DNA from: Bradymonadia bacterium
Lineage (GTDB): Bacteria > Myxococcota_A > Bradymonadia > UBA7976 > UBA1532
Direction: 5' to 3'
Assembly: GCA_046290225.1 (NCBI GenBank)
Contig: JBKAGE010000039.1
Location: forward strand, 118,144-182,143
DNA: 64,000 bases
Shown here: positions 1 to 64,000 of the stretch, piece by piece
Layout of the letters: the number at the start of each line of letters is the position of its first letter
Position numbering within the stretch: position 1 is the first letter of the stretch
Notes under the pieces: generated by a model
The model's database searches: none
The model's input: the letters and a program-made list of their open reading frames with translations, nothing else
Told to the model about the DNA's origin: nothing
Program-made: the position numbers and the translations under genes

Positions 1-45
1 ATGTTACGGGTGTGATTTATCTGAAGTCCGTGGTAGCGTGCCGTC

Positions 46-621
46 ATGCCTCCGAAGACACGATATACCCGCGAGGTGGTGCTCGACGCCGCGCTGAAGG
101 TGGTCCGCGACACAGGGATCCGGGGCATGAGCGCCCGAAGCATCGCCAAGGCGCTCGGGGCCTCCACTGCGCCCGTGCTGGCCGCTTTTGAGAATATGCA
201 GGCCCTCACCGAGGCGGTGGTGGCCGCTCTCATCGACGAGCTGCTCGCCGCCGTCGACGCCACCGAAGCCACCGATCCGATCCGCGGGGCGGTCTTTGCC
301 ATGGCCCGCTTCACGGCAAATCGTCGCAACGAGTATGAGGCGCTCTTTCTCCATCCACACGCATCACCCCCGGACTGGGTGGCGGTCCGGGCCCGTTTCT
401 CGGAGCCCCTCGCCGAGGCCGAGGGTTTTCACCACCTCACCCCACGGCAACGCAACGCCCTCGCCTGGCGGGCCAGCGTCGTGGCCCATGGCATCTGCAT
501 CGAGATTTGGTCCAAGCGCTGGACGCAGACGAGCGACGAGGCGCTCTGGCGGGTGGTGGATCAGCTGGTGGGGCCGATCATTGAAGGCATGCTCGCGCAC
601 AACGGTGAGGGGGTGCGTTGA
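46..621 (+). CDS. TetR/AcrR family transcriptional regulator
   Basis: N-terminal TetR HTH (VLDAALKVVRDTGIRGMSARSIAKALGAS), 191 aa. Confidence 0.85.
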   Translation: MPPKTRYTREVVLDAALKVVRDTGIRGMSARSIAKALGASTAPVLAAFENMQALTEAVVAALIDELLAAVDATEATDPIRGAVFAMARFTANRRNEYEALFLHPHASPPDWVAVRARFSEPLAEAEGFHHLTPRQRNALAWRASVVAHGICIEIWSKRWTQTSDEALWRVVDQLVGPIIEGMLAHNGEGVR

Positions 622-633
622 CCTGCTGTGATG

Positions 634-1509
634 TCAGCGCATCACAGGGCCACCCTGGCAAATCCGAATGGCGTCATCCCATGCAGCCGAGCCGTTGTGC
701 AGCCAGGTGAGCAAACAATCGCGGGTGAACAAGGAAGGCCCCTCGAGGCTGAGGGCAAGCCAGGGCAAGGGGAGGGCATAGCGGTGCCGAAGCCGATGGC
801 CCCCTTGTGCGTCTGTCCAGAAGGCAAAGGCGCCATTCGAGAGCAGTGCATTGAGCTCGGAGAAGGCACGAAGCAAAGCCGGATCATCACTGAATTGTGG
901 ATCGCCCTCGGCGATTGTATCGACACAGAGACCGGCGATGGGGTCGTGAGAGAGTCGAAGGTGGGTGCCCACCATCGCCCCCTCGAACCGTTGCAGCGCC
1001 GTCATGTAACCCCCTTGAACATACGACAGCGGGATCCACTGCGAGAGCTGCTCGACCACGTGCTCCAGACGTACGAGGCCCTCCATGGCAACAGAACCAT
1101 CGAAGACTTGCTCGGCGAGCTCGCGGGTGGGTGGGATACCCTGTTGCGCCGCGAAGCGCATGTTCGCGAGGCTCGTGATCGCAGCCATCAGAGTCTGGGG
1201 CTCCGGTGTACTCGTGGGTGATCTCGGAAAGCTGAGGGTCAAGACGATGGCTTGTAGGTCTGGATCCCAGGCTGCCGAGATGCCCAGTGGTGAAGCCGCC
1301 GTAAATCGGTTGAGATCTCGCAACTGCGCCGTAGAGGGCCGCGCACTCGGGCTGACCTCTGCACGGATACGTAGAGACCATCCGAGTTCGACGACATGGA
1401 AGGTTACCGGCCCCAGAGAGCGCTGGGTGGCCAACTGGAAGTACGCATAGTTCTCCGAGGCCAGGTTGAAATTGAGATCGCAATGTCGAAGGAGAGTTTC
1501 GAGATCCAT
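634..1509 (-). CDS. hypothetical protein, possibly tandem YbjN/chaperone-like domains
   Basis: 291 aa ORF filling the gap between TetR and LysR; two similar helix-LN-G segments; fold guess is weak. Confidence 0.55.
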   Translation of the reverse strand: MDLETLLRHCDLNFNLASENYAYFQLATQRSLGPVTFHVVELGWSLRIRAEVSPSARPSTAQLRDLNRFTAASPLGISAAWDPDLQAIVLTLSFPRSPTSTPEPQTLMAAITSLANMRFAAQQGIPPTRELAEQVFDGSVAMEGLVRLEHVVEQLSQWIPLSYVQGGYMTALQRFEGAMVGTHLRLSHDPIAGLCVDTIAEGDPQFSDDPALLRAFSELNALLSNGAFAFWTDAQGGHRLRHRYALPLPWLALSLEGPSLFTRDCLLTWLHNGSAAWDDAIRICQGGPVMR

Positions 1510-1583
1510 CTCTGCCTACTGATGAGGGAATCAGGAGGGTGGGTGTAAAGGAGTTCGAGAAAGGGAGCAAGCGTGTGAAAGGT

Positions 1584-2492
1584 TCAGCGTTCAGAGGCAG
1601 GCACATGCTCATTTGACATCGATTCAGCGAGAAACCGCACACACTGCAACGTCAAGCCTTCTCGCCGTGGTTGGCCCGGCCAGATGGCGAACAGTGACAG
1701 TGGGGGCAGTTGCCAGTCAGGCAACACATGAACGAGCGTGCCTTGCTCGAAGCCGAGCCGGGCCAGGTGCTCGGGGATCACCGTCAGTCCCAGACCACGG
1801 ACGGTAAAGTCGTACAGAGCAATGGCAGAGTCGACGTGTACGCTGTTTTGACCGAGTACCGAGATCGTCTCACCTTCTGGCGAGGTGAACACGGTGCGAT
1901 CATTACGCATCGTGAAGCGTATCCAGTGCCACGACTCCAGATCGCTCGGGTGCTCGGGCTGCGCCTTGCCTTGCACATAGGCCGGGCTCGCCACTAGGCA
2001 GCGGGCTGCGTAGCCGAGCTTGCGGGCGAGCAGCGCGCAGTCTTCGTGGGCCCCTGCCCGGAACGCCAGATCGTAGCCCTCTTTGATGATGTTCTTCGGA
2101 TGATCGGAGAACGAGAAGTGCAGATCGACCTTCGGAAACGCCTGAGCGAAGCTTGCGAAGGCATCCATCATGCGGGTCTGGGTCAAGAAGGCCGGAGCGG
2201 TGATGCGCAGCTCTCCGGCAGGCTCGCTCGAGAGCGCGCTCAGGGCATCGAGACCGCTCTCCGCAGCATCGAGCATCAACCGGGCCTTCTCATAGAAGAT
2301 GCGCCCTTCGTTGCTCAACGACAGCCGGCGTGTGGAGCGATACAGCAACGTGACGCCGAGCTCGCCCTCAAGATCGGACACGGCCTGGCTCACCCGTGAC
2401 GGCGAGAGCCCCAGGTGCTGGGCCGCTGCGCGGAAGCTGCCGCGATCGATGACGTGGGCGAAGATCGCGATGCCGCGGAGTTTTTCGATCAT
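1584..2492 (-). CDS. LysR family transcriptional regulator
   Basis: GSFRAAAQHLGLSPSRVSQAVSDLEGELGVTLLYRSTR HTH plus substrate-binding domain, 302 aa. Confidence 0.95.
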   Translation of the reverse strand: MIEKLRGIAIFAHVIDRGSFRAAAQHLGLSPSRVSQAVSDLEGELGVTLLYRSTRRLSLSNEGRIFYEKARLMLDAAESGLDALSALSSEPAGELRITAPAFLTQTRMMDAFASFAQAFPKVDLHFSFSDHPKNIIKEGYDLAFRAGAHEDCALLARKLGYAARCLVASPAYVQGKAQPEHPSDLESWHWIRFTMRNDRTVFTSPEGETISVLGQNSVHVDSAIALYDFTVRGLGLTVIPEHLARLGFEQGTLVHVLPDWQLPPLSLFAIWPGQPRREGLTLQCVRFLAESMSNEHVPASER

Positions 2493-2502
2493 TGTTCACC
2501 TG

Positions 2503-2662
2503 ATCGCACTCTGCAACCGGATTGAGTGTGAGTGCTTGTCTTGAGGGCAGATTTCGAGGTTGAAGATACTCGGTGATGCTTCGGCATCGCCTGCGCTCTT
2601 CGCCCCCGAACTCTGTCCTCAATCCTGCGCCCTCCCGACTCAATCCGATTGCAGAGCACGAT
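2503..2662. repeat. imperfect 25-bp inverted repeat in the LysR/lipoprotein intergenic region
   Basis: ATCGCACTCTGCAACCGGATTGAGT (2503-2527) matches the reverse complement of 2638-2662 at 22/25 positions. Confidence 0.8.
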
Positions 2663-2850
2663 GAGCAGAAGAAAGACTTCCGAGATGGGCGACTTATCAA
2701 ACCATGCATTGAATGTCAGTCTATATGCACACACGTAATCGCGGACCACAACAGGTGTCATGACATGTCGCGCTCAGATGCGCGGAGGTGCGTCCTGGTC
2801 CGTGTCACGGGCTGTCATACAGGCAGCCACCCATAGAAAGATGTATACCC

Positions 2851-3420
2851 ATGAAGCGTTTCAACGCCCTTGTTCCTGCTCTCCTCGCACTCTCCCTCGC
2901 TGCCTGTGGTGACGATGATGCCACCGAGAGCGGTGACACTGCCCTCGTCAAAGAGGGGATTCAGGTCACGATGCGCAACACGCTGCAAGATCCCGGACAG
3001 CCCGAGCTGACCTATGCAGAGCTCTTCGGCGAGTCTGTAGAGGCCTTCGACGAGGTCAGCACGGTATCCTACTCGGCTTCGGAGTTCGCCACCGCCCTCG
3101 AGCAGAGCGGTGTGAGCTTCATGGGCAACATGGTCGACGTGAGCGGTCTCTACGACATCGACATCGACGGGAACAGCATCTCGTTCACTCTGCTGCCTTC
3201 AGAGGATGACCCCTTTTGGAAGAACGTCTTCGAGCTGCACCCCGAAGGGAAGTTCGACCGCTACTACCTGACCTTCGCGGAGCCCCACGGCATCAGCGGG
3301 TTCTCCAGCGACGAAGAGGCGGTGAACCTGCGCATCGACTCCGACACTGTGGTGGTGGTGGAGATCGGCGCAGGCTACAACATGGCGCCAGGCGCCGCGT
3401 TCAACATCGACCTCAAGTGA
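2851..3420 (+). CDS. putative lipoprotein
   Basis: MKRFNALVPALLALSLAAC lipobox signal; strong GC3 codon usage; start moved to ATG 2851. Confidence 0.8.
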   Translation: MKRFNALVPALLALSLAACGDDDATESGDTALVKEGIQVTMRNTLQDPGQPELTYAELFGESVEAFDEVSTVSYSASEFATALEQSGVSFMGNMVDVSGLYDIDIDGNSISFTLLPSEDDPFWKNVFELHPEGKFDRYYLTFAEPHGISGFSSDEEAVNLRIDSDTVVVVEIGAGYNMAPGAAFNIDLK

Positions 3421-3444
3421 GCGGGCTGCGCATGGGTTGACGCG

Positions 3445-4395
3445 TCAGGCGATCTCGATGGAATGCCAGGCGAGCAGAGTGCCGTCCGTGTTGCGTTGGG
3501 TAGACAGGATGAACTGTTCAAAGTCTGTAGAGGGGAAGAACATGTCCCGACCGCTGGCCAGTGGGGTGTCCTGCTCACCATGGTCGGTATAGAGCATGTG
3601 ATGCGTCGTGATCTCGGTGACGAAGGCATCGGTGAAGCAGAGCTGAGAGACGATGCGCCGCTCTCCAGACGGATCGCTCACGGCGACATGAATGTGCAGT
3701 GTTCGGCCGGCATACCAACCCGGAAAGCAGGATCTGAAGTTGACCCGTCCAGAGGCATCAGAGATCAGCTGTCCCCGATAGTACGTGGATGACTCAGCGT
3801 CCTCGTCACCACCCGTGCAGAAATTGGTTCCGAAGTTGCCACCGAAACGCTCCGCATCAGCGCTCTCGGATGTATCACCAGAGTACAGACCCCGTGTGTC
3901 ACAATGCCATATCTCGACCAGATGGTCGGCGAGGGGCTGACAGTCCGCATCGACCAGCCTCAAGCAGAGCTGCATGGGGAGTCCGGTTCGACCAGCAGAG
4001 ATGTCGTCACCTGCATCGTCTGCGTAGTAGCATGGCCCTTCTGTAAGCGCTGCGGACAATGCCAGAGTGCAGGCAACACCATCATCGAAGATGTCGTCTG
4101 GCGGGTAGTCAACAGTGATGAGATTTGTGCCGCCGACCGCCCATTCCATTGAGGGGGCAGCGGCGTCAGCGCTGCCCCCTGCATCTACAGCGGTGCCCGC
4201 ATCGACGCTGTCTCCCATGTCGGATTGTGTTGTGGTGGATTCTGTGTCCGACTGGCACGCAGAGAGGGTGGCGCCGATGCCAGCGGCTCCGGCAATGCGC
4301 AACAGATCACGGCGCGTGATGGGCTGTCTCATGCCTGTCGTGTGTAGGGTGTTGGAGGCCGGTACGAGGTCTGGGCGCTTGACTGTATGTGTCAT
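3445..4395 (-). CDS. exported intradiol ring-cleavage dioxygenase-like protein
   Basis: TEGPCYY, VEIWHCD..G.YSG, PGWYAGRTLHIH motifs; Tat-like TRRDLL signal with SAC lipobox. Confidence 0.85.
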   Translation of the reverse strand: MTHTVKRPDLVPASNTLHTTGMRQPITRRDLLRIAGAAGIGATLSACQSDTESTTTQSDMGDSVDAGTAVDAGGSADAAAPSMEWAVGGTNLITVDYPPDDIFDDGVACTLALSAALTEGPCYYADDAGDDISAGRTGLPMQLCLRLVDADCQPLADHLVEIWHCDTRGLYSGDTSESADAERFGGNFGTNFCTGGDEDAESSTYYRGQLISDASGRVNFRSCFPGWYAGRTLHIHVAVSDPSGERRIVSQLCFTDAFVTEITTHHMLYTDHGEQDTPLASGRDMFFPSTDFEQFILSTQRNTDGTLLAWHSIEIA

Positions 4396-4496
4396 GGTGA
4401 TTGACCTGTGATGTTGGATGGAGAGAGGGCAAGGTGGATTCTGTCCAGCGGCGTTGTCATCTGTCAGCAGGGCGCCAAGTGCCCACCCTCTAAACT

Positions 4497-5840
4497 TCAA
4501 TTCGGGAACGGATCGCTCCACCGCTCGTCAGTGGCGATGCTTTCGTCGGTCAGGGTGTGCAAGAACGCGACGAGCGCAGCCTGATCCTCTGCGCTGAGGT
4601 TGAGGCGGACCGCTGTGGGCATGTTGTCGGCCCCCAGAGGGCGAGTGGTGTCGAAGCTGAGCAGGCCAGGGCCGAGGTTGGGGTGGAACTCGACACCTTC
4701 GTTGTAGTGGGCAACCACCTCTTCGAGTGTCTCGAAGCGGCCGTCGTGCATGTACGGTGCCGTCAGCGCCACATTGCGCAGACTCGACACCTTGAACGCG
4801 CCCATCTCATCTTCGTTGCCTGTGACACCGCCAACCCCATCATCGTCGGGATCAGTGAAGCCGTTGTTGATGGGGTCGAGCTGATGAAAAATGCCGAGAT
4901 TGTCCAGGGGGGGGGCATTCGGCGGGAGGGCGCCAGGTGTGCCCTCGGGCCCGACGAACATCGTCGGGTTGGCGAACATGTGGCAGTTGCCACAGAGCCC
5001 CGGCAGGTGAGGGGCCTCCGGGTTGGTGGGCTCGTGCAGACCGAAGAAGATGGCACGTCCGCGATTCTCCGCGGCGGTGAACCCTGGGAAGTCGACGGTG
5101 AGATCTCGGGTGACGGCGACCTCGGCGTCGAAGCGCGAGCCGTAGGAGACGATGCTCCGGAGGAACTGGGCCAGTGCGCGCGAGATGCGGTCACTGGTGA
5201 TCGTACCGTCGCCGAATGCGGCTTCGAAGAGCGGTGGGTAGTAGTCCGTCGCTGAGAGGCGCTCGACGAGGGCGTCGAGTGTCATACCCATCTCTACCTC
5301 GTCCTGGATCGGCATGAGGACCTGCTCTTCGAGCGTCGCGGCCCGCTGGTCCCAGAACATCGGCCCCCGTGGGAAGTGGCGCAGGTTGATCAATGGCATC
5401 GACTGCCGGCCAGTCTCGCCGCCATCGAAACCGACCGACTTCACACGATGGTCCGAGAAGCCCTTGGTCTGGTCGTGACACGAAGCACAAGCCACCTCGC
5501 CATTGAGTGACATACGGCGATCATAGAAGAGCACTCGCCCGAGCGTGGCCCCTGCATCCGTGATGGGGTTGTCCGGCGGGGTGTTGTTCGTGAGTTGCAC
5601 GACTTGCACCTGCAAGTACTCTGGTATGGGGGTGTCATAAGAGAGCAGGGTGTCAGGGAGGCTGGGAGACGGAAGCGCCGCGATCGCGTTCGCATGAGGG
5701 TCGACGTTCGCCTCCTCAGGGCCAGTATCTGGCTGCTCTTCCTGGGCAGAGCCCCCATCAGCTGGGTTGCCGTCAGCGTCACTCACCGTGTCCGATGAGC
5801 ATGCGGTCAAGAGTACGAGGAGTGGGACGAGTGGTTTCAT
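4497..5840 (-). CDS. di-heme cytochrome c peroxidase (MauG/CcpA family), lipoprotein
   Basis: LGRVLFYD..S, CASCH, CGNCH, FKVSSLRNVALTAPYMHDG motifs; LTAC lipobox. Confidence 0.92.
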   Translation of the reverse strand: MKPLVPLLVLLTACSSDTVSDADGNPADGGSAQEEQPDTGPEEANVDPHANAIAALPSPSLPDTLLSYDTPIPEYLQVQVVQLTNNTPPDNPITDAGATLGRVLFYDRRMSLNGEVACASCHDQTKGFSDHRVKSVGFDGGETGRQSMPLINLRHFPRGPMFWDQRAATLEEQVLMPIQDEVEMGMTLDALVERLSATDYYPPLFEAAFGDGTITSDRISRALAQFLRSIVSYGSRFDAEVAVTRDLTVDFPGFTAAENRGRAIFFGLHEPTNPEAPHLPGLCGNCHMFANPTMFVGPEGTPGALPPNAPPLDNLGIFHQLDPINNGFTDPDDDGVGGVTGNEDEMGAFKVSSLRNVALTAPYMHDGRFETLEEVVAHYNEGVEFHPNLGPGLLSFDTTRPLGADNMPTAVRLNLSAEDQAALVAFLHTLTDESIATDERWSDPFPN

Positions 5841-5908
5841 GAGCGCCTCCAGGGTGATGAGTAGACCTGGTCAGCACTGTCTCCTGCAGATGTTGACGAA
5901 GTGCACGG

Positions 5909-6667
5909 GTGACTGAAATCGTGCATCCGCACACTTTCTCAATGTGTGTCAGTGAAGATGTCTCTGAAGGAGCAAGCACCATCGACACCCCACCCCAAAA
6001 GAAGATCCTCGTGGTCGAAGATGATCAGCGCGCTGTGAGCGTGCTGGTCTCGGGCCTCAGCCGGGCGGGCTTCGAGGTTGTGGTGGCGATGGATGGTGCG
6101 AGAGGGGGAGAGCTGGCGGTGTCGGAACACTTCGACCTGGTGGTGCTCGATCTGATGCTCCCCGAGAAATCAGGCTTGGAGGTCCTTCAGGCGATGCTGG
6201 GCCGGGTGTCGACGCCGGTCATCGTGCTCTCGGCGCGGACCGAGCTTCAGACCCGACTGAAGGCTTTTGATGCCGGGGCGGTGGACTATGTGCCGAAACC
6301 CTTTTTTCTTGAGGAGCTCGTACGACGCATCCGCGCCCGCCTCAGGTTGCGTGATGAAGTGCCGCGAAAGCTGATCGAGTTGGGCTCTGTGACATTGGAT
6401 CTCGATGCGCGCATCGCCACCCGTGAGGGCCATGATCTGAAGCTCACAGGCTATGAGTTCAACATCCTCGCGTGGATGGCCGAGCGCTCTGGTCGGGCCA
6501 TCAGCCGTGAGCAGCTCGCTGAGAATGCTCTGGGGATGGAGGGGCGTCGAGCCTGGCGGACTGTCGACGGGCATGTCTCACGCATTCGCAAGAAGCTCGG
6601 CCCTGATGGTGAGCGCGTGAAGACTGTCTGGGGCATTGGCTACACATGCTCGGCAAACGCTGAATGA
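5909..6667 (+). CDS. OmpR-family response regulator (start uncertain)
   Basis: ILVVEDD, LDLMLP, DYVPKPF receiver and winged-helix ending TVWGIGY. Confidence 0.95.
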   Translation: MTEIVHPHTFSMCVSEDVSEGASTIDTPPQKKILVVEDDQRAVSVLVSGLSRAGFEVVVAMDGARGGELAVSEHFDLVVLDLMLPEKSGLEVLQAMLGRVSTPVIVLSARTELQTRLKAFDAGAVDYVPKPFFLEELVRRIRARLRLRDEVPRKLIELGSVTLDLDARIATREGHDLKLTGYEFNILAWMAERSGRAISREQLAENALGMEGRRAWRTVDGHVSRIRKKLGPDGERVKTVWGIGYTCSANAE

Positions 6668-7977
6668 GAGGTTACCGGTCACGGGTGCTCCTCGGCGCTG
6701 TTGCCGGATCATTGCTCGCGGTGGTCATCGTGGTGATCGTGGTGGTGGCCACACTGGAAACGCTCTCCCTGAGAACCGTGGATGTGTCCCCGGAACTACA
6801 CACGGCATGTGAGGCATCGCCTCAGAGCTACGTCGGCCTCTCGGTGGGGCGTGGATCTGTCACGGCGTTCGATTCGGCGGGCCGCAGCCCGGATGGTGCG
6901 CAGTCTCTTGCCCCAGAGCTCGTAGGCGCGCTCGAGGTTGGGGAGCAGGCCCCACGACGTGAAGGTGGTCGACCCCATCTCATTCGACGTCTCAGCGCCG
7001 AGGGTCCTTGTGCATATGTATCGATCGACATCGGACCTCCACCTCTGATGAAGGAGATCGTTCCACTGATGTTGGGGCTGGCGGCGCTCCTCATCACTCT
7101 GATGGCCGCGGTGGGAAGCTACTGGTTCACCGTCCGCCCGCTCACCCGCCGGATACTGCGTGTACGTGATGCTGCACAGCGTGTGGGTCAGCCTGACTAC
7201 GCGCCGATGTCACAGGCGCTCAACGATGATCTCGGCGACATCTCCCGTGTGCTCGACCATTCCCACGAACGTCTCGTGGCTGATCGAGAAGAACTGGTCG
7301 CTCGCCATCATGCCCTCGAGCGTCACCTCGCAGAGATCGCCCACGATCTGCGCACACCGATCTGGTCCCTCATGTTGCAGCTGGAGGCTCAGCTGGTCGT
7401 GAGTGATGGTGAGCCGACACCCCTCCACAACGCATTCTTGGACGCGGAGTATCTGGGCTCGCTGGTCGAGAACCTGCATCAGGCGGTGCGACTACGCCAT
7501 GGTATGAACCCTGCGGAGGGTGTCTGTGATCTCACGGAGATCGTTCAGCGCCTTGAAGGCCGCTTTCGGCCCTTGGGCAAGGCCGAGGGCGTGGAGGTCG
7601 CCACGAGCTACCCCGAAACCCCGGTGCACGTGCAGTGCAGCCCCGAGTTCGTAGAGCGCGCCCTGGGCAACTTCGTACACAATGCGATCACCCACGCGAG
7701 GGGCCGGGTGGCTGTCTGGTTACGTGTCGAAGGCGAGACCTTTGAAGTGCGGGTACTCGACGACGGTGTTGGTCTCCCTGATGTGGCCCGTGCAGATCTC
7801 GCGAAGCGCACGTTCACGGATGACCCGGCGCGCTCTCGCGGTGCGGGTCTCGGCATCGCCATTGCGAACGAGATCGCCGCTCGTGTCGGGTGGATGATCC
7901 ACTACGAGGCGGTGCGAGAAGGGGGGCTTCAAGTGCGCATCGAGGGTCCTCGTTCAGGCAACTTGCCACGGTCTTGA
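6664..7977 (+). CDS. sensor histidine kinase
   Basis: two TM segments, HAMP, AHDLRTP H-box, N box, DDGVG and GAGLGIAI; ATGA overlap with the regulator. Confidence 0.93.
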   Translation: MRGYRSRVLLGAVAGSLLAVVIVVIVVVATLETLSLRTVDVSPELHTACEASPQSYVGLSVGRGSVTAFDSAGRSPDGAQSLAPELVGALEVGEQAPRREGGRPHLIRRLSAEGPCAYVSIDIGPPPLMKEIVPLMLGLAALLITLMAAVGSYWFTVRPLTRRILRVRDAAQRVGQPDYAPMSQALNDDLGDISRVLDHSHERLVADREELVARHHALERHLAEIAHDLRTPIWSLMLQLEAQLVVSDGEPTPLHNAFLDAEYLGSLVENLHQAVRLRHGMNPAEGVCDLTEIVQRLEGRFRPLGKAEGVEVATSYPETPVHVQCSPEFVERALGNFVHNAITHARGRVAVWLRVEGETFEVRVLDDGVGLPDVARADLAKRTFTDDPARSRGAGLGIAIANEIAARVGWMIHYEAVREGGLQVRIEGPRSGNLPRS

Positions 7978-8053
7978 ACACACCATGTTGTCCTGGAAAG
8001 CCGAAGCCGGTACCACTGCTCACGAATCCACCAACCTCTGGCGAAGATCTGCG

Positions 8054-9391
8054 ATGTCCTGGAACCCCGACAGCTGGCGCGCCCACCCCATCGAGCAGCA
8101 GCCTAAGTATGATGATCCCGCCGCCGTCGAGGCGGCGCTGGTCACCGTGCGCGATCTGCCTCCCCTCGTCGCCGCCGGTGAGGTCGACGCGTTGCGCGAG
8201 CGACTGCGTCGGGCGAGCCGCGGCGAGGCCTTTGTGCTGCAAGGTGGCGACTGCGCCGAGAGCTTCGCCGACTGCACTCGCGCCCCCATCGAGGCGAAGC
8301 TGAAGATCTTGCTGCAGATGAGCTTGGTGCTTACCTGGGGCGCCCGCATGCCGGTGGTGCGCGTGGGCCGGATGGCCGGTCAATATGCCAAGCCGCGATC
8401 CAGCGACACCGAGATCGTCGACGGTGTGGAGATGGCTTCCTACCGCGGTGATCACGTGAACGGTGCCGCCGCCGATGTGGATGCGCGACGGCCGGATCCG
8501 CAGCGGATGGTGCGCGCTTTCTTTCACTCAGCGGCGACGTTGAACTACGCCCGGGCGCTCCTCGACGGAGGCTTCGCTGATTTGCACCACCCCGAGGCCT
8601 GGGATCTGACCTTCGTGCGCAACGCCTCCCGGCGCAGCCAGTACGAGGCCATGGTGGAGCGCATCCTCGATGCCCTGGAGTTCGTGCGCACGCTCGGTGT
8701 GCACGATGCCGAGCCTCTCAGGACCGTGGAGCTCTTCTCGTCTCACGAGGCGCTACTGCTCGCGTACGAAGAGGCCCAGACCGTGGCTGTGGGTGATCGC
8801 TGGTACAACCTCGGTGCCCACATGCTCTGGATCGGCAACCGCACGCGGCAGCTCGACGGGGCTCACATCGAGTACGCCCGAGGCATCGAAAACCCCATCG
8901 GCATCAAGGTGGGCCCCGGGCTCACTGGCGATGCGCTCATCGCGCTGCTCGATCGCATCGAGCCGGGCAACCGAGCAGGGCGAGTGACGCTCATCTCACG
9001 TTTTGGCGCCGACAAAATCCGCGATGGTTTGCCGCCCCTCATCGAGCGCGTGCAGGCCGAGGGTCGAGACGTGGTCTGGTCGTGTGATCCCATGCACGGC
9101 AACACGACGAAGACGTCGAGCGGCCGCAAGACCCGGAACGTGAACGCCATCATGGAGGAGCTCGCGGGGGCCTTCGATGTGCACGACGAGGCGGGCAGCA
9201 CCCTCGCCGGGGTGCACTTCGAGCTGACTGGCGAAGACGTCACCGAGTGCGTCGGTGGCCCGCAGGAGCTCGGGGAGTCTGATCTCGAGCGCAGCTACCA
9301 GACTCTGGTCGATCCCCGACTCAACTATGCCCAGAGTCTTGAGCTGGCGTTTCGCGTCGCGCTGCGATTGCAGCAGCGACGATCGGGGTGA
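8054..9391 (+). CDS. class II 3-deoxy-7-phosphoheptulonate (DAHP) synthase
   Basis: LQGGDCAESF, GRMAGQYAKPRS, CDPMHGNT, DPRLN motifs. Confidence 0.95.
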   Translation: MSWNPDSWRAHPIEQQPKYDDPAAVEAALVTVRDLPPLVAAGEVDALRERLRRASRGEAFVLQGGDCAESFADCTRAPIEAKLKILLQMSLVLTWGARMPVVRVGRMAGQYAKPRSSDTEIVDGVEMASYRGDHVNGAAADVDARRPDPQRMVRAFFHSAATLNYARALLDGGFADLHHPEAWDLTFVRNASRRSQYEAMVERILDALEFVRTLGVHDAEPLRTVELFSSHEALLLAYEEAQTVAVGDRWYNLGAHMLWIGNRTRQLDGAHIEYARGIENPIGIKVGPGLTGDALIALLDRIEPGNRAGRVTLISRFGADKIRDGLPPLIERVQAEGRDVVWSCDPMHGNTTKTSSGRKTRNVNAIMEELAGAFDVHDEAGSTLAGVHFELTGEDVTECVGGPQELGESDLERSYQTLVDPRLNYAQSLELAFRVALRLQQRRSG

Positions 9392-9392
9392 G

Positions 9393-10493
9393 CTAAGAGC
9401 GGAACTGTTTGGCGAGGCGGAGCCCCTGGCCCTGATAGTTGCTGTGTCGTCCACCGTACAGCACGTCGGGGAGGGCCTCGTTGCGCATGAACTCGACCCG
9501 GAAGAGGGGCTGGCCGTGCTCGAGCAGGAAAGGCACGTCGTGGGTACGGATCTCCAACACGAGCTTGCTGCCTGGATCTTCGTCGTCGTCTTCTGACCAC
9601 CCGAAGCCTGAGTCGATGAACCCGGCGTAGTGCGTTCGGAGCTCACCCTTCGTGGCGTCAAAGGCCACCAGCTCTGCACACAGGCCCGGTGGGATCCGTA
9701 GCCGTTCGCGGGTGGCGAAGATGTAGAATTGCTCGGGCTCGAGCACATGGCCGTCTGCCTGCTCCCGCAATGGCACCCAATAGCGATCGACCGGTAAATC
9801 TCGGCGACGCAGGTCGACGGGGGGCATGTGTCGCTTGGCGATGTACCCCACCGGGGCCTTCTCCACCGATTGCAGGTCCACCGAGAGCAGGACGCCGGGA
9901 GGCACAGCGTCCTGCACCGGCGCCGGGGTGCCGTCGGACCATGAGCACAGCGGTTGGGTCTGCTGCCACTCCGCGAGCTCGGGGGCCTCGAGCCCCGGGC
10001 GCCCACGGGCCAGTCGCAGCTGAGCCAGGGCATCACCCTGCCTGACGCTGACGTGGAAGGACTGTGGGGTGATCTCGAGGAAGAGCCGCCCCCGGTAGCC
10101 CGGTGGGATGGTGTCGAAAGCGTAGCCATTCTCGGTGAGCACACGCACGAAGACATCGAGGCGCCCGGTACTGCTCTTGGGGTTCGACCGGCCCCACACG
10201 TCGTCAGGGAGCTCCAGCACCTCGGAGAGCTCGGCGAGGTACACACCGCCGCGGTGCAGCACCAGGGGTTCGTCCCTGTCGATGCGATGAGCTGACGTCG
10301 CCAGCCGGCCGAGCTTGCGTTCGATCCCTGCCGGGCCTGGGAGGAAGCTGCACTGCAGCTGCCACACTCTGGCCCCCAGGCGCAGGTCGAGGCTCGATGG
10401 CTGCACCTGGCCCTCTTGCACAGGCGTCAGAGACTGGATGACACCACTCGTGGTGAACGCACGGAGGGACTGGCTGACGAGGATGCCTGACAT
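9393..10493 (-). CDS. dcd: 2'-deoxycytidine 5'-triphosphate deaminase (two-domain type)
   Basis: QPSSLDLRLG, NPKSSTGRLDVFVR, HYAGFIDSGFG, SNYQGQGLRLAKQF. Confidence 0.92.
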   Translation of the reverse strand: MSGILVSQSLRAFTTSGVIQSLTPVQEGQVQPSSLDLRLGARVWQLQCSFLPGPAGIERKLGRLATSAHRIDRDEPLVLHRGGVYLAELSEVLELPDDVWGRSNPKSSTGRLDVFVRVLTENGYAFDTIPPGYRGRLFLEITPQSFHVSVRQGDALAQLRLARGRPGLEAPELAEWQQTQPLCSWSDGTPAPVQDAVPPGVLLSVDLQSVEKAPVGYIAKRHMPPVDLRRRDLPVDRYWVPLREQADGHVLEPEQFYIFATRERLRIPPGLCAELVAFDATKGELRTHYAGFIDSGFGWSEDDDEDPGSKLVLEIRTHDVPFLLEHGQPLFRVEFMRNEALPDVLYGGRHSNYQGQGLRLAKQFRS

Positions 10494-10953
10494 GCTGACT
10501 CCTGGCGGTTGCGCGCGCGTGGCTCCGTGCACTCTCCAGTGGTTCGTTACCGCGTGTACGAATCCAGGAGCAAGAGCTTGTTGGCCTCTGCGCGGGACTC
10601 GGCATAGTCACGGGCTGTTTTGCCGAAGGCGTCGGTGGCCATCGGGTCGGCGCCGTTCTCGAGGCATCAGCCCGAGGGTGCCCCATGAACGCCAGCGGCG
10701 CCCAGCGAACAATCTGGTCCGCGAGGGCGATATGCCCGGCCTCCCGTGCAGCCAGGGCGCTGTCTCCCTTCTCGGCGCCCGCTTCGAGCAGCGCCAGGCA
10801 GATCTCGGCGTGTCCCAGCGCTGCGGCAGTCTGCAGTACTGTATGTTCAGCGTGTACGCAGTTGGGATCGGCCCCTTGCTCCAGGGCCATACGACACCAG
10901 TCGAGGCGCCCTCTACGGATGCCCATCACAAGCTTCTTGTTGTATGTGCTCAT
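10204..10953 (-). CDS. small ankyrin-repeat protein; 3' end runs out of frame into dcd
   Basis: LEQGADPN..TVLQTAAALGHAEICLALLEAGA ankyrin pattern in the first ~85 codons; remainder looks like read-through. Confidence 0.55.
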   Translation of the reverse strand: MSTYNKKLVMGIRRGRLDWCRMALEQGADPNCVHAEHTVLQTAAALGHAEICLALLEAGAEKGDSALAAREAGHIALADQIVRWAPLAFMGHPRADASRTAPTRWPPTPSAKQPVTMPSPAQRPTSSCSWIRTRGNEPLESARSHARATARSQHVRHPRQPVPPCVHHEWCHPVSDACARGPGAAIEPRPAPGGQSVAAAVQLPPRPGRDRTQARPAGDVSSSHRQGRTPGAAPRRCVPRRALRGAGAP

Positions 10954-11020
10954 GCGCTCCATTCGTAGTCTGAGCACCGAGAAGAGCAACTTCTGAAAGG
11001 AGATTGTGCCGGTGAGCACG

Positions 11021-11671
11021 ATGACCGAACCACCCCGGCCACTTGCCGAGCTGACCGCAGAGCAGCTCTCTGCGGTCACCCGCTCCACGGTGTCGCACTA
11101 CCATCAACGTGCGGAGGACTTCCGGGAGGGGACCAAAGATCACGACGTCTCGCAGAACGTCGACGCGCTGATGCGTCATCTGCCAGGGCCCGCGCCGCAG
11201 CGGATCCTGGATCTCGGGTGTGGGCCCGGGCGGGATCTCGCCACCTTCCTTGATCTTGGCCATGTACCGGTGGGCCTCGATGGAGCCGAGGCCTTCGTGG
11301 AGATGGCTCGGGCGGCCACAGGCTGTGAGGTCTGGCATCGAGACTTCCTGGATTTGGAGCTGCCCGCTGAGAGGTTCGACGGCATCTTCGCCAACGCGGT
11401 GCTTTTCCATGTGCCTTCTCAGGTGCTTGGCAAAGTACTGGGTGATCTCCGCCAGGCGCTGGTCACCGGCGGGGTACTCTTTTGCAGCAACCCACGGGGC
11501 CCGGATGTCGAGGCCCAGAATGGCCTGCGCTACGGCACATATCTGACCTTGGAGACCTGGAGCCGCTTCGTGACGGCTGCAGGCTTCGAGCTGCTCGAGC
11601 ACTACTACCGGCCCGCAGGCCGACCACGGGCCGAGCAGCCCTGGCTCGCCACTGTGTGGCGGGCTATCTGA
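11021..11671 (+). CDS. class I SAM-dependent methyltransferase
   Basis: ILDLGCGPGRD, FDGIFANAVLFH. Confidence 0.92.
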   Translation: MTEPPRPLAELTAEQLSAVTRSTVSHYHQRAEDFREGTKDHDVSQNVDALMRHLPGPAPQRILDLGCGPGRDLATFLDLGHVPVGLDGAEAFVEMARAATGCEVWHRDFLDLELPAERFDGIFANAVLFHVPSQVLGKVLGDLRQALVTGGVLFCSNPRGPDVEAQNGLRYGTYLTLETWSRFVTAAGFELLEHYYRPAGRPRAEQPWLATVWRAI

Positions 11672-11693
11672 GGCGTGCTGTTTGGGGCGAGCT

Positions 11694-12677
11694 CTACTGA
11701 GGCCCGTATCGGTGATCCACCGGGCGGACATCAGAGCAGGGTCGACACAACGCCGTGGGCAAGCCTGAGTTGCGCCGCGTGCGCCCGGAGACAGCCTTGA
11801 AGACGGGCCCGCTCCGGTCTTCGTCACATTGGATGCAGTTGTTCGGGGCGCCGTCCTCGGTGTGATACGGCGCGTTGAGCAGAGGCAGGCAAATGTCGCG
11901 GCAGACTGTGCCCGTGTGCGTCGTGTTGTAGGACCAGATCGCTGCGCACGACTCGGTGAAGCCGAGAGCGGCGATGCAGTCCCGTTGTACCTCGGCCCCT
12001 TGCGTGAGCCCTCGAACACCACACCGCCGCACTGGCTGAGTGAGATCTGGAACGGCGATGTAGACCGCGAGATCTTGCAGCGAGGAGCAGAGGCCGCAGG
12101 CGCCGAAGTGGGTGATCTGCGCCCCCGCCTCGCGAGCGGCCTCGGGGCTGTTGAATGTCTGCAGCGAGTAGAGCGACTGGTCGGCTGCATCGAAGCGCAC
12201 GGCGCAGACACGGGTCAGATCTTCTGTGAAAGCGTCGGGGGTCAGATATGGATCCTCGAGCGGTGGCTCAGGCGGGTTGGTGAGCTCGAAACCGCGTAAG
12301 GTGTCGAGCACTTCGTCGGTGATCGACGGAGGCGACCAGAGCGCGTCACCACATGCACACTCAGGCGAGCACAGATCGGCGGGCAGGCCGGTGCGTGTGC
12401 TCGGTCGGCCGAAGAGTCGCCCACACTCGACCTCACCCTCCACTGCGCACGCGTCGTTCAGGGTGTTGCAGGCTGGCGGTGGACGCCCTCCATCATCAGA
12501 TACGAGCGCGTCAGTGCTGGCGTCAGTGCTGGCGTCAGTACTGGCATCACTGCTGGCGTCCGTGCCTGCATCAGCGAGGTGTGCCTGTGGCTGAGTCGAC
12601 TGGTCATCACATGCGGCGAAGGCTGTGAGGCTGATGAGCAGACCCCACACTCTGCCTGGGGCGTGTCGTGTCATCAT
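11694..12677 (-). CDS. Cys-rich putative lipoprotein
   Basis: FAAC lipobox, DAST linker repeats, HFGACGLCS..QDLAVY and CIQCDEDRSGP..GRTRRNSG motifs. Confidence 0.75.
   Translation of the reverse strand: MMTRHAPGRVWGLLISLTAFAACDDQSTQPQAHLADAGTDASSDASTDASTDASTDALVSDDGGRPPPACNTLNDACAVEGEVECGRLFGRPSTRTGLPADLCSPECACGDALWSPPSITDEVLDTLRGFELTNPPEPPLEDPYLTPDAFTEDLTRVCAVRFDAADQSLYSLQTFNSPEAAREAGAQITHFGACGLCSSLQDLAVYIAVPDLTQPVRRCGVRGLTQGAEVQRDCIAALGFTESCAAIWSYNTTHTGTVCRDICLPLLNAPYHTEDGAPNNCIQCDEDRSGPVFKAVSGRTRRNSGLPTALCRPCSDVRPVDHRYGPQ
12508..12560. repeat. 12-bp tandem repeat (about 4 copies) encoding a DAST/DASS linker
   Basis: GCGTCAGTGCTG units; protein DASSDASTDASTDA. Confidence 0.8.
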
Positions 12678-14326
12678 CAGGCATTGTGCCTGGGCAGACG
12701 GCGTACGAGGGCATCAGCGTCTTCGAGCCGAGGTCGTGGCTGAGGCGGGAAGGGGGCTGCGCCACCAAGCGCCTGGGCACACCAGTAGATGGTGCGCTGC
12801 TTGAGGGCGTCGAGCCAGTCAGCGACGGCGTCGTCCTCCAGATCTCGGTAGGCCCGTAGGGTGGCGCTGAGCTCGGCTGCCCAGGGGTGACCCTCAGGGC
12901 CGAAGACACGGGCCTCACCAGACCGGGCCACACAGCGCGCCAGCAATCGTTCTGCCTCAGCGATCCACGCTCGCCCCTCCTGCGCGTCTGTCCCGCTGTG
13001 TGCAGTGAGCGTTGCCCCGTGCACGAGCCGCGCGGCCGACTCGCTGAGCCAGATGTCGCCGTAGTTCACAGCCCAGCCCCATCCATCTTGTTTGGCCGCA
13101 GCGAGGCGAAGCGTCTCTGCAGCGGCCACCCATTCACCCTGCATCATCTGCTTGAGGCCATCGATCCACATGAACCGTGCTGTCTCGAGGAGGCGCTTTT
13201 GATAACAGCCTGCGAGGTTCTGCTCTGCCATGCGACGCACCTCGGGATCCCCGAAGGTGAGCGCGTGGCCAAGGTAGAGCTCGCACTCAAAGAGCGTGTT
13301 CTCGAGGAGCTTGTGCACGTTCATGTGAAGACCGCCGAGCAGGCTCCACCACCTGCCACCGTCGAGGTGGGGGTGTTGCTCGAGCAGCGCCCGCAGCCGG
13401 CGCAGCTCAGCGCACATCACCTCGCAGGTTTCGCGATTGCCGAGGGCCCTCTGTTCCCACTGACCCCACGTCTCGAAGAGCGCGCGCACGCTGCGATCGG
13501 CGGCGGCGCTGGCCTGTCGTTGCCTCTGGTCGAAGCTGTCGATGTCGAACCCCGCAGGCACCTCGTTGCCCTCGACGACGAGGGTGATCTCCAAGCGGAC
13601 GAGGCCCACTGCAGGATCATCCCAGTCCGCTGTGCTCACTGCGACGAATTCGACCGTGTACGTTGCCTCTCGGTGCGGGTCGAACTGCACCTTGCCATTG
13701 AGGGCACCATCATCAGAAAAGCGTACGCCGGGCGGGAGTCGCACGAGGGTGGGGCATTGCATGAACCCGCCTCCGCTCGGCAAGCCCTCGCCGGGGTGAT
13801 GCAGCGAGTCCCCGACGCGGACAGTGCCGAGATCGACGGCGTGCTGGGTCACCCTGAGTCCGTTGCGGGCCGCGCAGCGGTAGTGCTCGCTGTAGAGCTC
13901 GACGGCGGACCAGCTCCGCGGGCAGCTGTGGCAGCAGTGGCATCGCCCGCTGCGGTGAGCAGAGCCACGAGGCCAGGTCACGGTATCCGCACAACTGAGC
14001 TGCGTACCGGCGCCCTCAGCCTCAAACGGCTCGAGGGCGCTCTCTCCCGAGCCGGTGGGGAGCGCTGCCAGAGCGTCCATACGGCGAGCGATCCTCACGT
14101 CCTCGCCGGTGGCCTCACGGCAATAGCGTGCGTCGTCGACGGGCACGTAGATGAGCGCATGATCATCTTCGAGCATGACCTGATAGGGCGCAGTCTGCTC
14201 CGCTGGCCATTGATCTTCGCGATAGTGCAGCGCGATGATCCGGCCGAGCTTCCACCCGTCTGACCCCATGTTACACATGATGGCAGCACCAACTTCGAAG
14301 CGCAGATCCGACATCAGTGCCTTCAT
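12677..14326 (-). CDS. hypothetical multidomain protein (small beta-domain, Cys/His cluster, Ig-like stretch, helical C-terminus)
   Basis: 549 aa ORF abutting the downstream gene; CHCCHSC cluster; LPPGVRFSDDGALNG Ig-like motif. Confidence 0.7.
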   Translation of the reverse strand: MKALMSDLRFEVGAAIMCNMGSDGWKLGRIIALHYREDQWPAEQTAPYQVMLEDDHALIYVPVDDARYCREATGEDVRIARRMDALAALPTGSGESALEPFEAEGAGTQLSCADTVTWPRGSAHRSGRCHCCHSCPRSWSAVELYSEHYRCAARNGLRVTQHAVDLGTVRVGDSLHHPGEGLPSGGGFMQCPTLVRLPPGVRFSDDGALNGKVQFDPHREATYTVEFVAVSTADWDDPAVGLVRLEITLVVEGNEVPAGFDIDSFDQRQRQASAAADRSVRALFETWGQWEQRALGNRETCEVMCAELRRLRALLEQHPHLDGGRWWSLLGGLHMNVHKLLENTLFECELYLGHALTFGDPEVRRMAEQNLAGCYQKRLLETARFMWIDGLKQMMQGEWVAAAETLRLAAAKQDGWGWAVNYGDIWLSESAARLVHGATLTAHSGTDAQEGRAWIAEAERLLARCVARSGEARVFGPEGHPWAAELSATLRAYRDLEDDAVADWLDALKQRTIYWCAQALGGAAPFPPQPRPRLEDADALVRRLPRHNA

Positions 14327-14737
14327 CAGCGTAAAGAAGTCATTTGAGTGGCGAGCAGAGCTTCTGCCACTTCACTGCGTTGAAGGGTCAGGATGCTGTT
14401 GGCGCCTTGTGCCTTCCACGCCTGAAGTCGAGAGGGTGAGGGGGCGCCGGCTGCTGTCACGAGACCATGCGACAGGGCAATCCAGTAGATGCTGCTCTCT
14501 GGCGTCTTCCCGATTGAGACCCGATCCCCTACAGCAACCATGATCGTCGCTCTCCAATGCAGCTCATCAGTCAGCGTTCGAGCACTTCTACTTGGGCAAA
14601 AGGAGTGCTGGCAAGAGGTCAAGACCGACCGCAAGGCTGCTCGGCTGACTCGAGTCGAATATCGGGGAGACCTCTCTGCCGACACGACACTCCTGCGTGT
14701 GTTACAGGACCCTGTCCTGCTTCGATCGGAGAGTCCC

Positions 14738-15955
14738 ATGAGCAAGAGCCCCCTCACCCGTGCATGCTACGACCATGATCTCGAGAAGGTCCGCGCCCTG
14801 ATCGCGCAGGGTGCACCTGTCGATGCATCTGACAACGAGGTTTGGAGCGACACTGCGGAAGGTTGCTTGAGTGGTGCGCCATACTACACACCCCTCGGCG
14901 AGGCGTGTCGGAGCACATACGGTGACATAGAGACTCAGTCGGCCATCGTCGCCGCGTTGCTCGAAGCAGGTGCACCTGTGAACCAGCGCAATTATCGCAA
15001 CGAGACAGCGCTCCATTTCGCCTGTCAGTCCGGTCGTGCCGAGATCATCCGTCAAATCGCCACCGCAGATGCTGATCTCACCGCAGTGGGTTGCCTCGGC
15101 AATGCGGTCAGCGCTCTGGTGACGCACATGGACTTGGACGAGCCCAGTGGGCAAAGGGTGGGGGCATTGCGGGTGTTGCTCGCCCTCGGCGCTGATCCCC
15201 GGTTGCCGGATGCATGGGGCAAGGACCTGGTGCGCTCTATGGGCGACTTCACTGGCTGGCTCACGTCGAGGAGCAGGCACGAGAAGGCCCGAGGCGTCGC
15301 CGCCCTCGAGCGTATGGAGGTGGTGGCCGATGCAGTTGGCGACTACCCCGCCCTCAATGAATGGCTCGAGACGCACCGCGCCGCGCAGCTCCAAGGAGAC
15401 GCAAAGCTGCGAAAGGTCTACGAGAAGCTCGACAAGCTGCGTGCTGCAGCATCGGAGAAGGGCTTCGACAAGAAGTTTGCCCGGGCCATCGGCAAGAGCA
15501 TCGTCGGTCGGTACGAAGATCTGGCCCGGCTCACGAAGCACGTACTCATGGCCCCCGAGGTGGTGGCGCACCCGGATTGGGCCACGCTGGTGTGTGCATT
15601 GCTCGAGCGGACGATGAGCTATGGCGACGTCACCGAGGAGACCTATGGTCAACGCCTGACCCTCGACCAGATGGAGGACGATGAGGGGGGCGCCCTCGAC
15701 TACTACGCCGACGAGCACCTCAGCACGGTGGAGCACTGCCTGGTGGCGTGTCGCGCCGAGGGTGCCTGGTCTCGGAGCGACTTCGGCGATCTCGTGCGGG
15801 AGATCGCCGAGACGAAGTACGCACGCATTGGATACATGTCCTTCGGCGACGAGGAGGCGGTGGCCCTTGCGGCCCATCTCGACACGGTGGGTAGCCCGGA
15901 CGCCGAGTCACTCCGGGCCGATTTGCGCAAGGGGTTCCCCTTCGCCGGACTCTGA
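14738..15955 (+). CDS. ankyrin repeat protein
   Basis: SPLTRAC, TPLGEAC, ETALHFAC..G, LGADP repeats. Confidence 0.8.
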   Translation: MSKSPLTRACYDHDLEKVRALIAQGAPVDASDNEVWSDTAEGCLSGAPYYTPLGEACRSTYGDIETQSAIVAALLEAGAPVNQRNYRNETALHFACQSGRAEIIRQIATADADLTAVGCLGNAVSALVTHMDLDEPSGQRVGALRVLLALGADPRLPDAWGKDLVRSMGDFTGWLTSRSRHEKARGVAALERMEVVADAVGDYPALNEWLETHRAAQLQGDAKLRKVYEKLDKLRAAASEKGFDKKFARAIGKSIVGRYEDLARLTKHVLMAPEVVAHPDWATLVCALLERTMSYGDVTEETYGQRLTLDQMEDDEGGALDYYADEHLSTVEHCLVACRAEGAWSRSDFGDLVREIAETKYARIGYMSFGDEEAVALAAHLDTVGSPDAESLRADLRKGFPFAGL

Positions 15956-16089
15956 GGAAGGCCCGCACCAAAGAGGGCTCTGCTGGCCCATCGTTGCTCG
16001 TGACCCACACAGGGACCACCTTGCTAGATTGCCCCAGTCCTGATAAGCCCCAGCCCGTTGGCTTCCAATGACTTCTGAGGATGAAAACA

Positions 16090-18861
16090 ATGAGCCTCTA
16101 TACCGACTACCTGAAAGAGATCGAGCTGCGCAAAGACCACGGGTTGCACCCCAAGCCCATCGAAGATGCGGCGCTGGTGAACGCGCTCATCGACCAGATC
16201 AAAGATCTCGATCATGAGCACCGGGCCGACTCGCTCAAGTTCTTCATCTACAACACGCTGCCAGGCACCACGAGCGCCGCTGGTGCCAAGGCGGCCTTCC
16301 TGAAGGCCATCATCACCGGCGCTGAGACCGTGGCGGAGATCTCCACGGCTCAGGCCTTCGAGTACCTCTCCCACATGAAGGGCGGTCCGTCGATCGAGGT
16401 CCTGCTGGATCTCGCCCTGGGCGATGATGCTGCCATCGCGGACGAGGCGGCGAAGGTCCTCAAGACGCAGGTGTTCCTCTACGAGGCGGACACCGATCGC
16501 CTTGAGGCGGCGCACAAGGCTGGCAACGCCCTGGCCACCGATCTGCTCACGAGCTACGCCAACGCGGAGTTCTTCACGCAGCTGCCCGAGGTCGAGGAGA
16601 CCATTCAGGTCGTCACCTACGTGACGGCTGTGGGTGATGTGTCGACCGATCTCCTCTCCCCAGGCAGCGACGCCCACTCCCGCTCCGATCGTGAGCTGCA
16701 TGGGCAGTGCCTCTTCGAGCACAACAAAGAGGCCCAAGGGGTCTTGCTCGGCCTCAAAGAGGCGCATCCCGACAAGCGGGTCATGCTGGTGGCCGACAAG
16801 GGCACGATGGGCGTGGGCAGCTCCCGGATGTCCGGCGTGAACAACGTCGCTTTGTGGACGGGCATCCAGGCCAGCCCCTATGTGCCGTTCATCAACATCG
16901 CCCCCATCGTCGGTGGCACGAACGGCATCTCGCCCATCTTCCTGACCACGGTGGGCGTGACCGGTGGCATCGGGATCGACCTGAAGAACTGGGTGAAGAA
17001 GGTCGACGCCGACGGCAATGTGGTGCTCGACGAAGACGGCGAGCCCGAGCTGGAGCAGGTCTTCTCCATCGACACCGGCACAGTGCTGACGATCAACACC
17101 AGGACCAAGAAGCTCTACAACGAAGATGGCAGCGAAGAGCTCTGCGACATCGCCTCGGCCCTGACGCCCCAGAAGCTCGAGTTCATCCGGGCCCAGGGGT
17201 CCTACGCCGTGGTCTTCGGCAAGAAGCTCCAGACGACCGCAGCGGGCATCCTGGGCGTCGAGGTGCCCCCGGTCTACGCCCCCTCGAAGGAGGTCACCCA
17301 CGAGGGCCAGGGCCTCACCGCCGTGGAGAAGATCTTCAACAAGAACGCCGTGGGCACCACGCCCGGCGCCGTGCTCTACGCGGGGTCTGACGTGCGCGTG
17401 AAGGTCGACATCGTCGGCTCTCAAGACACCACCGGCCTGATGACCTCGCAAGAGCTGGAGATGATGGCGGCGACGGTCATCTCCCCCACGGTGACTGGCG
17501 CCTACCAGTCGGGCTGCCACACCGCCTCGGTGTGGGACTTCAAGGCCCAGCGCAACATCCCCAAGCTCATGCGCTTCATGAACAGCTTCGGCCTCATCAC
17601 CGGGCGGGATCCCAAAGACGAGTACCCGGCGATGACCGACGTGATTCACAAGGTGCTCAACGACATCACCGTCGACGACTGGGCGGTCATCGTGGGCGGT
17701 GACTCTCACACCCGCATGTCGAAGGGCGTGGCCTTCGGCGCCGACTCGGGCACCGTGGCCCTGGCCCTCGCCACCGGCGAGGCGACGATGCCGATCCCGC
17801 AGTCGGTGAAGGTCACCTTCAAGGGCACCCTGAAAGATCACATGGACTTCCGCGACGTGGTCCACGCCACTCAGGCCCAGATGCTGGCGGCCTTCGGCGG
17901 CGAGAACGTGTTCCAGGGCCGCGTGATCGAGGTCCACATCGGCACGCTGCTCGCCGATCAGGCCTTCACGTTCACCGACTGGACGGCTGAGATGAAGGCC
18001 AAAGCCTCGATCTGCATTTCGAAGCCCGAGACCCTCATCGAGTCGCTGGAGATCGCCAAGGGGCGCATCCAGACCATGATCGACAAGGGCATGGACAACG
18101 AGAAGCAGATGCTCCAGGGGCTGGTCGACAAGGCCGAGACCCGCATCGTCGAGCTGAAGTCGGGCTCACGCCCCGCCCTGGCCCCCGACGTCGACGCGAA
18201 GTACGCCGCCGAGTTCGTCGTGGATCTCGATCAGATCATCGAGCCGATGATCGCCGACCCCGACGTGCACAATGACGACGTGTCCAAGCGCTACACCCAC
18301 GACACGATCCGCCCCATCTCCCACTACGAGGGCACCAAGAAGGTCGACCTCGGCTTCGTGGGCTCGTGCATGGTGCACAAGGGCGACATGCAGATCATCG
18401 CTCAGATGCTGCGCAACGTGGAGAAGCAGCAGGGCGGGGTGAGCTTCAAGGCGCCGCTGGTGGTGGCCCCCCCGACCTACAACATCGTCAACGAGCTCAA
18501 GGCCGAGGGCGACTGGGAGGTCTTGCAACGCTACGCGGGCTTCGAGTTCAACGACATCAAGCCCAAGGGCGAGGCCCGTAAGAAGTACCAGAACATCCTT
18601 TACCTCGAGCGTCCTGGCTGCAACCTCTGCATGGGCAACCAGGAGAAGGCGGAGAAGGGCGACACGGTGATGGCGACCTCGACGCGACTGTTCCAGGGCC
18701 GCGTGGTCGCCGACAGCGACGAGAAGAAGGGTGAGTCCCTGCTGGCCTCGACGCCGGTGGTGGTGCTGTCTACGCTGCTGGGCCGCACGCCCACACTCGA
18801 GGAGTACGTGGCGGCGGTCGACGGCATCAAGCTGACGAGCTACGCCCCGCCCCTGAACTAG
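16090..18861 (+). CDS. acnB: aconitate hydratase B / 2-methylisocitrate dehydratase
   Basis: GVGSSRMS, SQDTTG, GGDSHTRM, GSCM and PGCNLCMGNQ Fe-S motifs; strongly biased codons. Confidence 0.95.
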   Translation: MSLYTDYLKEIELRKDHGLHPKPIEDAALVNALIDQIKDLDHEHRADSLKFFIYNTLPGTTSAAGAKAAFLKAIITGAETVAEISTAQAFEYLSHMKGGPSIEVLLDLALGDDAAIADEAAKVLKTQVFLYEADTDRLEAAHKAGNALATDLLTSYANAEFFTQLPEVEETIQVVTYVTAVGDVSTDLLSPGSDAHSRSDRELHGQCLFEHNKEAQGVLLGLKEAHPDKRVMLVADKGTMGVGSSRMSGVNNVALWTGIQASPYVPFINIAPIVGGTNGISPIFLTTVGVTGGIGIDLKNWVKKVDADGNVVLDEDGEPELEQVFSIDTGTVLTINTRTKKLYNEDGSEELCDIASALTPQKLEFIRAQGSYAVVFGKKLQTTAAGILGVEVPPVYAPSKEVTHEGQGLTAVEKIFNKNAVGTTPGAVLYAGSDVRVKVDIVGSQDTTGLMTSQELEMMAATVISPTVTGAYQSGCHTASVWDFKAQRNIPKLMRFMNSFGLITGRDPKDEYPAMTDVIHKVLNDITVDDWAVIVGGDSHTRMSKGVAFGADSGTVALALATGEATMPIPQSVKVTFKGTLKDHMDFRDVVHATQAQMLAAFGGENVFQGRVIEVHIGTLLADQAFTFTDWTAEMKAKASICISKPETLIESLEIAKGRIQTMIDKGMDNEKQMLQGLVDKAETRIVELKSGSRPALAPDVDAKYAAEFVVDLDQIIEPMIADPDVHNDDVSKRYTHDTIRPISHYEGTKKVDLGFVGSCMVHKGDMQIIAQMLRNVEKQQGGVSFKAPLVVAPPTYNIVNELKAEGDWEVLQRYAGFEFNDIKPKGEARKKYQNILYLERPGCNLCMGNQEKAEKGDTVMATSTRLFQGRVVADSDEKKGESLLASTPVVVLSTLLGRTPTLEEYVAAVDGIKLTSYAPPLN

Positions 18862-18926
18862 AACTTCCGAGATCTACGGCTCTGTTCAGTTGACAGCAGA
18901 GGGGGCGGGGGGTTCCCTACTGCGCC

Positions 18927-19571
18927 ATGAGCAAGACAACCTCCACCGTCACGAAAGACGGCCGTACCCTCAGTCGTTTTCACCGCTTCCTCGGCCGGCT
19001 CGTCTGTCGAATGATGGGTTGGACCGTCATCGGCGGCCTGCCAGAGCCGAAGCGGGCGATCTTCATCGCCTCGCCCCATACATCGAACTGGGACGGCTTC
19101 ATCATGCTGGCGGTTTCCTGGGCGCTCGGCGTGCGGCTGTCGTGGATGGCCAAGCACACCCTGCTCAAGTGGCCATTTCGAGGTTTTCTGATGTCGCTGG
19201 GTGCCGTCCCAGTGGACCGCTCGAAGAACACCGACACGGTGGGGCTGGTGGCTCAGCAGATGCAGGCCTCAGATGGCATGTATCTGGCCATCGCCCCTTC
19301 GGGGAGCCGGTCGAAGCGAGAGCACTGGAAGTCGGGCTTCTACCACATGGCCCTCGCCGCCGGCGTGCCGGTCATCTGCGGGTTTCTCGACTACAAGCGA
19401 AAGCGCGGGGGCTGCGGCCCGGTCATCTACCTCACGGGTGATCGCAAGGCCGACATGGAGCAAATTCGGGCGTTCTACGCCGACATCGAGGGTAAATTTC
19501 CCGAGAAGCACACGCCGGTGATGCTGCGGGACGAGTCACCCGTCGAGGATGAGGCCTCGCGCGCCAGCTGA
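18927..19571 (+). CDS. lysophospholipid acyltransferase family protein
   Basis: PHTSNWD (HX4D), IAPSGSR, WKSGFYHMA. Confidence 0.9.
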   Translation: MSKTTSTVTKDGRTLSRFHRFLGRLVCRMMGWTVIGGLPEPKRAIFIASPHTSNWDGFIMLAVSWALGVRLSWMAKHTLLKWPFRGFLMSLGAVPVDRSKNTDTVGLVAQQMQASDGMYLAIAPSGSRSKREHWKSGFYHMALAAGVPVICGFLDYKRKRGGCGPVIYLTGDRKADMEQIRAFYADIEGKFPEKHTPVMLRDESPVEDEASRAS

Positions 19572-19684
19572 GGTGCCTGTGATGGTGACTCTGGGCATCG
19601 CGGGAGGCTGTGGCTGGTGCCTGCATGGCTTGTGGCACACTGTAATGGCTGGCTCCAGGCCGCCGTCGAAGTTGGAGAAGTGCC

Positions 19685-21124
19685 TTGGCAGACATTCCAT
19701 CAGAGCTCGCGCCCATTCGCACATTGAAGGTCACCACAACACCCAAACGTGTGGTTGTTGTAGGCGCGGGTCTCGCGGGCCTGGTGGCCGCATCCGAGCT
19801 GACACGCATCGGGCACCATGTTGAGATCCTCGAAGCATCCAAACGAGTAGGCGGCAGAGCGTTTACGCTGCGTCATCGTGATGGCCGGTATGTAGACCTC
19901 GGAGCGATGCGCATCCCGAAAGCGCATCATGTGACTCGTTTCTATTGCGAAGAGTTGGGGCTGGCGCTGCGCCCGTTCGGGGGAGATGAGGCACGTACTC
20001 TCATTGCCGCTCGGGGACTCCGGGTGACCGAGGCAGAGAGCGAGAGTGTGCTTGATACATTCGAACTGACACCATCTGAGAGGGCGCTCGGATTGGTTGG
20101 CCTGTGGGAAAAGACTGTATATCAGTTGTACACAGGGCTGACCGCGGACGAGAAGGAAGACTTGTTCCGCGATACCCCAGAGACGGACCGAGTCAAGGCG
20201 CTGGACCAGTACTCTCTCCGTTCGTTTCTAAAGTCTTGCGGGGTGTCTGATGGGGCGTTGGCGGCATTCGGCACCCTCTGGGAGATGGAGACATCTCTGC
20301 ACTTTGCGCTGCTTGAGACGCTGCGTGACCAGCATCAGGAGATCTGGACCTCGTCCTTCTCCGAGATTGTGGGTGGAACGGATCGGCTACCCCACGCTCT
20401 CGCGGAGACTGTGACTGATTGTATCCGTCTGGGAAGCCGGGTGACCTCAGTACGTCATCAGGAAGGCGAGCTGGTCATCCGATTTGTAAACAGTACCACT
20501 GAGGACGAGGTGACCGCCGACTGGTTGATCGTCGCTGTGCCTTTGGGTCCGTTGCAGAGGATCGACTTCGGAGACTTGCTTCCGGTCGATAAGGCCGACT
20601 CAATACGCCGCCTTCACTATGACGCAGCGACAAAGGTCGCCGCTTTCACGGCAAGTCGGTTTTGGGAGACGACTGACGGAATCTTTGGGGGCGGATCTAC
20701 GAGTGACTCAGGCATTGGCGGGACTTGGTATCCGAGCGACAACCACAAACAAGATCCGTTGGTATCAGAGGCGCCAGGCGCCATGCTCGCCAGTTACACT
20801 TGGGGACAGCAGGCGACCCGCATTGTCACAGACGATCCCCATGCACATACAGCGGAGGCACTCGCTTCACTCCATCCGGAACTACGAGACCAGCCTCAGC
20901 TGCTCGAAAAGCTGGTTGTGTGGAGTTGGCACGACAAACCCCTCAGTCAAGGCGCGTACTGTTTTCATCTCCCAGGGCAGTTCACGGAGTTGCACCATGC
21001 CCTTGTTCGGCCGGAGGGCCGCATCCTGTTTGCAGGTGAGCATGCCTCGCTCGATCATGCGTGGATGCAGGGTGCTCTGGAGTCTGGGATTCGTGCGGCC
21101 ACCGCGGTCGCGGGCTCTGAATGA
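19685..21124 (+). CDS. flavin monoamine oxidase / L-amino acid oxidase family protein
   Basis: VVGAGLAGL, RVGGR, DLGAMRIP, FAGEHAS..WMQGALESG; TTG start uncertain. Confidence 0.9.
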   Translation: MADIPSELAPIRTLKVTTTPKRVVVVGAGLAGLVAASELTRIGHHVEILEASKRVGGRAFTLRHRDGRYVDLGAMRIPKAHHVTRFYCEELGLALRPFGGDEARTLIAARGLRVTEAESESVLDTFELTPSERALGLVGLWEKTVYQLYTGLTADEKEDLFRDTPETDRVKALDQYSLRSFLKSCGVSDGALAAFGTLWEMETSLHFALLETLRDQHQEIWTSSFSEIVGGTDRLPHALAETVTDCIRLGSRVTSVRHQEGELVIRFVNSTTEDEVTADWLIVAVPLGPLQRIDFGDLLPVDKADSIRRLHYDAATKVAAFTASRFWETTDGIFGGGSTSDSGIGGTWYPSDNHKQDPLVSEAPGAMLASYTWGQQATRIVTDDPHAHTAEALASLHPELRDQPQLLEKLVVWSWHDKPLSQGAYCFHLPGQFTELHHALVRPEGRILFAGEHASLDHAWMQGALESGIRAATAVAGSE

Positions 21125-21291
21125 GCCTCGCCTCGCGAGTTCTATGCTGATGCGGTGTGGGTCGGTCGTGGTCCTCGACAGATGCCCCCTCTCAACACCA
21201 GCGTATGTGGCCTTTTGCTGACTGTTGTACTGAGTCAACGAAGTGTGAGGTGTTCGGTGAGCTCAGGGCAATGCAGTACGGCGTGTATGAC

Positions 21292-22806
21292 TTACAGCAG
21301 AGGGATCTGAGTCTGCAGGTGTATGGTCGACGCCTTCCGAGTGCCCTTGCCATTGCCCGAGGCCTTGTAGACGGTGCCCGAGCCCGAGCCGCTGCCCTGC
21401 ACGCCTTCCACCACCTGACCCTCGCCGTCCACCGCCAGCGCTTCGAAGGTGTAGGCTGAGGGCAAGCCGGTGCCACCTCGGGTGACCCACTTGTTGGCCT
21501 GGCCCTCGAAGTCGAGGTTCACCTCCGTCTCCAGCGGCGGGGGGCCCTCGAAGGGCTCTTCGAAGATGACATTGAAGGCCGGGGCGTCGTTCAACTCGCC
21601 GGTGGTGGCGACCCACAGCTCGAAGGTCTCGCCGTTCTGGTACACCACCGCCCGGCCACGGCCGTCTGCGAAGGGCACTGAGGCTTCAGCAGGGCAACTG
21701 TCGAGGGTGCACTCGGCCCCGAAGATGGGCAGCTCGATCTCGTACTGCTCAGTGTTGGGGTTGCCCTCGGCGTCCACGCCCTCCAACAGCACCAGGTAAA
21801 CCGAGCCTGCCGGTGAGTCGCCCGGATCGAACTCTGCGGTCTGGCTGTACGCGTTGAACGTGCTCGCAGGGGCCTCGTCGAAGGCCGACAGCGCCACCTC
21901 ACCGGTCTCCTGGTCGGTGACTTCCAGATCCAGCCCGGCGATGTTGTCCTGGCCAAAGGTCATGGCCGTCAGCCGCATATCGCCTCGGCGGGTCTCTCTG
22001 AGGCGAATGCTGTCGATGCTGGGGGTCGCGCCTTCTTCCAAGGCAACCTGTGCGTTGCGGGTGGCCACTTGCTCGCCCTCCGCGTCCAGCAGAGTCGTGT
22101 TCAGGCTCACCGCCCCCGCTTGATCCAGCAGGGCCTCGTCACCGTTGAGATCTTGCACCCAGGTCTGGCGATACTCATCCACGGCCAGCTCGCCGCCGAG
22201 ATCGCTGCCCTCGACCTGGTAGTTGATGCCGACGAGCCCCTGACCGTTCCATGCGCTGCTTGAGTTGGAGATCACCGCCTTGAGGGCGCCATCGGCTCTG
22301 AGCCTGGCGCGGACCTTCCAGCCGTTGTCCCCCAAGGCCACCGTGGCGGTCCTGCCCACGGACTCCAGAACAATGGACACCTCAGGCACATAGCCGCCCA
22401 GCGCGTCCCAGTTGAAGGCATCCTCTGCCAGCTGCAACGTGAGCGTCACGGGGCCCGACAGGTCTGGCGTGCCGAGCGGGCTCGATGCGGCCACCTGGAT
22501 ACTGTTGCGGCGCGTCGCCGGCGTAACCTCCACCGGGATCAGCTCACCATCGAGCACCGCGCTGGCTTCGGTGCGTACCGAGCCGATGGCGCTCGGGTCG
22601 TTCCCCGAAGTGCGCGAGACGATCTTGAAGCCGCTGCCGACACGCTTCTTTTTGATTTTGATGCGCTTGATTTTGCCCGTGAATTTGACCTGGGCCTGTG
22701 CTGTGGAGATGCCGAGGATGTTGGGGGCAACATCCAGCGCGGTGGCGCCGAGCTGTACACCCGAGAGCACAGCCATGGCCGTCAGCGTCCTGACTACTTT
22801 CTTCAT
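21292..22806 (-). CDS. secreted hypothetical protein (beta-rich)
   Basis: 504 aa, signal peptide ending AQA, basic N-terminal and C-terminal stretches. Confidence 0.75.
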   Translation of the reverse strand: MKKVVRTLTAMAVLSGVQLGATALDVAPNILGISTAQAQVKFTGKIKRIKIKKKRVGSGFKIVSRTSGNDPSAIGSVRTEASAVLDGELIPVEVTPATRRNSIQVAASSPLGTPDLSGPVTLTLQLAEDAFNWDALGGYVPEVSIVLESVGRTATVALGDNGWKVRARLRADGALKAVISNSSSAWNGQGLVGINYQVEGSDLGGELAVDEYRQTWVQDLNGDEALLDQAGAVSLNTTLLDAEGEQVATRNAQVALEEGATPSIDSIRLRETRRGDMRLTAMTFGQDNIAGLDLEVTDQETGEVALSAFDEAPASTFNAYSQTAEFDPGDSPAGSVYLVLLEGVDAEGNPNTEQYEIELPIFGAECTLDSCPAEASVPFADGRGRAVVYQNGETFELWVATTGELNDAPAFNVIFEEPFEGPPPLETEVNLDFEGQANKWVTRGGTGLPSAYTFEALAVDGEGQVVEGVQGSGSGSGTVYKASGNGKGTRKASTIHLQTQIPLL

Positions 22807-22985
22807 GATGAGTCTCCCTCTCTCTGCTTCATGTGTGCTCGTGACAGCGCGAGCGATTGTCTGGATTTTAAATACACAGACACAGGCGCAGTTTTTAGAG
22901 GGTGTGCAAAAAAAGAAAAAATAGAGCGGACGATGGCGGCGTAGAGGGCGCAGCGCGCTGAATGCTTCTCGTGGTCATCTCCAGC

Positions 22986-23567
22986 TCATACCTTCGATTC
23001 GCGCTCGATGAACTGTGCCACCGTGTCTCGAATCAGCTCGTCGCTGATCTCGATGCGGAGCAGAACGTGTTGTGTGAGCATCGGGCCCGCAAGGCGAGCG
23101 CAGGCAGAGTCGATTGCGAGCGTCGCCGGGAGTTCGCCGTTCTCGGTTGCATGGCGAAGAACATCGGCAAGCCCAGTCAGCACACCCTGTACGAATCGCC
23201 GCTGTGGCTCGACAAACCTGTCGTCCCGATTCGCGTGGTCCAGCAACGTACCGAAGACCTTGCGGAATGGGCGCTTGCGCATCCGTGCGCGCAAGTTGGA
23301 CAGCGCAGATGTCAGGTCGGCTTCGAGATGCCCGGTCGTGCGGGTCTTCGCTCGAGGCGTCACAACGCGGTCGATCACATCCAGGAGCAGGGCCGACTGA
23401 TCAGGCCAGTGCCGATAGATCGCCGAACGGGCCACACCTGTTTGCTCCGAGATCCGTAGGGCCGTCACCGCATCCCCGCCGGCGGTGGCCAAAAGCTCGC
23501 ATCCTGCTCTGAGGACCGTCGCCCGCATCCGCTCGGTACGTGGGTTATCGCTGCTCTTGTCGTTCAT
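22986..23567 (-). CDS. TetR/AcrR family transcriptional regulator
   Basis: TALRISEQTGVARSAIYRHW HTH. Confidence 0.9.
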   Translation of the reverse strand: MNDKSSDNPRTERMRATVLRAGCELLATAGGDAVTALRISEQTGVARSAIYRHWPDQSALLLDVIDRVVTPRAKTRTTGHLEADLTSALSNLRARMRKRPFRKVFGTLLDHANRDDRFVEPQRRFVQGVLTGLADVLRHATENGELPATLAIDSACARLAGPMLTQHVLLRIEISDELIRDTVAQFIERESKV

Positions 23568-23627
23568 CCTATCTGTCGTTCCTGCCTGGTGTATGTCGTC
23601 GCTCGAAGGATCGCCGGGTGTTGACTC

Positions 23628-23668
23628 GAGGACATCGTGTACTTTAGATCGGAGGACACCGTGTCCTC
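23628..23668. promoter_or_regulatory. tandem palindromic operator, probably bound by the adjacent TetR
   Basis: GAGGACA-CCG-TGTCCTC (23652-23668, perfect) and GAGGACA-TCG-TGTACTT (23628-23644), next to TTGACT at 23621. Confidence 0.65.
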
Positions 23669-23745
23669 AAACGGGCCTGGGCGCACGCTTGAAGAGCGAC
23701 CTGGCTGGCGCAGGACCAATGTGCGTAAGGCGCTCAAGGAACATC

Positions 23746-24987
23746 ATGCCTGCTACCAACACCCGAGACTTCGTGCTCTCCGCCGCAATCACCGCCGAAG
23801 CCAGAGAAACCACCGGTGCTTCCGCATCGGATCTCGACATCCAGTTCGCCGGTGCGCTCGCATTCGCAGAGGATGGCACTCTGTTCGTCGGCGATAATCA
23901 TAGCGGCGCCATCTATGCGTTCGAGATTCCGGCGAGTAAGAGCGACGGTCAGGTGGCGTCGAGCTCGATACGCAACATAGACTACAAGATCGCCGAAATC
24001 CTCGGCGTGCACACAGGGGCTGTCGAGATCAACGACATGGCTGTGCACCCGCTCTCCAACGAGATCTACATCTCGGTCACACGGATCGAGGGCTTCGCTT
24101 CGCTGCCCGTGATCGTGACGATCTCGACGGATCACAGGATTGGTGTGCTCGATATGGCTGCGCTGCCACTTCATCGGCAGGCCCTGAGCGGATTCCCGAC
24201 GAGCGACGTCAAGTTCCAGGGGCGCGGCGCTCACGGGGTCACCCTGCCGCGAGATGCGGCGAAGCGAGCGCGGGGGATTCGATCGCTCGCGATCATGGAC
24301 ATGGCGTTCTATCAAGGTGAGCTCTTCGTCGCAGGTCTTGCGCACGACACCTTTCAGTCGTCCCTGCGTCGCATCGCCTACCCGTTCGACGGCACACAGG
24401 GGGTGGCGACCGTCGAGATGTACCACATCGCCCACGACAACTATGAGAGTCGGGCACCGATCCGAGCGATGTCGATTCAGCAGATCGACGGCAAGCCTCA
24501 GCTCGTGGGCGCATACACCTGTAGCCCCGTCGTGCTCGTCCCGCTCGACACGATCGAAGATGGTGCGAAGATCTCGGCCAACACCATCATCGACATGGGC
24601 AACGGACAACCCATCGATATGGTTGCCTTCGAGATGCGCGGCGAGACGATGCTCTTCGTGACCAGCAACAGTCGATCGCCTCAGGTCATCCCAGTGAAAG
24701 GCCTGCATGCTGCTGCCGCCGTGACGCACGAGGACTTCGAGCGTGGTCCGAAGCTCGACCTGCACCCGCTCATGCCGTTCGGCCCCGCAGGCAAGGCAGT
24801 CATGTTTGAGGGCGTGCCTCTCCACATTGCGCTGATCGACGGCACCTTCCTCGCATCGATCACGCGCGACGCCTACACCGGGGATCTGAACCTCGACATC
24901 AACCCGGTGATGTTCCCCAATCGCATTCACAATCTACTCGCTGAGATGGACTTCCCCAAGATCGAGGACCGTGGAGCGGAGGGCTGA
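23746..24987 (+). CDS. hypothetical protein, probable beta-propeller
   Basis: ALAFAEDGTLFVGD and INDMAVHPLSNEIYIS blade-like repeats; AAGGA SD before ATG 23746. Confidence 0.75.
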   Translation: MPATNTRDFVLSAAITAEARETTGASASDLDIQFAGALAFAEDGTLFVGDNHSGAIYAFEIPASKSDGQVASSSIRNIDYKIAEILGVHTGAVEINDMAVHPLSNEIYISVTRIEGFASLPVIVTISTDHRIGVLDMAALPLHRQALSGFPTSDVKFQGRGAHGVTLPRDAAKRARGIRSLAIMDMAFYQGELFVAGLAHDTFQSSLRRIAYPFDGTQGVATVEMYHIAHDNYESRAPIRAMSIQQIDGKPQLVGAYTCSPVVLVPLDTIEDGAKISANTIIDMGNGQPIDMVAFEMRGETMLFVTSNSRSPQVIPVKGLHAAAAVTHEDFERGPKLDLHPLMPFGPAGKAVMFEGVPLHIALIDGTFLASITRDAYTGDLNLDINPVMFPNRIHNLLAEMDFPKIEDRGAEG

Positions 24988-24989
24988 GC

Positions 24990-26042
24990 GTGCGGTCGAG
25001 TGCTGCGCCAGCGCTGCCCGACGACATCGACCTCATCGTGCCGAGACGACGTGACGAGCCGGTCATGCTACGGCTTCTGGCAGCAGCCCCCACGCATCCT
25101 CGTGGCGAAGGACACGACATCCTCGCGGTCTTCGTGGGTCAGAAGGCTTCGCTTCATGATGGAAGGCTGCCCGTCGCAGGTCGATATGAGCGCGAAGGGG
25201 ACACTGTACGGTTCTTGCCAATGTTCGGCTTTGCCGCAGGGCAAGATTATGTGGTGCGCATCCGCTGCAATGGTGAGTCGCCCCGATTCACCGAGTTTCG
25301 CATTGACGCTCAGGCCGCAGCCCCGAGGGCGCGTGTCACGGCTGTATACCCCAGTGGCGATGCGCTTCCGGAGAACGTCCTACGTTTCTATGTGCATTTC
25401 TCGGTGCCGATGGCACCTCACCGCGCCTCGGACTTCATCCGACTGCGCGACGCGCGAGGTCTCAGCGACGATGCTGCGTTCATGCAGTTCAAGCAGGAAC
25501 TCTGGAATCAGGATCGAACGCGGCTGACCATCCTGCTCGACCCTGGGCGTATCAAGCGAGGTGTAACCACCAACCTCCGCCTCGGCCCCGCACTGCTCGA
25601 AGGGCACCGCTATGCCCTGACCCTTGAGGGCGGTTGGCCGTCCGCAGATGGCTCATCCCAGCTGCCTGCGTATTCGAAGAACTTCGGCGTGACGGCGCCT
25701 CTGCGCGAGCAACCCAGGGTGGGGCTGTGGGCCTGGACGCCCCCGACCTCGGGTACGCGCGATGCGCTCCGAATTCAGTTCGACCGGCCGTTCGACCGCC
25801 ACGCGCTGCGTGGAGCCATTCAGATCGCGGCGAGCGATGGCCGCATCCTCTCCGGGACATCGCAGGTGGGTGACGACGAATCGTCCTGGTCTTTCACCCC
25901 CGACGACGCCTGGCCCTCGAGCGACGTGCAACTCATCGTCGACGAGGCCCTCGAGGATGTCGCCGGCAATAACCTGCGCGAGCTTCTCGACCGGGATGTG
26001 GGCGCCACCGAAAACAGTCGAGCGAGCCATGAAAAAGGTTGA
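24990..26042 (+). CDS. hypothetical protein (Ig-like beta domains)
   Basis: 350 aa ORF 2 nt after the upstream stop; YPSGDALPENVLRFYVHFSVPM, LEDVAGNN. Confidence 0.7.
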   Translation: MRSSAAPALPDDIDLIVPRRRDEPVMLRLLAAAPTHPRGEGHDILAVFVGQKASLHDGRLPVAGRYEREGDTVRFLPMFGFAAGQDYVVRIRCNGESPRFTEFRIDAQAAAPRARVTAVYPSGDALPENVLRFYVHFSVPMAPHRASDFIRLRDARGLSDDAAFMQFKQELWNQDRTRLTILLDPGRIKRGVTTNLRLGPALLEGHRYALTLEGGWPSADGSSQLPAYSKNFGVTAPLREQPRVGLWAWTPPTSGTRDALRIQFDRPFDRHALRGAIQIAASDGRILSGTSQVGDDESSWSFTPDDAWPSSDVQLIVDEALEDVAGNNLRELLDRDVGATENSRASHEKG

Positions 26043-26676
26043 GCTGTGTCTGATCACGTTCGGCGTGATCATCGGGATCATTGGTGTCCTTCACGGATGT
26101 GCCGAGCTGCTGCAGGGCAGTGCCCTGGTGGGGAGCCAGTCCACAGCGGCCATGCCAGAGGGCTGGCCCAACAGCGAATTTCACACGCTGATGAAGGGGT
26201 CGCCCGTATTCACGTTGCTCACCGGCATACCCTTCTTTGCCTTGGGGCTCCTCGCGATCTCGGTGTCGATCACGATGATCGTATGCTCACTGACCGTCGT
26301 GAGGCTGAACCGCTTCGGACTGGCTGTGTTCGCGCTGTTGAGCGCGGGGATCTTTCTCTTCGGGGCGGGCAGAGGCACGCCAGTGGCGGTGAGCATGCCC
26401 GTGCTCGTTTTTGGGGTGGCTTCACTCGCCATGCCTGGGACCAAGACGCGAAGCAGCGCAGCCATCAGACGGCTGCGGTTCTGGTTCAACGCTTTTTACT
26501 GGCTGCACATCTTCAGCTGGGTCCTGTTTTTCCCAGGGCTGTTCATCCTGAGCTTCTACGGGGAGATACCGACGGCTCTCTTCATCTTCGACTTCGCCGC
26601 CATGCCAGTGTCGGTGTTGGGCGCGCTCATATCGGGTTTCATGTTGGATCGGTCGTACTCTGCAAGTACACCGTAA
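26029..26676 (+). CDS. integral membrane protein
   Basis: about 6 hydrophobic segments; overlaps the upstream stop. Confidence 0.75.
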   Translation: MKKVELCLITFGVIIGIIGVLHGCAELLQGSALVGSQSTAAMPEGWPNSEFHTLMKGSPVFTLLTGIPFFALGLLAISVSITMIVCSLTVVRLNRFGLAVFALLSAGIFLFGAGRGTPVAVSMPVLVFGVASLAMPGTKTRSSAAIRRLRFWFNAFYWLHIFSWVLFFPGLFILSFYGEIPTALFIFDFAAMPVSVLGALISGFMLDRSYSASTP

Positions 26677-26759
26677 GACACGCATCAGGTCTCGGCCGGT
26701 CAGTGAACTGGCGTTCGCGAGCCGGAAAGTGCGTAGCAGCTACACACCCCAAAAAACAA

Positions 26760-26789
26760 AAAAGCCCAGGTCTTTCGACCTGGGCTTTT
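26760..26789. terminator. bidirectional Rho-independent terminator
   Basis: AAAAGCCCAGGTC-TTTC-GACCTGGGCTTTT between convergent genes. Confidence 0.85.
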
Positions 26790-26946
26790 CATTTGCTCCC
26801 CTTGCGGGACGCTACGGCGAGACGGGGCTGAGCGGGCGGCTCTCGCAAGTGTCTGATCTTCCTGGGCTTGCGAGAGGTGGGGCTGACGGGGCGTGGTTGC
26901 GTGAACCTGGGGCTCGGTGAGAGCGCGAGACGCCAAGGCGAACCGG

Positions 26947-29900
26947 TCATGGCCCATCCTGCTCTGAGTTCGGTGCCTCGGCGTCGAGGCGGAGCCTCAG
27001 GTCGTCGGCAATTCTCTGAGGCAGAGGCGCCCACACCGAGCCGCGCTCTTCGCCGAGATCATCGTCGAGCCGTTCTGCCTCCATGGCGTCATCCACGACA
27101 CGGTGACCGTCAACCGCGTACTCGCCGCCCATCGTGACCTCGAAGATGTGGGCGCGACCGTGGACGACCCGGAACCGGTGCTCGTCGTACGTGCCGGCGA
27201 TGTATGGGACGGCGACGTCGAGCGAGCAGTCCCCGTCTCCGTTTCCGCTTCGCTGAAGGCGCTCGGTCTTGCTGCCTATGCGGTCAACTCGCCCGGTTCG
27301 CTGCTCGAGGGTGGCCGGGTTCCACGGCAGGTCGTGGTGAACGACGTGCCGACACTCGCGGTGCAGGTCGATGCCCTCCTGGCCGACAGTCGTCACGATG
27401 AGGACCTCCGGCACAAGAGGCGTGTTGAAGCCCATGAATAGCCGGTCTCGCTCAGAGCTGGCGACGGATCCAGTGACGCGGGTGACGACATCGCGGTTCC
27501 GGCTCGCGTCCTCGTAGGCGGCGATCTGCTCTTCGAGCCCGACCGCCTTCTGCAGCGTCTCCAGGTAGGCCTCGAACCGCTCGCGTGCCGACTCACCAGC
27601 AGCGGGGGGCGACTCGTACCGACGGTGGATGAGCGTGGTCCAGTCGTCGTCGGCCGCATCGTCGTCGACGTCGGGCCTCGCGGTCGGATCGTCGAGGATG
27701 AAGCGGGCGAGGAAGCCGGGAGACCGGACCAGGCGCCGGAGCATTCGGGCGGCCAGCGCCCTCAATCGGGCAGGCAGCTCGGCGAGCGCTGCGGCGTGCC
27801 ATCGGGTGAGCAGACTCGGGACATCCACCGAGCCGTCACGGAGATATGGGGCCAGGACCGCCTGACCAGCACGCCCCCTGAGGACGTCGGTCCAGGCGGC
27901 CACGTCCTCGGACCGCGCGGTGTCGCCAGCCGCCTCCATGTCCTCATCGTCAGGCAATGCCTCAACTTCAGCCTCACGCAGAACGCCCTCGACGACCACA
28001 CGCCGACGCGCCGGCCAGTCTGGGGCCGAGATGAACGCGATGGCGTCCTCGACAGTCTCAGCAAGACGAAGAGGTGCAAGGACCTCCCCGAGCCAGGCCC
28101 GCCCGGCATCGGAGCACTCCCAGCGAGCGACCAGCGCTTGTTCGACGGCCGCGAGGACGCGTCGTCGGTCAAAGCGGCTACGATCGCGAGGTGGACCACC
28201 GAGTGCGAGCCGGGCTGCTATCTCCTGGATGTCGCGCTTCCGCAGAGCGAGCTTCCGCGGCACCCGCCCTCGGCTACCCGCCAGGGGGTGGTCTTGAAAG
28301 AGCAGGAAGACCGTCTGGCGGTAGTTGTAGAGCCGCCTCTGGAAGTTCTTGAGGCGCAGATCCAGCTCTTCGGGGCGGCATTTGAAGGCCGCGGTCAGCA
28401 CGGCTGTGCTGTGAGCGTCGATCCGTCGGTTCACGGCGGTACGGACAGCGTCGACGGTGGCGATGTTGAAGCAGAACACCAGGGTCTTGTCGCCCTGAAG
28501 CCACGCTCGGAACGCCCGCTCTGCGGTCACGGCGACCTTCGGGTGCTCATGGCTCTCGCCGTTGACCGCTCGCTGGACGAGCCGGAGGTAGCGCGCCGCT
28601 TCTGGACTTCGTCCCGGCAGCATCCTGCGGAGCTCCCCCTCACGGAAGAAAGCGTAGGACCCACCGAGGTCGGCGCCGAGGCTGGTCGAACCGCGGCCAT
28701 CCTTCTGTTCCTGCACCGCTCGCATCATCAGGTAGTGCACGAGCTCGGCGTCGCCGTTCACGTCCAGGCCCGGCCTCCACCTGAGCGCGCTTCCTCGCGC
28801 GCTGGGGGCATCGGCTTCGGGCGCGGCCTCGCGTCCGACCCACCAGGCCCGGTGGGACACGTCGCGCCGGTGGCGCAGCAGGAACGGCCTGAGGCTCAGA
28901 CCAAGGCGGGTGTGAGCGTCGCGGACGCTCAGCGCGGCACCGACCGCGCGCTGGAGGCGCGGCGGCAGCCCCGCCGCTCTCCCCGAATCCCCGTTCCTCG
29001 GCCAGGCCGACTCGAGATCGTCGAGGTCGCTGGGCGCAACCTCCGCCCATGCAGCGCGAAGAGTGTCCCCCGCGCTCCCAGCAGCCCGCAGGTCGGCGTC
29101 CAGAGAGGCGACCTGTTCATCGAGGAAGGCGGTTCGCTCCCCCGACAACGCAATGCAACGGCGGAGGTTGAGCACGGAGATGAGCTCGTGTGGCCCCAGC
29201 TGGAATGGTGTTGCGGACAGCCCCAGAAGCCGATCGATCCGCAGCCCGAGCGTGTGCTGGAACCGCCACCAGCTCGTCGGGTGGTTCTTCCAGTTGTGGA
29301 TCTCGTCCACGATGACGAGCGGAAGGCTGTGCGGCACGGTCTGCCCGAGCGCCGCCCGGCACAGCTCGCGAATGTCTTGCCAGAAGGAAGAACGCTTGCT
29401 GCGACCGTTTCGGATCCGCTTCCACGAGTCGCGCAGGCGGTCGCACAGCCAAGGGTCCATCCGCTCGAGCCGGCGCCACGCACCGCGAACCTGTGCGTCG
29501 CCGAAGCCAACCTCGTGCGTGCCCTGGGCGTGCTCCCAGATCGCCGTCGAACGCCTCAAGTCCAGGTTCTTCCGCGTCGCGTGAGTGGGCCAGTCGTCCA
29601 AGAGCTGGAGGCGCTGGTCCATGGACAGACCGAAGCCGTCCATGTGGAGAAGGGAGTGGATCGCGGCCAGCCGCGCGGTGTCGAGCCGGTGGAGCCTCGC
29701 CGAGAACGCCGGCATGCGAGCGATGACAAGCGTCGGACGGCGTAGTCGTAGCGCGTGCGCGAGCTCGTGCGGCGTCGAGGCCGACTTCACATCGAATCCA
29801 AGGCCCGCTGGCGCGACGAGCTTCACGAACCGCTCAGCCTCACGTCGCCACTTCCGAAAGAGCGCGTGGGCATGCGGCGTCACCACCAGCACCGGGCCCG

Positions 29901-30162
29901 TGGCCAGTCCGGCGGCCTTCCGTTGGTGTAGAACCGACCACGCTACGCCCAAGGCCACGAACGTCTTTCCCAGCCCCACCTCGTCAGCAAGCAGGACCAT
30001 CTCCCGGCGCTGCTCGTCATCGTCGTCGTAGAGCCGCTGCAGGATCGCGTCGATCGTTCGCTCCTGCCTCCCGGCAGCAGCCTCAACGGCGCCGGGGTTG
30101 CCGTCCCCGAGCGCTGATCTGAGCGAGCGCCTGAGATCCAGTCCGGCAGGCCGTTCGATCAT
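26947..30162 (-). CDS. SF2 (SNF2-like) helicase/ATPase, defence-associated
   Basis: LADEVGLGKT, VDEIH, LSATP, EGIDLH, WNPATLEQRTGRVDR; ATG 30162 overlaps the upstream stop (ATGA). Confidence 0.9.
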   Translation of the reverse strand: MIERPAGLDLRRSLRSALGDGNPGAVEAAAGRQERTIDAILQRLYDDDDEQRREMVLLADEVGLGKTFVALGVAWSVLHQRKAAGLATGPVLVVTPHAHALFRKWRREAERFVKLVAPAGLGFDVKSASTPHELAHALRLRRPTLVIARMPAFSARLHRLDTARLAAIHSLLHMDGFGLSMDQRLQLLDDWPTHATRKNLDLRRSTAIWEHAQGTHEVGFGDAQVRGAWRRLERMDPWLCDRLRDSWKRIRNGRSKRSSFWQDIRELCRAALGQTVPHSLPLVIVDEIHNWKNHPTSWWRFQHTLGLRIDRLLGLSATPFQLGPHELISVLNLRRCIALSGERTAFLDEQVASLDADLRAAGSAGDTLRAAWAEVAPSDLDDLESAWPRNGDSGRAAGLPPRLQRAVGAALSVRDAHTRLGLSLRPFLLRHRRDVSHRAWWVGREAAPEADAPSARGSALRWRPGLDVNGDAELVHYLMMRAVQEQKDGRGSTSLGADLGGSYAFFREGELRRMLPGRSPEAARYLRLVQRAVNGESHEHPKVAVTAERAFRAWLQGDKTLVFCFNIATVDAVRTAVNRRIDAHSTAVLTAAFKCRPEELDLRLKNFQRRLYNYRQTVFLLFQDHPLAGSRGRVPRKLALRKRDIQEIAARLALGGPPRDRSRFDRRRVLAAVEQALVARWECSDAGRAWLGEVLAPLRLAETVEDAIAFISAPDWPARRRVVVEGVLREAEVEALPDDEDMEAAGDTARSEDVAAWTDVLRGRAGQAVLAPYLRDGSVDVPSLLTRWHAAALAELPARLRALAARMLRRLVRSPGFLARFILDDPTARPDVDDDAADDDWTTLIHRRYESPPAAGESARERFEAYLETLQKAVGLEEQIAAYEDASRNRDVVTRVTGSVASSERDRLFMGFNTPLVPEVLIVTTVGQEGIDLHRECRHVVHHDLPWNPATLEQRTGRVDRIGSKTERLQRSGNGDGDCSLDVAVPYIAGTYDEHRFRVVHGRAHIFEVTMGGEYAVDGHRVVDDAMEAERLDDDLGEERGSVWAPLPQRIADDLRLRLDAEAPNSEQDGP

Positions 30163-32282
30163 GGCGTGCCTCGATGCATGTCGAGGTAGGTGCGGACGAT
30201 GGCGGTCCGGTCTTGGTCCGGGAGGTCGGCGGTGGCCTCCGCGAGCAGCGTGCCCACTTCGGCGACAGCCTGGGCTCGCAGGGATTCGGTGACACCGTCC
30301 GCCAGCTCGGGCAACGGGACACACTGGAGCAGGCGGTGCAGCTCGGCCAATTGGAACGCGGTGGCAACGGCCGTCTTCTGGGGACGCCCGGGCTGGGGCT
30401 CCCGACGAGCGCGGAGCGCTTCGCGGGCCAGCTCGACCGGAGATCGGTGTCCCAGGAGCGCCGCACGAAGCCCCGTCTCGGTCATCCCGGCATCGGCCAG
30501 ACGGTTGCGTATGCCCGGAAGCGCGTGGACGAAGTCGCGCACTAGGTAGCTGAGGATGTCGCCCGTGAGCGAAGGCGACTCCTGGGCCCCCTTGACCGGG
30601 TCGATGCTGTGTCCGAAGCCCCCGTCCTCGCTCTCGCCAGTCGGGCGCAGGCCCAGGAACCAGGCGATGAGCGACTGCTCGTCCTCGCGTGAGCGGGACT
30701 CGACTACCGGGAAGAGGTGCTTGTCCTCGAAGACGACGGGCACGATGGCGGTGAGCTCGCCCCACGTGACCTCTGCTTCCAGGTCAGGCAGCGCTGGCCA
30801 AGCCCCCCGGTCGGCTTCGGGAAGGTGCTCCATCCACGATGCCCGCAGAGGCGTGGTGGCATGGAAGAACCCATGAGCATCTGACGGTGCCCCTATCGTC
30901 CACGCGTCGAACCACTCCTCCCGATTGAGAAGGCGAGAGCGGATGTCACGCATCCGAATGACTACCTCTGGAGGCCACTCTGCCGCATCGCCCTCGAGGA
31001 CCAGCTCGTCCCTTCGAGCTCGGAGCGAGACGATGAATGTCGGCCAGCCGACGCCGTCGTCCCCGTCGAAGGGCGTGGGCTCGACCACGAAGTCTTCGGG
31101 CGCGCGGGTCACCTTGCGCCACGCGGTCCCGAAGGACAGCACTGCCGTCAAACCAGCAGCTTCCTTCTTCGGCAGCGCCCACATCAGGCCCGCTTCGGCA
31201 TTGCTGCTGCTCACCAGGCCCATGCCCTTGCGGGTGAGGTTGAACGAGCCGATCGCCAGGCGCGTGTGCTTACTCCCTTCGACGAGCAGCGCCTTGGCGT
31301 GCAGCGAGCGCTGACCATCAGCCTTGGGCGCGCGACGGGCGGCCACCTCATCGAACTCCCCCTCGTCGTCCTCGTCGGTCGCCGTGCATCCGTACCCAGG
31401 GTCGGCCGCGGCGACCTCGACGGACGCGCCCGCCGTCAGGAGCGCTCGCACGAGACCGGCCGGGATCACCGGGCGCGCCCGTCCCTTCTCGTCGAGGTCA
31501 GCGGGACCGATGAGGCGCACCGTCTTCCAGTTGCCACCACACAGCCTCCGCAGCGCTGTGGCCACGTCCGATAGGTCGTCGCCCGCCGGCCAGAACGGAC
31601 TGGAGATGGTCACCCGGGACACCCGGTCTCCCTGGGACGCAAGGGGCGGGAACCCGGCTTCCGATGGAAGCCCGACGAAGCGCAGCTGCTCAACTCGCCG
31701 CGGTGCCGGGCGGTTCTTGAAGACCGCCTTGATATCTCGGAGCTGGCGCGTCACCTGTTCGGTCGTTTCGCCGACCAGACCTTCGAGCCAGGACACCGCG
31801 TCGCGCACTGCGGTCGCAGCTTCGGCGGCGGCCCCGGGCGCATCGTCGATGGCAGCGCCGACCTCGATGTTGCTTCGGAATCCCGGGCTGGTGAGGTTGG
31901 CAGAGCCTACGACCAGTCGCACGACCTGACTTGTTGGCTCTGGCGCTGCGGGCGAGACGAACCGCAGTATCGCCACTTTGGCATGCAGCTTCGGGTAGCG
32001 CCCCTCCGGGATGGGAACGAGATCAATCCGCGGCGAGCGACGCAGACCGGCCTGATACCGGCCGGGGTGGAAGAACACCGACACCTCGGTGTCCTGCAGC
32101 GCTCGTTCGAGCTCCAAGCGAAACTCCCTCCCTCGTGCCGCCGGGAGTCGCAGGTCCAGCGCAACGGGGAGGAGGTCCTCCTCGAGGAAGTCCGCCTGCA
32201 GCTCATAGGTGGTCGCCACAGCGCTGGCGAGCCGGTAGCCCTGCGGGGGCTCCCACAACTCGAGAAGTCGACGCGCCTTCAC
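30159..32282 (-). CDS. phospholipase D superfamily protein (putative nuclease)
   Basis: LHAKV..GSANLT and LHAKA..GSFNLT half-sites; GTG start overlaps the upstream stop. Confidence 0.85.
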   Translation of the reverse strand: MKARRLLELWEPPQGYRLASAVATTYELQADFLEEDLLPVALDLRLPAARGREFRLELERALQDTEVSVFFHPGRYQAGLRRSPRIDLVPIPEGRYPKLHAKVAILRFVSPAAPEPTSQVVRLVVGSANLTSPGFRSNIEVGAAIDDAPGAAAEAATAVRDAVSWLEGLVGETTEQVTRQLRDIKAVFKNRPAPRRVEQLRFVGLPSEAGFPPLASQGDRVSRVTISSPFWPAGDDLSDVATALRRLCGGNWKTVRLIGPADLDEKGRARPVIPAGLVRALLTAGASVEVAAADPGYGCTATDEDDEGEFDEVAARRAPKADGQRSLHAKALLVEGSKHTRLAIGSFNLTRKGMGLVSSSNAEAGLMWALPKKEAAGLTAVLSFGTAWRKVTRAPEDFVVEPTPFDGDDGVGWPTFIVSLRARRDELVLEGDAAEWPPEVVIRMRDIRSRLLNREEWFDAWTIGAPSDAHGFFHATTPLRASWMEHLPEADRGAWPALPDLEAEVTWGELTAIVPVVFEDKHLFPVVESRSREDEQSLIAWFLGLRPTGESEDGGFGHSIDPVKGAQESPSLTGDILSYLVRDFVHALPGIRNRLADAGMTETGLRAALLGHRSPVELAREALRARREPQPGRPQKTAVATAFQLAELHRLLQCVPLPELADGVTESLRAQAVAEVGTLLAEATADLPDQDRTAIVRTYLDMHRGTP

Positions 32283-33607
32283 GATGCAGCCTCCCACGCC
32301 CCTGCCTCTCGGAGCATGCCGGCGAACTGTTCGATCCGGTACGGATGGGTGAACGCCGAGGCGCTCGGCTTCTCCGGCCTCTCGTCGAGGGCGTACCGAG
32401 GCGCCACGACGACTTCATGCCCGCGAAGCTCAACCCATGGGAGCTTCGGCTGCCTGGAGGCGTCCAGCTTGCCCGCCTGGACCCGTTCGTGATGACGCAC
32501 CAGACCCTCGACCAGGCGAGCTTCGTCAGGGGCCCGAACTGTGGGTTCGACGGCCAGGCTGAAACCGTGAACAGCGTCAGCCACTGCGTGCGGCAGGCTC
32601 GCTCCATGGGCACTCAGCGCGCTCTTCAGTGCGTCGCCCAGGTCCTCGAGCGCGGCAGAGCCGCCGGCGAGACCGATTGACTTCGCCGGTACTGGCCGGC
32701 GGTAGCCGACAGCCCGAATCTGGTCGAAGCGGTAGAGCAGCTCTCGGTGGAGGTTCTCAAACGCGGACGCCACTGCAAGAACGGCAGCGAGGCGTTCCGA
32801 CAGTGGGTCCCGCTCCTTCCGGAGTTGAGCGTTCAGTCCTTGGAAGGTGTCCCCATCGGACGACGTGCCGTCGGTCGCCTGCATCGCCGCGGCCACCTTC
32901 CGGTGTGCGCCTGGCTCCAGAAGGGCGTCGGCCAAGAGACGGCGCTCACGTGTCGTCGCAGCACCGAGGTGGGCGCTCCGCCCCCATTCGACAAGGGCCT
33001 GCTCCGAAAGGCTGGGCGAATCTCCGCGCACGACTCGCAGCAGTGTTCCTCGGTTTGGCGTGCTGCGATGGCGGAGGAAGGCTTCGGCAAGCTCCACTCC
33101 GCGCGGCGTGAGCGCACCCGACTCGTGTTCGACGAGCCCTCCCGCCACCAACGTGACCCAGTACGTGCCGACGCCGCCAACGCCCGCCTGGTTGCGGAGC
33201 ATCGGGAACGCCGGTGACCGAATCCCCTCCGAAACCGCACGGCGGACGTAGGACACGCCGCGAAGTTGTCGCCAGGCCGGGCAGTCCTCGGTCACGCCCT
33301 CCGCCTTGGCGTAGGTGCCGGTGGCGAGCGCAACCAGCCTCTCCCAGGCGAGGACTTGTTGTCTCCGTGCTCGCCCCGCGCGTCCACCGGTGGGCGCATC
33401 GGGCACGTCGTCGAGAAGTCGGAGCCCGGCGCAGACCCACGAGAGGTAGCGAACCCGGGACGTGATCGTCGTGACGCCGGGGAGCAGGGTCGTGGCGATG
33501 GCCGTGAACGGCCTGAGCGCTCCAAGCGGATCAATGCTACCGGAGCTGGCCGCTCGAGGATCCCAGGCAGAAACGAACGGGAGTGGCAGGCCGGCGTTAG
33601 TTGTCAC
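32279..33607 (-). CDS. hypothetical defence protein (DUF6361-like N-terminus)
   Basis: DPLG..LLPGVTTITSRVRY N-terminal pattern; first gene of the PLD/helicase trio. Confidence 0.65.
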   Translation of the reverse strand: MTTNAGLPLPFVSAWDPRAASSGSIDPLGALRPFTAIATTLLPGVTTITSRVRYLSWVCAGLRLLDDVPDAPTGGRAGRARRQQVLAWERLVALATGTYAKAEGVTEDCPAWRQLRGVSYVRRAVSEGIRSPAFPMLRNQAGVGGVGTYWVTLVAGGLVEHESGALTPRGVELAEAFLRHRSTPNRGTLLRVVRGDSPSLSEQALVEWGRSAHLGAATTRERRLLADALLEPGAHRKVAAAMQATDGTSSDGDTFQGLNAQLRKERDPLSERLAAVLAVASAFENLHRELLYRFDQIRAVGYRRPVPAKSIGLAGGSAALEDLGDALKSALSAHGASLPHAVADAVHGFSLAVEPTVRAPDEARLVEGLVRHHERVQAGKLDASRQPKLPWVELRGHEVVVAPRYALDERPEKPSASAFTHPYRIEQFAGMLREAGAWEAAS

Positions 33608-33649
33608 GTGGCCTCCAGGGATCGTGGCAGACCGTTCGCGTCGCCCTCA

Positions 33650-35404
33650 TCATTGCTCGGCCTCGAAGTAGTCCTCGGTCAACCCTGGATTCGGCGCGAA
33701 CTCGCGCCACTGAATCATGATCTCGCCAACCTCCATAGGCTCACTGCCGATTCGCTCGAGCGCGGCGTTCACCCGGTCGCACTGGGATTCGTTCAGGTAG
33801 AAGCGATGCCGGTCCAGCCAGTTGATCGCGGGGTGGTAGTTGTCGCGGCTTGATGACTCCAGTTGGGCGAGCTGCTCCTCGATCGTACTTCGCGCAACTC
33901 GGGGCTTGAGCACCGGGATCACGTCGACGGTCCGATCGTCGGACACGACGACCGCTAGCCGAGGTACCTCAGACGCCCCCACGTACCGAATGCCCGAGTT
34001 GTACCTGGAACCTCGAGATGGCGTGCACTCGGGTCGCGCAGGACCATCGAGAATCACGCCGATCGCGTGGCAGACGCAGTGGGGGTCCACGATAATCGTG
34101 CCGTCGATGTCACTCACACGACGATAGAGCGAAGGGCTGAGCTTCACCGGCGAAACGCGCGTGCCTTGCCCACGCAGGCGCTCGGCTTCGTCAGCTGCAT
34201 CCCGTGCAACAACCAACATGCTTCCGTGGCGTTGAGCAACCGCCGTATCGAATAGCGCTGTGAACGCATCAACGTCGTCGTCTGTTGCCTCGTCGAAGAG
34301 CCGGCGGAAGGTGTCAACGAGTCGGTTCCGGGGAAACCGCTCTTGCGGCAATGCTGGGACTCCGTACCGGCTGACGAGCAAGACCTGCTCGCCGCAGCAG
34401 AGGCTCCAGTGGAAGTGGTCGTGGAACTCGACCATGAAGACATTCTGGGTTGCCATCGGGTCGACACCGTCGGCGACAGTTCCGAGGCCCAGGATGTTCT
34501 CGCAGTCCGCGATGAGCGCGGTCTCCGCCGAGGCCATCTGGAGCACCTTTCGCGCCCATCGGGGTTGCCGGAACGGCACCGGCTCCGAGAGCTCAAGGTG
34601 GACATCGACCGCCGACCCGCTGGGGTTCGCCAGCAGCATGCGGCCTGTGCCCTCGGTGCCCTCGTACATCAATGAGGAGATTAAGTTGAATCGCTCGAAG
34701 AGGTCGGCCCCCCCATAGTTCCGTGTTCCGATGGAAAGCACCGGTGTGTGCATGAAGTCTGTCGCTGCTCGACGGACGATCTCCTCCGCCGAGCGAGAGC
34801 GACCACTGAGAAGACGGCCAGGGTCGGGACGCAGCAGCTCGTCGTAGGCTTCGTTCAAGACCTGGGCCACAGCGGAGTGAATCAGGCTGGGGCTTCCGTG
34901 GAAGTGTCCATCTGTGATCGGCTCGTTTAGAGGCGGGAACCGATGGAAGATCGCCTCCGGTAGCTGCAGGACCGGGACGACGTAGTAGCCTTCCACCGGA
35001 GCCGGACGGCCAGCAAACGAGCGGACCTCGTTGTCGCTGTCGTAGGTTGCGAGCGCGGCCTGCACCGCCTTCCGTGCCGAGTCGCGGCGGATGTTCTCCG
35101 GCTTGTCGCGCATGCTCGGCTCGTCGCCGTAGTACATGTTCTGCAACGGGTGCTCGCGCACCTCGGCTTCGATAGCGGCCAGCAAACCGTCGAAGAGCTC
35201 CAGGGGCCACTTTCCATCCTCGGGTTCGACGCACACTTCGTGTGGCTTCGATTCCCCTGGGACCGTCGCCCCGACCACAAGGCATTCCGCTCCGGCATCC
35301 TCGACCCCGAGCTCGGCCATGACGTTGTTCATCCGACGCTCGACGTCGTATCTGTAGTGCAGCTGGTACCCCCACATGAATAGCGTGATCGTCTTTCGGC
35401 TCAT
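33650..35404 (-). CDS. DisA_N/diadenylate cyclase (DAC)-domain protein with long N-terminal extension
   Basis: HGSMLVV, DIDGTIIVD (DGA-like), GVILDG, RGSRYNS (RHR-like), VVVSDDRTV. Confidence 0.8.
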   Translation of the reverse strand: MSRKTITLFMWGYQLHYRYDVERRMNNVMAELGVEDAGAECLVVGATVPGESKPHEVCVEPEDGKWPLELFDGLLAAIEAEVREHPLQNMYYGDEPSMRDKPENIRRDSARKAVQAALATYDSDNEVRSFAGRPAPVEGYYVVPVLQLPEAIFHRFPPLNEPITDGHFHGSPSLIHSAVAQVLNEAYDELLRPDPGRLLSGRSRSAEEIVRRAATDFMHTPVLSIGTRNYGGADLFERFNLISSLMYEGTEGTGRMLLANPSGSAVDVHLELSEPVPFRQPRWARKVLQMASAETALIADCENILGLGTVADGVDPMATQNVFMVEFHDHFHWSLCCGEQVLLVSRYGVPALPQERFPRNRLVDTFRRLFDEATDDDVDAFTALFDTAVAQRHGSMLVVARDAADEAERLRGQGTRVSPVKLSPSLYRRVSDIDGTIIVDPHCVCHAIGVILDGPARPECTPSRGSRYNSGIRYVGASEVPRLAVVVSDDRTVDVIPVLKPRVARSTIEEQLAQLESSSRDNYHPAINWLDRHRFYLNESQCDRVNAALERIGSEPMEVGEIMIQWREFAPNPGLTEDYFEAEQ

Positions 35405-36132
35405 GCTTCCTCCGTGGGGGCCTCAGCGGACTTTGGAGACGCGCCTGCCTCAGTTTCAGCAGTGGCCTCGGGCTCATCACTGCCTGAGGCAGCGTGGCCG
35501 CCGTGCTTGGTCGTCTCAAAGGCCTTGTCAGCTTCTGCGAAGCTGCCGTGTTGCTCGTCTACTCGGAGCCGACCCTGAAGCTCACCTGCACTGTTGCGGT
35601 CCGTCCAGTACTGGCCTACCAAGCCGGTTGCTGGGTCGCCTTCGACGTCTAGGAGGATCGCGCCGTAGTGGATGGGGCTACGGTCACGTACGGCGAGCTG
35701 AGGCTCGTTGCGGTACACGCCCGAGATTCTGTACACACCATCCTCCGCGCGATGAACTGACGACCCGACAAGCTCGGAGCTCGACTCGTCGGTCATCAGC
35801 CGCAGGCTCAGATGGGAATAGGTCTGGCGAACAACGAGGTAGCCGGTCTTCTCCGGCACCACCTCGCCCGTCGCCGGGTCTTGCCAGTTGCTCTTCAGAC
35901 TCACCCGCCAAGTACCGTTCAGGTTGGGTTTCTCAACGAACCACCCGTGTAGCCATCGCCACTTCCATGCCCAGTGTTGAAAGGCTAGGAGGAGCAGCGA
36001 CATGGAGGTAATGGTCGCGGACATCGACGTCAGCCATTCGATCTTCACCGCGACGCCGCTGACAAGGAGCACCAGCCCGCTGATGACCGCTGCCGCGATC
36101 AGTATCGTGCTCAAGTGAAGTCGAGAGATCAT
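35401..36132 (-). CDS. cap15: CBASS Cap15-like effector (2TM plus beta-barrel, S-2TMbeta)
   Basis: two TM helices, then PNLNGTW, VRQT, TDESSS, YRNEP, HYG, GQYWTDR..G; ATGA overlap with the cyclase. Confidence 0.88.
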   Translation of the reverse strand: MISRLHLSTILIAAAVISGLVLLVSGVAVKIEWLTSMSATITSMSLLLLAFQHWAWKWRWLHGWFVEKPNLNGTWRVSLKSNWQDPATGEVVPEKTGYLVVRQTYSHLSLRLMTDESSSELVGSSVHRAEDGVYRISGVYRNEPQLAVRDRSPIHYGAILLDVEGDPATGLVGQYWTDRNSAGELQGRLRVDEQHGSFAEADKAFETTKHGGHAASGSDEPEATAETEAGASPKSAEAPTEEA

Positions 36133-37055
36133 CCGAGCACCCCCACGTACGTCCAAGCGCCCACGACGAACTGTCTCGCCTGCTCTCGCGTCCACGGTTG
36201 ACTGGGCCGAAACAGGTACTTGAGCTCGTTGACCTCGCCCCACTCGCGGCACGTCTCGTCCTTCTCGGTGGCGGAGTAGAGGTAGGCCAGGATGCGTGCC
36301 ACATCGTCGGTGTATGCCGCGCTTCCGAAGTGCTTGTCGGGCACGTTCCAAACAAGGCACTCGATCAGGTATGAGGGAATCGGCGCCGCCTCGGCTCTTC
36401 CGGCTTGCTCCATCTCGTTGCGCAGCCGTTTGAGGATTCGGACCATCTTCTTGTATCGCGTGCCAGTATCCTGGTTCTTGTTGGTGCCGTTGCGGTAGTT
36501 CTGCTCCGGCCAGTTCACGATGCGTCCGCCGTTGTCTGGGTGCAGCTCCGTCCCGGACAGGTAGCGGACCTGGCCCAACACGTCGCGGTAGTACCGGCGA
36601 TGCTCGAATGTCGGAACGACATCCGCGTCGACGCGGTAGCTGTTCTCGTGGAGGTCGATTGCCTTGTTGCCGCGGGTCACGCTCTTTGCCCCCAGATAGG
36701 CTCGGAGCGCTGCCTCGACGTCGTCCTTGAACTGCCCGTAGGTATAGCTGGCGGTCACGAGCCCCACATCGGCATCGGTGGTCCCATCGGAGTGGTCGGC
36801 GAAGAAGACATCCATGCAGCGAACACACACATCGACGTCGCTGTCGGAGCGCACGTTTGTCCCGTTGCGGTACGAGCCCTGGGCAAAGACCTCTATGTTC
36901 CTGGTAGCGAAGCCGACGTAGGAGCGCACCGCGTTCCGCACGACACTGACCGCGTTGTCACACCGGTCCGTTTCGGTTGTCGAAGGCGGGCGGCCCCACG
37001 AACGAAAGTCTTGTTCCCAGTCTCGTCCCATCACTGCTCTCGTCGAGATACTCAT
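36129..37055 (-). CDS. cdnE: CBASS CD-NTase (CdnE-like cyclic dinucleotide synthase)
   Basis: QGSYRNGTNVRSDSDVD, DADVVP, IVNWPEQNY.NG..KN, YKKMVRILK, PSYLIECLVWN; alternative start at 37031. Confidence 0.9.
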   Translation of the reverse strand: MSISTRAVMGRDWEQDFRSWGRPPSTTETDRCDNAVSVVRNAVRSYVGFATRNIEVFAQGSYRNGTNVRSDSDVDVCVRCMDVFFADHSDGTTDADVGLVTASYTYGQFKDDVEAALRAYLGAKSVTRGNKAIDLHENSYRVDADVVPTFEHRRYYRDVLGQVRYLSGTELHPDNGGRIVNWPEQNYRNGTNKNQDTGTRYKKMVRILKRLRNEMEQAGRAEAAPIPSYLIECLVWNVPDKHFGSAAYTDDVARILAYLYSATEKDETCREWGEVNELKYLFRPSQPWTREQARQFVVGAWTYVGVLG

Positions 37056-37063
37056 CGCGTCAC

Positions 37064-37795
37064 CTACAGCCGGAAGTTGATGCCTTCGCGGCGAAGCCGC
37101 TCCTTGCGTGTTTCGTGGTCGGGCTGGATCATGCCGAGAAGCTTCCAGAAACGTGCCGAGTGGTCGGCGACGCGCAGGTGGCAGACCTCGTGAGCGACGA
37201 CGTAGTCGACGAGTGACATCGGCCCCATGACGATGCGCCAGTTGAACCTAAGCTCGCCCTTCGACGTGCAGCTGCCCCAGCGCTTCGCCTGGTCCCGGAC
37301 CAGCACCTTTGGCTCATCTACTCCGAGGCGCTCGGCGTACAGCCGCACGCGCTCGGGGATGCGCTTCGCGGCAAGTCCCTTGTACCAGGCCGTCAGTGCC
37401 GAACGAACGAGCGTTGCCTGCGTGCCGGCTTCGGGGATCGTCGTCTCCAACCATCCGCCGCGAAGCTTGACGATCGCCGACTCGCAGCCCGCGCGCCGAT
37501 TGACGAGGAGTCGGTATTGTCGTCCGAGGTAGCTGAACGACTCGCCGCTGACGAACTCGCGAGGAGGTGGGGGCGGCCCCAGCTCTTCGAACTCGGCCAG
37601 CCGTTGCACGACCCAAGCTCCCTTCTCGCGCACCACGTCATCGATCGCTTGGCCGTCGAGTTCCTCCGGCGCCAGGACCAGCACGCCATCTGCGAGGTCG
37701 ACGGCGATCGTCACCGTGCTTCGGCGCGCGCTTCTGTGGACGACGAAGGGTATCGTGCTCGTCCCGAAGCTGATGGATCGCTCAGTACCCATCAT
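37064..37795 (-). CDS. M48/YgjP-like metallopeptidase associated with type I R-M
   Basis: RWGSC, DYVVAHEVCHL..H...FW. Confidence 0.9.
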   Translation of the reverse strand: MMGTERSISFGTSTIPFVVHRSARRSTVTIAVDLADGVLVLAPEELDGQAIDDVVREKGAWVVQRLAEFEELGPPPPPREFVSGESFSYLGRQYRLLVNRRAGCESAIVKLRGGWLETTIPEAGTQATLVRSALTAWYKGLAAKRIPERVRLYAERLGVDEPKVLVRDQAKRWGSCTSKGELRFNWRIVMGPMSLVDYVVAHEVCHLRVADHSARFWKLLGMIQPDHETRKERLRREGINFRL

Positions 37796-40770
37796 CGCTT
37801 CACCAACTGCACGCGAGCAAGGTCGAGAATCTTCGCGGTCATCGGCTCGATGGCCGCGCGATCGAACCCCGCCGCCTTCAGCCGCTTCTTCACCGCCATG
37901 CGCATGCGGCGCTGCACATCGTCCTTGAGGTGCCAGTCCACAACCGTGAGCCCCTCCAGCGACTCCAGGACGTCGCGAGCAAGGTCCCGGCGCGCCATCT
38001 CTGGAAGCAGGCCATCGGGCGCCTCGCCGTCGACGGCGGCCTGAGCGAAGACCTCGAAGATCGCGTACCCCGGCTCGGACAGACCGAGTTCATCAGCGCG
38101 AGCTGGGATGTCGCGTATGTCGAGAACGATGTGAGTCAGCAGGGACAGCTGCTCCGCAGCGGTGATCTGCTCCTCGCGTCGCTGCTGGATGATTCGCTCC
38201 AGAGTTTCCGACAGTGACTGAAACACTACGGGGTTCTCGTCCATCCGCACGTTGATCTCGTGCCGGATGGCGTGCTCCATCTCGCTCGCGCGAGCCTCGT
38301 CCGACCCAAGCTTTTTCACCTCCTCCTCGAATTCGGCGGCGAGGATCGAGATGGGCTCGACAAGCCCCTGCACATCGGTCGTGGTGATGTGCTGCTCGAT
38401 GAGGGCGCGCACCTTGGCTCGGCATCCTGTCAGGTCGAACTGGTCATCGCGGAACCGCACCCGAGCGGCGTTGCGCACTTTGCCGAGCCACTTGAGGTCA
38501 TCGACGAACGGCAGCGCGCTGGGATCCGGAAGGAGCATGTCGAGGGACTGGGAGAAGCGCCGAAACGCCATCTCGAACTCCGCCCTGACGTCTTCGGGCT
38601 CCAACACTTTGAGACAGGCTTCCAGGTCGGAGTGGTCGACCCGTTGAAAGAAGCGCATCACCCGGCGATGCCTGGATTCCAGCTGCGGGAGCTCGGATGT
38701 CCTCGGCTTCATCGCCCCCTGCACGTCGCTCGGGGAAAAGATAGCTAGGGCCTCCTCGAGGTGATGGGCGACACCCCAGTAGTCGACGACCAGACCGAAG
38801 TCCTTGTTGTCGGCCGTCCGGTTCACACGGGCGATAGCCTGCAGGAGAGTGTGCTCACGCAGCGATGAGTCGAGGTACATCACCTGCTCAACTGGGGCAT
38901 CGAAGCCCGTGAGCAGCATGTCGCACACCACGATGATGGAAAGAGGGTCGTCGGGATCCTTGAAGCGCTCGATGAGGGTGCGCTGTTCGTCCTTGCTCGT
39001 CTTCCACTTGACCAGGTGTTCCGGGTCGTTGTGGGACGTGGACATGATGATCGCCGACGGCGGCGCTCCCAGTCTGTCGAGCGTTTCCTTGTACGTGACC
39101 GCAGCTTCTCGAGAGCAAGCGACGACCTGAGCCTTGAATCCGTTGGGCCGGATGTGTTGCTCGAAGTGCTCGATGATGTCGAGACAGATGCGTTCGACGC
39201 GGCGGGGCGCCCCAGCGATGGCCTCGGCCGTGGCATAGCGCGATTTGATTGCCTCGCGCTCCTCATCGCTCCGGTCCTTGAAATAGCGGCCAAACAGGGC
39301 GTCGATGCTCGTGCCGAGCACCTGGTCCATCGGCTGCCTCATCTCGTAGAAGATGGGGACGGTGGCTTCGTCCTGGACAGCCTGCTCGATGGTGTAGGTG
39401 TGGATGTAGCGCCCAAACGTCTGGAAGGTGCTCTTGTCCTTCTTGTCGATCGGGGTTCCGGTGAAACCGAGGAAGCAGGCGTTGGGGAGAGCACGGCGCA
39501 TGTTGGCAGCGAGGCTGCGGTACTGAGTTCGGTGAGCCTCATCGACCATCACAAAGATGTTCTCGGCCCGGTTGAGGACCGGGTGACGGTTCGAAGAGGA
39601 CTCCTGGAACTTCTGCACGGTGGTCATCACCGTCTGGCCCGTGTCCTTCGACAGCAACGACCGCAGGTGCTTGACGCTCTTGGCTTGCTCCGGATTGGGG
39701 AATCCGCACCGCTTGAACGTCGTCGAGATCTGTCGGTCGAGATCGCGGCGATCCGTGACCACGACGAGGGTCGGGTTCTCGGTCGAGGGCAGACGCCGAA
39801 GCTTCACGGCCAGGTAGACCATGGTGAGAGACTTGCCCGAGCCCTGGGTGTGCCACACCACGCCGCCTCGCTCGTTTGGTCGCGGCGCGGCAGTGATCCG
39901 CTCAAGCGCTCGGTTCACCGCGATGAATTGCTGGTAGCGGGCGAGCTTCTTGACGGTCTTGGAACCCTCGACCTCGAAGACGATGAAGTTGCGGATGAGG
40001 TCGAGGAGGTTCTCGGGCCGGAACACGCCCCAAAGGAGCGCCTCTTGAGCACGAGGGATCCTTCCGATTTCACGCTGAAGTTCATCGAGGGTTAGCGGGA
40101 AGGGGACCTTCCAGTACCCCCAGAATCGCCCCGGCGTTGCGGTCGTGGCGTACTTCGCCGCTTCTCCGCACGTGCTGACGAGAATCTGCGCGGTGTGAAA
40201 CAGCCGCGGGGCGCCAAGGTTGCGAAACCCGTCGGTGAGCTCTTGATACCGGGTCATCTGCTTGATGCCCTCGTCGAGAGGGGCTCGGATAGTCGGGCTC
40301 TTGCACTCGACTATCCCAATCGGGATGCCGTTCACGAACACCACGAGGTCCGGGATGATCGTCTTCTTCCCACCCTGGACCCGATACTGGCGAGTGAACA
40401 CGAGCTCGTTGTTGGTAGGGGTTTCGAAGTCGATATACCGGACGGTCTGCCCCTGGAGTCCGTGGCCGAGGTCCTGCGGCAGCGAGATGTTGTGGACGAG
40501 GGCGGTGTGAACCTTCTCGTTGGCATCGATCAGCCCGGTCGCGGCGACATGCGAAAGGTGTTGGACCGCATTCTGGACGTTGACGTCATCGATCCAGGGA
40601 TTGAGCCGCCGCAGGGCGGCCTGCAGGCGGCCGATGAGGAGGGGCTCCGACTGGGACGCCCGCTCGGCATCGAGTTCATCAGCCGGGACGAAGGTGTATC
40701 CCAACCGCTCGAGCAAGTCGGCGGCGGGTTCTTCCGCGAGGTGGATCTCGTTCCAGTCGGTGGTGCTCAT
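37792..40770 (-). CDS. hsdR: type I restriction enzyme subunit R
   Basis: PD..ECK nuclease, WHTQGSGKS, DEAHR, GFTGTP, MLLTGFDAP, QAIARVNR. Confidence 0.97.
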   Translation of the reverse strand: MSTTDWNEIHLAEEPAADLLERLGYTFVPADELDAERASQSEPLLIGRLQAALRRLNPWIDDVNVQNAVQHLSHVAATGLIDANEKVHTALVHNISLPQDLGHGLQGQTVRYIDFETPTNNELVFTRQYRVQGGKKTIIPDLVVFVNGIPIGIVECKSPTIRAPLDEGIKQMTRYQELTDGFRNLGAPRLFHTAQILVSTCGEAAKYATTATPGRFWGYWKVPFPLTLDELQREIGRIPRAQEALLWGVFRPENLLDLIRNFIVFEVEGSKTVKKLARYQQFIAVNRALERITAAPRPNERGGVVWHTQGSGKSLTMVYLAVKLRRLPSTENPTLVVVTDRRDLDRQISTTFKRCGFPNPEQAKSVKHLRSLLSKDTGQTVMTTVQKFQESSSNRHPVLNRAENIFVMVDEAHRTQYRSLAANMRRALPNACFLGFTGTPIDKKDKSTFQTFGRYIHTYTIEQAVQDEATVPIFYEMRQPMDQVLGTSIDALFGRYFKDRSDEEREAIKSRYATAEAIAGAPRRVERICLDIIEHFEQHIRPNGFKAQVVACSREAAVTYKETLDRLGAPPSAIIMSTSHNDPEHLVKWKTSKDEQRTLIERFKDPDDPLSIIVVCDMLLTGFDAPVEQVMYLDSSLREHTLLQAIARVNRTADNKDFGLVVDYWGVAHHLEEALAIFSPSDVQGAMKPRTSELPQLESRHRRVMRFFQRVDHSDLEACLKVLEPEDVRAEFEMAFRRFSQSLDMLLPDPSALPFVDDLKWLGKVRNAARVRFRDDQFDLTGCRAKVRALIEQHITTTDVQGLVEPISILAAEFEEEVKKLGSDEARASEMEHAIRHEINVRMDENPVVFQSLSETLERIIQQRREEQITAAEQLSLLTHIVLDIRDIPARADELGLSEPGYAIFEVFAQAAVDGEAPDGLLPEMARRDLARDVLESLEGLTVVDWHLKDDVQRRMRMAVKKRLKAAGFDRAAIEPMTAKILDLARVQLVKR

Positions 40771-42045
40771 TCGCTCACCCTCCCGTCGGTGTCGTTGAGC
40801 TTGGCGATCAGCTCGGCAGGCATGCGGACGCGGCCGCTCAGGAGCTCCTTGGCGAGGCCGCGCTTCATCTCGGTGAGCTCAGCGAGGTAGCGGGTCTCGG
40901 CTTCGATCCGGGTGTCGAAGGCTCGGCCCACGTCAGCGATGACCTCCTGCTCCTCGGGTGGGGGAAGCAGGATGCGTATCTTCTTGAACACCGGCATGTA
41001 GATGTCCGGCAGCACGGAGCCGGCCTGCAGTCTCTTCCACTCGCGGTCCATGTGCCGGAACACCTGAACCAGGTAGTCCGGTTGGAGCTTCGGACCGCAG
41101 ACCCAGTTGGCGAAGTGCTGGCTGGTGGCCATCTCTCGACCCATCTTGGAGCAGAGTCCTACAGAGGCCGTTCGGAGCAGAACCACGGTGCCCTTGGGGA
41201 GCAGGCGGGCCGAGGAGTTTGCAAGGCCGAGCGTGCCGATCGTCTGCGTTGTGTCTCTGATCTCAAGGCCCCGCAGTCCCTCTGAATCAGTGAGGGAGAT
41301 CCAAGGGATCTCTCCGTCCCAGTACTCTGGGCGCTTGCGGCTGGGCGTGTGGCCGCTCTCGAGGCGTGCGATCTTGGTTAGCTGGACGAGCTGCCAGTGC
41401 GCCGGGATCTCCTCGATGTTCGGAGCCACACGACCCATGGGCCAAGTGCTCGGTAGGGGCTGCATCTCGGTGCGGAAGCGAGGGTGACCGAGGGTCAGCA
41501 GCTCCCGCATGCTTTGGTGTTTCGAGATCCGAAGCTGTTGGATGAGGGCCTCGGTCGATGCAATGGCGCCGGCCACTCGATCGATGCATGCGCCGATCGC
41601 GACCTGCTCATCGAGTGGGGGGAAGGTGACCCGAGAGGCCAGGAACTCGGCCGGCGACACGCGCTGTGCCTTTCGCGAGCCGATGGCGCTTCCGCGGTAG
41701 CGCTTGTAGAAGGCCGGGCGCGAGACGTGTGCCACCAGCCAAGTCGGGTCGACTTCTCCACGAATGTCGAAGCACGGCAGATCGGAGGTGCTCTCGAAGC
41801 CGTCAAGCTCAGGCGGAATGAGTCCGAAAGCACCGTTGAGGAAGTCGAGCTTGCTGTAGATGAACTGGCCCGCCTTTCGACGGTAGTAGACCGTGGCAGC
41901 GCTTCCGCGGTCGTTGACCTTCGGCACGACGCCTTTGCCATATAGGCGGACGGTGAGCTTCTGGGCGGTCGCTCCGTTGGTTCCTGGCAGACGGCTCTCC
42001 TTGAGGACGTCACGGAAGCGGCCTAGCCTCCAAGTGCGCGGCAGA

Positions 42046-42056
<11 letters not shown>
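40767..42056 (-). CDS. hsdS: type I R-M specificity subunit S
   Basis: two TRDs, each followed by PP..EQ..I conserved helices; sits between hsdM and hsdR. Confidence 0.92.
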
Positions 42057-43560
<1,504 letters not shown>

Positions 43561-43576
43561 GGTGGTCTCCTTGAGA

Positions 43577-43969
43577 TCAGGCGTGCCAGATGGTTCCAGT
43601 AAGCCCGAGCTCGTCGAGCCAGGCGCGGGCGTCTTGCTGCGCCGCGGAGGGCACAGCAAGCACGAGGGTGAGGTCGTTTTGAGTCGCGTAGGCGTCGAAG
43701 AGGCGAAGCTGGCTCTCGGCGTGCGCGGTGCGCAACGACTCCGCCGTTTCGGCCTCAACGATGAATCCGCCACCGAGGGCATCTGGTCGGTGGCCGCTCG
43801 TGTCTCCGTCCCAATAGATGACTGGGGGCTGGTCGTGTCCGGGGAGGTCAGCCTTGATGACCGCAGACCTCACTTCGTCCTCGATCGTGTTCACCGCCAA
43901 TCGAACGAGGCGCTGGTGCTCCGCGCCCGCGGCCGCGTTGCGGCGAAATCCCTGAAGACTGCTACTCAT
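43577..43969 (-). CDS. small hypothetical protein, possible PD-(D/E)xK fold
   Basis: H..HRPD..IVEAET..Q pattern; AGGAG SD; inside the R-M operon. Confidence 0.6.
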   Translation of the reverse strand: MSSSLQGFRRNAAAGAEHQRLVRLAVNTIEDEVRSAVIKADLPGHDQPPVIYWDGDTSGHRPDALGGGFIVEAETAESLRTAHAESQLRLFDAYATQNDLTLVLAVPSAAQQDARAWLDELGLTGTIWHA

Positions 43970-44594
43970 CGTCATCTCCTTCGGACTGTTCGAGCCCCGT
44001 CAAAAGGCGGGCGGCGACCTCGAGCCCGACCTGCCGCCGCAGCTCCGCGGCCTCGATCGCGGCCTGATAGCTCGCGTCCGTCGCTTCGATCAGGGCGACG
44101 ATTTGCTGCTGCACCTCGAGCGGAGGAACGGGCACGGGAATCCCCGCAACGTCCTTGCGACCGAGCGCGAGCGTCATGGCCGACGACCGGCTCCGGGAGA
44201 GGACCTCATGCTCGCCGCGCGGCGTATGGAGCCACGCAACCAACACCGGAGCGAGAAGGTCGCCACGTGGGCGGAGGATCAGCAGGTTCGCGCTTGCAAT
44301 CGCTCCGGCCGCGCCGGCTCCGACCATGACGCTGCGGAATGAGGTGCCGCGGCAGGTGATCAGGACATCGCCCTTGCGCACCTTGTAGCGGACGAGACGG
44401 GTGGCCCCCGGTAGCCGAACTTCGTCAAGACCGCTGAGGCCAGACAGGAGTCCGGTGTCACCGAGGTCGCGGATGTTGACCACGCGGTAGGGCCGCCCGT
44501 CCTCGGACGCGCGACGGCTGAGCGGGAGCCCGGTGAGGATCTCGCTAACCGTCCCCAGGGGGCGTGTCGGCCATGTCGTGTTGTCGAGGTTCAT
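43962..44594 (-). CDS. single-TRD HsdS-like protein
   Basis: PLGTVSEILTG, KGDVLIT, IPVPVPPLEVQQQIV. Confidence 0.8.
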   Translation of the reverse strand: MNLDNTTWPTRPLGTVSEILTGLPLSRRASEDGRPYRVVNIRDLGDTGLLSGLSGLDEVRLPGATRLVRYKVRKGDVLITCRGTSFRSVMVGAGAAGAIASANLLILRPRGDLLAPVLVAWLHTPRGEHEVLSRSRSSAMTLALGRKDVAGIPVPVPPLEVQQQIVALIEATDASYQAAIEAAELRRQVGLEVAARLLTGLEQSEGDDDE

Positions 44595-44637
44595 CGGGTG
44601 CGGTGCCTCCTGCGAGCTTCACCAGTGCGATGTCCTC

Positions 44638-44666
44638 AAGCTATACACGACCCCGCATCATGTCAA
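44638..44666 (-). promoter_or_regulatory. sigma-70-type promoter of the leftward defence operon
   Basis: TTGACA-N17-TAGCTT on the minus strand, 44 nt upstream of the first ATG. Confidence 0.65.
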
Positions 44667-44692
44667 CATGAAAAAATCATACTGCGGTATGA
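44658..44692. promoter_or_regulatory. two adjacent palindromes (putative operators)
   Basis: TCATGT-CA-ACATGA (44658-44671, covers the -35 box) and TCATAC-TGCG-GTATGA (44677-44692). Confidence 0.6.
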
Positions 44693-44712
44693 CGACACAT
44701 AAGCCGTTCTGG

Positions 44713-45098
44713 CTATCGTTCGGGCCGCACCTCGACCCACGCCACCCGCTGGTCCTCCCAGCACAGGCTGGCCAGCACCCGGCGCAGCGTGCGCTCAGTG
44801 ACGGGCTCCCGCCCCACCGGGAACTCGAGCGCCAGCACCTCCTCCTGGATGTCGGGGGCGAGGAGCAGGAGGTTCATCAGCTGGGTCAGCCGGGCGCGGG
44901 TGAGCCCGTGGCGGCGGGCGACGTCGGCGTAGTCCTTGTAGCGGCCGGCCTCGATGTCGGCCGCGATCCGGTGGGCGAGCGCCAGGCGGCGGGCCACTCG
45001 GGCGGGACGGCGCTCGGCCAGCTGGCGCCGGCGGCGCCTCACGCGGGCCTGCGTGCGGCGCTGTCGGGGCCGGAAGGCGATCGTCTCGGCGTGCTGGG

Positions 45099-45102
<4 letters not shown>
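44713..45102 (-). CDS. small HTH protein accompanying the serine recombinase
   Basis: YADVARRHGLTRARLTQLMNLLLLAPDIQE; ATGA overlap with the recombinase stop. Confidence 0.8.
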
Positions 45103-46760
<1,658 letters not shown>

Positions 46761-46805
46761 CCGTCTTCCCCGGCGTCGCCGCGCTTGCGCTTCTTCCGTT
46801 GGGCG

Positions 46806-46858
<53 letters not shown>

Positions 46859-47061
46859 GGACGACGAGAAGGCGAAGTCGCTCGTGCGAGCGATGCTGGA
46901 GGCGGGGCTGGCCGAGCGGCTCTGACGACGCTCTCCTCGCGTAGACATGGAGGTGCGGCACGGGTAATATCACCCGTGGCCGGGTCGATACGCCCGACAG
47001 TCGCGCACCCTTCGCTCTCGCGAAAGCGCGGAGGGCGTGGTGTTCTTTCAATGGAGGTCTG

Positions 47062-47078
47062 TTGGCACAGCCCTCGCT
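47062..47078 (+). promoter_or_regulatory. sigma-54 (-24/-12) promoter
   Basis: TTGGCACAGCCCTCGCT: GG at 47064-65 and GC at 47076-77 with exact N10 spacing, about 70 nt before the helicase ATG. Confidence 0.7.
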
Positions 47079-47146
47079 CTTACGTCCGGTCGCACAGGTC
47101 GCCCAGCTTTCAGGGTGGCCCCTGACCAACGAGGACGTGAGAGACG

Positions 47147-49759
47147 ATGGCACTGCTCCACTACCGAAATCTGGGAGTCCACCGCCCCGACGTGCTGATG
47201 CAGCGGGCGTTCTACGGGCTCAAGACCTTCTACGACTTCCTGCGACGAACCAAGGACTACACGGAGAGCGACGCCGCGGTGAAGCGGCTCGCCTGGGCGC
47301 CCGGACCGGCGCCTGACGACGATGACGATGGTGAGCGCCCCGCTGGGTACTGGGTCCAGCTGACCGAGCCGGCGGACCGCCCCAACGAGCCAGAGTCGAC
47401 CTTCCGGGACTTCCTCGACGAGAACGTCTCAGAGCTCTACGAGGCGGCGACGCCTTCAGAGGACGCGAACGCGCAACGACCGAGCCGGCTCGACTTCGGA
47501 CGAGCACGGCGCATCGAGGTGCTCGACCGAGACCCCGAGACGTACCAGCTGCTGCTGGAGCGACCGCCGCAAGAGCCCGGGCTGCTGCTGCGGCCCAACA
47601 CCTGGCCGCTGCGATGCCAGATCCAGGCGCTCCAGACGTTGCAGAACTCGCCGAGCTCGGAGCACCTGCCGCTCTTGCGGCTCTTCGAGTCGGTTGGGCA
47701 CGCGGACTGGCCCGCCGTGTGGCCCGCGGACGCCGCGCTCGACCAATGGATGGTGCTCACCGACGACCGGCGCCCAGGGACGGACGAGCAGCGGCGCTTC
47801 GTTCAGCTCGCCCTCGCGACGCCAGACTTCGCGTTCCTCGAGGGGCCGCCCGGATCGGGCAAGACGACCGCGATCTGCGAGCTCGTGCTGCAGCTGGCGC
47901 GCGAGGGCAAGAGAGCGCTGCTGTGCGCCTCGACACACGTCGCGGTCGACAACGTGCTGGAACGGCTCATGGACGAGCGCAACGCTCACCGCGACCTCGT
48001 CATCCCGATCCGCATCGGCGACCGCCGCAACGTCTCGGAGAAGGCGAGGCCGTGGCAGCTCGAGCGGTTCGTGCGGACGGAGCGGGAGCGGCTGCTTCGC
48101 GAGCTCCGGCGGGAGAGAGCCCCGAGCAGCTCGCAACGAGCGATGCTCTCCGTCCTGCAGCATGGCCCCTCCGTGGTCGAACGGCTCGTGCTGGACGCGG
48201 CCAACCTGGTCTGCGGGACCACGATCGGAATCCTCCAGCACCCTGACATCAAGGCGGGCGGTCACGGCACGCCATCATTCGACGTCTTGATCGTGGACGA
48301 GGCGTCGAAGACGACGTTCCAGGAGTTTCTCGTCCCGGCGCTGCTCGCGAAGCGGTGGATCATCGTGGGCGATCCGAAGCAGCTCTCACCCTACGTGGAC
48401 GACGACGCGATGGCGATCAACGTCGCGTCTTGCCTTCCCTCGAGCGAAGTCCAAGCTGCGTGCGTCGACACCTTCATCGCCGGGCACCGCAGCCGCGGCA
48501 AACAGCGGACGACGGTCTCAGCTGTCACAGCGAAGGGGCTGACGGCCTATCGTGCGCAGGCCGAGGCACGGGGCGTCGCCCTGGCGACTCCAGCCGACGA
48601 CAGCCTCCACCTCGCCATGTCACCTCTCATCGCCGGCGAGCTCGAGAGCTTGGCCGACCGCGCCGAGGACATGCCGCTGGACGTCGCCATCGTTCGGGCG
48701 CCCGACGGCGCGCTCCCTGGTCTTCGTCGAAGGGCTGATGCCTGGAACCGGTTGCAGAGGCGACGACGTGAGGAGGAGCCCTCTTGGTCTGGGGAGATCG
48801 GGTGGCGTCTGGCGAGGCTCTACGAGCAGCGTTTCGCCGACGCCGCCTACACCGGGGGCCGGAAGACCACCGCACAGCGCCTCCGCGAACAGGTGGAGGA
48901 GCTGCTGCCCGACGACAGCACCGGCGTCGACAAGGAGGACGTGTGGCGAGAGATCGACCGGGTGCGCCGGGTGGCCCTGCCGTCTGTGCTCGAGTCGCTG
49001 CGACACGGGTTCGAGCGCGACCCGCGGCAGCGGCAAGGGACCGCGCTATCCGACGGGCTCCCCGATCGCGCTCTCGACCAACGGCATGTGCTGCTGAGCA
49101 CGCAGCATCGAATGCACGGCGACATCGCGGCCTTCTCGCACGATCACATCTACGAGGGCCAGGCGCTCCACACTCCGGTCTACCTCGCCGAGCAGCGTGA
49201 CTGGAGCTACGCACGGTACGCCCATCGAGCCCTGTGGCTCGACGTCCGTGGGCGGTTCAACCGCAAGTTCAACGCGAACCAGCGCGAGGCAGAGGCGGTT
49301 GTCGCGGAGCTTCGACACTTCGACCGGTGGGCCCGACGAAACCCACGCGGCGACGGACACCCCTGGGAGGTAGCCGTCCTGACGTTCTACCGAGGCCAGG
49401 AACGCGAGGTCCGCCAGCACCTGCGGCGCTGGACCGAGAACCATCGAGCCATGCGCCACTTCCGGCGCGGGGGGAAGACGCCCTACCTGACGATCGAGCT
49501 CTGCACCATAGACCGCTTCCAGGGGCACGAGGCAGACCTCGTCCTGATCAGCGTGGCGAGCCCACACCCGACGAGCTTCTTGGAGAGCCCGAACAGGCTC
49601 AACGTGGCGCTCACGCGAGCGCGATTCCAGCGCGTCGTGATCGGCAACCGGACGGGCATGTACGACGCCCGGGCCCTGGAGAGCGGTGCCAAGCAGCGCA
49701 GCGTCCTCGCGGAGCTCGCTGCCAACGAAGCTTGGGACAGCGTGGAGGTGCGGTCATGA
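47147..49759 (+). CDS. SF1 Upf1/DNA2-like helicase
   Basis: EGPPGSGKTT, STHVAVDN, VDEAS, GDPKQL, QHRMH, TIDRFQGHEAD, NRLNVALTRAR. Confidence 0.92.
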   Translation: MALLHYRNLGVHRPDVLMQRAFYGLKTFYDFLRRTKDYTESDAAVKRLAWAPGPAPDDDDDGERPAGYWVQLTEPADRPNEPESTFRDFLDENVSELYEAATPSEDANAQRPSRLDFGRARRIEVLDRDPETYQLLLERPPQEPGLLLRPNTWPLRCQIQALQTLQNSPSSEHLPLLRLFESVGHADWPAVWPADAALDQWMVLTDDRRPGTDEQRRFVQLALATPDFAFLEGPPGSGKTTAICELVLQLAREGKRALLCASTHVAVDNVLERLMDERNAHRDLVIPIRIGDRRNVSEKARPWQLERFVRTERERLLRELRRERAPSSSQRAMLSVLQHGPSVVERLVLDAANLVCGTTIGILQHPDIKAGGHGTPSFDVLIVDEASKTTFQEFLVPALLAKRWIIVGDPKQLSPYVDDDAMAINVASCLPSSEVQAACVDTFIAGHRSRGKQRTTVSAVTAKGLTAYRAQAEARGVALATPADDSLHLAMSPLIAGELESLADRAEDMPLDVAIVRAPDGALPGLRRRADAWNRLQRRRREEEPSWSGEIGWRLARLYEQRFADAAYTGGRKTTAQRLREQVEELLPDDSTGVDKEDVWREIDRVRRVALPSVLESLRHGFERDPRQRQGTALSDGLPDRALDQRHVLLSTQHRMHGDIAAFSHDHIYEGQALHTPVYLAEQRDWSYARYAHRALWLDVRGRFNRKFNANQREAEAVVAELRHFDRWARRNPRGDGHPWEVAVLTFYRGQEREVRQHLRRWTENHRAMRHFRRGGKTPYLTIELCTIDRFQGHEADLVLISVASPHPTSFLESPNRLNVALTRARFQRVVIGNRTGMYDARALESGAKQRSVLAELAANEAWDSVEVRS

Positions 49760-50868
49760 ACCTCAACATCAACCTCAAGCGCTCCCTGTCAGTCAGCTGT
49801 TGGCGGGTCGTCGGCCAGGTGGCCCGGGCGTCGAAGCGAGCCGAGCTCATCCCGATCCTCCTCCGAGTTCGCGACCAAGATCAGACCAACGCCGAGGACA
49901 TCGCCTCGCACCTCTTCTTCGAAGCCCGCTCGCGAAGGGTGGTGGCCGAGCGGCTCCTGCGGATCGCGACGACCTACAAGCTGCTCAGCGAGAGCCGTGG
50001 CTGGTTCTCGCTCACCGATGAGGGGCGCGTGGCCATCGAGAGCGAGCAGGTGTTCGTGCCGGAACACGGAACCTGGACCATCTGGGCGAGCGAGGACCCG
50101 CTGCTGGGTTCGCGCGTACTGCGTGTCGAGGCGTGGCAAGAGCCCTCCGCCTACGACGAGGTGTGGGGCAAGGAGCGCGACGCAGAGCGAAACTTCGAGC
50201 GCTTGCCCAGGTGGCTGAGCGAGGTTGTCGGCCACGTCCAGCGCCCATGCGCTGGCGACGGCCACAGCGTCCGAGTCGATGAGCTCGAGGCGCAAGGAGA
50301 GGTGGTCTCGGCCGAGGCCGGCCTGACCATCGAGTGGAGCGTCAGCTCGGGCCGGCTGCGGGTCACGGGCACCCTCGGCGGCAGGAAGGTCCACACGGAC
50401 CTGGATCCACCCACGCGGTCGAGAAGCGGGGTCTGGCAAGAGCTCCTTCAGCACGAGGGCCTTTGGCCCAGCTGGGACGAGACGAGGGGGGCGCTCCTCG
50501 TCGGATTCGAAGACACCGAGGCCGCCGAGCGCGAGTCCATGGCTCGCACCCTGCGGATCGAACGACCACGGCTCGAGGGCCTCGGCTCCTTCGATGCGAT
50601 CTCGGTCGGCGGGGTGGGCCTAGCGGCGCGCTCCCAGCCCGACGCCCAGCGGTGGGCAAAGTGGCGGCTCGAGTCGCGGATTCAGGACTACGCCACACAG
50701 CGGCGCATGGATGAGTGGGCGCAAGCCGCCGCGGCGCCATTCACAGACCATCGAATCGATCTTCCGAGTCGAGGTGACCTCGCGCGTGAAGCCTGGAGTG
50801 CGCGAGAGGAGCTTCCCTCCCCACGGACCTGGCACCTCGTTGCCGCAGAAGACTGGAGGCTGCGATGA
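49756..50868 (+). CDS. hypothetical protein with N-terminal winged-helix-like segment
   Basis: GGAGGT SD, ATGA overlaps at both ends; AEDIASHL..LLS..FSLTDEG pattern. Confidence 0.75.
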   Translation: MNLNINLKRSLSVSCWRVVGQVARASKRAELIPILLRVRDQDQTNAEDIASHLFFEARSRRVVAERLLRIATTYKLLSESRGWFSLTDEGRVAIESEQVFVPEHGTWTIWASEDPLLGSRVLRVEAWQEPSAYDEVWGKERDAERNFERLPRWLSEVVGHVQRPCAGDGHSVRVDELEAQGEVVSAEAGLTIEWSVSSGRLRVTGTLGGRKVHTDLDPPTRSRSGVWQELLQHEGLWPSWDETRGALLVGFEDTEAAERESMARTLRIERPRLEGLGSFDAISVGGVGLAARSQPDAQRWAKWRLESRIQDYATQRRMDEWAQAAAAPFTDHRIDLPSRGDLAREAWSAREELPSPRTWHLVAAEDWRLR

Positions 50869-52370
50869 ACCGCTCGGACTGGCTCAAGAACCACCAGCGC
50901 CTGGTGGATCAGCGTGGAGTGGAGCTTCCGCCAACATGGGTTGCGCGAGAGAACACTGGCCCTATCGGAGACGAGTTGGGACAGCACGTACACACCTCCG
51001 GGAGGCGGCGCCAGGTCGCTCGACGAGTGGCAGGTCTTCTCGCTGGCGCGTCGGAGATGGCCGTGGTGTCGACCTTTCTGCTCGCCGACCCGGACGTCGA
51101 AGACGCCCTCATGGCAGCCGCCCAGCGTGGGGTCCGCGTCTACGTCATGCTGGCGTCCGAGGCTCGCCTGGGCCGTGAGGAGAGCGACGGCGAGTTCGAC
51201 CGTCGGGTGCTGTCGGAGCACAAGGAGATGCTCAAGCGACTCGCCGGGCACGTCCTGTTTCGGTCGGCGCCACACTTCCACGCCAAGGTCGTCGTCGTCG
51301 ATCCGCAGTCGAACCCGCGAGGCATCCTGCTGACTGCGAACCTCACCCGCGAGGCGCTCGAGCGGAACGAAGAGCTCGCCGTTGACCTCACCGCGCAGGA
51401 GGCAAGGGACGCGGCTTCGCTGTTGGGCTGGGCCATGTGGGAGACGGCCGAGCACGAGATGGTCGATCCGGCAGACCGCTTTCGGGCCGTGAAGCCCATG
51501 GGTAGCCTCGAGCCGCCGGCCATCGAGCTGCCTGCGACGACGCCGGAGCGGACCGCGTTGAGGCAGAGGGCTCTCGAGCTTGTCGACGGCGCGCGCGATC
51601 GGCTCGTCGTCGCAAGCTTCGGTTGGGACGCAGAGCACCCGCTCGTCCGCCGCCTCATCGAGCGCGCGCGGGAGGGCGTCGAGGTGGTGGTGCTTGCGAG
51701 GCTGCGGCCCTCGGTGATGCCCGCGTTGATCCGCCTTAGCGAGGCGGGAGCGACCGTCTACGGGTTCCGGTGGCTGCATGCGAAGGCGATCTGGTCGGAC
51801 CAGGGAGAAGCGCTCGTCATGTCCGCCAACCTCCAACCCGAAGGGCTCGATCGTGGGCTCGAGCTTGGGCTGGAGTTGAAGGGCACGCGGGCCGAGGAGC
51901 TTCACGGGCGACTCCGTTCCTGGGCAGCGGCGGCCAGATGGAAGCTCGAGCACGGCCCATCGCTGGGTGACGTGCGCGGGAGCGCGAAGGTCTGGAACGA
52001 TCGCGAGTTCGTCGACATCGAGGTCGTCCCGAGCCTGGAGGTGTCCCTCGGCGAACACGTCGCGAGGTCCGCCGACGACCTGAGCGTCGAGCCGCCGGCG
52101 CTGCCATCCAACGGGGCGCTGCCGCGCCCCGCACATGAGCTCGTCTGCACCTGGGCGGTCACGGCGCCCACGCTCCACCGAAAGGCGAAGGAGGTGTTCC
52201 GCGCTGCCAAGGGCGACGAGAAGCGCCGGTCCTACGAGCCTCCCGTGTTCAAGGACCGGGGGCGCACGGTCGTCGCCGTTCGTCACGCCGACGAGCTGCA
52301 CGCGGCGAAGCGTCTCCTCGGGGAGCTCTCGGCCGACGCGGTCGTCGTCAGGGCGGAGGGGGATCGATGA
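50865..52370 (+). CDS. phospholipase D superfamily protein with two HKD motifs (putative nuclease)
   Basis: FHAKVVVVD..TANLT..NEE and LHAKAIWSD..SANL. Confidence 0.9.
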   Translation: MNRSDWLKNHQRLVDQRGVELPPTWVARENTGPIGDELGQHVHTSGRRRQVARRVAGLLAGASEMAVVSTFLLADPDVEDALMAAAQRGVRVYVMLASEARLGREESDGEFDRRVLSEHKEMLKRLAGHVLFRSAPHFHAKVVVVDPQSNPRGILLTANLTREALERNEELAVDLTAQEARDAASLLGWAMWETAEHEMVDPADRFRAVKPMGSLEPPAIELPATTPERTALRQRALELVDGARDRLVVASFGWDAEHPLVRRLIERAREGVEVVVLARLRPSVMPALIRLSEAGATVYGFRWLHAKAIWSDQGEALVMSANLQPEGLDRGLELGLELKGTRAEELHGRLRSWAAAARWKLEHGPSLGDVRGSAKVWNDREFVDIEVVPSLEVSLGEHVARSADDLSVEPPALPSNGALPRPAHELVCTWAVTAPTLHRKAKEVFRAAKGDEKRRSYEPPVFKDRGRTVVAVRHADELHAAKRLLGELSADAVVVRAEGDR

Positions 52371-53809
52371 GCGGCCAACCTCAGACGCTCCTCTGTTGGC
52401 ACGCCGAGCGCGCGGGCCTCGAAGTGTTGACCCGAGCCATCAAGGCGCTCCGCAACCGACGTATCCGAGTCGACCGGGTCATCTACCTCGTCCAGGAGGG
52501 GCGCGAGCCGGAGGTGCCCCAGAAGGTGGAGAAGGCGACGGTGGAGTCCGTCGCCCTCCACCTGGAAGATCCAACGATGCACTCCGCGATCTACCCCTTG
52601 ATCAAGCAGAGGGTGCTCCCGTTGGCGAGGGCAGCGGGCGGTGGGCTGCACATCAACGTCTCGCCCGGCACGCCGGCGATGCACGCGGTCTGGCTCGTGC
52701 TCCACGCCGGAGGGGCGTTCCCGGAGGGCACGAGGCTCTGGTCGTCGCAGTACAGCCGGGAGACGAAGCGCTCGAGGATCGACCCAGTCGACTTCGAGGT
52801 CACGACCTATCTGGCGGAGATCCACCGGCTGCAACGCGCGGAGCCCGAGCGGGCCGTGTACGAGCCAGATGCCGCGTCGCCAGCGAGGCGAGCGGCCTTC
52901 GAGCGTCTCGCACGGTATTCGAAGGTGATCGGCGCTCCGTTGCTTGTCCTGGGTGAACGCGGTATCGGCAAGACTAGGCTCGTCGAGACCTACGTGGCCA
53001 CGCTGAAGGCGCGCGAGCAGGTGGTCACGGTCGCGTGCGGCGGCCTTGACTCCTCGCTCGCCGAGAGCCTTCTCTTCGGACACCGCAAGGGGGCGTTCAC
53101 CGGCGCAGCGGTGGACCGCCAGGGGCTGCTCGCCGAGGCCGACGGCGGCATCCTCTTCCTCGACGAGGTGCAGGACCTCCCCAAGAGCGCGCAGCGCAGA
53201 CTCGTTCGCGTGTTCCAAGACCGGCAGCGGCGGTTTCGTCCGGTCGGCAGCGACAAGGAGACGTCGGTGGACGTGGAGCTGGTCTGCGCCTCCAACCTGC
53301 CGGTGGCCGAGCTCCGTGAGCAGCTCGACGCCGACCTCTTCGATCGACTGAGCCACCTCGCGGTGCGGGTCCCTCCGCTCCGGGAGTGCCGAGCCGACGT
53401 CGAGGCCGACTGGACCAAGGTCTGGCGGGAGCTGCGACAGCGCCAGGACCTCCCGGAGGACGCACCGTGGACCCCGAGGCTCGCGCGCGTGCTCGGTCAG
53501 CATCCGCTGCCTGGCAACCTCCGAGACCTGCAGCGCCTGGCAGTCCTGCTGATGGCGTGGTGGGGCGACACCGATGAGGAGGCGGCGGTTGATCGGGCCG
53601 TCGAGGAGTGGAGCCAGTGGACGTCGAGCACAGCCCCGCTGGACGCCGAGTTCGGCAGTGGCTCGAGGAACGACCGCATCAAGTGGTTTCGGGCGCGGCT
53701 CGCTCTCTGGGCCAAGGACGTCCACGAGACCTGGACTGCGGCCGGCGAGGCCCTCGGCTGCGACGAGAAGACGCTGCGCCAGGATGCTGCGCTGCTCGAT
53801 GAGACGTGA
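52367..53809 (+). CDS. sigma-54 enhancer-binding protein with CARF/RtcR-like N-terminal domain
   Basis: LHINVSPGTPAM (CARF-like), GERGIGKT, intact GAFTGA, LFLDEV, DLFDRL, PGNLRDL, C-terminal HTH. Confidence 0.88.
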   Translation: MSGQPQTLLCWHAERAGLEVLTRAIKALRNRRIRVDRVIYLVQEGREPEVPQKVEKATVESVALHLEDPTMHSAIYPLIKQRVLPLARAAGGGLHINVSPGTPAMHAVWLVLHAGGAFPEGTRLWSSQYSRETKRSRIDPVDFEVTTYLAEIHRLQRAEPERAVYEPDAASPARRAAFERLARYSKVIGAPLLVLGERGIGKTRLVETYVATLKAREQVVTVACGGLDSSLAESLLFGHRKGAFTGAAVDRQGLLAEADGGILFLDEVQDLPKSAQRRLVRVFQDRQRRFRPVGSDKETSVDVELVCASNLPVAELREQLDADLFDRLSHLAVRVPPLRECRADVEADWTKVWRELRQRQDLPEDAPWTPRLARVLGQHPLPGNLRDLQRLAVLLMAWWGDTDEEAAVDRAVEEWSQWTSSTAPLDAEFGSGSRNDRIKWFRARLALWAKDVHETWTAAGEALGCDEKTLRQDAALLDET

Positions 53810-53854
53810 CCTCGAAGACGCAGAAAATCCGCGCCCGAGGTGTCCCACTCTCAC

Positions 53855-53905
<51 letters not shown>

Positions 53906-53906
53906 T

Positions 53907-53940
<34 letters not shown>

Positions 53941-54078
53941 CTCGAGGTCCGGCGACGAGGCGAGGTACTCTGGCGCCGCGAGACACGAGAGCACACCCCA
54001 CGAGCGGGCACGGCCCGCAAACCCGCACCACGACGGCAGATACGACAAGACCCCCGCCGGCGACGCCGACGAGGGTCC

Positions 54079-54195
<117 letters not shown>

Positions 54196-54214
54196 ACAGT
54201 TGTAGGCGGCGAGG

Positions 54215-54243
54215 AACATATGTCGAGCAGCTCACCGTGTCAA
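54215..54243 (-). promoter_or_regulatory. sigma-70 promoter of tRNA-Asn
   Basis: TTGACA-N17-TATGTT on the minus strand. Confidence 0.7.
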
Positions 54244-54298
54244 CGACATTCGGCAAAAAAACGACAGGGTCCCGCGCCGCCTGCTGAGATGGCCCTGA

Positions 54299-54628
54299 TC
54301 AGCCCGCCAGGGCCTCGTCCAGCATGGGCTTGAGCTCGTTGTTCGCGAACATCTCGCGGACAATGTCACAGCCGCCGATGAACTTCCCCTTCACGTAGAG
54401 CTGGGGGATCGTGGGCCAGTTCGCGTACTCCTTGATGCCCTGACGTACGTCCATGTCGGACAGCACGTCGAAGGTACCGAAGGGGGTGCCGAGGTGCTGG
54501 AGCACCTGCACCACCGTGCTCGAGAACCCACACTGGGGGAAATCAGGCGTGCCCTTCATGAACAGGAACACGTCGCTCGAACCCACAAGGCGCTCGATGC
54601 GCTTATTGAGCTTCTCATCCATCGTCAA
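54299..54628 (-). CDS. grxD: monothiol glutaredoxin Grx4
   Basis: FMKGTP..PQCGFS, WPTIPQLY, GGCDI. Confidence 0.96.
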   Translation of the reverse strand: MTMDEKLNKRIERLVGSSDVFLFMKGTPDFPQCGFSSTVVQVLQHLGTPFGTFDVLSDMDVRQGIKEYANWPTIPQLYVKGKFIGGCDIVREMFANNELKPMLDEALAG

Positions 54629-54637
54629 AATCCTCTC

Positions 54638-54883
54638 TCAGCCTTGCTCAGCTGCCTGAGCCGGGGTCAGTGCTTGGAACGTCAGAGCGTGAATCGGGCC
54701 GTGCATCAGCTCGCCCAGGGCCGCGTACACCGCCCGCTGGCGGTCCACGCGCATCAGCCCCTCGAACGAGGACGACACGATCGTCGCCTGCCAGTGATCG
54801 CCACCGGCCAGATCTTTCAGCCGCACCTCAGCATCAGGCATCGCCGCCTTGATGCGCTTCACCATCTCGTCTTGAAGGTTCAT
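54638..54883 (-). CDS. bolA: BolA/IbaG family protein
   Basis: GDHW..IVSSSFEG..RQRAVY..IHAL; adjacent to grxD. Confidence 0.93.
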   Translation of the reverse strand: MNLQDEMVKRIKAAMPDAEVRLKDLAGGDHWQATIVSSSFEGLMRVDRQRAVYAALGELMHGPIHALTFQALTPAQAAEQG

Positions 54884-55195
54884 CTACGCTCCCTGGAGGT
54901 CTTCGCAAATCAAAACGTCAGCGTGGTGAGGCCACCGCCCGAAAAACCAGCAGGCAGCACCACTGTGCAGCACGACTGTACTGCGCCGAGCATCTCGAGG
55001 TCATCTACCCGACCAGAACCCGTCGAGCAACCTCCGCTGGCCCAAGTGGATGCACCTCGCGGGCCCCGGGTCGCATCCTTCCATCTGCCTTGGGCTCTGC
55101 GTCGCCAGTGGCCCGGGGCGCAGAGATCCGCGTTGCGGCGGTTGACCCCGCCAGATCGGCGCCTATAGTGCCCAGACCGAAGGGAGCAGCACGTC

Positions 55196-56335
55196 GTGAC
55201 CGTCCGCCAGACCCGCACCTCTGATGTCGACACCCCCATCCCTCAGCAGGGTCAGGGGGGGCAGAACGGCGCGTCCGAGATCGTCGAGCCCGAAATCATC
55301 GAGCCCGAAATCGTCGAGCCCGAAATCGTCGACTCTGACGGTGTCGAGTTGTTGCAGGAAGACGACGACTTCGAACTCGGCGACACGCTCGACGAAGAGG
55401 GGACCAACGCCGGCATCACCCGGCGGCGCACCCCTCGGCGCAACGACATCGCCCTGCCGTCGAGCGACGAGCTCATCAAGGCCGACGCCTTTACGCGGTA
55501 CCTTGCCGAGATTCGGCAGTACCCGTTGCTCACGCGTGAAGAAGAGAAGGATTACGCCGAGGCGTACTACAACGACGAAGATCCAGAAGCCGCCGCCGAG
55601 CTCGTCACCGGCAACCTGCGGCTCGTGGTGAAGATCGCCCTCGAGTACCGCCGGGCGTGGGTCAACGTCATGGACCTCATCCAGGAGGGCAACATCGGCC
55701 TCGCCGAGGCCGTGAAGCGCTACGACCCGTATCGGGGGGTGCGCTTCAGCAGCTTCGCCCGCTACTGGATCAGGGCGTTGATCCTGCAGTTCATCTTGAA
55801 GAACTTCAGGCTCGTCTCCTTCGCCAGCACGCGGGCGGGGCGCAAGCTGTTCTTCCGGCTCGAGAAAGAGCGGCAGCGGTTGCTGCAGGAGCACGGTGAG
55901 GCGGGGCCCAAGATGCTCGCCGAGGCCCTCGACGTCAGCGAGGCCGACGTCGAGCTGGCCCAGACCATGCGCATGCCCTCGCTCTCGCTCACGGCGCCTC
56001 GCAGCCCCGATGGCGAGTCGAGGCCGCTGCACGAGGTGCTCAGCTCCGGTGAAGAGTCCGTGGAGCAGCAGGTGGCCCATTCGAGCATGATGGCCATCGT
56101 CGACAAGCACATGAAGGCCTTCTACACCACGCTCACCAACGAGCGAGACCAGATCATCTGGACCGATCGCCTGCTCGCGGAAGATCCCGTGGCCCTGCAG
56201 GTGCTCGGCGAGCGTTTCGGGGTGAGTCGCGAGCGGGTACGCCAGCTCGAGGCCCGCCTCAAAGGTCGCCTGAAGACCTACCTGACCGAGCAGCTCGGCG
56301 CTGATTTCCAGTTCGACTTCAACGCCGACGATTAA
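55196..56335 (+). CDS. RNA polymerase sigma factor, RpoH (sigma-32)-like
   Basis: YLAEIRQYPLL, NLRLVVKIA, DLIQEGNIGL, RKLFFRL RpoH-box-like, GVSRERVRQLE. Confidence 0.9.
   Translation: MTVRQTRTSDVDTPIPQQGQGGQNGASEIVEPEIIEPEIVEPEIVDSDGVELLQEDDDFELGDTLDEEGTNAGITRRRTPRRNDIALPSSDELIKADAFTRYLAEIRQYPLLTREEEKDYAEAYYNDEDPEAAAELVTGNLRLVVKIALEYRRAWVNVMDLIQEGNIGLAEAVKRYDPYRGVRFSSFARYWIRALILQFILKNFRLVSFASTRAGRKLFFRLEKERQRLLQEHGEAGPKMLAEALDVSEADVELAQTMRMPSLSLTAPRSPDGESRPLHEVLSSGEESVEQQVAHSSMMAIVDKHMKAFYTTLTNERDQIIWTDRLLAEDPVALQVLGERFGVSRERVRQLEARLKGRLKTYLTEQLGADFQFDFNADD
55277..55333. repeat. 15-bp tandem repeat encoding (EIVEP)n in the sigma factor N-terminus
   Basis: GAAATCGTCGAGCCC-like units, nearly 4 copies. 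Confidence 0.85.
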
Positions 56336-56408
56336 CACCCCCGACCTGTGACGGATCGGGGCACAACGCCGCCCTGATCGAGACGTGGGGTGGCAGGAAG
56401 GAAGCGCA

Positions 56409-56870
56409 ATGTCCATCGACGCGCGGTTGACCCAGCAGATGAAAGACGCCATGCGGGCCAAGGATCGCCGCACCCTCGATGTGGTGCGCATGGTCAAGAG
56501 CCGCATGAAGGAGCGCACCACCCAGAAGGGCTTCACCGGTGAGGTGAACGACGCCCTCTGGCTCGAGGTCATCGAGGCCTACGTCAAGTCCCTGAAGAAG
56601 GGCGTCGGCGAGTTCGAGAAGGTGCCCGAGGGCGAGGGCCAGGAGCAGATCGACCAGCTCAACTGGGAGATCGCGCTGCTCCAGGCCTATTTGCCTGCCA
56701 AGGCCGACGAGGCCCAGACCAAGGCGTGGGTCGATGAGGCCATCGCTGGCCTCGGCGGCCCCGAAGGCCTCAAGGCCGGCCAGGTCATGGGCGTGGTGAT
56801 GAAGGGCCACAAGAAAGAGGTCGATGCCGCCCTCGTGCGCAGCCTCGTCGAGGCGGCTCTGAACGGCTGA
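56409..56870 (+). CDS. yqeY: GatB/YqeY domain protein
   Basis: MKDAMRAKD, EIALLQAYLP, GQVMGVVM. Confidence 0.9.
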   Translation: MSIDARLTQQMKDAMRAKDRRTLDVVRMVKSRMKERTTQKGFTGEVNDALWLEVIEAYVKSLKKGVGEFEKVPEGEGQEQIDQLNWEIALLQAYLPAKADEAQTKAWVDEAIAGLGGPEGLKAGQVMGVVMKGHKKEVDAALVRSLVEAALNG

Positions 56871-56917
56871 AGTCCTGATTGGCCGCCTTATTGGCCACAG
56901 ATCTCAGGCGACTGTTC

Positions 56918-57571
56918 TCAGGCCACAGACAGCGCCCAGAGCCACACCGCGAAGAGGGCCACCGTGCCCCCGATGAGGCGTATACCTTTTCGGGGGACCA
57001 GCCGGCCCTCCGCGGTGATCCCCCATCGGCTCCATGCGGCCAGACCCAGAATCCACCCCAGACACGACAACATCACCAGCAAGGACATCGCTGACGATGG
57101 TGTCAGATCGCGCTCCAGCAGACTCAGGTGGTGGGCGCGCAGCTCCGGTTCCGTGCGACCGCGCGCAGAGGGGAGGGCTGCGTGTTGCCGTGCCCTGAGC
57201 GTGGCGATGCGATCATTGGCTCGAGGCAGCCACTCGCCGAGCGGGTCGAGCACTGAACGGGTCGACAACGCGCCGGCGCGTACATCATCTGCGGCGGCGA
57301 GCGCCGTCGCCTCGTCTCCACGGGCGAGGGCGGCATCACTCACCCGCCACACGCACTCCGCAGCCTCGTGGGCAGCCGAGGCGCCGGGGGCATACCAGCC
57401 CATGGCATAGAGACCGTGTCGGCGGGCCAGAGGCCAGTCCCCACGGGACTCCGCTGCGAGGGCTTTCTCGAGCTCAGCGTTGCCCTCGACGATACATCGC
57501 CCCCAGATTGCGCCCAGCACCACCACGCAACACAGCAACGCCCCACGCCATGGGGTGAGGTAGGTGCTCAA
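56918..57571 (-). CDS. hypothetical membrane protein
   Basis: N- and C-terminal hydrophobic helices; overlaps the ABC permease stop. Confidence 0.75.
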   Translation of the reverse strand: MSTYLTPWRGALLCCVVVLGAIWGRCIVEGNAELEKALAAESRGDWPLARRHGLYAMGWYAPGASAAHEAAECVWRVSDAALARGDEATALAAADDVRAGALSTRSVLDPLGEWLPRANDRIATLRARQHAALPSARGRTEPELRAHHLSLLERDLTPSSAMSLLVMLSCLGWILGLAAWSRWGITAEGRLVPRKGIRLIGGTVALFAVWLWALSVA

Positions 57572-58353
57572 GTGAAGTCTCGACGACTGAAGAGCGCTGC
57601 AGCGAGCATCAGGGCCACGAGGGCATAGGTGAGGCCGTAGATGGTGGCCTGTAGGGTGTACCCCTGAGGCAGGGCCTGGTCGTACACGAGGTAGGGGGTG
57701 GTGTTGTAGAGCGAGAGATCTGGCACCACGTGGCCGAGGCCCCGCAAGAACTGCTCGGTAAACGTGGACTCCAGAGACTCCCCGGCCCGGCGATCGAACT
57801 GCACCCGCACCAGCTCGTCAGCGAACCGGCCCGCCATGAACACGCCGAAGGTCATCACCCCGGACAGCGCCGGTGTCGAGAAGCTGCTGAAGAGCAGGGC
57901 CACCGCCGTGATCACCGCCACCTCGACATAGACCAGCCAGAAGGCCTGAAGGATCTCGACGCCCCAGACGCCCTCGGTGAGGGTGAGCAGCCCCACGAAG
58001 GCTGCTCCCATGATGATGACCTGCACCGCCATGGTGGCCATGACCCCGCAGTACTTGCCCACGAGGAACTGCCACCGCCAGATGGGCTTGGGGGCGATGG
58101 TGAAGATGGTCTTACGCTCGATCTCTTTGTAGACGAGGCTGCCGCCGATGAAGATCGAGATCACCACGGCGAAGGTGCTGCTGAGGAACATGCCCACGTC
58201 TTTGACGAGGCGTACGTCCTGGTTGAGCGATGCGGCCCCAGCGGCGAGGATCAACAACATCAACCCGATGACGAACAGGATGATGCTGTAGAGCACCCGG
58301 CTGCGGATCGCTTCACGGAAGGTGTTCAGGGCGACGGCGTAGACTTGTCTCAT
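57568..58353 (-). CDS. ABC transporter permease (PilI-like)
   Basis: ALNTFREAIR, KEIERKTI..KPI.RWQF.VGKY, FSRRDF. Confidence 0.88.
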   Translation of the reverse strand: MRQVYAVALNTFREAIRSRVLYSIILFVIGLMLLILAAGAASLNQDVRLVKDVGMFLSSTFAVVISIFIGGSLVYKEIERKTIFTIAPKPIWRWQFLVGKYCGVMATMAVQVIIMGAAFVGLLTLTEGVWGVEILQAFWLVYVEVAVITAVALLFSSFSTPALSGVMTFGVFMAGRFADELVRVQFDRRAGESLESTFTEQFLRGLGHVVPDLSLYNTTPYLVYDQALPQGYTLQATIYGLTYALVALMLAAALFSRRDFT

Positions 58354-58354
58354 C

Positions 58355-59362
58355 TCACCGACCCTCCGCGCGCTCGATTTGCTGAACGAAGACATCCTCG
58401 AGGGCTTGTCGATGAGGCACCACGCTCACCAGCTGCCCGCCACCCATGTAGAGCGCTTCGATGAAGGCCTGCATGTCGTGGGCACCGTCGAGGTGGAACC
58501 GATGGCCGCCCGCCACCTGCTCGACGCGCTGGGCTTCGGCGCCGAGCGCCGTGACCTGATCAGCGGTGAGGCCCGTAGCGGTGATCTCCACGATGCCGCC
58601 GGGCTCGGCGAGCAGATCGTCGAGGGTGCCCTCGTCGATGACCCGGCCGTGATTGAGCAGCACCACTCGATCACACACCATCTCGACGTCTTGCAGGATA
58701 TGACTCGACAAAAACACTGTGCAGCCTCGTGCCCGAAGGTCGAGGATGATGTCCCGCACGTCTTTGCGCCCCACGGGATCGAGGCCGCTCATGGGCTCGT
58801 CGAAGATGACGAGATCTGGCTCGTTGATGAGGGCTTGAGCGATGCCGAGACGCTGGATCATGCCCTTGGAGAACTTGCGGACTGGCCGCCCCCGGGCGTG
58901 ACTGAGGCCCACACGCTCGATGAGGGCCTCCGCGCGCTGACGCCGCTCCCGAGCGGTGAGCGCGAAGAGCTGCCCGTAGAAGTCGAGGAACTCCAGGGGC
59001 TTCAGGTAGTCGTAGAAGTAGGGATGCTCTGGCAGAAACCCGAGGCGGGCCCTGGCCTGGCGATCACCGAGCGGGTGGCCCAGGAGCGTGCCTGAGCCGG
59101 CGCTGGGGTGGATCAAGCCCGTGAGCATCTTGATGGTGGTGGTCTTGCCGGCGCCGTTGGGACCCAGGAACCCGAAGATTTCTCCTCGGCGCACCTCGAA
59201 GGTGACATTGTCGACCACCTTGAGGCCCTGGGCGATGCCCTTGACGTTGATGCCGCGAAACCATTTGCCGACGACAGGCATGCCGCCGAGAAAGCCCACG
59301 TCGAAGATCTTACTCAGACCCTGCACCGACAGGGCTGTGTCTGTGCGCGTCGTATCGACCAT
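58355..59362 (-). CDS. ABC transporter ATP-binding protein (PilH-like)
   Basis: GPNGAGKTT, FSKGM, DEPMSGLDP. Confidence 0.93.
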   Translation of the reverse strand: MVDTTRTDTALSVQGLSKIFDVGFLGGMPVVGKWFRGINVKGIAQGLKVVDNVTFEVRRGEIFGFLGPNGAGKTTTIKMLTGLIHPSAGSGTLLGHPLGDRQARARLGFLPEHPYFYDYLKPLEFLDFYGQLFALTARERRQRAEALIERVGLSHARGRPVRKFSKGMIQRLGIAQALINEPDLVIFDEPMSGLDPVGRKDVRDIILDLRARGCTVFLSSHILQDVEMVCDRVVLLNHGRVIDEGTLDDLLAEPGGIVEITATGLTADQVTALGAEAQRVEQVAGGHRFHLDGAHDMQAFIEALYMGGGQLVSVVPHRQALEDVFVQQIERAEGR

Positions 59363-59454
59363 AGAGGCATGATCTTCACCCTGTGTGGGAGATCAACCTC
59401 TTCAGGTGTCTTTCTCGCCTGTCCTGTGGAGCGGGTGTGATATTGCCCAAGGCC

Positions 59455-60648
59455 ATGGGCCCGACCTTCTCCAAGCCAGGCACGCCACCCGCGGTGATGA
59501 TCGTGGGCGGTGGCCCGTTCCAGCTGCCCCTCGTCGAAGCTGCGCAGGGGTTGGGGCTGGCGATCTGTGTCGTCGATCGTGATCCGTGCGCCCCAGCCAT
59601 GATGTTGGCCGATGTGCCCATGGCCATCGACTTCGGCAGCCCCGAGCTGGTGGTGCGTGCTGCCGCCCACATGCCCCTGTCAGCTGTGGCCACCTGCGGA
59701 TCCGACGCCGCCTTGCGAGCGGTGAACGCCGTTGCCGAAGCCCATGGGCTCGTCGCGCCCTGTGGGGTCGAAGTCTGTGCGGACAAAATGCTGACCGCCC
59801 ACGCCCTCGAGTGTGCGGGCGTCCCTCACCCTGAAAGCTGGGCACTGCCCACAGAGCGAGACTTCGACGGGCCGTGGGTGGTGAAGCCACGTCGCGGCGC
59901 CGGTGGTCGTGGGGTGACGGTGGTGCGCTCAGTCGAAGAGGTGCCTGATGCCGTGCACGTCGTCAGAGCCCTCGGCGCCATACCCTTTGCGCAGCGGTGG
60001 GTGGGCGGGCACCCGGTGGGGGTGGAGCTGATGATGCTCGACGGCCAGGTGGCCGGCGCCTGGGTCATGGACGACGTGCTCCGGCCGGGCTTTGCCGCCC
60101 CTGTGGCCCATACATTGCCCTCGGCGCTCGACGAGGCGACGCAGACAGAGATCATCGAGGTCGCAGCCTCCGCTGCGCGGGCCGTGGGTCTGGGCTCTGG
60201 GCCCGCCAATCTCGACATGCGGCTCACCGATGATGGCCCTGTGGTGCTCGAGATCAACCCGCGGCTTGGTGGGAGCAACATCTCCGCCCTCATCAAACAC
60301 GCCACCGGCGTCGACCTGCCCCGAGCGACGCTGCTCTGGGCGCTCGATCGCGATCCGCGGCCGGCGTTGAAGGGCTCGGGGCGCTCGAGAGGGGCGTCGA
60401 GTCGTTTGATCCTCGCCGAAGGAGACGGCATCGTGCGGTGGCCTTCGAGCCCGCCAGAGCGCGCCGGGGTGACGGTGCACGTCGACGTGCCCTCCGAGCG
60501 CCCGGCGCCTCAGCAAGTGGGCCAGTGGTCCATCCTCGGTCGCTGCGTCGCCGTCGGTGAAGACGCGCACACAGCAGCGGCCCTGGCCGAGCAGGTGACC
60601 GACCAGCTCGAAGCAGACATTGACTTGATCACCAGAGAGGGCCCATGA
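59455..60648 (+). CDS. ATP-grasp domain protein
   Basis: VGGGPFQ, DK, VVKP..GAGGRGV, LEINPRLGG. Confidence 0.85.
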   Translation: MGPTFSKPGTPPAVMIVGGGPFQLPLVEAAQGLGLAICVVDRDPCAPAMMLADVPMAIDFGSPELVVRAAAHMPLSAVATCGSDAALRAVNAVAEAHGLVAPCGVEVCADKMLTAHALECAGVPHPESWALPTERDFDGPWVVKPRRGAGGRGVTVVRSVEEVPDAVHVVRALGAIPFAQRWVGGHPVGVELMMLDGQVAGAWVMDDVLRPGFAAPVAHTLPSALDEATQTEIIEVAASAARAVGLGSGPANLDMRLTDDGPVVLEINPRLGGSNISALIKHATGVDLPRATLLWALDRDPRPALKGSGRSRGASSRLILAEGDGIVRWPSSPPERAGVTVHVDVPSERPAPQQVGQWSILGRCVAVGEDAHTAAALAEQVTDQLEADIDLITREGP

Positions 60649-62189
60649 GTCGTCCCGACCCACGTGCCGAGAGCGCCACTGCGCCCCAGTTCTTCGACGA
60701 CATCAGCGAAGGGGACGATCCCGTCCTGCTGGGCACGGTCACCACAGAGGGCAACGTCGTCCGCTTGAGAGATCAGCTCGAGAAAGCACGCCTCGCCCCC
60801 CTGATGCCAGAGGGGCGATCGCTGCGGATCCTCGATCTCGGGGGTGGGGCTGGGCGCCTGGCCCTGTGGATGGCGCCTTGGGCCTCCGAGATCGTGGTGG
60901 TGGAAGCCAGCGCCCAGCTGGTGGAGAAGGGCAAGCAGGCCGTGGCCGCCGCCGGGCACTCGGAGATCGAGTTCGTGTGCTGCTCGGTGATGGACTTCGA
61001 GGCCGAGGGCCACTTCGATCTCATTGTTATGTGGGGTCTGTGCACCTATCTGACCGAAGCGGAGATCGCCACGCTGAGCGCCCGATGCCATCGCTGGCTC
61101 GATCCCGAGGGCACCCTCATCATCAAAGAGCCTGTGTCCACCGATCACCTGCAACGCTACGACACTCGACGCGACGACCATGGGGAGATCGTCTACCAGG
61201 CCTGTTTTCGCCCAGGTGCCGAATACCCTCACTGCTTCGCCGAGCACTTCTCGCTGGTGCATCGAGGCCCCACGTGCGCTCACATCGTGCCCTGGTTCGT
61301 CAACGGGACCGAGGGCGCCGTAGAGGTGAGCCAGGGTGCTCTGGGCCAAAGGATCCTCGAAGCTGCGGGCCCCTGGATGGTGCGACTCGATCCGACGCTG
61401 CGGGCCCTGGAGTCGGTGTGGAGACAGAGCGCATTGTCGCCTCTACTCGCCCCCATCGACGTCATTCAAGAGGTCTACGTCTTTGCACCCCGACCTCCTG
61501 TCGATCCAGAGCACACACCTGATCTCTCGGTGGTGGTGATCGCCTACAACGAGGCGGAGTGCATCGAGCCGGTGGTGCACGAGCTCTGCACGTACCTCGA
61601 AGAGGCCCGGCTCGATTTCGAGCTGGTCCTCGTGGACGACGGCAGCAGCGACGACACCCTCGCCCTCATGCATCGCCTGGGCGCTGATCCCCGCGTGCGC
61701 GTGCTCACTCAGCCGAACATGGGCATCGGTGGGGCCTTGCGCACGGGCTTCGACGCCGCCCAGGGCCATTGGGTGACCTGGGTGCCTGCAGATGGTCAGA
61801 TCGCCCCCGAAGCTGTGGAGTCGTTGTTCCACGCCCGGGGCGAGCACGAGATGGTGACCACGGTGTATCGCCACCGCGCAGACGCGTGGTACCGCATGGT
61901 CATCTCCAACACGCTCAACATGATGATCAAGGCAGGCACGGGCCAGCAAGCCCGCAGCGGCGGCAACTACCTGTTCCCTCGCGAGAGCTGGCTGAAGTAC
62001 GGCCCTCGAGACGACGACTCGATGATGATCAGCACGGCGTTCCGCCACAACATCACGGATGATGGTGGTCACATCGAGGTCATCGAGATCGACGCCCGGG
62101 CCCGGGTGGCAGGCCGATCGAAGGTGCTCGATCCGATCACCATTGGCCGCACCGCCCTGGCGCTGCTCTCCATGAGCAAGGGTCAGTGA
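60645..62189 (+). CDS. fusion of class I SAM methyltransferase and GT2 (Dpm1-like) glycosyltransferase
   Basis: ILDLGGGAG at the N-terminus; SVVVIAYNE, VDDGSSD, PADGQ at the C-terminus. Confidence 0.85.
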   Translation: MSRPDPRAESATAPQFFDDISEGDDPVLLGTVTTEGNVVRLRDQLEKARLAPLMPEGRSLRILDLGGGAGRLALWMAPWASEIVVVEASAQLVEKGKQAVAAAGHSEIEFVCCSVMDFEAEGHFDLIVMWGLCTYLTEAEIATLSARCHRWLDPEGTLIIKEPVSTDHLQRYDTRRDDHGEIVYQACFRPGAEYPHCFAEHFSLVHRGPTCAHIVPWFVNGTEGAVEVSQGALGQRILEAAGPWMVRLDPTLRALESVWRQSALSPLLAPIDVIQEVYVFAPRPPVDPEHTPDLSVVVIAYNEAECIEPVVHELCTYLEEARLDFELVLVDDGSSDDTLALMHRLGADPRVRVLTQPNMGIGGALRTGFDAAQGHWVTWVPADGQIAPEAVESLFHARGEHEMVTTVYRHRADAWYRMVISNTLNMMIKAGTGQQARSGGNYLFPRESWLKYGPRDDDSMMISTAFRHNITDDGGHIEVIEIDARARVAGRSKVLDPITIGRTALALLSMSKGQ

Positions 62190-63100
62190 GCCGCCGTGCC
62201 CTGAAGTGGGGCCTGCAGCTCGTCGCCGTGGGCCTGTTGGCATGGTGGGCGATCTTCCAAGCGGACTGGCCCCAGATGGGCCGCGCGCTGAGCCGTATGC
62301 CAGCGGTGAACTTCCTCGGGGCGCTGGTCTTTGCCTTCCTCAGCGTCTGCCTCGCGGGCTGGCGCTGGCGCATCATGCTCCACGGCTTCGGCGCGATCTG
62401 GCTGCCCCCAGTGACGTCGCTGATCCGTCTCTTCTTCGTGGGGCTCTTCTACAATACGTTCGTACCCGGCTCGGTGGGCGGTGACGTGCTCCGCGGGGTG
62501 ATCTCCCGTCGCTGCTTCGAGGGTGGGGTGGCGAGCTATGTGGTGGTGGGGGTGGATCGCCTCATCGGCCTGTCCGCCCTGGCGACTGTGGCCGCTGTGG
62601 GCCTCTGGGCGAGCCCACCCTGGCTGGTGCTGGAAGGCGGCTCGATCTGGCTCATCGTCGGGGTGAGCGGGGCAGGGGTACTGGCCATCGCGGTGCTGGT
62701 GGCCCTCAACGGCGCCCTCGGTGATCGCCTGCGTCGCATGTGGGCCGACATCCCTCAAGTGCATCATCCTCGCTCTCTGATGTTCGCATGGCTCATCAGC
62801 CTGACCGGTCACGGTCTGACGCTGGGTGCATACACCCTCATCGCCCATGGCCTCGGCTTGCCCCTGACGGTGGGCACGCTGGCCTGGGTGGTGCCGCTGG
62901 CATTGCTCGCGGCGGTGATCCCCATCGCGGTGGCCGGTGTGGGCCCTCGAGAGGCGGTGGTGGTGGGCCTGCTGGCGCTGATGCAGATTCCCCGAGAGGA
63001 TGCCTTGGTGTTCTCGTTGTCCTTCGCGATGATTTTGTGGCTGATGGCGGGGGTCGGAGGGGGGTTCAGTGTGTTGGGGCGGGCGGAGTTGGAGGGGTGA
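62186..63100 (+). CDS. lysylphosphatidylglycerol synthase TM / flippase-like protein (UPF0104)
   Basis: RWR, FYNTFVPGSVGGDVLR, DR, GVGPRE. Confidence 0.85.
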   Translation: MSRRALKWGLQLVAVGLLAWWAIFQADWPQMGRALSRMPAVNFLGALVFAFLSVCLAGWRWRIMLHGFGAIWLPPVTSLIRLFFVGLFYNTFVPGSVGGDVLRGVISRRCFEGGVASYVVVGVDRLIGLSALATVAAVGLWASPPWLVLEGGSIWLIVGVSGAGVLAIAVLVALNGALGDRLRRMWADIPQVHHPRSLMFAWLISLTGHGLTLGAYTLIAHGLGLPLTVGTLAWVVPLALLAAVIPIAVAGVGPREAVVVGLLALMQIPREDALVFSLSFAMILWLMAGVGGGFSVLGRAELEG

Positions 63101-63135
63101 CTTGCTGCACTCGCTCCGCGGGTAAGAGAGTTTTT

Positions 63136-63167
63136 CGGGCACGGGCACGGGCACGGGCACGGGCACG
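63136..63167. repeat. (CGGGCA)5 hexamer tandem repeat, intergenic
   Basis: five exact copies read directly from the sequence. Confidence 0.9.
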
Positions 63168-63334
63168 AGTTTCACGGGTGTGGACAGTGCAGCCTGAAGC
63201 TGCATGTCTTGGAGCGAGTGGAGGGTGGCGTAGCCGGCCGGAGGGAGCGGAAAGACACCCGGAGGGCTGTCCACTGGTTAACCTGACCCGTGGCCCTGCT
63301 GAGGGGCACCTGTGCAGGTGATGGGGGCAATGTT

Positions 63335-63850
63335 CTATGGATGGTTGTCTTCAGAGACCATGAACGGCCTTGAGTTGCGTGACGTCACCTCGAAGATGCC
63401 GAAACGGCCATCACCGTCGAAGTCGCTCCAGGCCTGGATTTGAAACCAGGGCTTGCCGTGATCTTCGGCTGCGAAGGCTTCGCTGGGCGGCGGGTCGTCG
63501 GGACCACCTGCTCTGAACCGGTACTGATACCAGACCGCCTCGCCGGGAGACTGCACCCCAAGGTGTTGCCAGGCGTCATGGGTGATGGGGCGCCAGGGGA
63601 GCATCTTTTGCCCAGGGATCCCGTTGGGATGAACCGCCCACTGGTCCGGGCGGCCGCAATACGCATGGAATGTCTGAAAGTAGCTGAGTTGAGAGGCTCT
63701 CAAGCCGCCGAGAAAATTGACTGCTTCAGCCTCCCTATGCTCCGAGGGGCCATGACCATCATAACCTGTGGTGGTCATCAGTAGAATCAGACTGCTCAAC
63801 GCGGCAATGACACTCAAATAAATCCACGTCGAGAGCCTCCAACGCTTCAT
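63335..63850 (-). CDS. type IV pilin-like protein
   Basis: N-terminal hydrophobic helix, EAVNFLGGLRASQLSYF and DFDGDG motifs; no canonical GFxxxE. Confidence 0.6.
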   Translation of the reverse strand: MKRWRLSTWIYLSVIAALSSLILLMTTTGYDGHGPSEHREAEAVNFLGGLRASQLSYFQTFHAYCGRPDQWAVHPNGIPGQKMLPWRPITHDAWQHLGVQSPGEAVWYQYRFRAGGPDDPPPSEAFAAEDHGKPWFQIQAWSDFDGDGRFGIFEVTSRNSRPFMVSEDNHP

Positions 63851-64000
63851 CCCACCCCCTCCGTCCAGGCCTCGAGCCCCACTCAGACAACCTGCACAGG
63901 TGTGCCTTGTATCCCCAAAGTTAGACAAAAACGAGCCCTGGAAAAGGGGTCTCGTTTGAGCGGTCGCCGTCGTAGCCCGGTGGCCGTGCTGTGACAAGGT

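Follow-up and report, generated by a model that had tools for sequence, protein, structure and literature searches.

DS-2 is a validated two-cyclase CBASS that consists of a patatin effector, a CD-NTase and the diadenylate cyclase (DAC) CdaG/DS-2C (DefensePredictor, PMC13092281). The DS-2 rows retrieved from Table S7 of that paper concern a single phage, Bas1. Against it, the -log(EOP) values of wild-type DS-2 were 4.0 and 2.2, and the mutants D433A (0.18 and 0.48) and R468A (-0.37 and 0) abolished defence. The DS-2 mutants listed there are DAC mutants, and CBASS-gene mutants are not among them. Two DS-2C proteins produced c-di-AMP in vitro from all four NTPs, as detected by LC-MS (10.64898/2026.08.10.743927). 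CdaG beside a CD-NTase and a 2TM-beta effector is already in print in a 2026 preprint (PMC13640721, legend of Fig 4g and text), which leaves open whether the effector reads both cyclase products. Both 2026 preprints (PMC13640721; 10.64898/2026.08.10.743927) treat as open what DS-2C/CdaG cyclases do in CBASS.

Other relatives share part of this composition. In Panoptoo/PanDA (10.64898/2026.08.10.743927; PMC13640721) and in Panoptes, a DAC-fold enzyme (mCpol in Panoptes) is found beside an S-2TMbeta effector, as in the locus described here. Unlike this locus, Panoptoo/PanDA are described as two-gene systems with a constitutive synthase of ~150 aa, without a CD-NTase of their own and with an effector that is toxic alone. 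According to a review (PMC13712596), what Cap15 reads is uridine-containing dinucleotides.

Organization of the operon and its surroundings

The window analysed in this study is a stretch of 64,000 nucleotides from a Bradymonadia bacterium (contig JBKAGE010000039.1). Within what is likely an integrated defence island, three genes lie on the minus strand: cdnE (37055-36129), cap15 (36132-35401) and a gene of 584 aa, cdaG (35404-33650). The stop/start overlaps read from the sequence were ATGA in both cases, at 36129..36132 between cdnE and cap15 and at 35401..35404 between cap15 and cdaG, which confirmed the layout given by the initial annotation. Upstream, on the same strand and ending 8 bp before cdnE, Pfam and PADLOC identified type I restriction-modification (RM) genes and a gene for a YgjP-like metallopeptidase (37064..44594). 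Downstream of cdaG, three genes (26947..33607, minus strand; Pfam, PADLOC) with weak likeness to ZacA/ZacB/ZacC of PADLOC encode an unknown protein, a PLD protein and an SNF2 helicase. With the flanks made up of these RM, YgjP and Zac-like genes, no Cap2/Cap3 or other ancillary gene was found by Pfam and PADLOC to adjoin the operon, and the DAC is the sole extra gene beside the CdnE-Cap15 pair. The matches returned by a promoter and terminator scan of the operon were at chance level only. The region also has a serine recombinase, and a tRNA-Asn gene is located near its end.

The CdnE cyclase

CdnE (36129..37055, minus strand, 308 aa) was assigned to the clade-E CD-NTases by PADLOC, structure match and motifs. 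It matched the PADLOC cyclase PDLC00801 with an E value of 5.5e-127, and its nearest solved structure was the cyclic dipyrimidine synthase 7x4f (E 2.1e-90); ClCdnE and EfCdnE were also matched. The alignment showed that CdnE retains QGS59-61, D73, D75, D145, the lid Asn181, E274 and Q286-x-W288, of which the last aligned with Gln274/Trp276 of LpCdnE, as N181 did with its lid residue. The lid Asn, the E/Q pair, the (R/Q)xW motif and the Cap15 partner are shared with the type I CBASS of LpCdnE, ClCdnE and EfCdnE, whereas the operons of these three are drawn without a DAC (PMC10442399). In the same paper, the lid Asn and (R/Q)xW motifs are tied to double-pyrimidine selection, and the motifs of the window protein predict a cyclic di-pyrimidine (c-di-UMP) synthase. 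The claim that CdnE and Cap15 form a type I CBASS was supported, as an intact CD-NTase stands beside an S-2TMbeta effector without ancillary Cap2/Cap3.

The QxW motif was present in every full-length CdnE listed for the CdnE-Cap15-DAC subtype and absent from the patatin-type CdnEs listed. The score of the window CdnE against the DS-2 cyclase model DS2_2 was 200.4 bits, below the cut-off of 350, and its identity to the CdnE of L125, a DS-2-type locus whose three genes all pass the three DS-2 models, was 33%.

The Cap15 effector

The product of cap15 (35401..36132, minus strand) is an S-2TMbeta membrane effector of 243 aa whose acidic tail is variable, as judged by Pfam, PADLOC and the tree. It matched Pfam Cap15_CD_rec (E 5.9e-16) and PADLOC 2TM (E 6e-69), and a profile built from 16 Cap15 relatives retrieved the Cap15 structure 7n34 with an E value of 1.7e-30. 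In a tree of 34 rows, the window Cap15 was sister to L001 and L119 (support 100/98). L119 is a CdnE-Cap15 operon in genome G240 (identities of 58% and 56%), where CdaG was not found by a search whose positive control succeeded in 3/3 cases. On Vibrio plasmids, Cap15 relatives with 37-38% identity are located in two-gene CdnE-Cap15 operons. The identity to two PanE-type proteins (L113 and L128, recognised by an adjoining HDGFH gene of ~148 aa) was 27-28%, and both fell outside the group on long branches, these being the only two PanE rows in the tree. Judged by its sequence, the window Cap15 groups with CdnE-paired, partly DAC-less Cap15s and not with PanE, the effector group of Panoptoo/PanDA.

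These results bear on the suggestion, made in the initial annotation, that the DAC may act on Cap15 as a guard, in the manner of Panoptes, or may set its threshold. In a model of this kind, c-di-AMP made constitutively by the DAC would hold Cap15 off, and phage sponges would release it. PanS-PanE systems are described as pairing a DAC and an S-2TMbeta effector in guard fashion (10.64898/2026.08.10.743927; PMC13640721), and Cap15-DAC pairs without an intact CdnE exist. The genome of the DAC-less sister operon, G240, carries a Pfam-DAC gene of its own, so this operon is not a c-di-AMP-free control. The placement of the window Cap15 with L001 and the CdaG-less L119, far from PanE, speaks against a guard, and so do the two-gene operons of the Vibrio plasmids. 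The other roles offered in the initial annotation, a decoy for phage sponges and an independent defence gene, may hold.

The CdaG/DS-2C diadenylate cyclase

The third gene (cdaG, 33650..35404, minus strand) encodes a protein of 584 aa in which Pfam, NCBIfam and fold comparison resolve DACNG, DACNH and DAC domains and a helical C-terminus. CdaG was reportedly defined by Galperin in 2023, as papers citing that work have it. The architecture DACNG-DACNH-DAC and the family size of about 575 aa agree with the window protein and its AlphaFold2 model (pLDDT 85.4), and NCBIfam NF053872 (DS2_3_antiphage) scored 712.6 bits, above the cut-off of 630. The DAC assignment of the initial annotation was upheld by fold and by NF053872, and the named family, CdaG/DS-2C, had been missed. 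At E 0.01 the protein gave no match to the Pfam model of DAC. Residues 369-498 of the model, the DAC catalytic domain (33911..34300, minus strand; fold and motif alignment), fitted the DAC domains of DacM (Z 13.7, rmsd 2.3, 122 aligned residues) and CdaA (Z 12.9), and a Foldseek search with the model returned DisA (E 1.5e-6); a PDB sequence search with the window DAC returned no relative. DACNG (aa 10-218; 34751..35377, minus strand; Pfam, model pLDDT 91.3) is a putative sensor, for which the best match in fold searches, a roadblock domain with Z 6.3, was no better than background. DACNH spans aa 234-335 (34400..34705, minus strand; Pfam). Neither Pfam nor the fold searches recognised a domain of effector type in CdaG.

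The canonical DGA and RHR motifs are replaced by D434-G435-T436 and R464-G-S-R467-Y-N-S. D434, G435, R464 and R467 were invariant in 18 sequences; the position that corresponds to R468 of DS-2C is approximate. The window DAC and that of L125 share 51% identity, and D434 of the former aligned to D433 of the latter, D433A being the number of the defence-abolishing DS-2C mutant. The 584-aa protein belongs to the CdaG/DS-2C family, and by analogy the window copy is predicted to synthesise c-di-AMP. The host genome separately encodes a membrane DAC with canonical DGA/RHR motifs, whose gene we take to be cdaA, the gene next to it being presumably cdaR. A separate Pfam-DAC gene was present in five of the seven genomes with a CdnE-Cap15-CdaG operon.

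The DAC itself also fits a guard poorly. PanS is a minimal constitutive enzyme that is never found with a housekeeping DAC, whereas CdaG carries additional domains and is accompanied by a separate DAC in those five genomes; the window DAC carries an IDGT motif in 584 aa, in contrast to HDGFH in the PanS-type genes of L113 and L128. The DS-2 DAC mutants lose defence and are not reported as toxic in the DS-2 rows of PMC13092281. As the DAC has several domains, another DAC exists in the host, unrelated effectors stand beside the same family, the Cap15 is not of PanE type and the mutants lose defence, we consider a constitutive brake on Cap15 very unlikely.

DS-2 and the window operon have in common a clade-E CD-NTase, an effector and the same DAC family with its catalytic Asp conserved. 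They differ in the effector (patatin in DS-2, Cap15 here), in gene order (patatin-CdnE-DAC in DS-2, CdnE-Cap15-DAC here) and in the cyclase, which falls below the DS2_2 cut-off and carries QxW in the window. Thus, the operon is a Cap15-type relative of DS-2 and neither strict DS-2 nor Panoptoo/PanDA. The operons of PMC13640721 have the same three components and the DACNG-DACNH-DAC architecture, differ in nothing that legend and text describe, and may be of this very subtype. The layout had been taken as novel, and this view gives way to DS-2 (PMC13092281) and to the CdaG, CD-NTase and 2TM-beta operons of PMC13640721. The window operon adds a Cap15-type case to the CdaG/DS-2C-linked CBASS layouts known in print, a modest discovery because both architecture and question had been published. 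The literature search returned no paper in which a CdnE-Cap15-CdaG operon had been tested for function; the subtype may appear in figures or in bioRxiv supplements.

Linkage of the DAC family to CBASS

Loci were collected from 19 GTDB matches, the best 80 of 568 metagenome matches, a sample of 401 genomes and three of 11 plasmid matches; the metagenome part biases the sample to close relatives of the window DAC. The 104 rows were reduced to 93 with a near-full single-ORF DAC and to 81 representatives at 95% identity. CdnE-Cap15 adjoined the DAC in 12 of the 81, window included, all in the order CdnE-Cap15-DAC and with record titles that span several phyla. The other neighbours were patatin/CdnE (31 representatives), type II Cap2/Cap3 operons (six), Cap15 of another group (four, three of them with a CD-NTase of ~375 aa) and Cap15 only (one). 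No CBASS part was found in 11 representatives with adequate flanks (at least 2.3 kb upstream and 2 kb downstream fetched) and in 16 with short flanks. CBASS-linked DACs of four kinds therefore made up 53/81, where the metagenome part is the best 80 of 568 matches and part of the labels depend on a single incomplete gene; the share is 53/65 without the 16 short-flank rows, whose removal inflates it. For comparison, the DefensePredictor paper gives 15/30 (PMC13092281). The proposed link between the DAC and CBASS is thus real, and the absence of linkage that would have spoken against it was not observed.

We had considered whether the DAC of L064 had switched to a DncV partner of type II and dropped this reading, since the near-identical twin of L064, L067, has patatin-CdnE upstream; L064 was relabelled as DS-2 type, which changes the patatin/CdnE count to 32 and the type II count to five. 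The label of L088 is ambiguous on the same grounds.

In the DAC tree, the CdnE-Cap15 rows lie within one clade of 15 rows (SH-aLRT 98), together with two short rows and a single row of DS-2 type; L035, with a DS-2-type CdnE fragment, nests inside this Cap15 clade. The rows with type II operons or the 375-aa cyclase branch from within the patatin rows. Over nine loci, the identity matrices of DAC and CdnE (rho 0.64) and of DAC and Cap15 (rho 0.70) correlate, which shows co-inheritance, not co-function. Recurrence and co-inheritance led us to reject the idea that the genes share a defence island by chance. In the reverse view, CdnE was matched at E 1e-20 or better in nine of 401 genomes and a full DS2_3 match was present in two of these nine; the DAC is therefore an optional add-on.

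The survey bears on an autonomous role, in which CdaG would sense infection and by itself arrest the cell, through the toxicity of c-di-AMP or the depletion of ATP, and would accompany CBASS as a second, complementary line of defence. The CBASS-less DACs, several of them in RM/BREX islands, include the closest sisters of the CdnE-Cap15 clade. CdnE is deleted or truncated with the DAC intact in three of the 12 loci of the subtype (L003, L009 and L036), these loci having been found via the DAC and so forming a biased set. Three CD-NTase queries returned nothing in G406, G408, G409 and G410, in part without a positive control and in genomes mostly of unknown completeness, and the DS-2 mutants listed in PMC13092281 are likewise DAC-only. 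Against autonomy stand the 53 representatives that adjoin CBASS parts of four kinds, the gene overlaps, the DAC protein in which Pfam and fold searches recognised no effector-like domain, and G407, where a stand-alone DAC is accompanied by three CD-NTase loci elsewhere. We consider this role unlikely but a serious rival of the reading favoured below.

Alternatively, the DAC could sense infection as a second input to Cap15, which its product would then activate as well; this product would be c-di-AMP or, as in PanS, a dinucleotide that contains uridine. The question is raised as open in PMC13640721. Minimal DACs can make cUA (10.64898/2026.08.10.743927), and a different Cap15 binds c-di-AMP according to the DancE preprint (10.64898/2026.10.06.757031). 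Cap15 and DAC are intact where CdnE is lost in L003 and L036, and L068 has DAC and Cap15 only. DG[T/S] was present in 52/53 CBASS-linked DACs and DGA in 9/11 CBASS-less DACs; this association comes down to three independent pairs (sign test p 0.25), and the Fisher test (p 1e-7) was set aside for that reason. On the other side, when supplied with all four NTPs the two DS-2C proteins gave c-di-AMP, patatin and type II operons employ this DAC family too, and host CdaA would leak into a Cap15 activated by c-di-AMP. A second input of this kind seems as unlikely as autonomy and is likewise a serious rival. A broader proposal, which we regard as doubtful, is that one Cap15 reads two unrelated cyclases, the cyclic di-pyrimidine of CdnE and the product of a DG[T/S]-type CdaG (c-di-AMP or cUA). 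This could work as an OR gate fed by two phage sensors, or the two signals could oppose each other on the one effector, which would then fire also when a phage sponge drains the pool.

A possible helper role of the DAC

We tentatively favour, with somewhat less than half of our confidence, a CdnE-Cap15 CBASS in which an infection-gated DAC is a positive and effector-independent helper. CdnE would make a cyclic di-pyrimidine that triggers Cap15, and the DAC would be switched on by infection, possibly with gating through DACNG/DACNH, and would help without going through the Cap15 pocket. We speculate that a c-di-AMP burst occupies phage sponges or nucleases so that the CBASS signal reaches the effector; alternatively, the burst may license the CD-NTase to the same end. 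A positive role is suggested because the DS-2 DAC mutants lose defence, and the existence of D433A and R468A as strains in PMC13092281 argues against a repressor model, which would not predict such strains. Effector independence is suggested because the same DAC family stands beside Cap15, patatin, 375-aa-CD-NTase/Cap15 and type II operons. The QxW motif, which separates the listed CdnEs of this subtype from those of the patatin type, predicts that the signals differ, and the correlated identities of the three genes speak for coupling. The separate host DAC in five of seven genomes would make plain c-di-AMP a poorly insulated Cap15 ligand.

The shielding step is chemically possible because Acb2 accepts c-di-AMP as well as cUU (PMC10312549). 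It is weakened by the search for known sponge and nuclease (anti-CBASS) families, which gave no match among 45 uncharacterised Bas01 proteins in a run without a positive control. The 11 CBASS-less DACs among 81 and the loss of CdnE in three of 12 loci with the DAC intact fit an autonomous DAC and count against the helper, as does the c-di-AMP-binding Cap15 of the DancE preprint. One Bas01 protein of 376 aa had a weak phosphoesterase-like match.

The subtype lends itself well to testing what CdaG does in CBASS, with two cyclases of predicted distinct products (c-di-UMP and c-di-AMP), a soluble ligand-binding barrel in the effector, a close DAC-less sister operon in G240 and natural variants without CdnE. 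Two loci were on viral contigs, one of them a complete CdnE-Cap15-DAC operon.

CdaG variants and their gene neighbourhoods

The DG[T/S] motif was found in 52 of the 53 CdaG diadenylate cyclases (DAC) with CBASS parts in their flanks, whereas 9 of the 11 CBASS-less proteins carried DGA; this association between motif and CBASS linkage was non-significant, with only three independent pairs. In the window, the motif position is aa 434-436 (34097-34105).

Pairs of Cap15 and DAC that lack an intact cdnE were observed at survey loci L003 (5245-7764), L036 (1245-3765), L009 (4901-7758) and L068 (2043-5037; coordinates local to each locus), where this gene is truncated, deleted or fused, or is missing. 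On a Shewanella baltica plasmid (L113, 3444-5730), an IS66-truncated CdnE gene, Cap15 and a PanS-PanE-type pair (minimal DAC plus S-2TMbeta effector) lie in that order, so that two S-2TMbeta genes from different groups adjoin. At L007 (2382-12481), BREX-like methyltransferase and pglZ genes flank an inserted CdaG gene, and three CBASS loci lie at other sites in this genome (L138-L140). A longer protein (about 870 aa frame) encoded on a contig from a viral collection (L142, 3254-5857) was similar to DACNH-DAC and had no DACNG match. The product of phage Bas01 gene 50 (376 aa; L143, 38005-39135) gave a weak metallophosphoesterase-like match (TIGR04123, E 6e-4); degradation of dinucleotides is a conceivable activity for it.

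Other defence-like genes in the window

Downstream of the operon, a three-gene block (26947-33607, minus strand) encodes an unknown protein (442 aa), a PLD protein (707 aa) and an SNF2 helicase (about 1070 aa). The block showed distant similarity to ZacA, ZacB and ZacC in PADLOC (E 1e-4, 1.5e-28 and 3e-33, respectively) and distantly matched PDC-M27 as well; it may represent a divergent member.

In the type I RM cluster, hsdM is preceded (43577-44594, minus strand) by an additional HsdS-like gene with a single domain and by an unknown gene of 132 aa. A serine recombinase gene (minus strand) is followed by AAA helicase, unknown, PLD and sigma54-type ATPase genes (plus strand), and this run (45099-54195) ends at tRNA-Asn (54122-54195); it probably represents the margin of an integrated element with another defence-like block.

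Follow-up and report, generated by a model that had tools for sequence, protein, structure and literature searches.

A four-gene, probably inducible defense cassette carrying its own CARF-type sigma-54 activator in a Bradymonadia bacterium

RESULTS

Organization of the four-gene operon

In the window (the whole 64,000-nucleotide [nt] stretch of contig JBKAGE010000039.1 analyzed here), we identified an operon of four genes that ends at position 53809 and encodes a helicase, a winged-helix (wHTH) protein, a PLD-family nuclease, and a CARF-AAA+-HTH activator, with activator, promoter, enhancer and cargo all lying within 6.9 kb (Table 1). The original prediction, made from the sequence alone, had described these genes as coupled by ATGA stop/start overlaps, and the ORF calls place such overlaps at 49756, 50865, and 52367. 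No internal promoter or terminator was found inside the operon. Gene order is conserved across homologous loci: the helicase gene is upstream in 40/42 testable loci, the PLD gene is downstream in 41/41, and the activator gene follows the PLD gene in 33/35, including loci on Vibrio and alphaproteobacterial plasmids. As for exceptions, L032 and L033 have no activator gene after the PLD gene (L032 retains the promoter and a variant dyad), L078 is without the helicase, and L087 is interrupted by insertion sequences. The helicase and the PLD nuclease never share an ORF, either in the window or in any homologous locus.

Table 1. Features of the cassette and its immediate surroundings (window coordinates)
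Feature	Position	Strand	Basis
Large serine recombinase gene, adjoining the cassette	45099..46760	-	Pfam Resolvase, Recombinase, Zn_ribbon_recom
Candidate weak sigma-70 promoter, TAGACA-17-TAATAT	46942..46970	+	9/12 matches
Predicted enhancer, two 16-bp dyads (CGGGT-N6-ACCCG type)	46961..46996	+	Conservation at fixed spacing
Sigma-54 (-24/-12) promoter, TGGCACAGCCCTCGCT	47063..47078	+	Motif match and conservation; intact rpoN in host
SF1B Upf1-like helicase gene, 870 aa	47147..49759	+	First ORF
Orphan wHTH protein gene, 370 aa	49756..50868	+	Second ORF
PLD-family nuclease gene, 501 aa	50865..52370	+	Third ORF
CARF-AAA+-HTH sigma-54 activator gene, 480 aa	52367..53809	+	Fourth and last ORF
tRNA-Asn, right edge of the defense-rich region	54122..54195	-	tRNA found in window

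Sigma-54 promoter and upstream enhancer

Taken alone, the -24/-12 element 5' of the first gene is a weak match: one such match occurs in the 64 kb where 0.25 is expected, and 19/100 shuffles contained at least one. Across homologous loci, using a score of ≥10/12, intact GG and GC, and a distance of ≤120 nt from the helicase start as the criterion, the site is present in 19 of 26 nonduplicate loci, as compared with 23/5026 random windows (0.46%) and 20/5200 shuffles. We take the promoter to be real because of this conservation rather than the single-site match, and both the promoter and the four-gene order, whose conservation had been proposed as a check on the original prediction, thus recur across genomes. 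The promoter is absent or degenerate in L020, L036, and L086, and its -12 element is non-GC in L071, L084, and L085.

The two dyads of the predicted enhancer are separated by a 4-bp gap (i.e., a 20-bp period) and start about 101 to 102 bp upstream of the -24 hexamer. The enhancer sits 5' of the interval covered by the original prediction, which does not mention it. At ≤5 mismatches per 20, it was detected in 16/26 loci versus 7/2448 random windows, starting at -99 to -103 in 14 of those 16, and the copy in the window is the top match in the 8.58-Mb host genome. Because the dyad pattern was built from the same loci that were then scored, only its fixed spacing and the covariation of half-site and recognition helix are independent evidence. 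More specifically, the half-site is altered in three lineages with an altered recognition helix (L026/L027, L038/L039, and Vibrio L084/L085), the exception being L070, in which the half-site is changed and the recognition helix is near-standard. A sequence-independent dyad score gave a modest separation (9/26 loci at ≥9 versus 57/2461 in the background) and chose the wrong register in several loci. The dyads are probably the binding site of the cassette's own activator. No second enhancer-plus-promoter that would point to a wider regulon was found in the host genome, and a clear IHF site was seen in AT-rich homologues only, not in the window. At the sequence level, the enhancer-dependent sigma-54 set is complete (i.e., -24/-12 element, upstream enhancer, GAFTGA activator, and host rpoN).

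Two sigma-70-type sites were found in the region, with 0.4 expected. The -10 element of the candidate listed in Table 1 falls inside the distal dyad, and a TA...T hexamer occupies this position in 8/17 loci (0/17 for each of three equivalent positions). The -35 element is not conserved (mean of 2.7 versus 2.3 for the null). This site is a possible source of basal activator, which we regard as a lead only. We also considered metatranscriptomes, three runs of which gave contigs over the region; this cover was not counted as transcription because it shows no change in level over the promoter or the recombinase gene on the opposite strand and consists of contigs only.

Helicase, winged-helix protein, and PLD nuclease

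The helicase comprises a stalk and beta-barrel, RecA1, an insertion of about 220 aa, and RecA2, and matches AAA_11/AAA_12 in Pfam. Its Walker A, Walker B, and QHRM motifs are invariant in 34/34 sequences. The structural model (pLDDT 85) has SETX, Upf1, and IGHMBP2 as best folds, with the DNA enzyme Dna2 at Z 25.0 versus 28.2 for IGHMBP2. PADLOC MkoA was matched at E 1e-80 over profile positions 505 to 1082 of 1112 only. Consistent with the earlier remark that no kinase is visible, Pfam detected none in the helicase, MkoA profile positions 1 to 504 were unmatched, and in the model, residues 16-18 through 870 align to the Upf1/IGHMBP2 core; the helicase start is conserved in a 25-row alignment. 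A PLuB identity was rejected (121 bits against a cutoff of 999).

The second protein has no significant Pfam, NCBIfam, or PADLOC family. Its suspected wHTH nature is upheld by the model (pLDDT 92), which contains an elongated winged helix at residues 25 to 98 (Z 10.8, rmsd 1.6 to 1.9, 67 to 70 residues aligned). Residues 12 to 117 aligned with 28 MkoB/CnuE-type N termini in hhalign at a probability of 88.9% (E 2.4e-6; 15 block-shuffled controls gave E 0.058 or worse), and only this 28-row alignment was significant, shallow MkoB/CnuE alignments giving probabilities of 0.4 to 16%. The second protein is probably a helicase-nuclease adaptor with an N terminus homologous to that of CnuE/MkoB. Complex prediction lends weak support to a helicase-wHTH pairing, at a score of 0.48 versus 0.01 for the best control (partner pLDDT of at least 79, runs agreeing in at least 0% of contacts), on a scale where ≤0.60 was reached by only 18/157 solved complexes and by both passing mismatches. 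PF24409 was under its cutoff in all rows, Foldseek with the whole protein as query returned no significant fold, and fused wHTH-PLD forms numbered 0 among 8000 longer candidates, which is weak evidence.

The nuclease carries two HxKxxxxD motifs (H139 and H305) and two stretches of Pfam PLDc_2. The H and K of both motifs are conserved in 35/35 sequences and the D in 35/35 and 34/35, respectively. Its closest models in PADLOC and NCBIfam are DISARM DrmC, under the NCBIfam cutoff; there was no MkoB row in the PADLOC scan, and a distant homologue matches MkoB positions 310 to 603 at E 1e-15.

The CARF activator

The last gene had been read as an enhancer-binding protein with an intact GAFTGA and a CARF/RtcR-like N terminus, and it does carry GAFTGA at residue 242, together with Walker A (196), Walker B (263), and an arginine-finger region (323 to 342). 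Among PADLOC-DB 2.0.0 profiles, it matches RtcR_PspF1 CARF_AAA_HTH at E 1e-159 (residues 5 to 473, profile positions 3 to 464 of 468) and the RtcR model only at E 3e-41; against NCBIfam RtcR it scores 187 bits, where the cutoff is 650. GAFTGA is intact in 21/24 activators, replaced by GAFTDA in 2, and lost in 1 (L042). In a search of the Atlas, residues 1 to 165 returned RtcR clusters at 0.84, which is a lead only. Among 21 sequences, the CARF motif around residues 95 to 109 hardly varies, which is suggestive of a site for a ligand or partner, and no Lys or Arg in residues 1 to 165 is conserved at ≥85%. Given the latter, and given that RtcR did not respond to cyclic oligoadenylate (cOA) (PMC9650030), the signal is less likely to be a cOA-type nucleotide.

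In the activator tree, one clade (SH-aLRT 100) comprises 20 cassette rows plus 1 other, and three cassette activators are placed in a different clade, so the pairing of cassette and clade is not exclusive. Among the 30 PspF1 loci fetched, 24 have no PLD gene directly upstream.

Distribution and genomic neighborhood

The cassette is patchily distributed. The wHTH profile matches 19/401 genomes of the phylum, 6 of which carry this cassette type. Searches of 72,556 plasmids with the wHTH protein and with the activator (E ≤1e-45) return the identical 4 records. Intact plasmid-borne copies are found in nonpathogenic hosts such as Vibrio rumoiensis (NZ_AP018688) and Pontibrevibacter (NZ_CP049815). 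The cassette had no match in 50,697 phage records, nor did blastn of a Vibrio homologue find one in Escherichia coli genomes. Its neighbors in the window are a type I restriction-modification (R-M) system, a Cap15-type effector, Azaca-like genes, and the recombinase gene. As the contig holds no duplicated tRNA-Asn end and no terminal repeats were found, we do not claim tRNA integration.

DISCUSSION

Judged from its sequence, the cassette is a single operon in which the helicase, PLD, and activator motifs are intact and which has a sigma-54 promoter and a tandem enhancer, both conserved. We consider it very likely to be wired as a self-switching sigma-54 operon, with self-amplification at the transcriptional level likely. 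Taken as a whole, the best explanation is a mobile, self-contained, inducible nucleic acid-degrading defense cassette, to which we assign a probability of roughly 65%; the defense role by itself is well favored.

The core is related to both Mokosh type I and CoCoNuT CnuH/CnuE but belongs to neither, because it has no kinase and no McrBC and because wHTH and PLD are separate genes. With Mokosh type I it shares an Upf1-like, COG1112-type helicase, its ATP motifs intact, and a PLD nuclease after it, and the MkoB-type N terminus is homologous to the separate wHTH protein. In contrast, Mokosh type I is a two-gene operon in which a serine/threonine kinase is fused to the helicase and the PLD nuclease gene is of the MkoB family, and three MkoB-type loci of this phylum encode kinase-helicase plus fused wHTH-PLD, whereas the cassette has two genes for wHTH and 2xPLD and additionally a CARF sigma-54 activator, promoter, and enhancer. 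Mokosh type II unites helicase and PLD in one protein. The preprint of Millman et al. (10.1101/2022.05.11.491447) reports that Mokosh defends only with a functional PLD active site and with ATP binding by the helicase.

A helicase with an elongated-wHTH nuclease after it, the wHTH-2xPLD form included, is a published theme. Bell et al. (2024, PMC11090510) describe CoCoNuT CnuH/CnuE, especially type III-C, as an Upf1-like helicase after which comes an elongated wHTH joined to two PLD domains, report RtcR-like CARF activators with types II and III-A, and place the activator at the 5' end. The cassette differs in that (i) wHTH and PLD, fused in type III-C CnuE, are two genes; (ii) McrB/McrC (CnuB/CnuC) are absent from the window operon and the annotated plasmid copies; (iii) TerY-P and the SPB/RTL N-terminal domains are absent; and (iv) the activator is at the 3' end.

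The activator family is likewise published. The fourth gene encodes an end-to-end member of the PspF-like/RtcR_PspF1 family (PMC4012209; PADLOC PDLC01994), whose CARF activators were predicted as early as 2014 to turn on defense genes. In Makarova et al. (2014, PMC4012209), such activators lie beside R-M systems, and the family alignment includes a Vibrio cholerae protein with the N-terminal motifs of the cassette activator. Most of the neighborhoods inspected there are type I R-M loci in which the activator gene comes first, and a search of the neighborhood table returned no PLD rows. Similarly, the rtcR-rtcBA operon shares a CARF-controlled activator and a sigma-54 promoter driven from an upstream enhancer; however, the cassette activator is under the RtcR cutoff, there is no rtcA or rtcB among the four genes, the cargo degrades rather than repairs, and the activator lies inside the operon that it drives. 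In the literature searched, which did not cover the 2020 CARF classification paper, we found no description of the four-gene cassette. Of the claim of a new defense system, what stands is that the four genes form a conserved sigma-54 operon, that this operon encodes its own CARF activator, that the core is Mokosh-like and kinase-free, and that the context is mobile and rich in defense genes; what falls is the novelty of the activator family and of the helicase/wHTH/nuclease theme. The cassette is probably an inducible defense system of known parts in an undescribed arrangement.

We propose that a small amount of basal activator, possibly from the sigma-70 promoter overlapping the distal dyad, would be bound to the two dyads and restrained by its own CARF domain, until infection or RNA damage provides the signal for this domain. 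By analogy with RtcR, that signal would most likely be the ends of cleaved RNA or a partner protein and not cOA, a choice of ligand that is tentative. The activator would then loop to the sigma-54 polymerase, leading to transcription of all four genes with the activator last and hence to positive feedback. The wHTH protein would join the Upf1-like helicase to the PLD nuclease, and the helicase would unwind structured RNA or RNA:DNA and pass single strands to the nuclease, along the lines suggested for Mokosh and CoCoNuT CnuHE. It is doubtful that a PLD enzyme, in view of its end chemistry, would generate the RNA signal itself. A bolder version is less likely than not: a distinct anti-phage system with a transcription activator as infection sensor. 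In this version, a new ligand, or the helicase-nuclease complex itself, would be recognized by the CARF domain and would trigger a bistable sigma-54 switch; the basal sigma-70 promoter would lie inside the enhancer, and coevolution of enhancer and recognition helix would insulate each mobile copy.

RNA is only slightly favored over DNA as the substrate. The less probable but still serious reading is that the helicase-nuclease is directed at DNA (Dna2- or DrmC-like) and attacks phage or plasmid DNA as it enters, under the same switch circuit: the best PLD models are DISARM DrmC, wHTH domains are usually DNA-binding, Dna2 is among the top folds of the helicase, and in one panel an ssDNA phage was the only one against which Mokosh type II gave protection. 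Against this, the top folds are RNA helicases, and the Mokosh and CoCoNuT authors have suggested RNA or RNA:DNA targets. This alternative shares the defense role and wiring with the preferred defense cassette and differs in substrate only.

Two further readings, both improbable and of similar weight, would change the role or the wiring. The patchy distribution, plasmid carriage, and defense neighbors, the PspF-like activators adjoining type I R-M and CoCoNuT loci, and a core homologous to Mokosh all speak against a stress-induced RNA clean-up module, i.e., a degradative counterpart of rtcBA that removes damaged host RNA and has no special anti-phage role, even though the nearest characterized regulator, RtcR, governs RNA repair under translation and oxidative stress and the nearest folds of the helicase work in RNA surveillance. 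Alternatively, the activator could be a dosage or timing device that delays or caps nuclease expression once the cassette has moved to a new host, the effector being constitutive and triggered at the protein level. Its position last in its own operon, where no separate promoter or terminator was seen, and the loci that keep all three effector genes without promoter or adjacent activator would fit such a device; the near-invariant CARF motif, with the ligand or partner site that it suggests, does not, nor does the finding that CARF holds RtcR repressed until a signal comes (PMC9650030).

In the inducible defense reading, the cassette represents a minimal form, kinase-free and McrBC-free, of the Mokosh/CnuHE engine; a link to piRNA-pathway proteins has been drawn for the helicase and PLD domains of this engine. 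For PspF-like CARF activators, neither a ligand nor a target promoter was found in the literature searched; as activator, promoter, enhancer, and cargo are confined to so short a segment and occur on plasmids of culturable bacteria, the question of the ligand is testable by a simple reporter. Such systems, if the cassette is indeed inducible, would often escape screens that use uninduced or heterologous hosts. If the sensor-activator reading is true, the cassette would be a first mapped example of immunity that depends on an enhancer and amplifies itself, and it would show what class of ligand PspF-like CARF domains bind.

Conservation and spread of the gene order

Four plus-strand genes, encoding an Upf1-like helicase, a winged-helix (wHTH) protein, a PLD nuclease and a CARF-AAA-HTH sigma-54 activator, are joined by ATGA overlaps at all three junctions, as originally predicted.

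Features of the cassette and its left neighborhood (window coordinates)
Feature	Coordinates	Strand	Remark
DACNG/DACNH-domain protein, then Cap15-type membrane effector, then Azaca-like ZacA/ZacB/ZacC genes	26947-36828	-	
Type I R-M set	37064-44594	-	also holds a YgjP-like protease and an unassigned 132-aa ORF
Extra short specificity-like gene	43962-44594	-	part of the R-M set
Sigma-70-like site	46942-46970		overlaps distal dyad
Tandem dyad	46961-46996		predicted enhancer, found by aligning loci on the promoter
-24/-12 element	47063-47078		sigma-54 promoter
Helicase	47147-49759	+	
wHTH protein	49756-50868	+	
PLD nuclease	50865-52370	+	
Activator	52367-53809	+	

Whether this order is conserved, and whether homologous operons usually lack the activator, was assessed in 44 wHTH-anchored loci (35, plus 5 of 14 further regions, plus 4 plasmids; some are near-duplicates). 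The other 9 of the 14 regions, which carry a distant wHTH family in a different operon, were left out of the count. The order is kept: the helicase gene precedes the wHTH gene in 40/42 testable loci, the PLD gene follows in 41/41, and the activator gene follows the PLD gene in 33/35. The order is broken at L032 and L033 (other genes after PLD), L078 (no helicase) and L087. At L032 (2530-7989), the promoter and a variant dyad are retained without an activator after the PLD gene, and at L033 other large genes occupy that place; their activator may be encoded farther downstream or work in trans. L087 (CP052287.1) is a Klebsiella plasmid remnant, in which the helicase has been lost beside IS26 and the wHTH gene is split by an IS21 element, with the PLD and activator genes intact.

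Named carriers include Deltaproteobacteria, Myxococcota and Trueperaceae MAGs, together with plasmids of Vibrio, Pontibrevibacter and Klebsiella; related proteins occur in Pseudomonas and Endozoicomonas. The wHTH profile matches 19 of the 401 genomes examined from the host's phylum, of which 6 are of the cassette type. Across 72,556 plasmid records, the wHTH and activator queries retrieve the identical 4.

Protein components

Protein models bear out the original prediction of a helicase with no visible kinase, a wHTH-like protein, a PLD nuclease and a CARF/RtcR-like activator. The helicase (Pfam AAA_11 + AAA_12) matches the PADLOC profile of MkoA, the type I Mokosh helicase-kinase, at E 1e-80, confined to profile positions 505-1082 of 1112, and its Walker A, Walker B and QHRM motifs are invariant in 34/34 aligned copies. 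Its model (pLDDT 85) resembles SETX, Upf1 and IGHMBP2 (IGHMBP2: Z 28.2, rmsd 5.9, 533 aligned; Dna2: Z 25.0). As the Upf1 core spans residues 16-18 to 870 of this model by structure alignment, the predicted fold has no space left for a kinase.

The second protein has no significant family match; its relatives comprise 105 proteins and 760 cluster representatives. Its model (pLDDT 92) contains a winged helix at residues 25-98 (Z 10.8), and hhalign aligned residues 12-117 with 28 N-termini of the MkoB/CnuE type at 88.9% probability (E 2.4e-6, versus 0.058 or worse for 15 block-shuffled alignments); alignment to shallower MkoB/CnuE-type sets was not significant. The distant wHTH family (L074-L077, L079-L083; hhalign 99.9%) is mostly ~556 aa long with a C-terminal extension. 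It belongs to a conserved operon (e.g., L082:2488-12327) of an AAA ATPase, a 1100-aa Upf1-like helicase, the wHTH-like protein, a coiled-coil protein, a small gene and an NrdG-like radical SAM enzyme, in which we found no PLD or activator match and recognized no known system.

In the third protein, whose closest models are DrmC, the HxKxxxxD motif occurs twice, and H and K are kept in 35/35 copies. The activator matches RtcR_PspF1 (PspF1), the PADLOC model of its family, end to end (E 1e-159); GAFTGA is kept in 21/24 copies, reads GAFTDA in 2 and is lost in 1. PspF1 matches at E 1e-70 or better occur in 28/401 genomes, and 6/30 fetched loci have a PLD gene directly upstream. At two PspF1 loci inspected further, the activator stands ahead of a CoCoNuT-like helicase locus, on its 5' side.

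A quick tree built from 47 rows after removal of duplicates has one clade (SH-aLRT 100) that holds 20 cassette activators plus one other, and 3 cassette activators fall in a different clade. The cassette activators thus form a mostly dedicated subfamily, with one or more independent recruitments or replacements. A PspF1 activator grouping with those three (L137 / L140:7173-9842) is directly followed by a radical-SAM gene, presumably viperin-like from its motif. Another locus (L114 / L138:9916-11346) has a cassette-clade activator, 58% identical, preceded by a radical-SAM-like gene, without helicase, wHTH or PLD.

Promoter and predicted enhancer

By itself, the -24/-12 element is suggestive at most (1 match versus 0.25 expected; 19/100 shuffles with a match). 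Its conservation, proposed as a check along with the original prediction, is clear: after five near-duplicates were dropped, 19/26 loci score 10 or more out of 12 and keep both GG and GC, versus 0.46% of random windows. Three further loci score 10 with a non-GC -12, L020, L036 and L086 lack the promoter, and L072 and L073, checked separately, score 10 and 9.

The tandem dyad is present with up to 5 mismatches in 16/26 loci versus 7/2448 control windows, a pattern derived from the scored loci themselves, so that the independent part is its spacing, -99 to -103 in 14 of the 16. As a rule, sigma-54 enhancers lie 80-150 bp upstream, according to the relevant part of PMC4987338. The dyad in the window is the top match in the host genome. 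Half-site and last activator helix differ together in three lineages (L026/L027, L038/L039 and the Vibrio loci L084/L085), L070 being an exception, which suggests that the dyad is bound by the cassette's own activator. The host has an intact rpoN and 44 activator-like matches, of which only the cassette activator lies beyond E 1e-33.

The -10-like hexamer of the sigma-70-like site occurs in 8/17 loci, with none at three equivalent positions, and its -35 is not conserved across loci; by analogy with glnA-ntrBC, this site could be a basal source of activator, a lead at present. No terminator-like site was found across 46700-54250.

Genomic setting

A large serine recombinase flanks the cassette on one side and tRNA-Asn on the other. 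The type I R-M genes lie to its left, as do the Azaca-like genes and the Cap15-type membrane effector with its DACNG/DACNH neighbor. A contig from run X4 joins 46916 to 53826 through an unspecified stretch of letters and skips the entire cassette; this may be a mapping artefact, or the recombinase element may have an unoccupied cargo slot there. The small ORF that ends at 46925 also precedes the cassette in L011, L014 and L028.

Relation to known systems and proposed mechanism

The cassette may work like the Mokosh and CoCoNuT cores, by analogy, and is a member of neither. Mokosh comprises a helicase-kinase plus PLD (type I) or a single fused protein (type II), as outlined in the preprint of Millman (10.1101/2022.05.11.491447), whereas the cassette has a kinase-free helicase and separate genes. 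In CoCoNuTs, relatives of the helicase CnuH typically lie upstream of an elongated wHTH-nuclease fusion, with two PLDs in type III-C, and the 5' end is occupied by RtcR-like genes (Bell et al., PMC11090510); here, in contrast, wHTH and PLD are separate and the activator is last. PspF-like CARF activators adjoin R-M systems in the portion of Makarova 2014 (PMC4012209) consulted, where we found no PLD rows in the neighborhood table. We found no description of the arrangement in the literature searched, and Makarova 2020 or bioRxiv supplements could already list it. Of the candidate "new defence system" first proposed, a conserved cassette in an arrangement not found in print stands; its parts are known. 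The cassette is real, conserved and mobile, and its function is probably inducible defence.

The wiring is visible in the sequence, and from it we infer how the cassette would function. A basal activator pool would occupy the dyads and be kept silent by its CARF domain, in the way described for RtcR (PMC9650030); a signal would free it, sigma-54 polymerase would transcribe the operon, and the activator, transcribed last, would provide positive feedback. Activator residues 1-165 contain no Lys/Arg conserved at 85% or above among 21 sequences, an absence noted for RtcR in a passage of Makarova 2014 (PMC4012209), and RtcR is reported as unresponsive to cyclic oligoadenylate (PMC9650030); both observations make this nucleotide less likely as the ligand.

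The helicase would supply unwound nucleic acid to the PLD nuclease, to which it is probably tethered through the wHTH protein. The predicted helicase-wHTH complex scored 0.48 versus 0.01 for the best control (partner pLDDT 79 or more; at least 0% of contacts shared between runs), in a range (0.60 or under) holding only 18/157 solved complexes and both passing mismatches, and hints weakly at such contact. To our knowledge, Zucchini-type PLD nucleases leave no 2',3'-cyclic phosphate; if the cassette's nuclease leaves none, it would not produce its own inducer. A passage of PMC9138997 gives 5'-phosphate as the ends that Zucchini-type enzymes yield. The CoCoNuT HEPN loop, as proposed in part of PMC11090510, has a nuclease generating its own inducer, unlike the cassette PLD if it leaves no such cyclic ends. 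The main interest of these known parts in their present arrangement is that they make the ligand question of PspF-like CARF activators testable.
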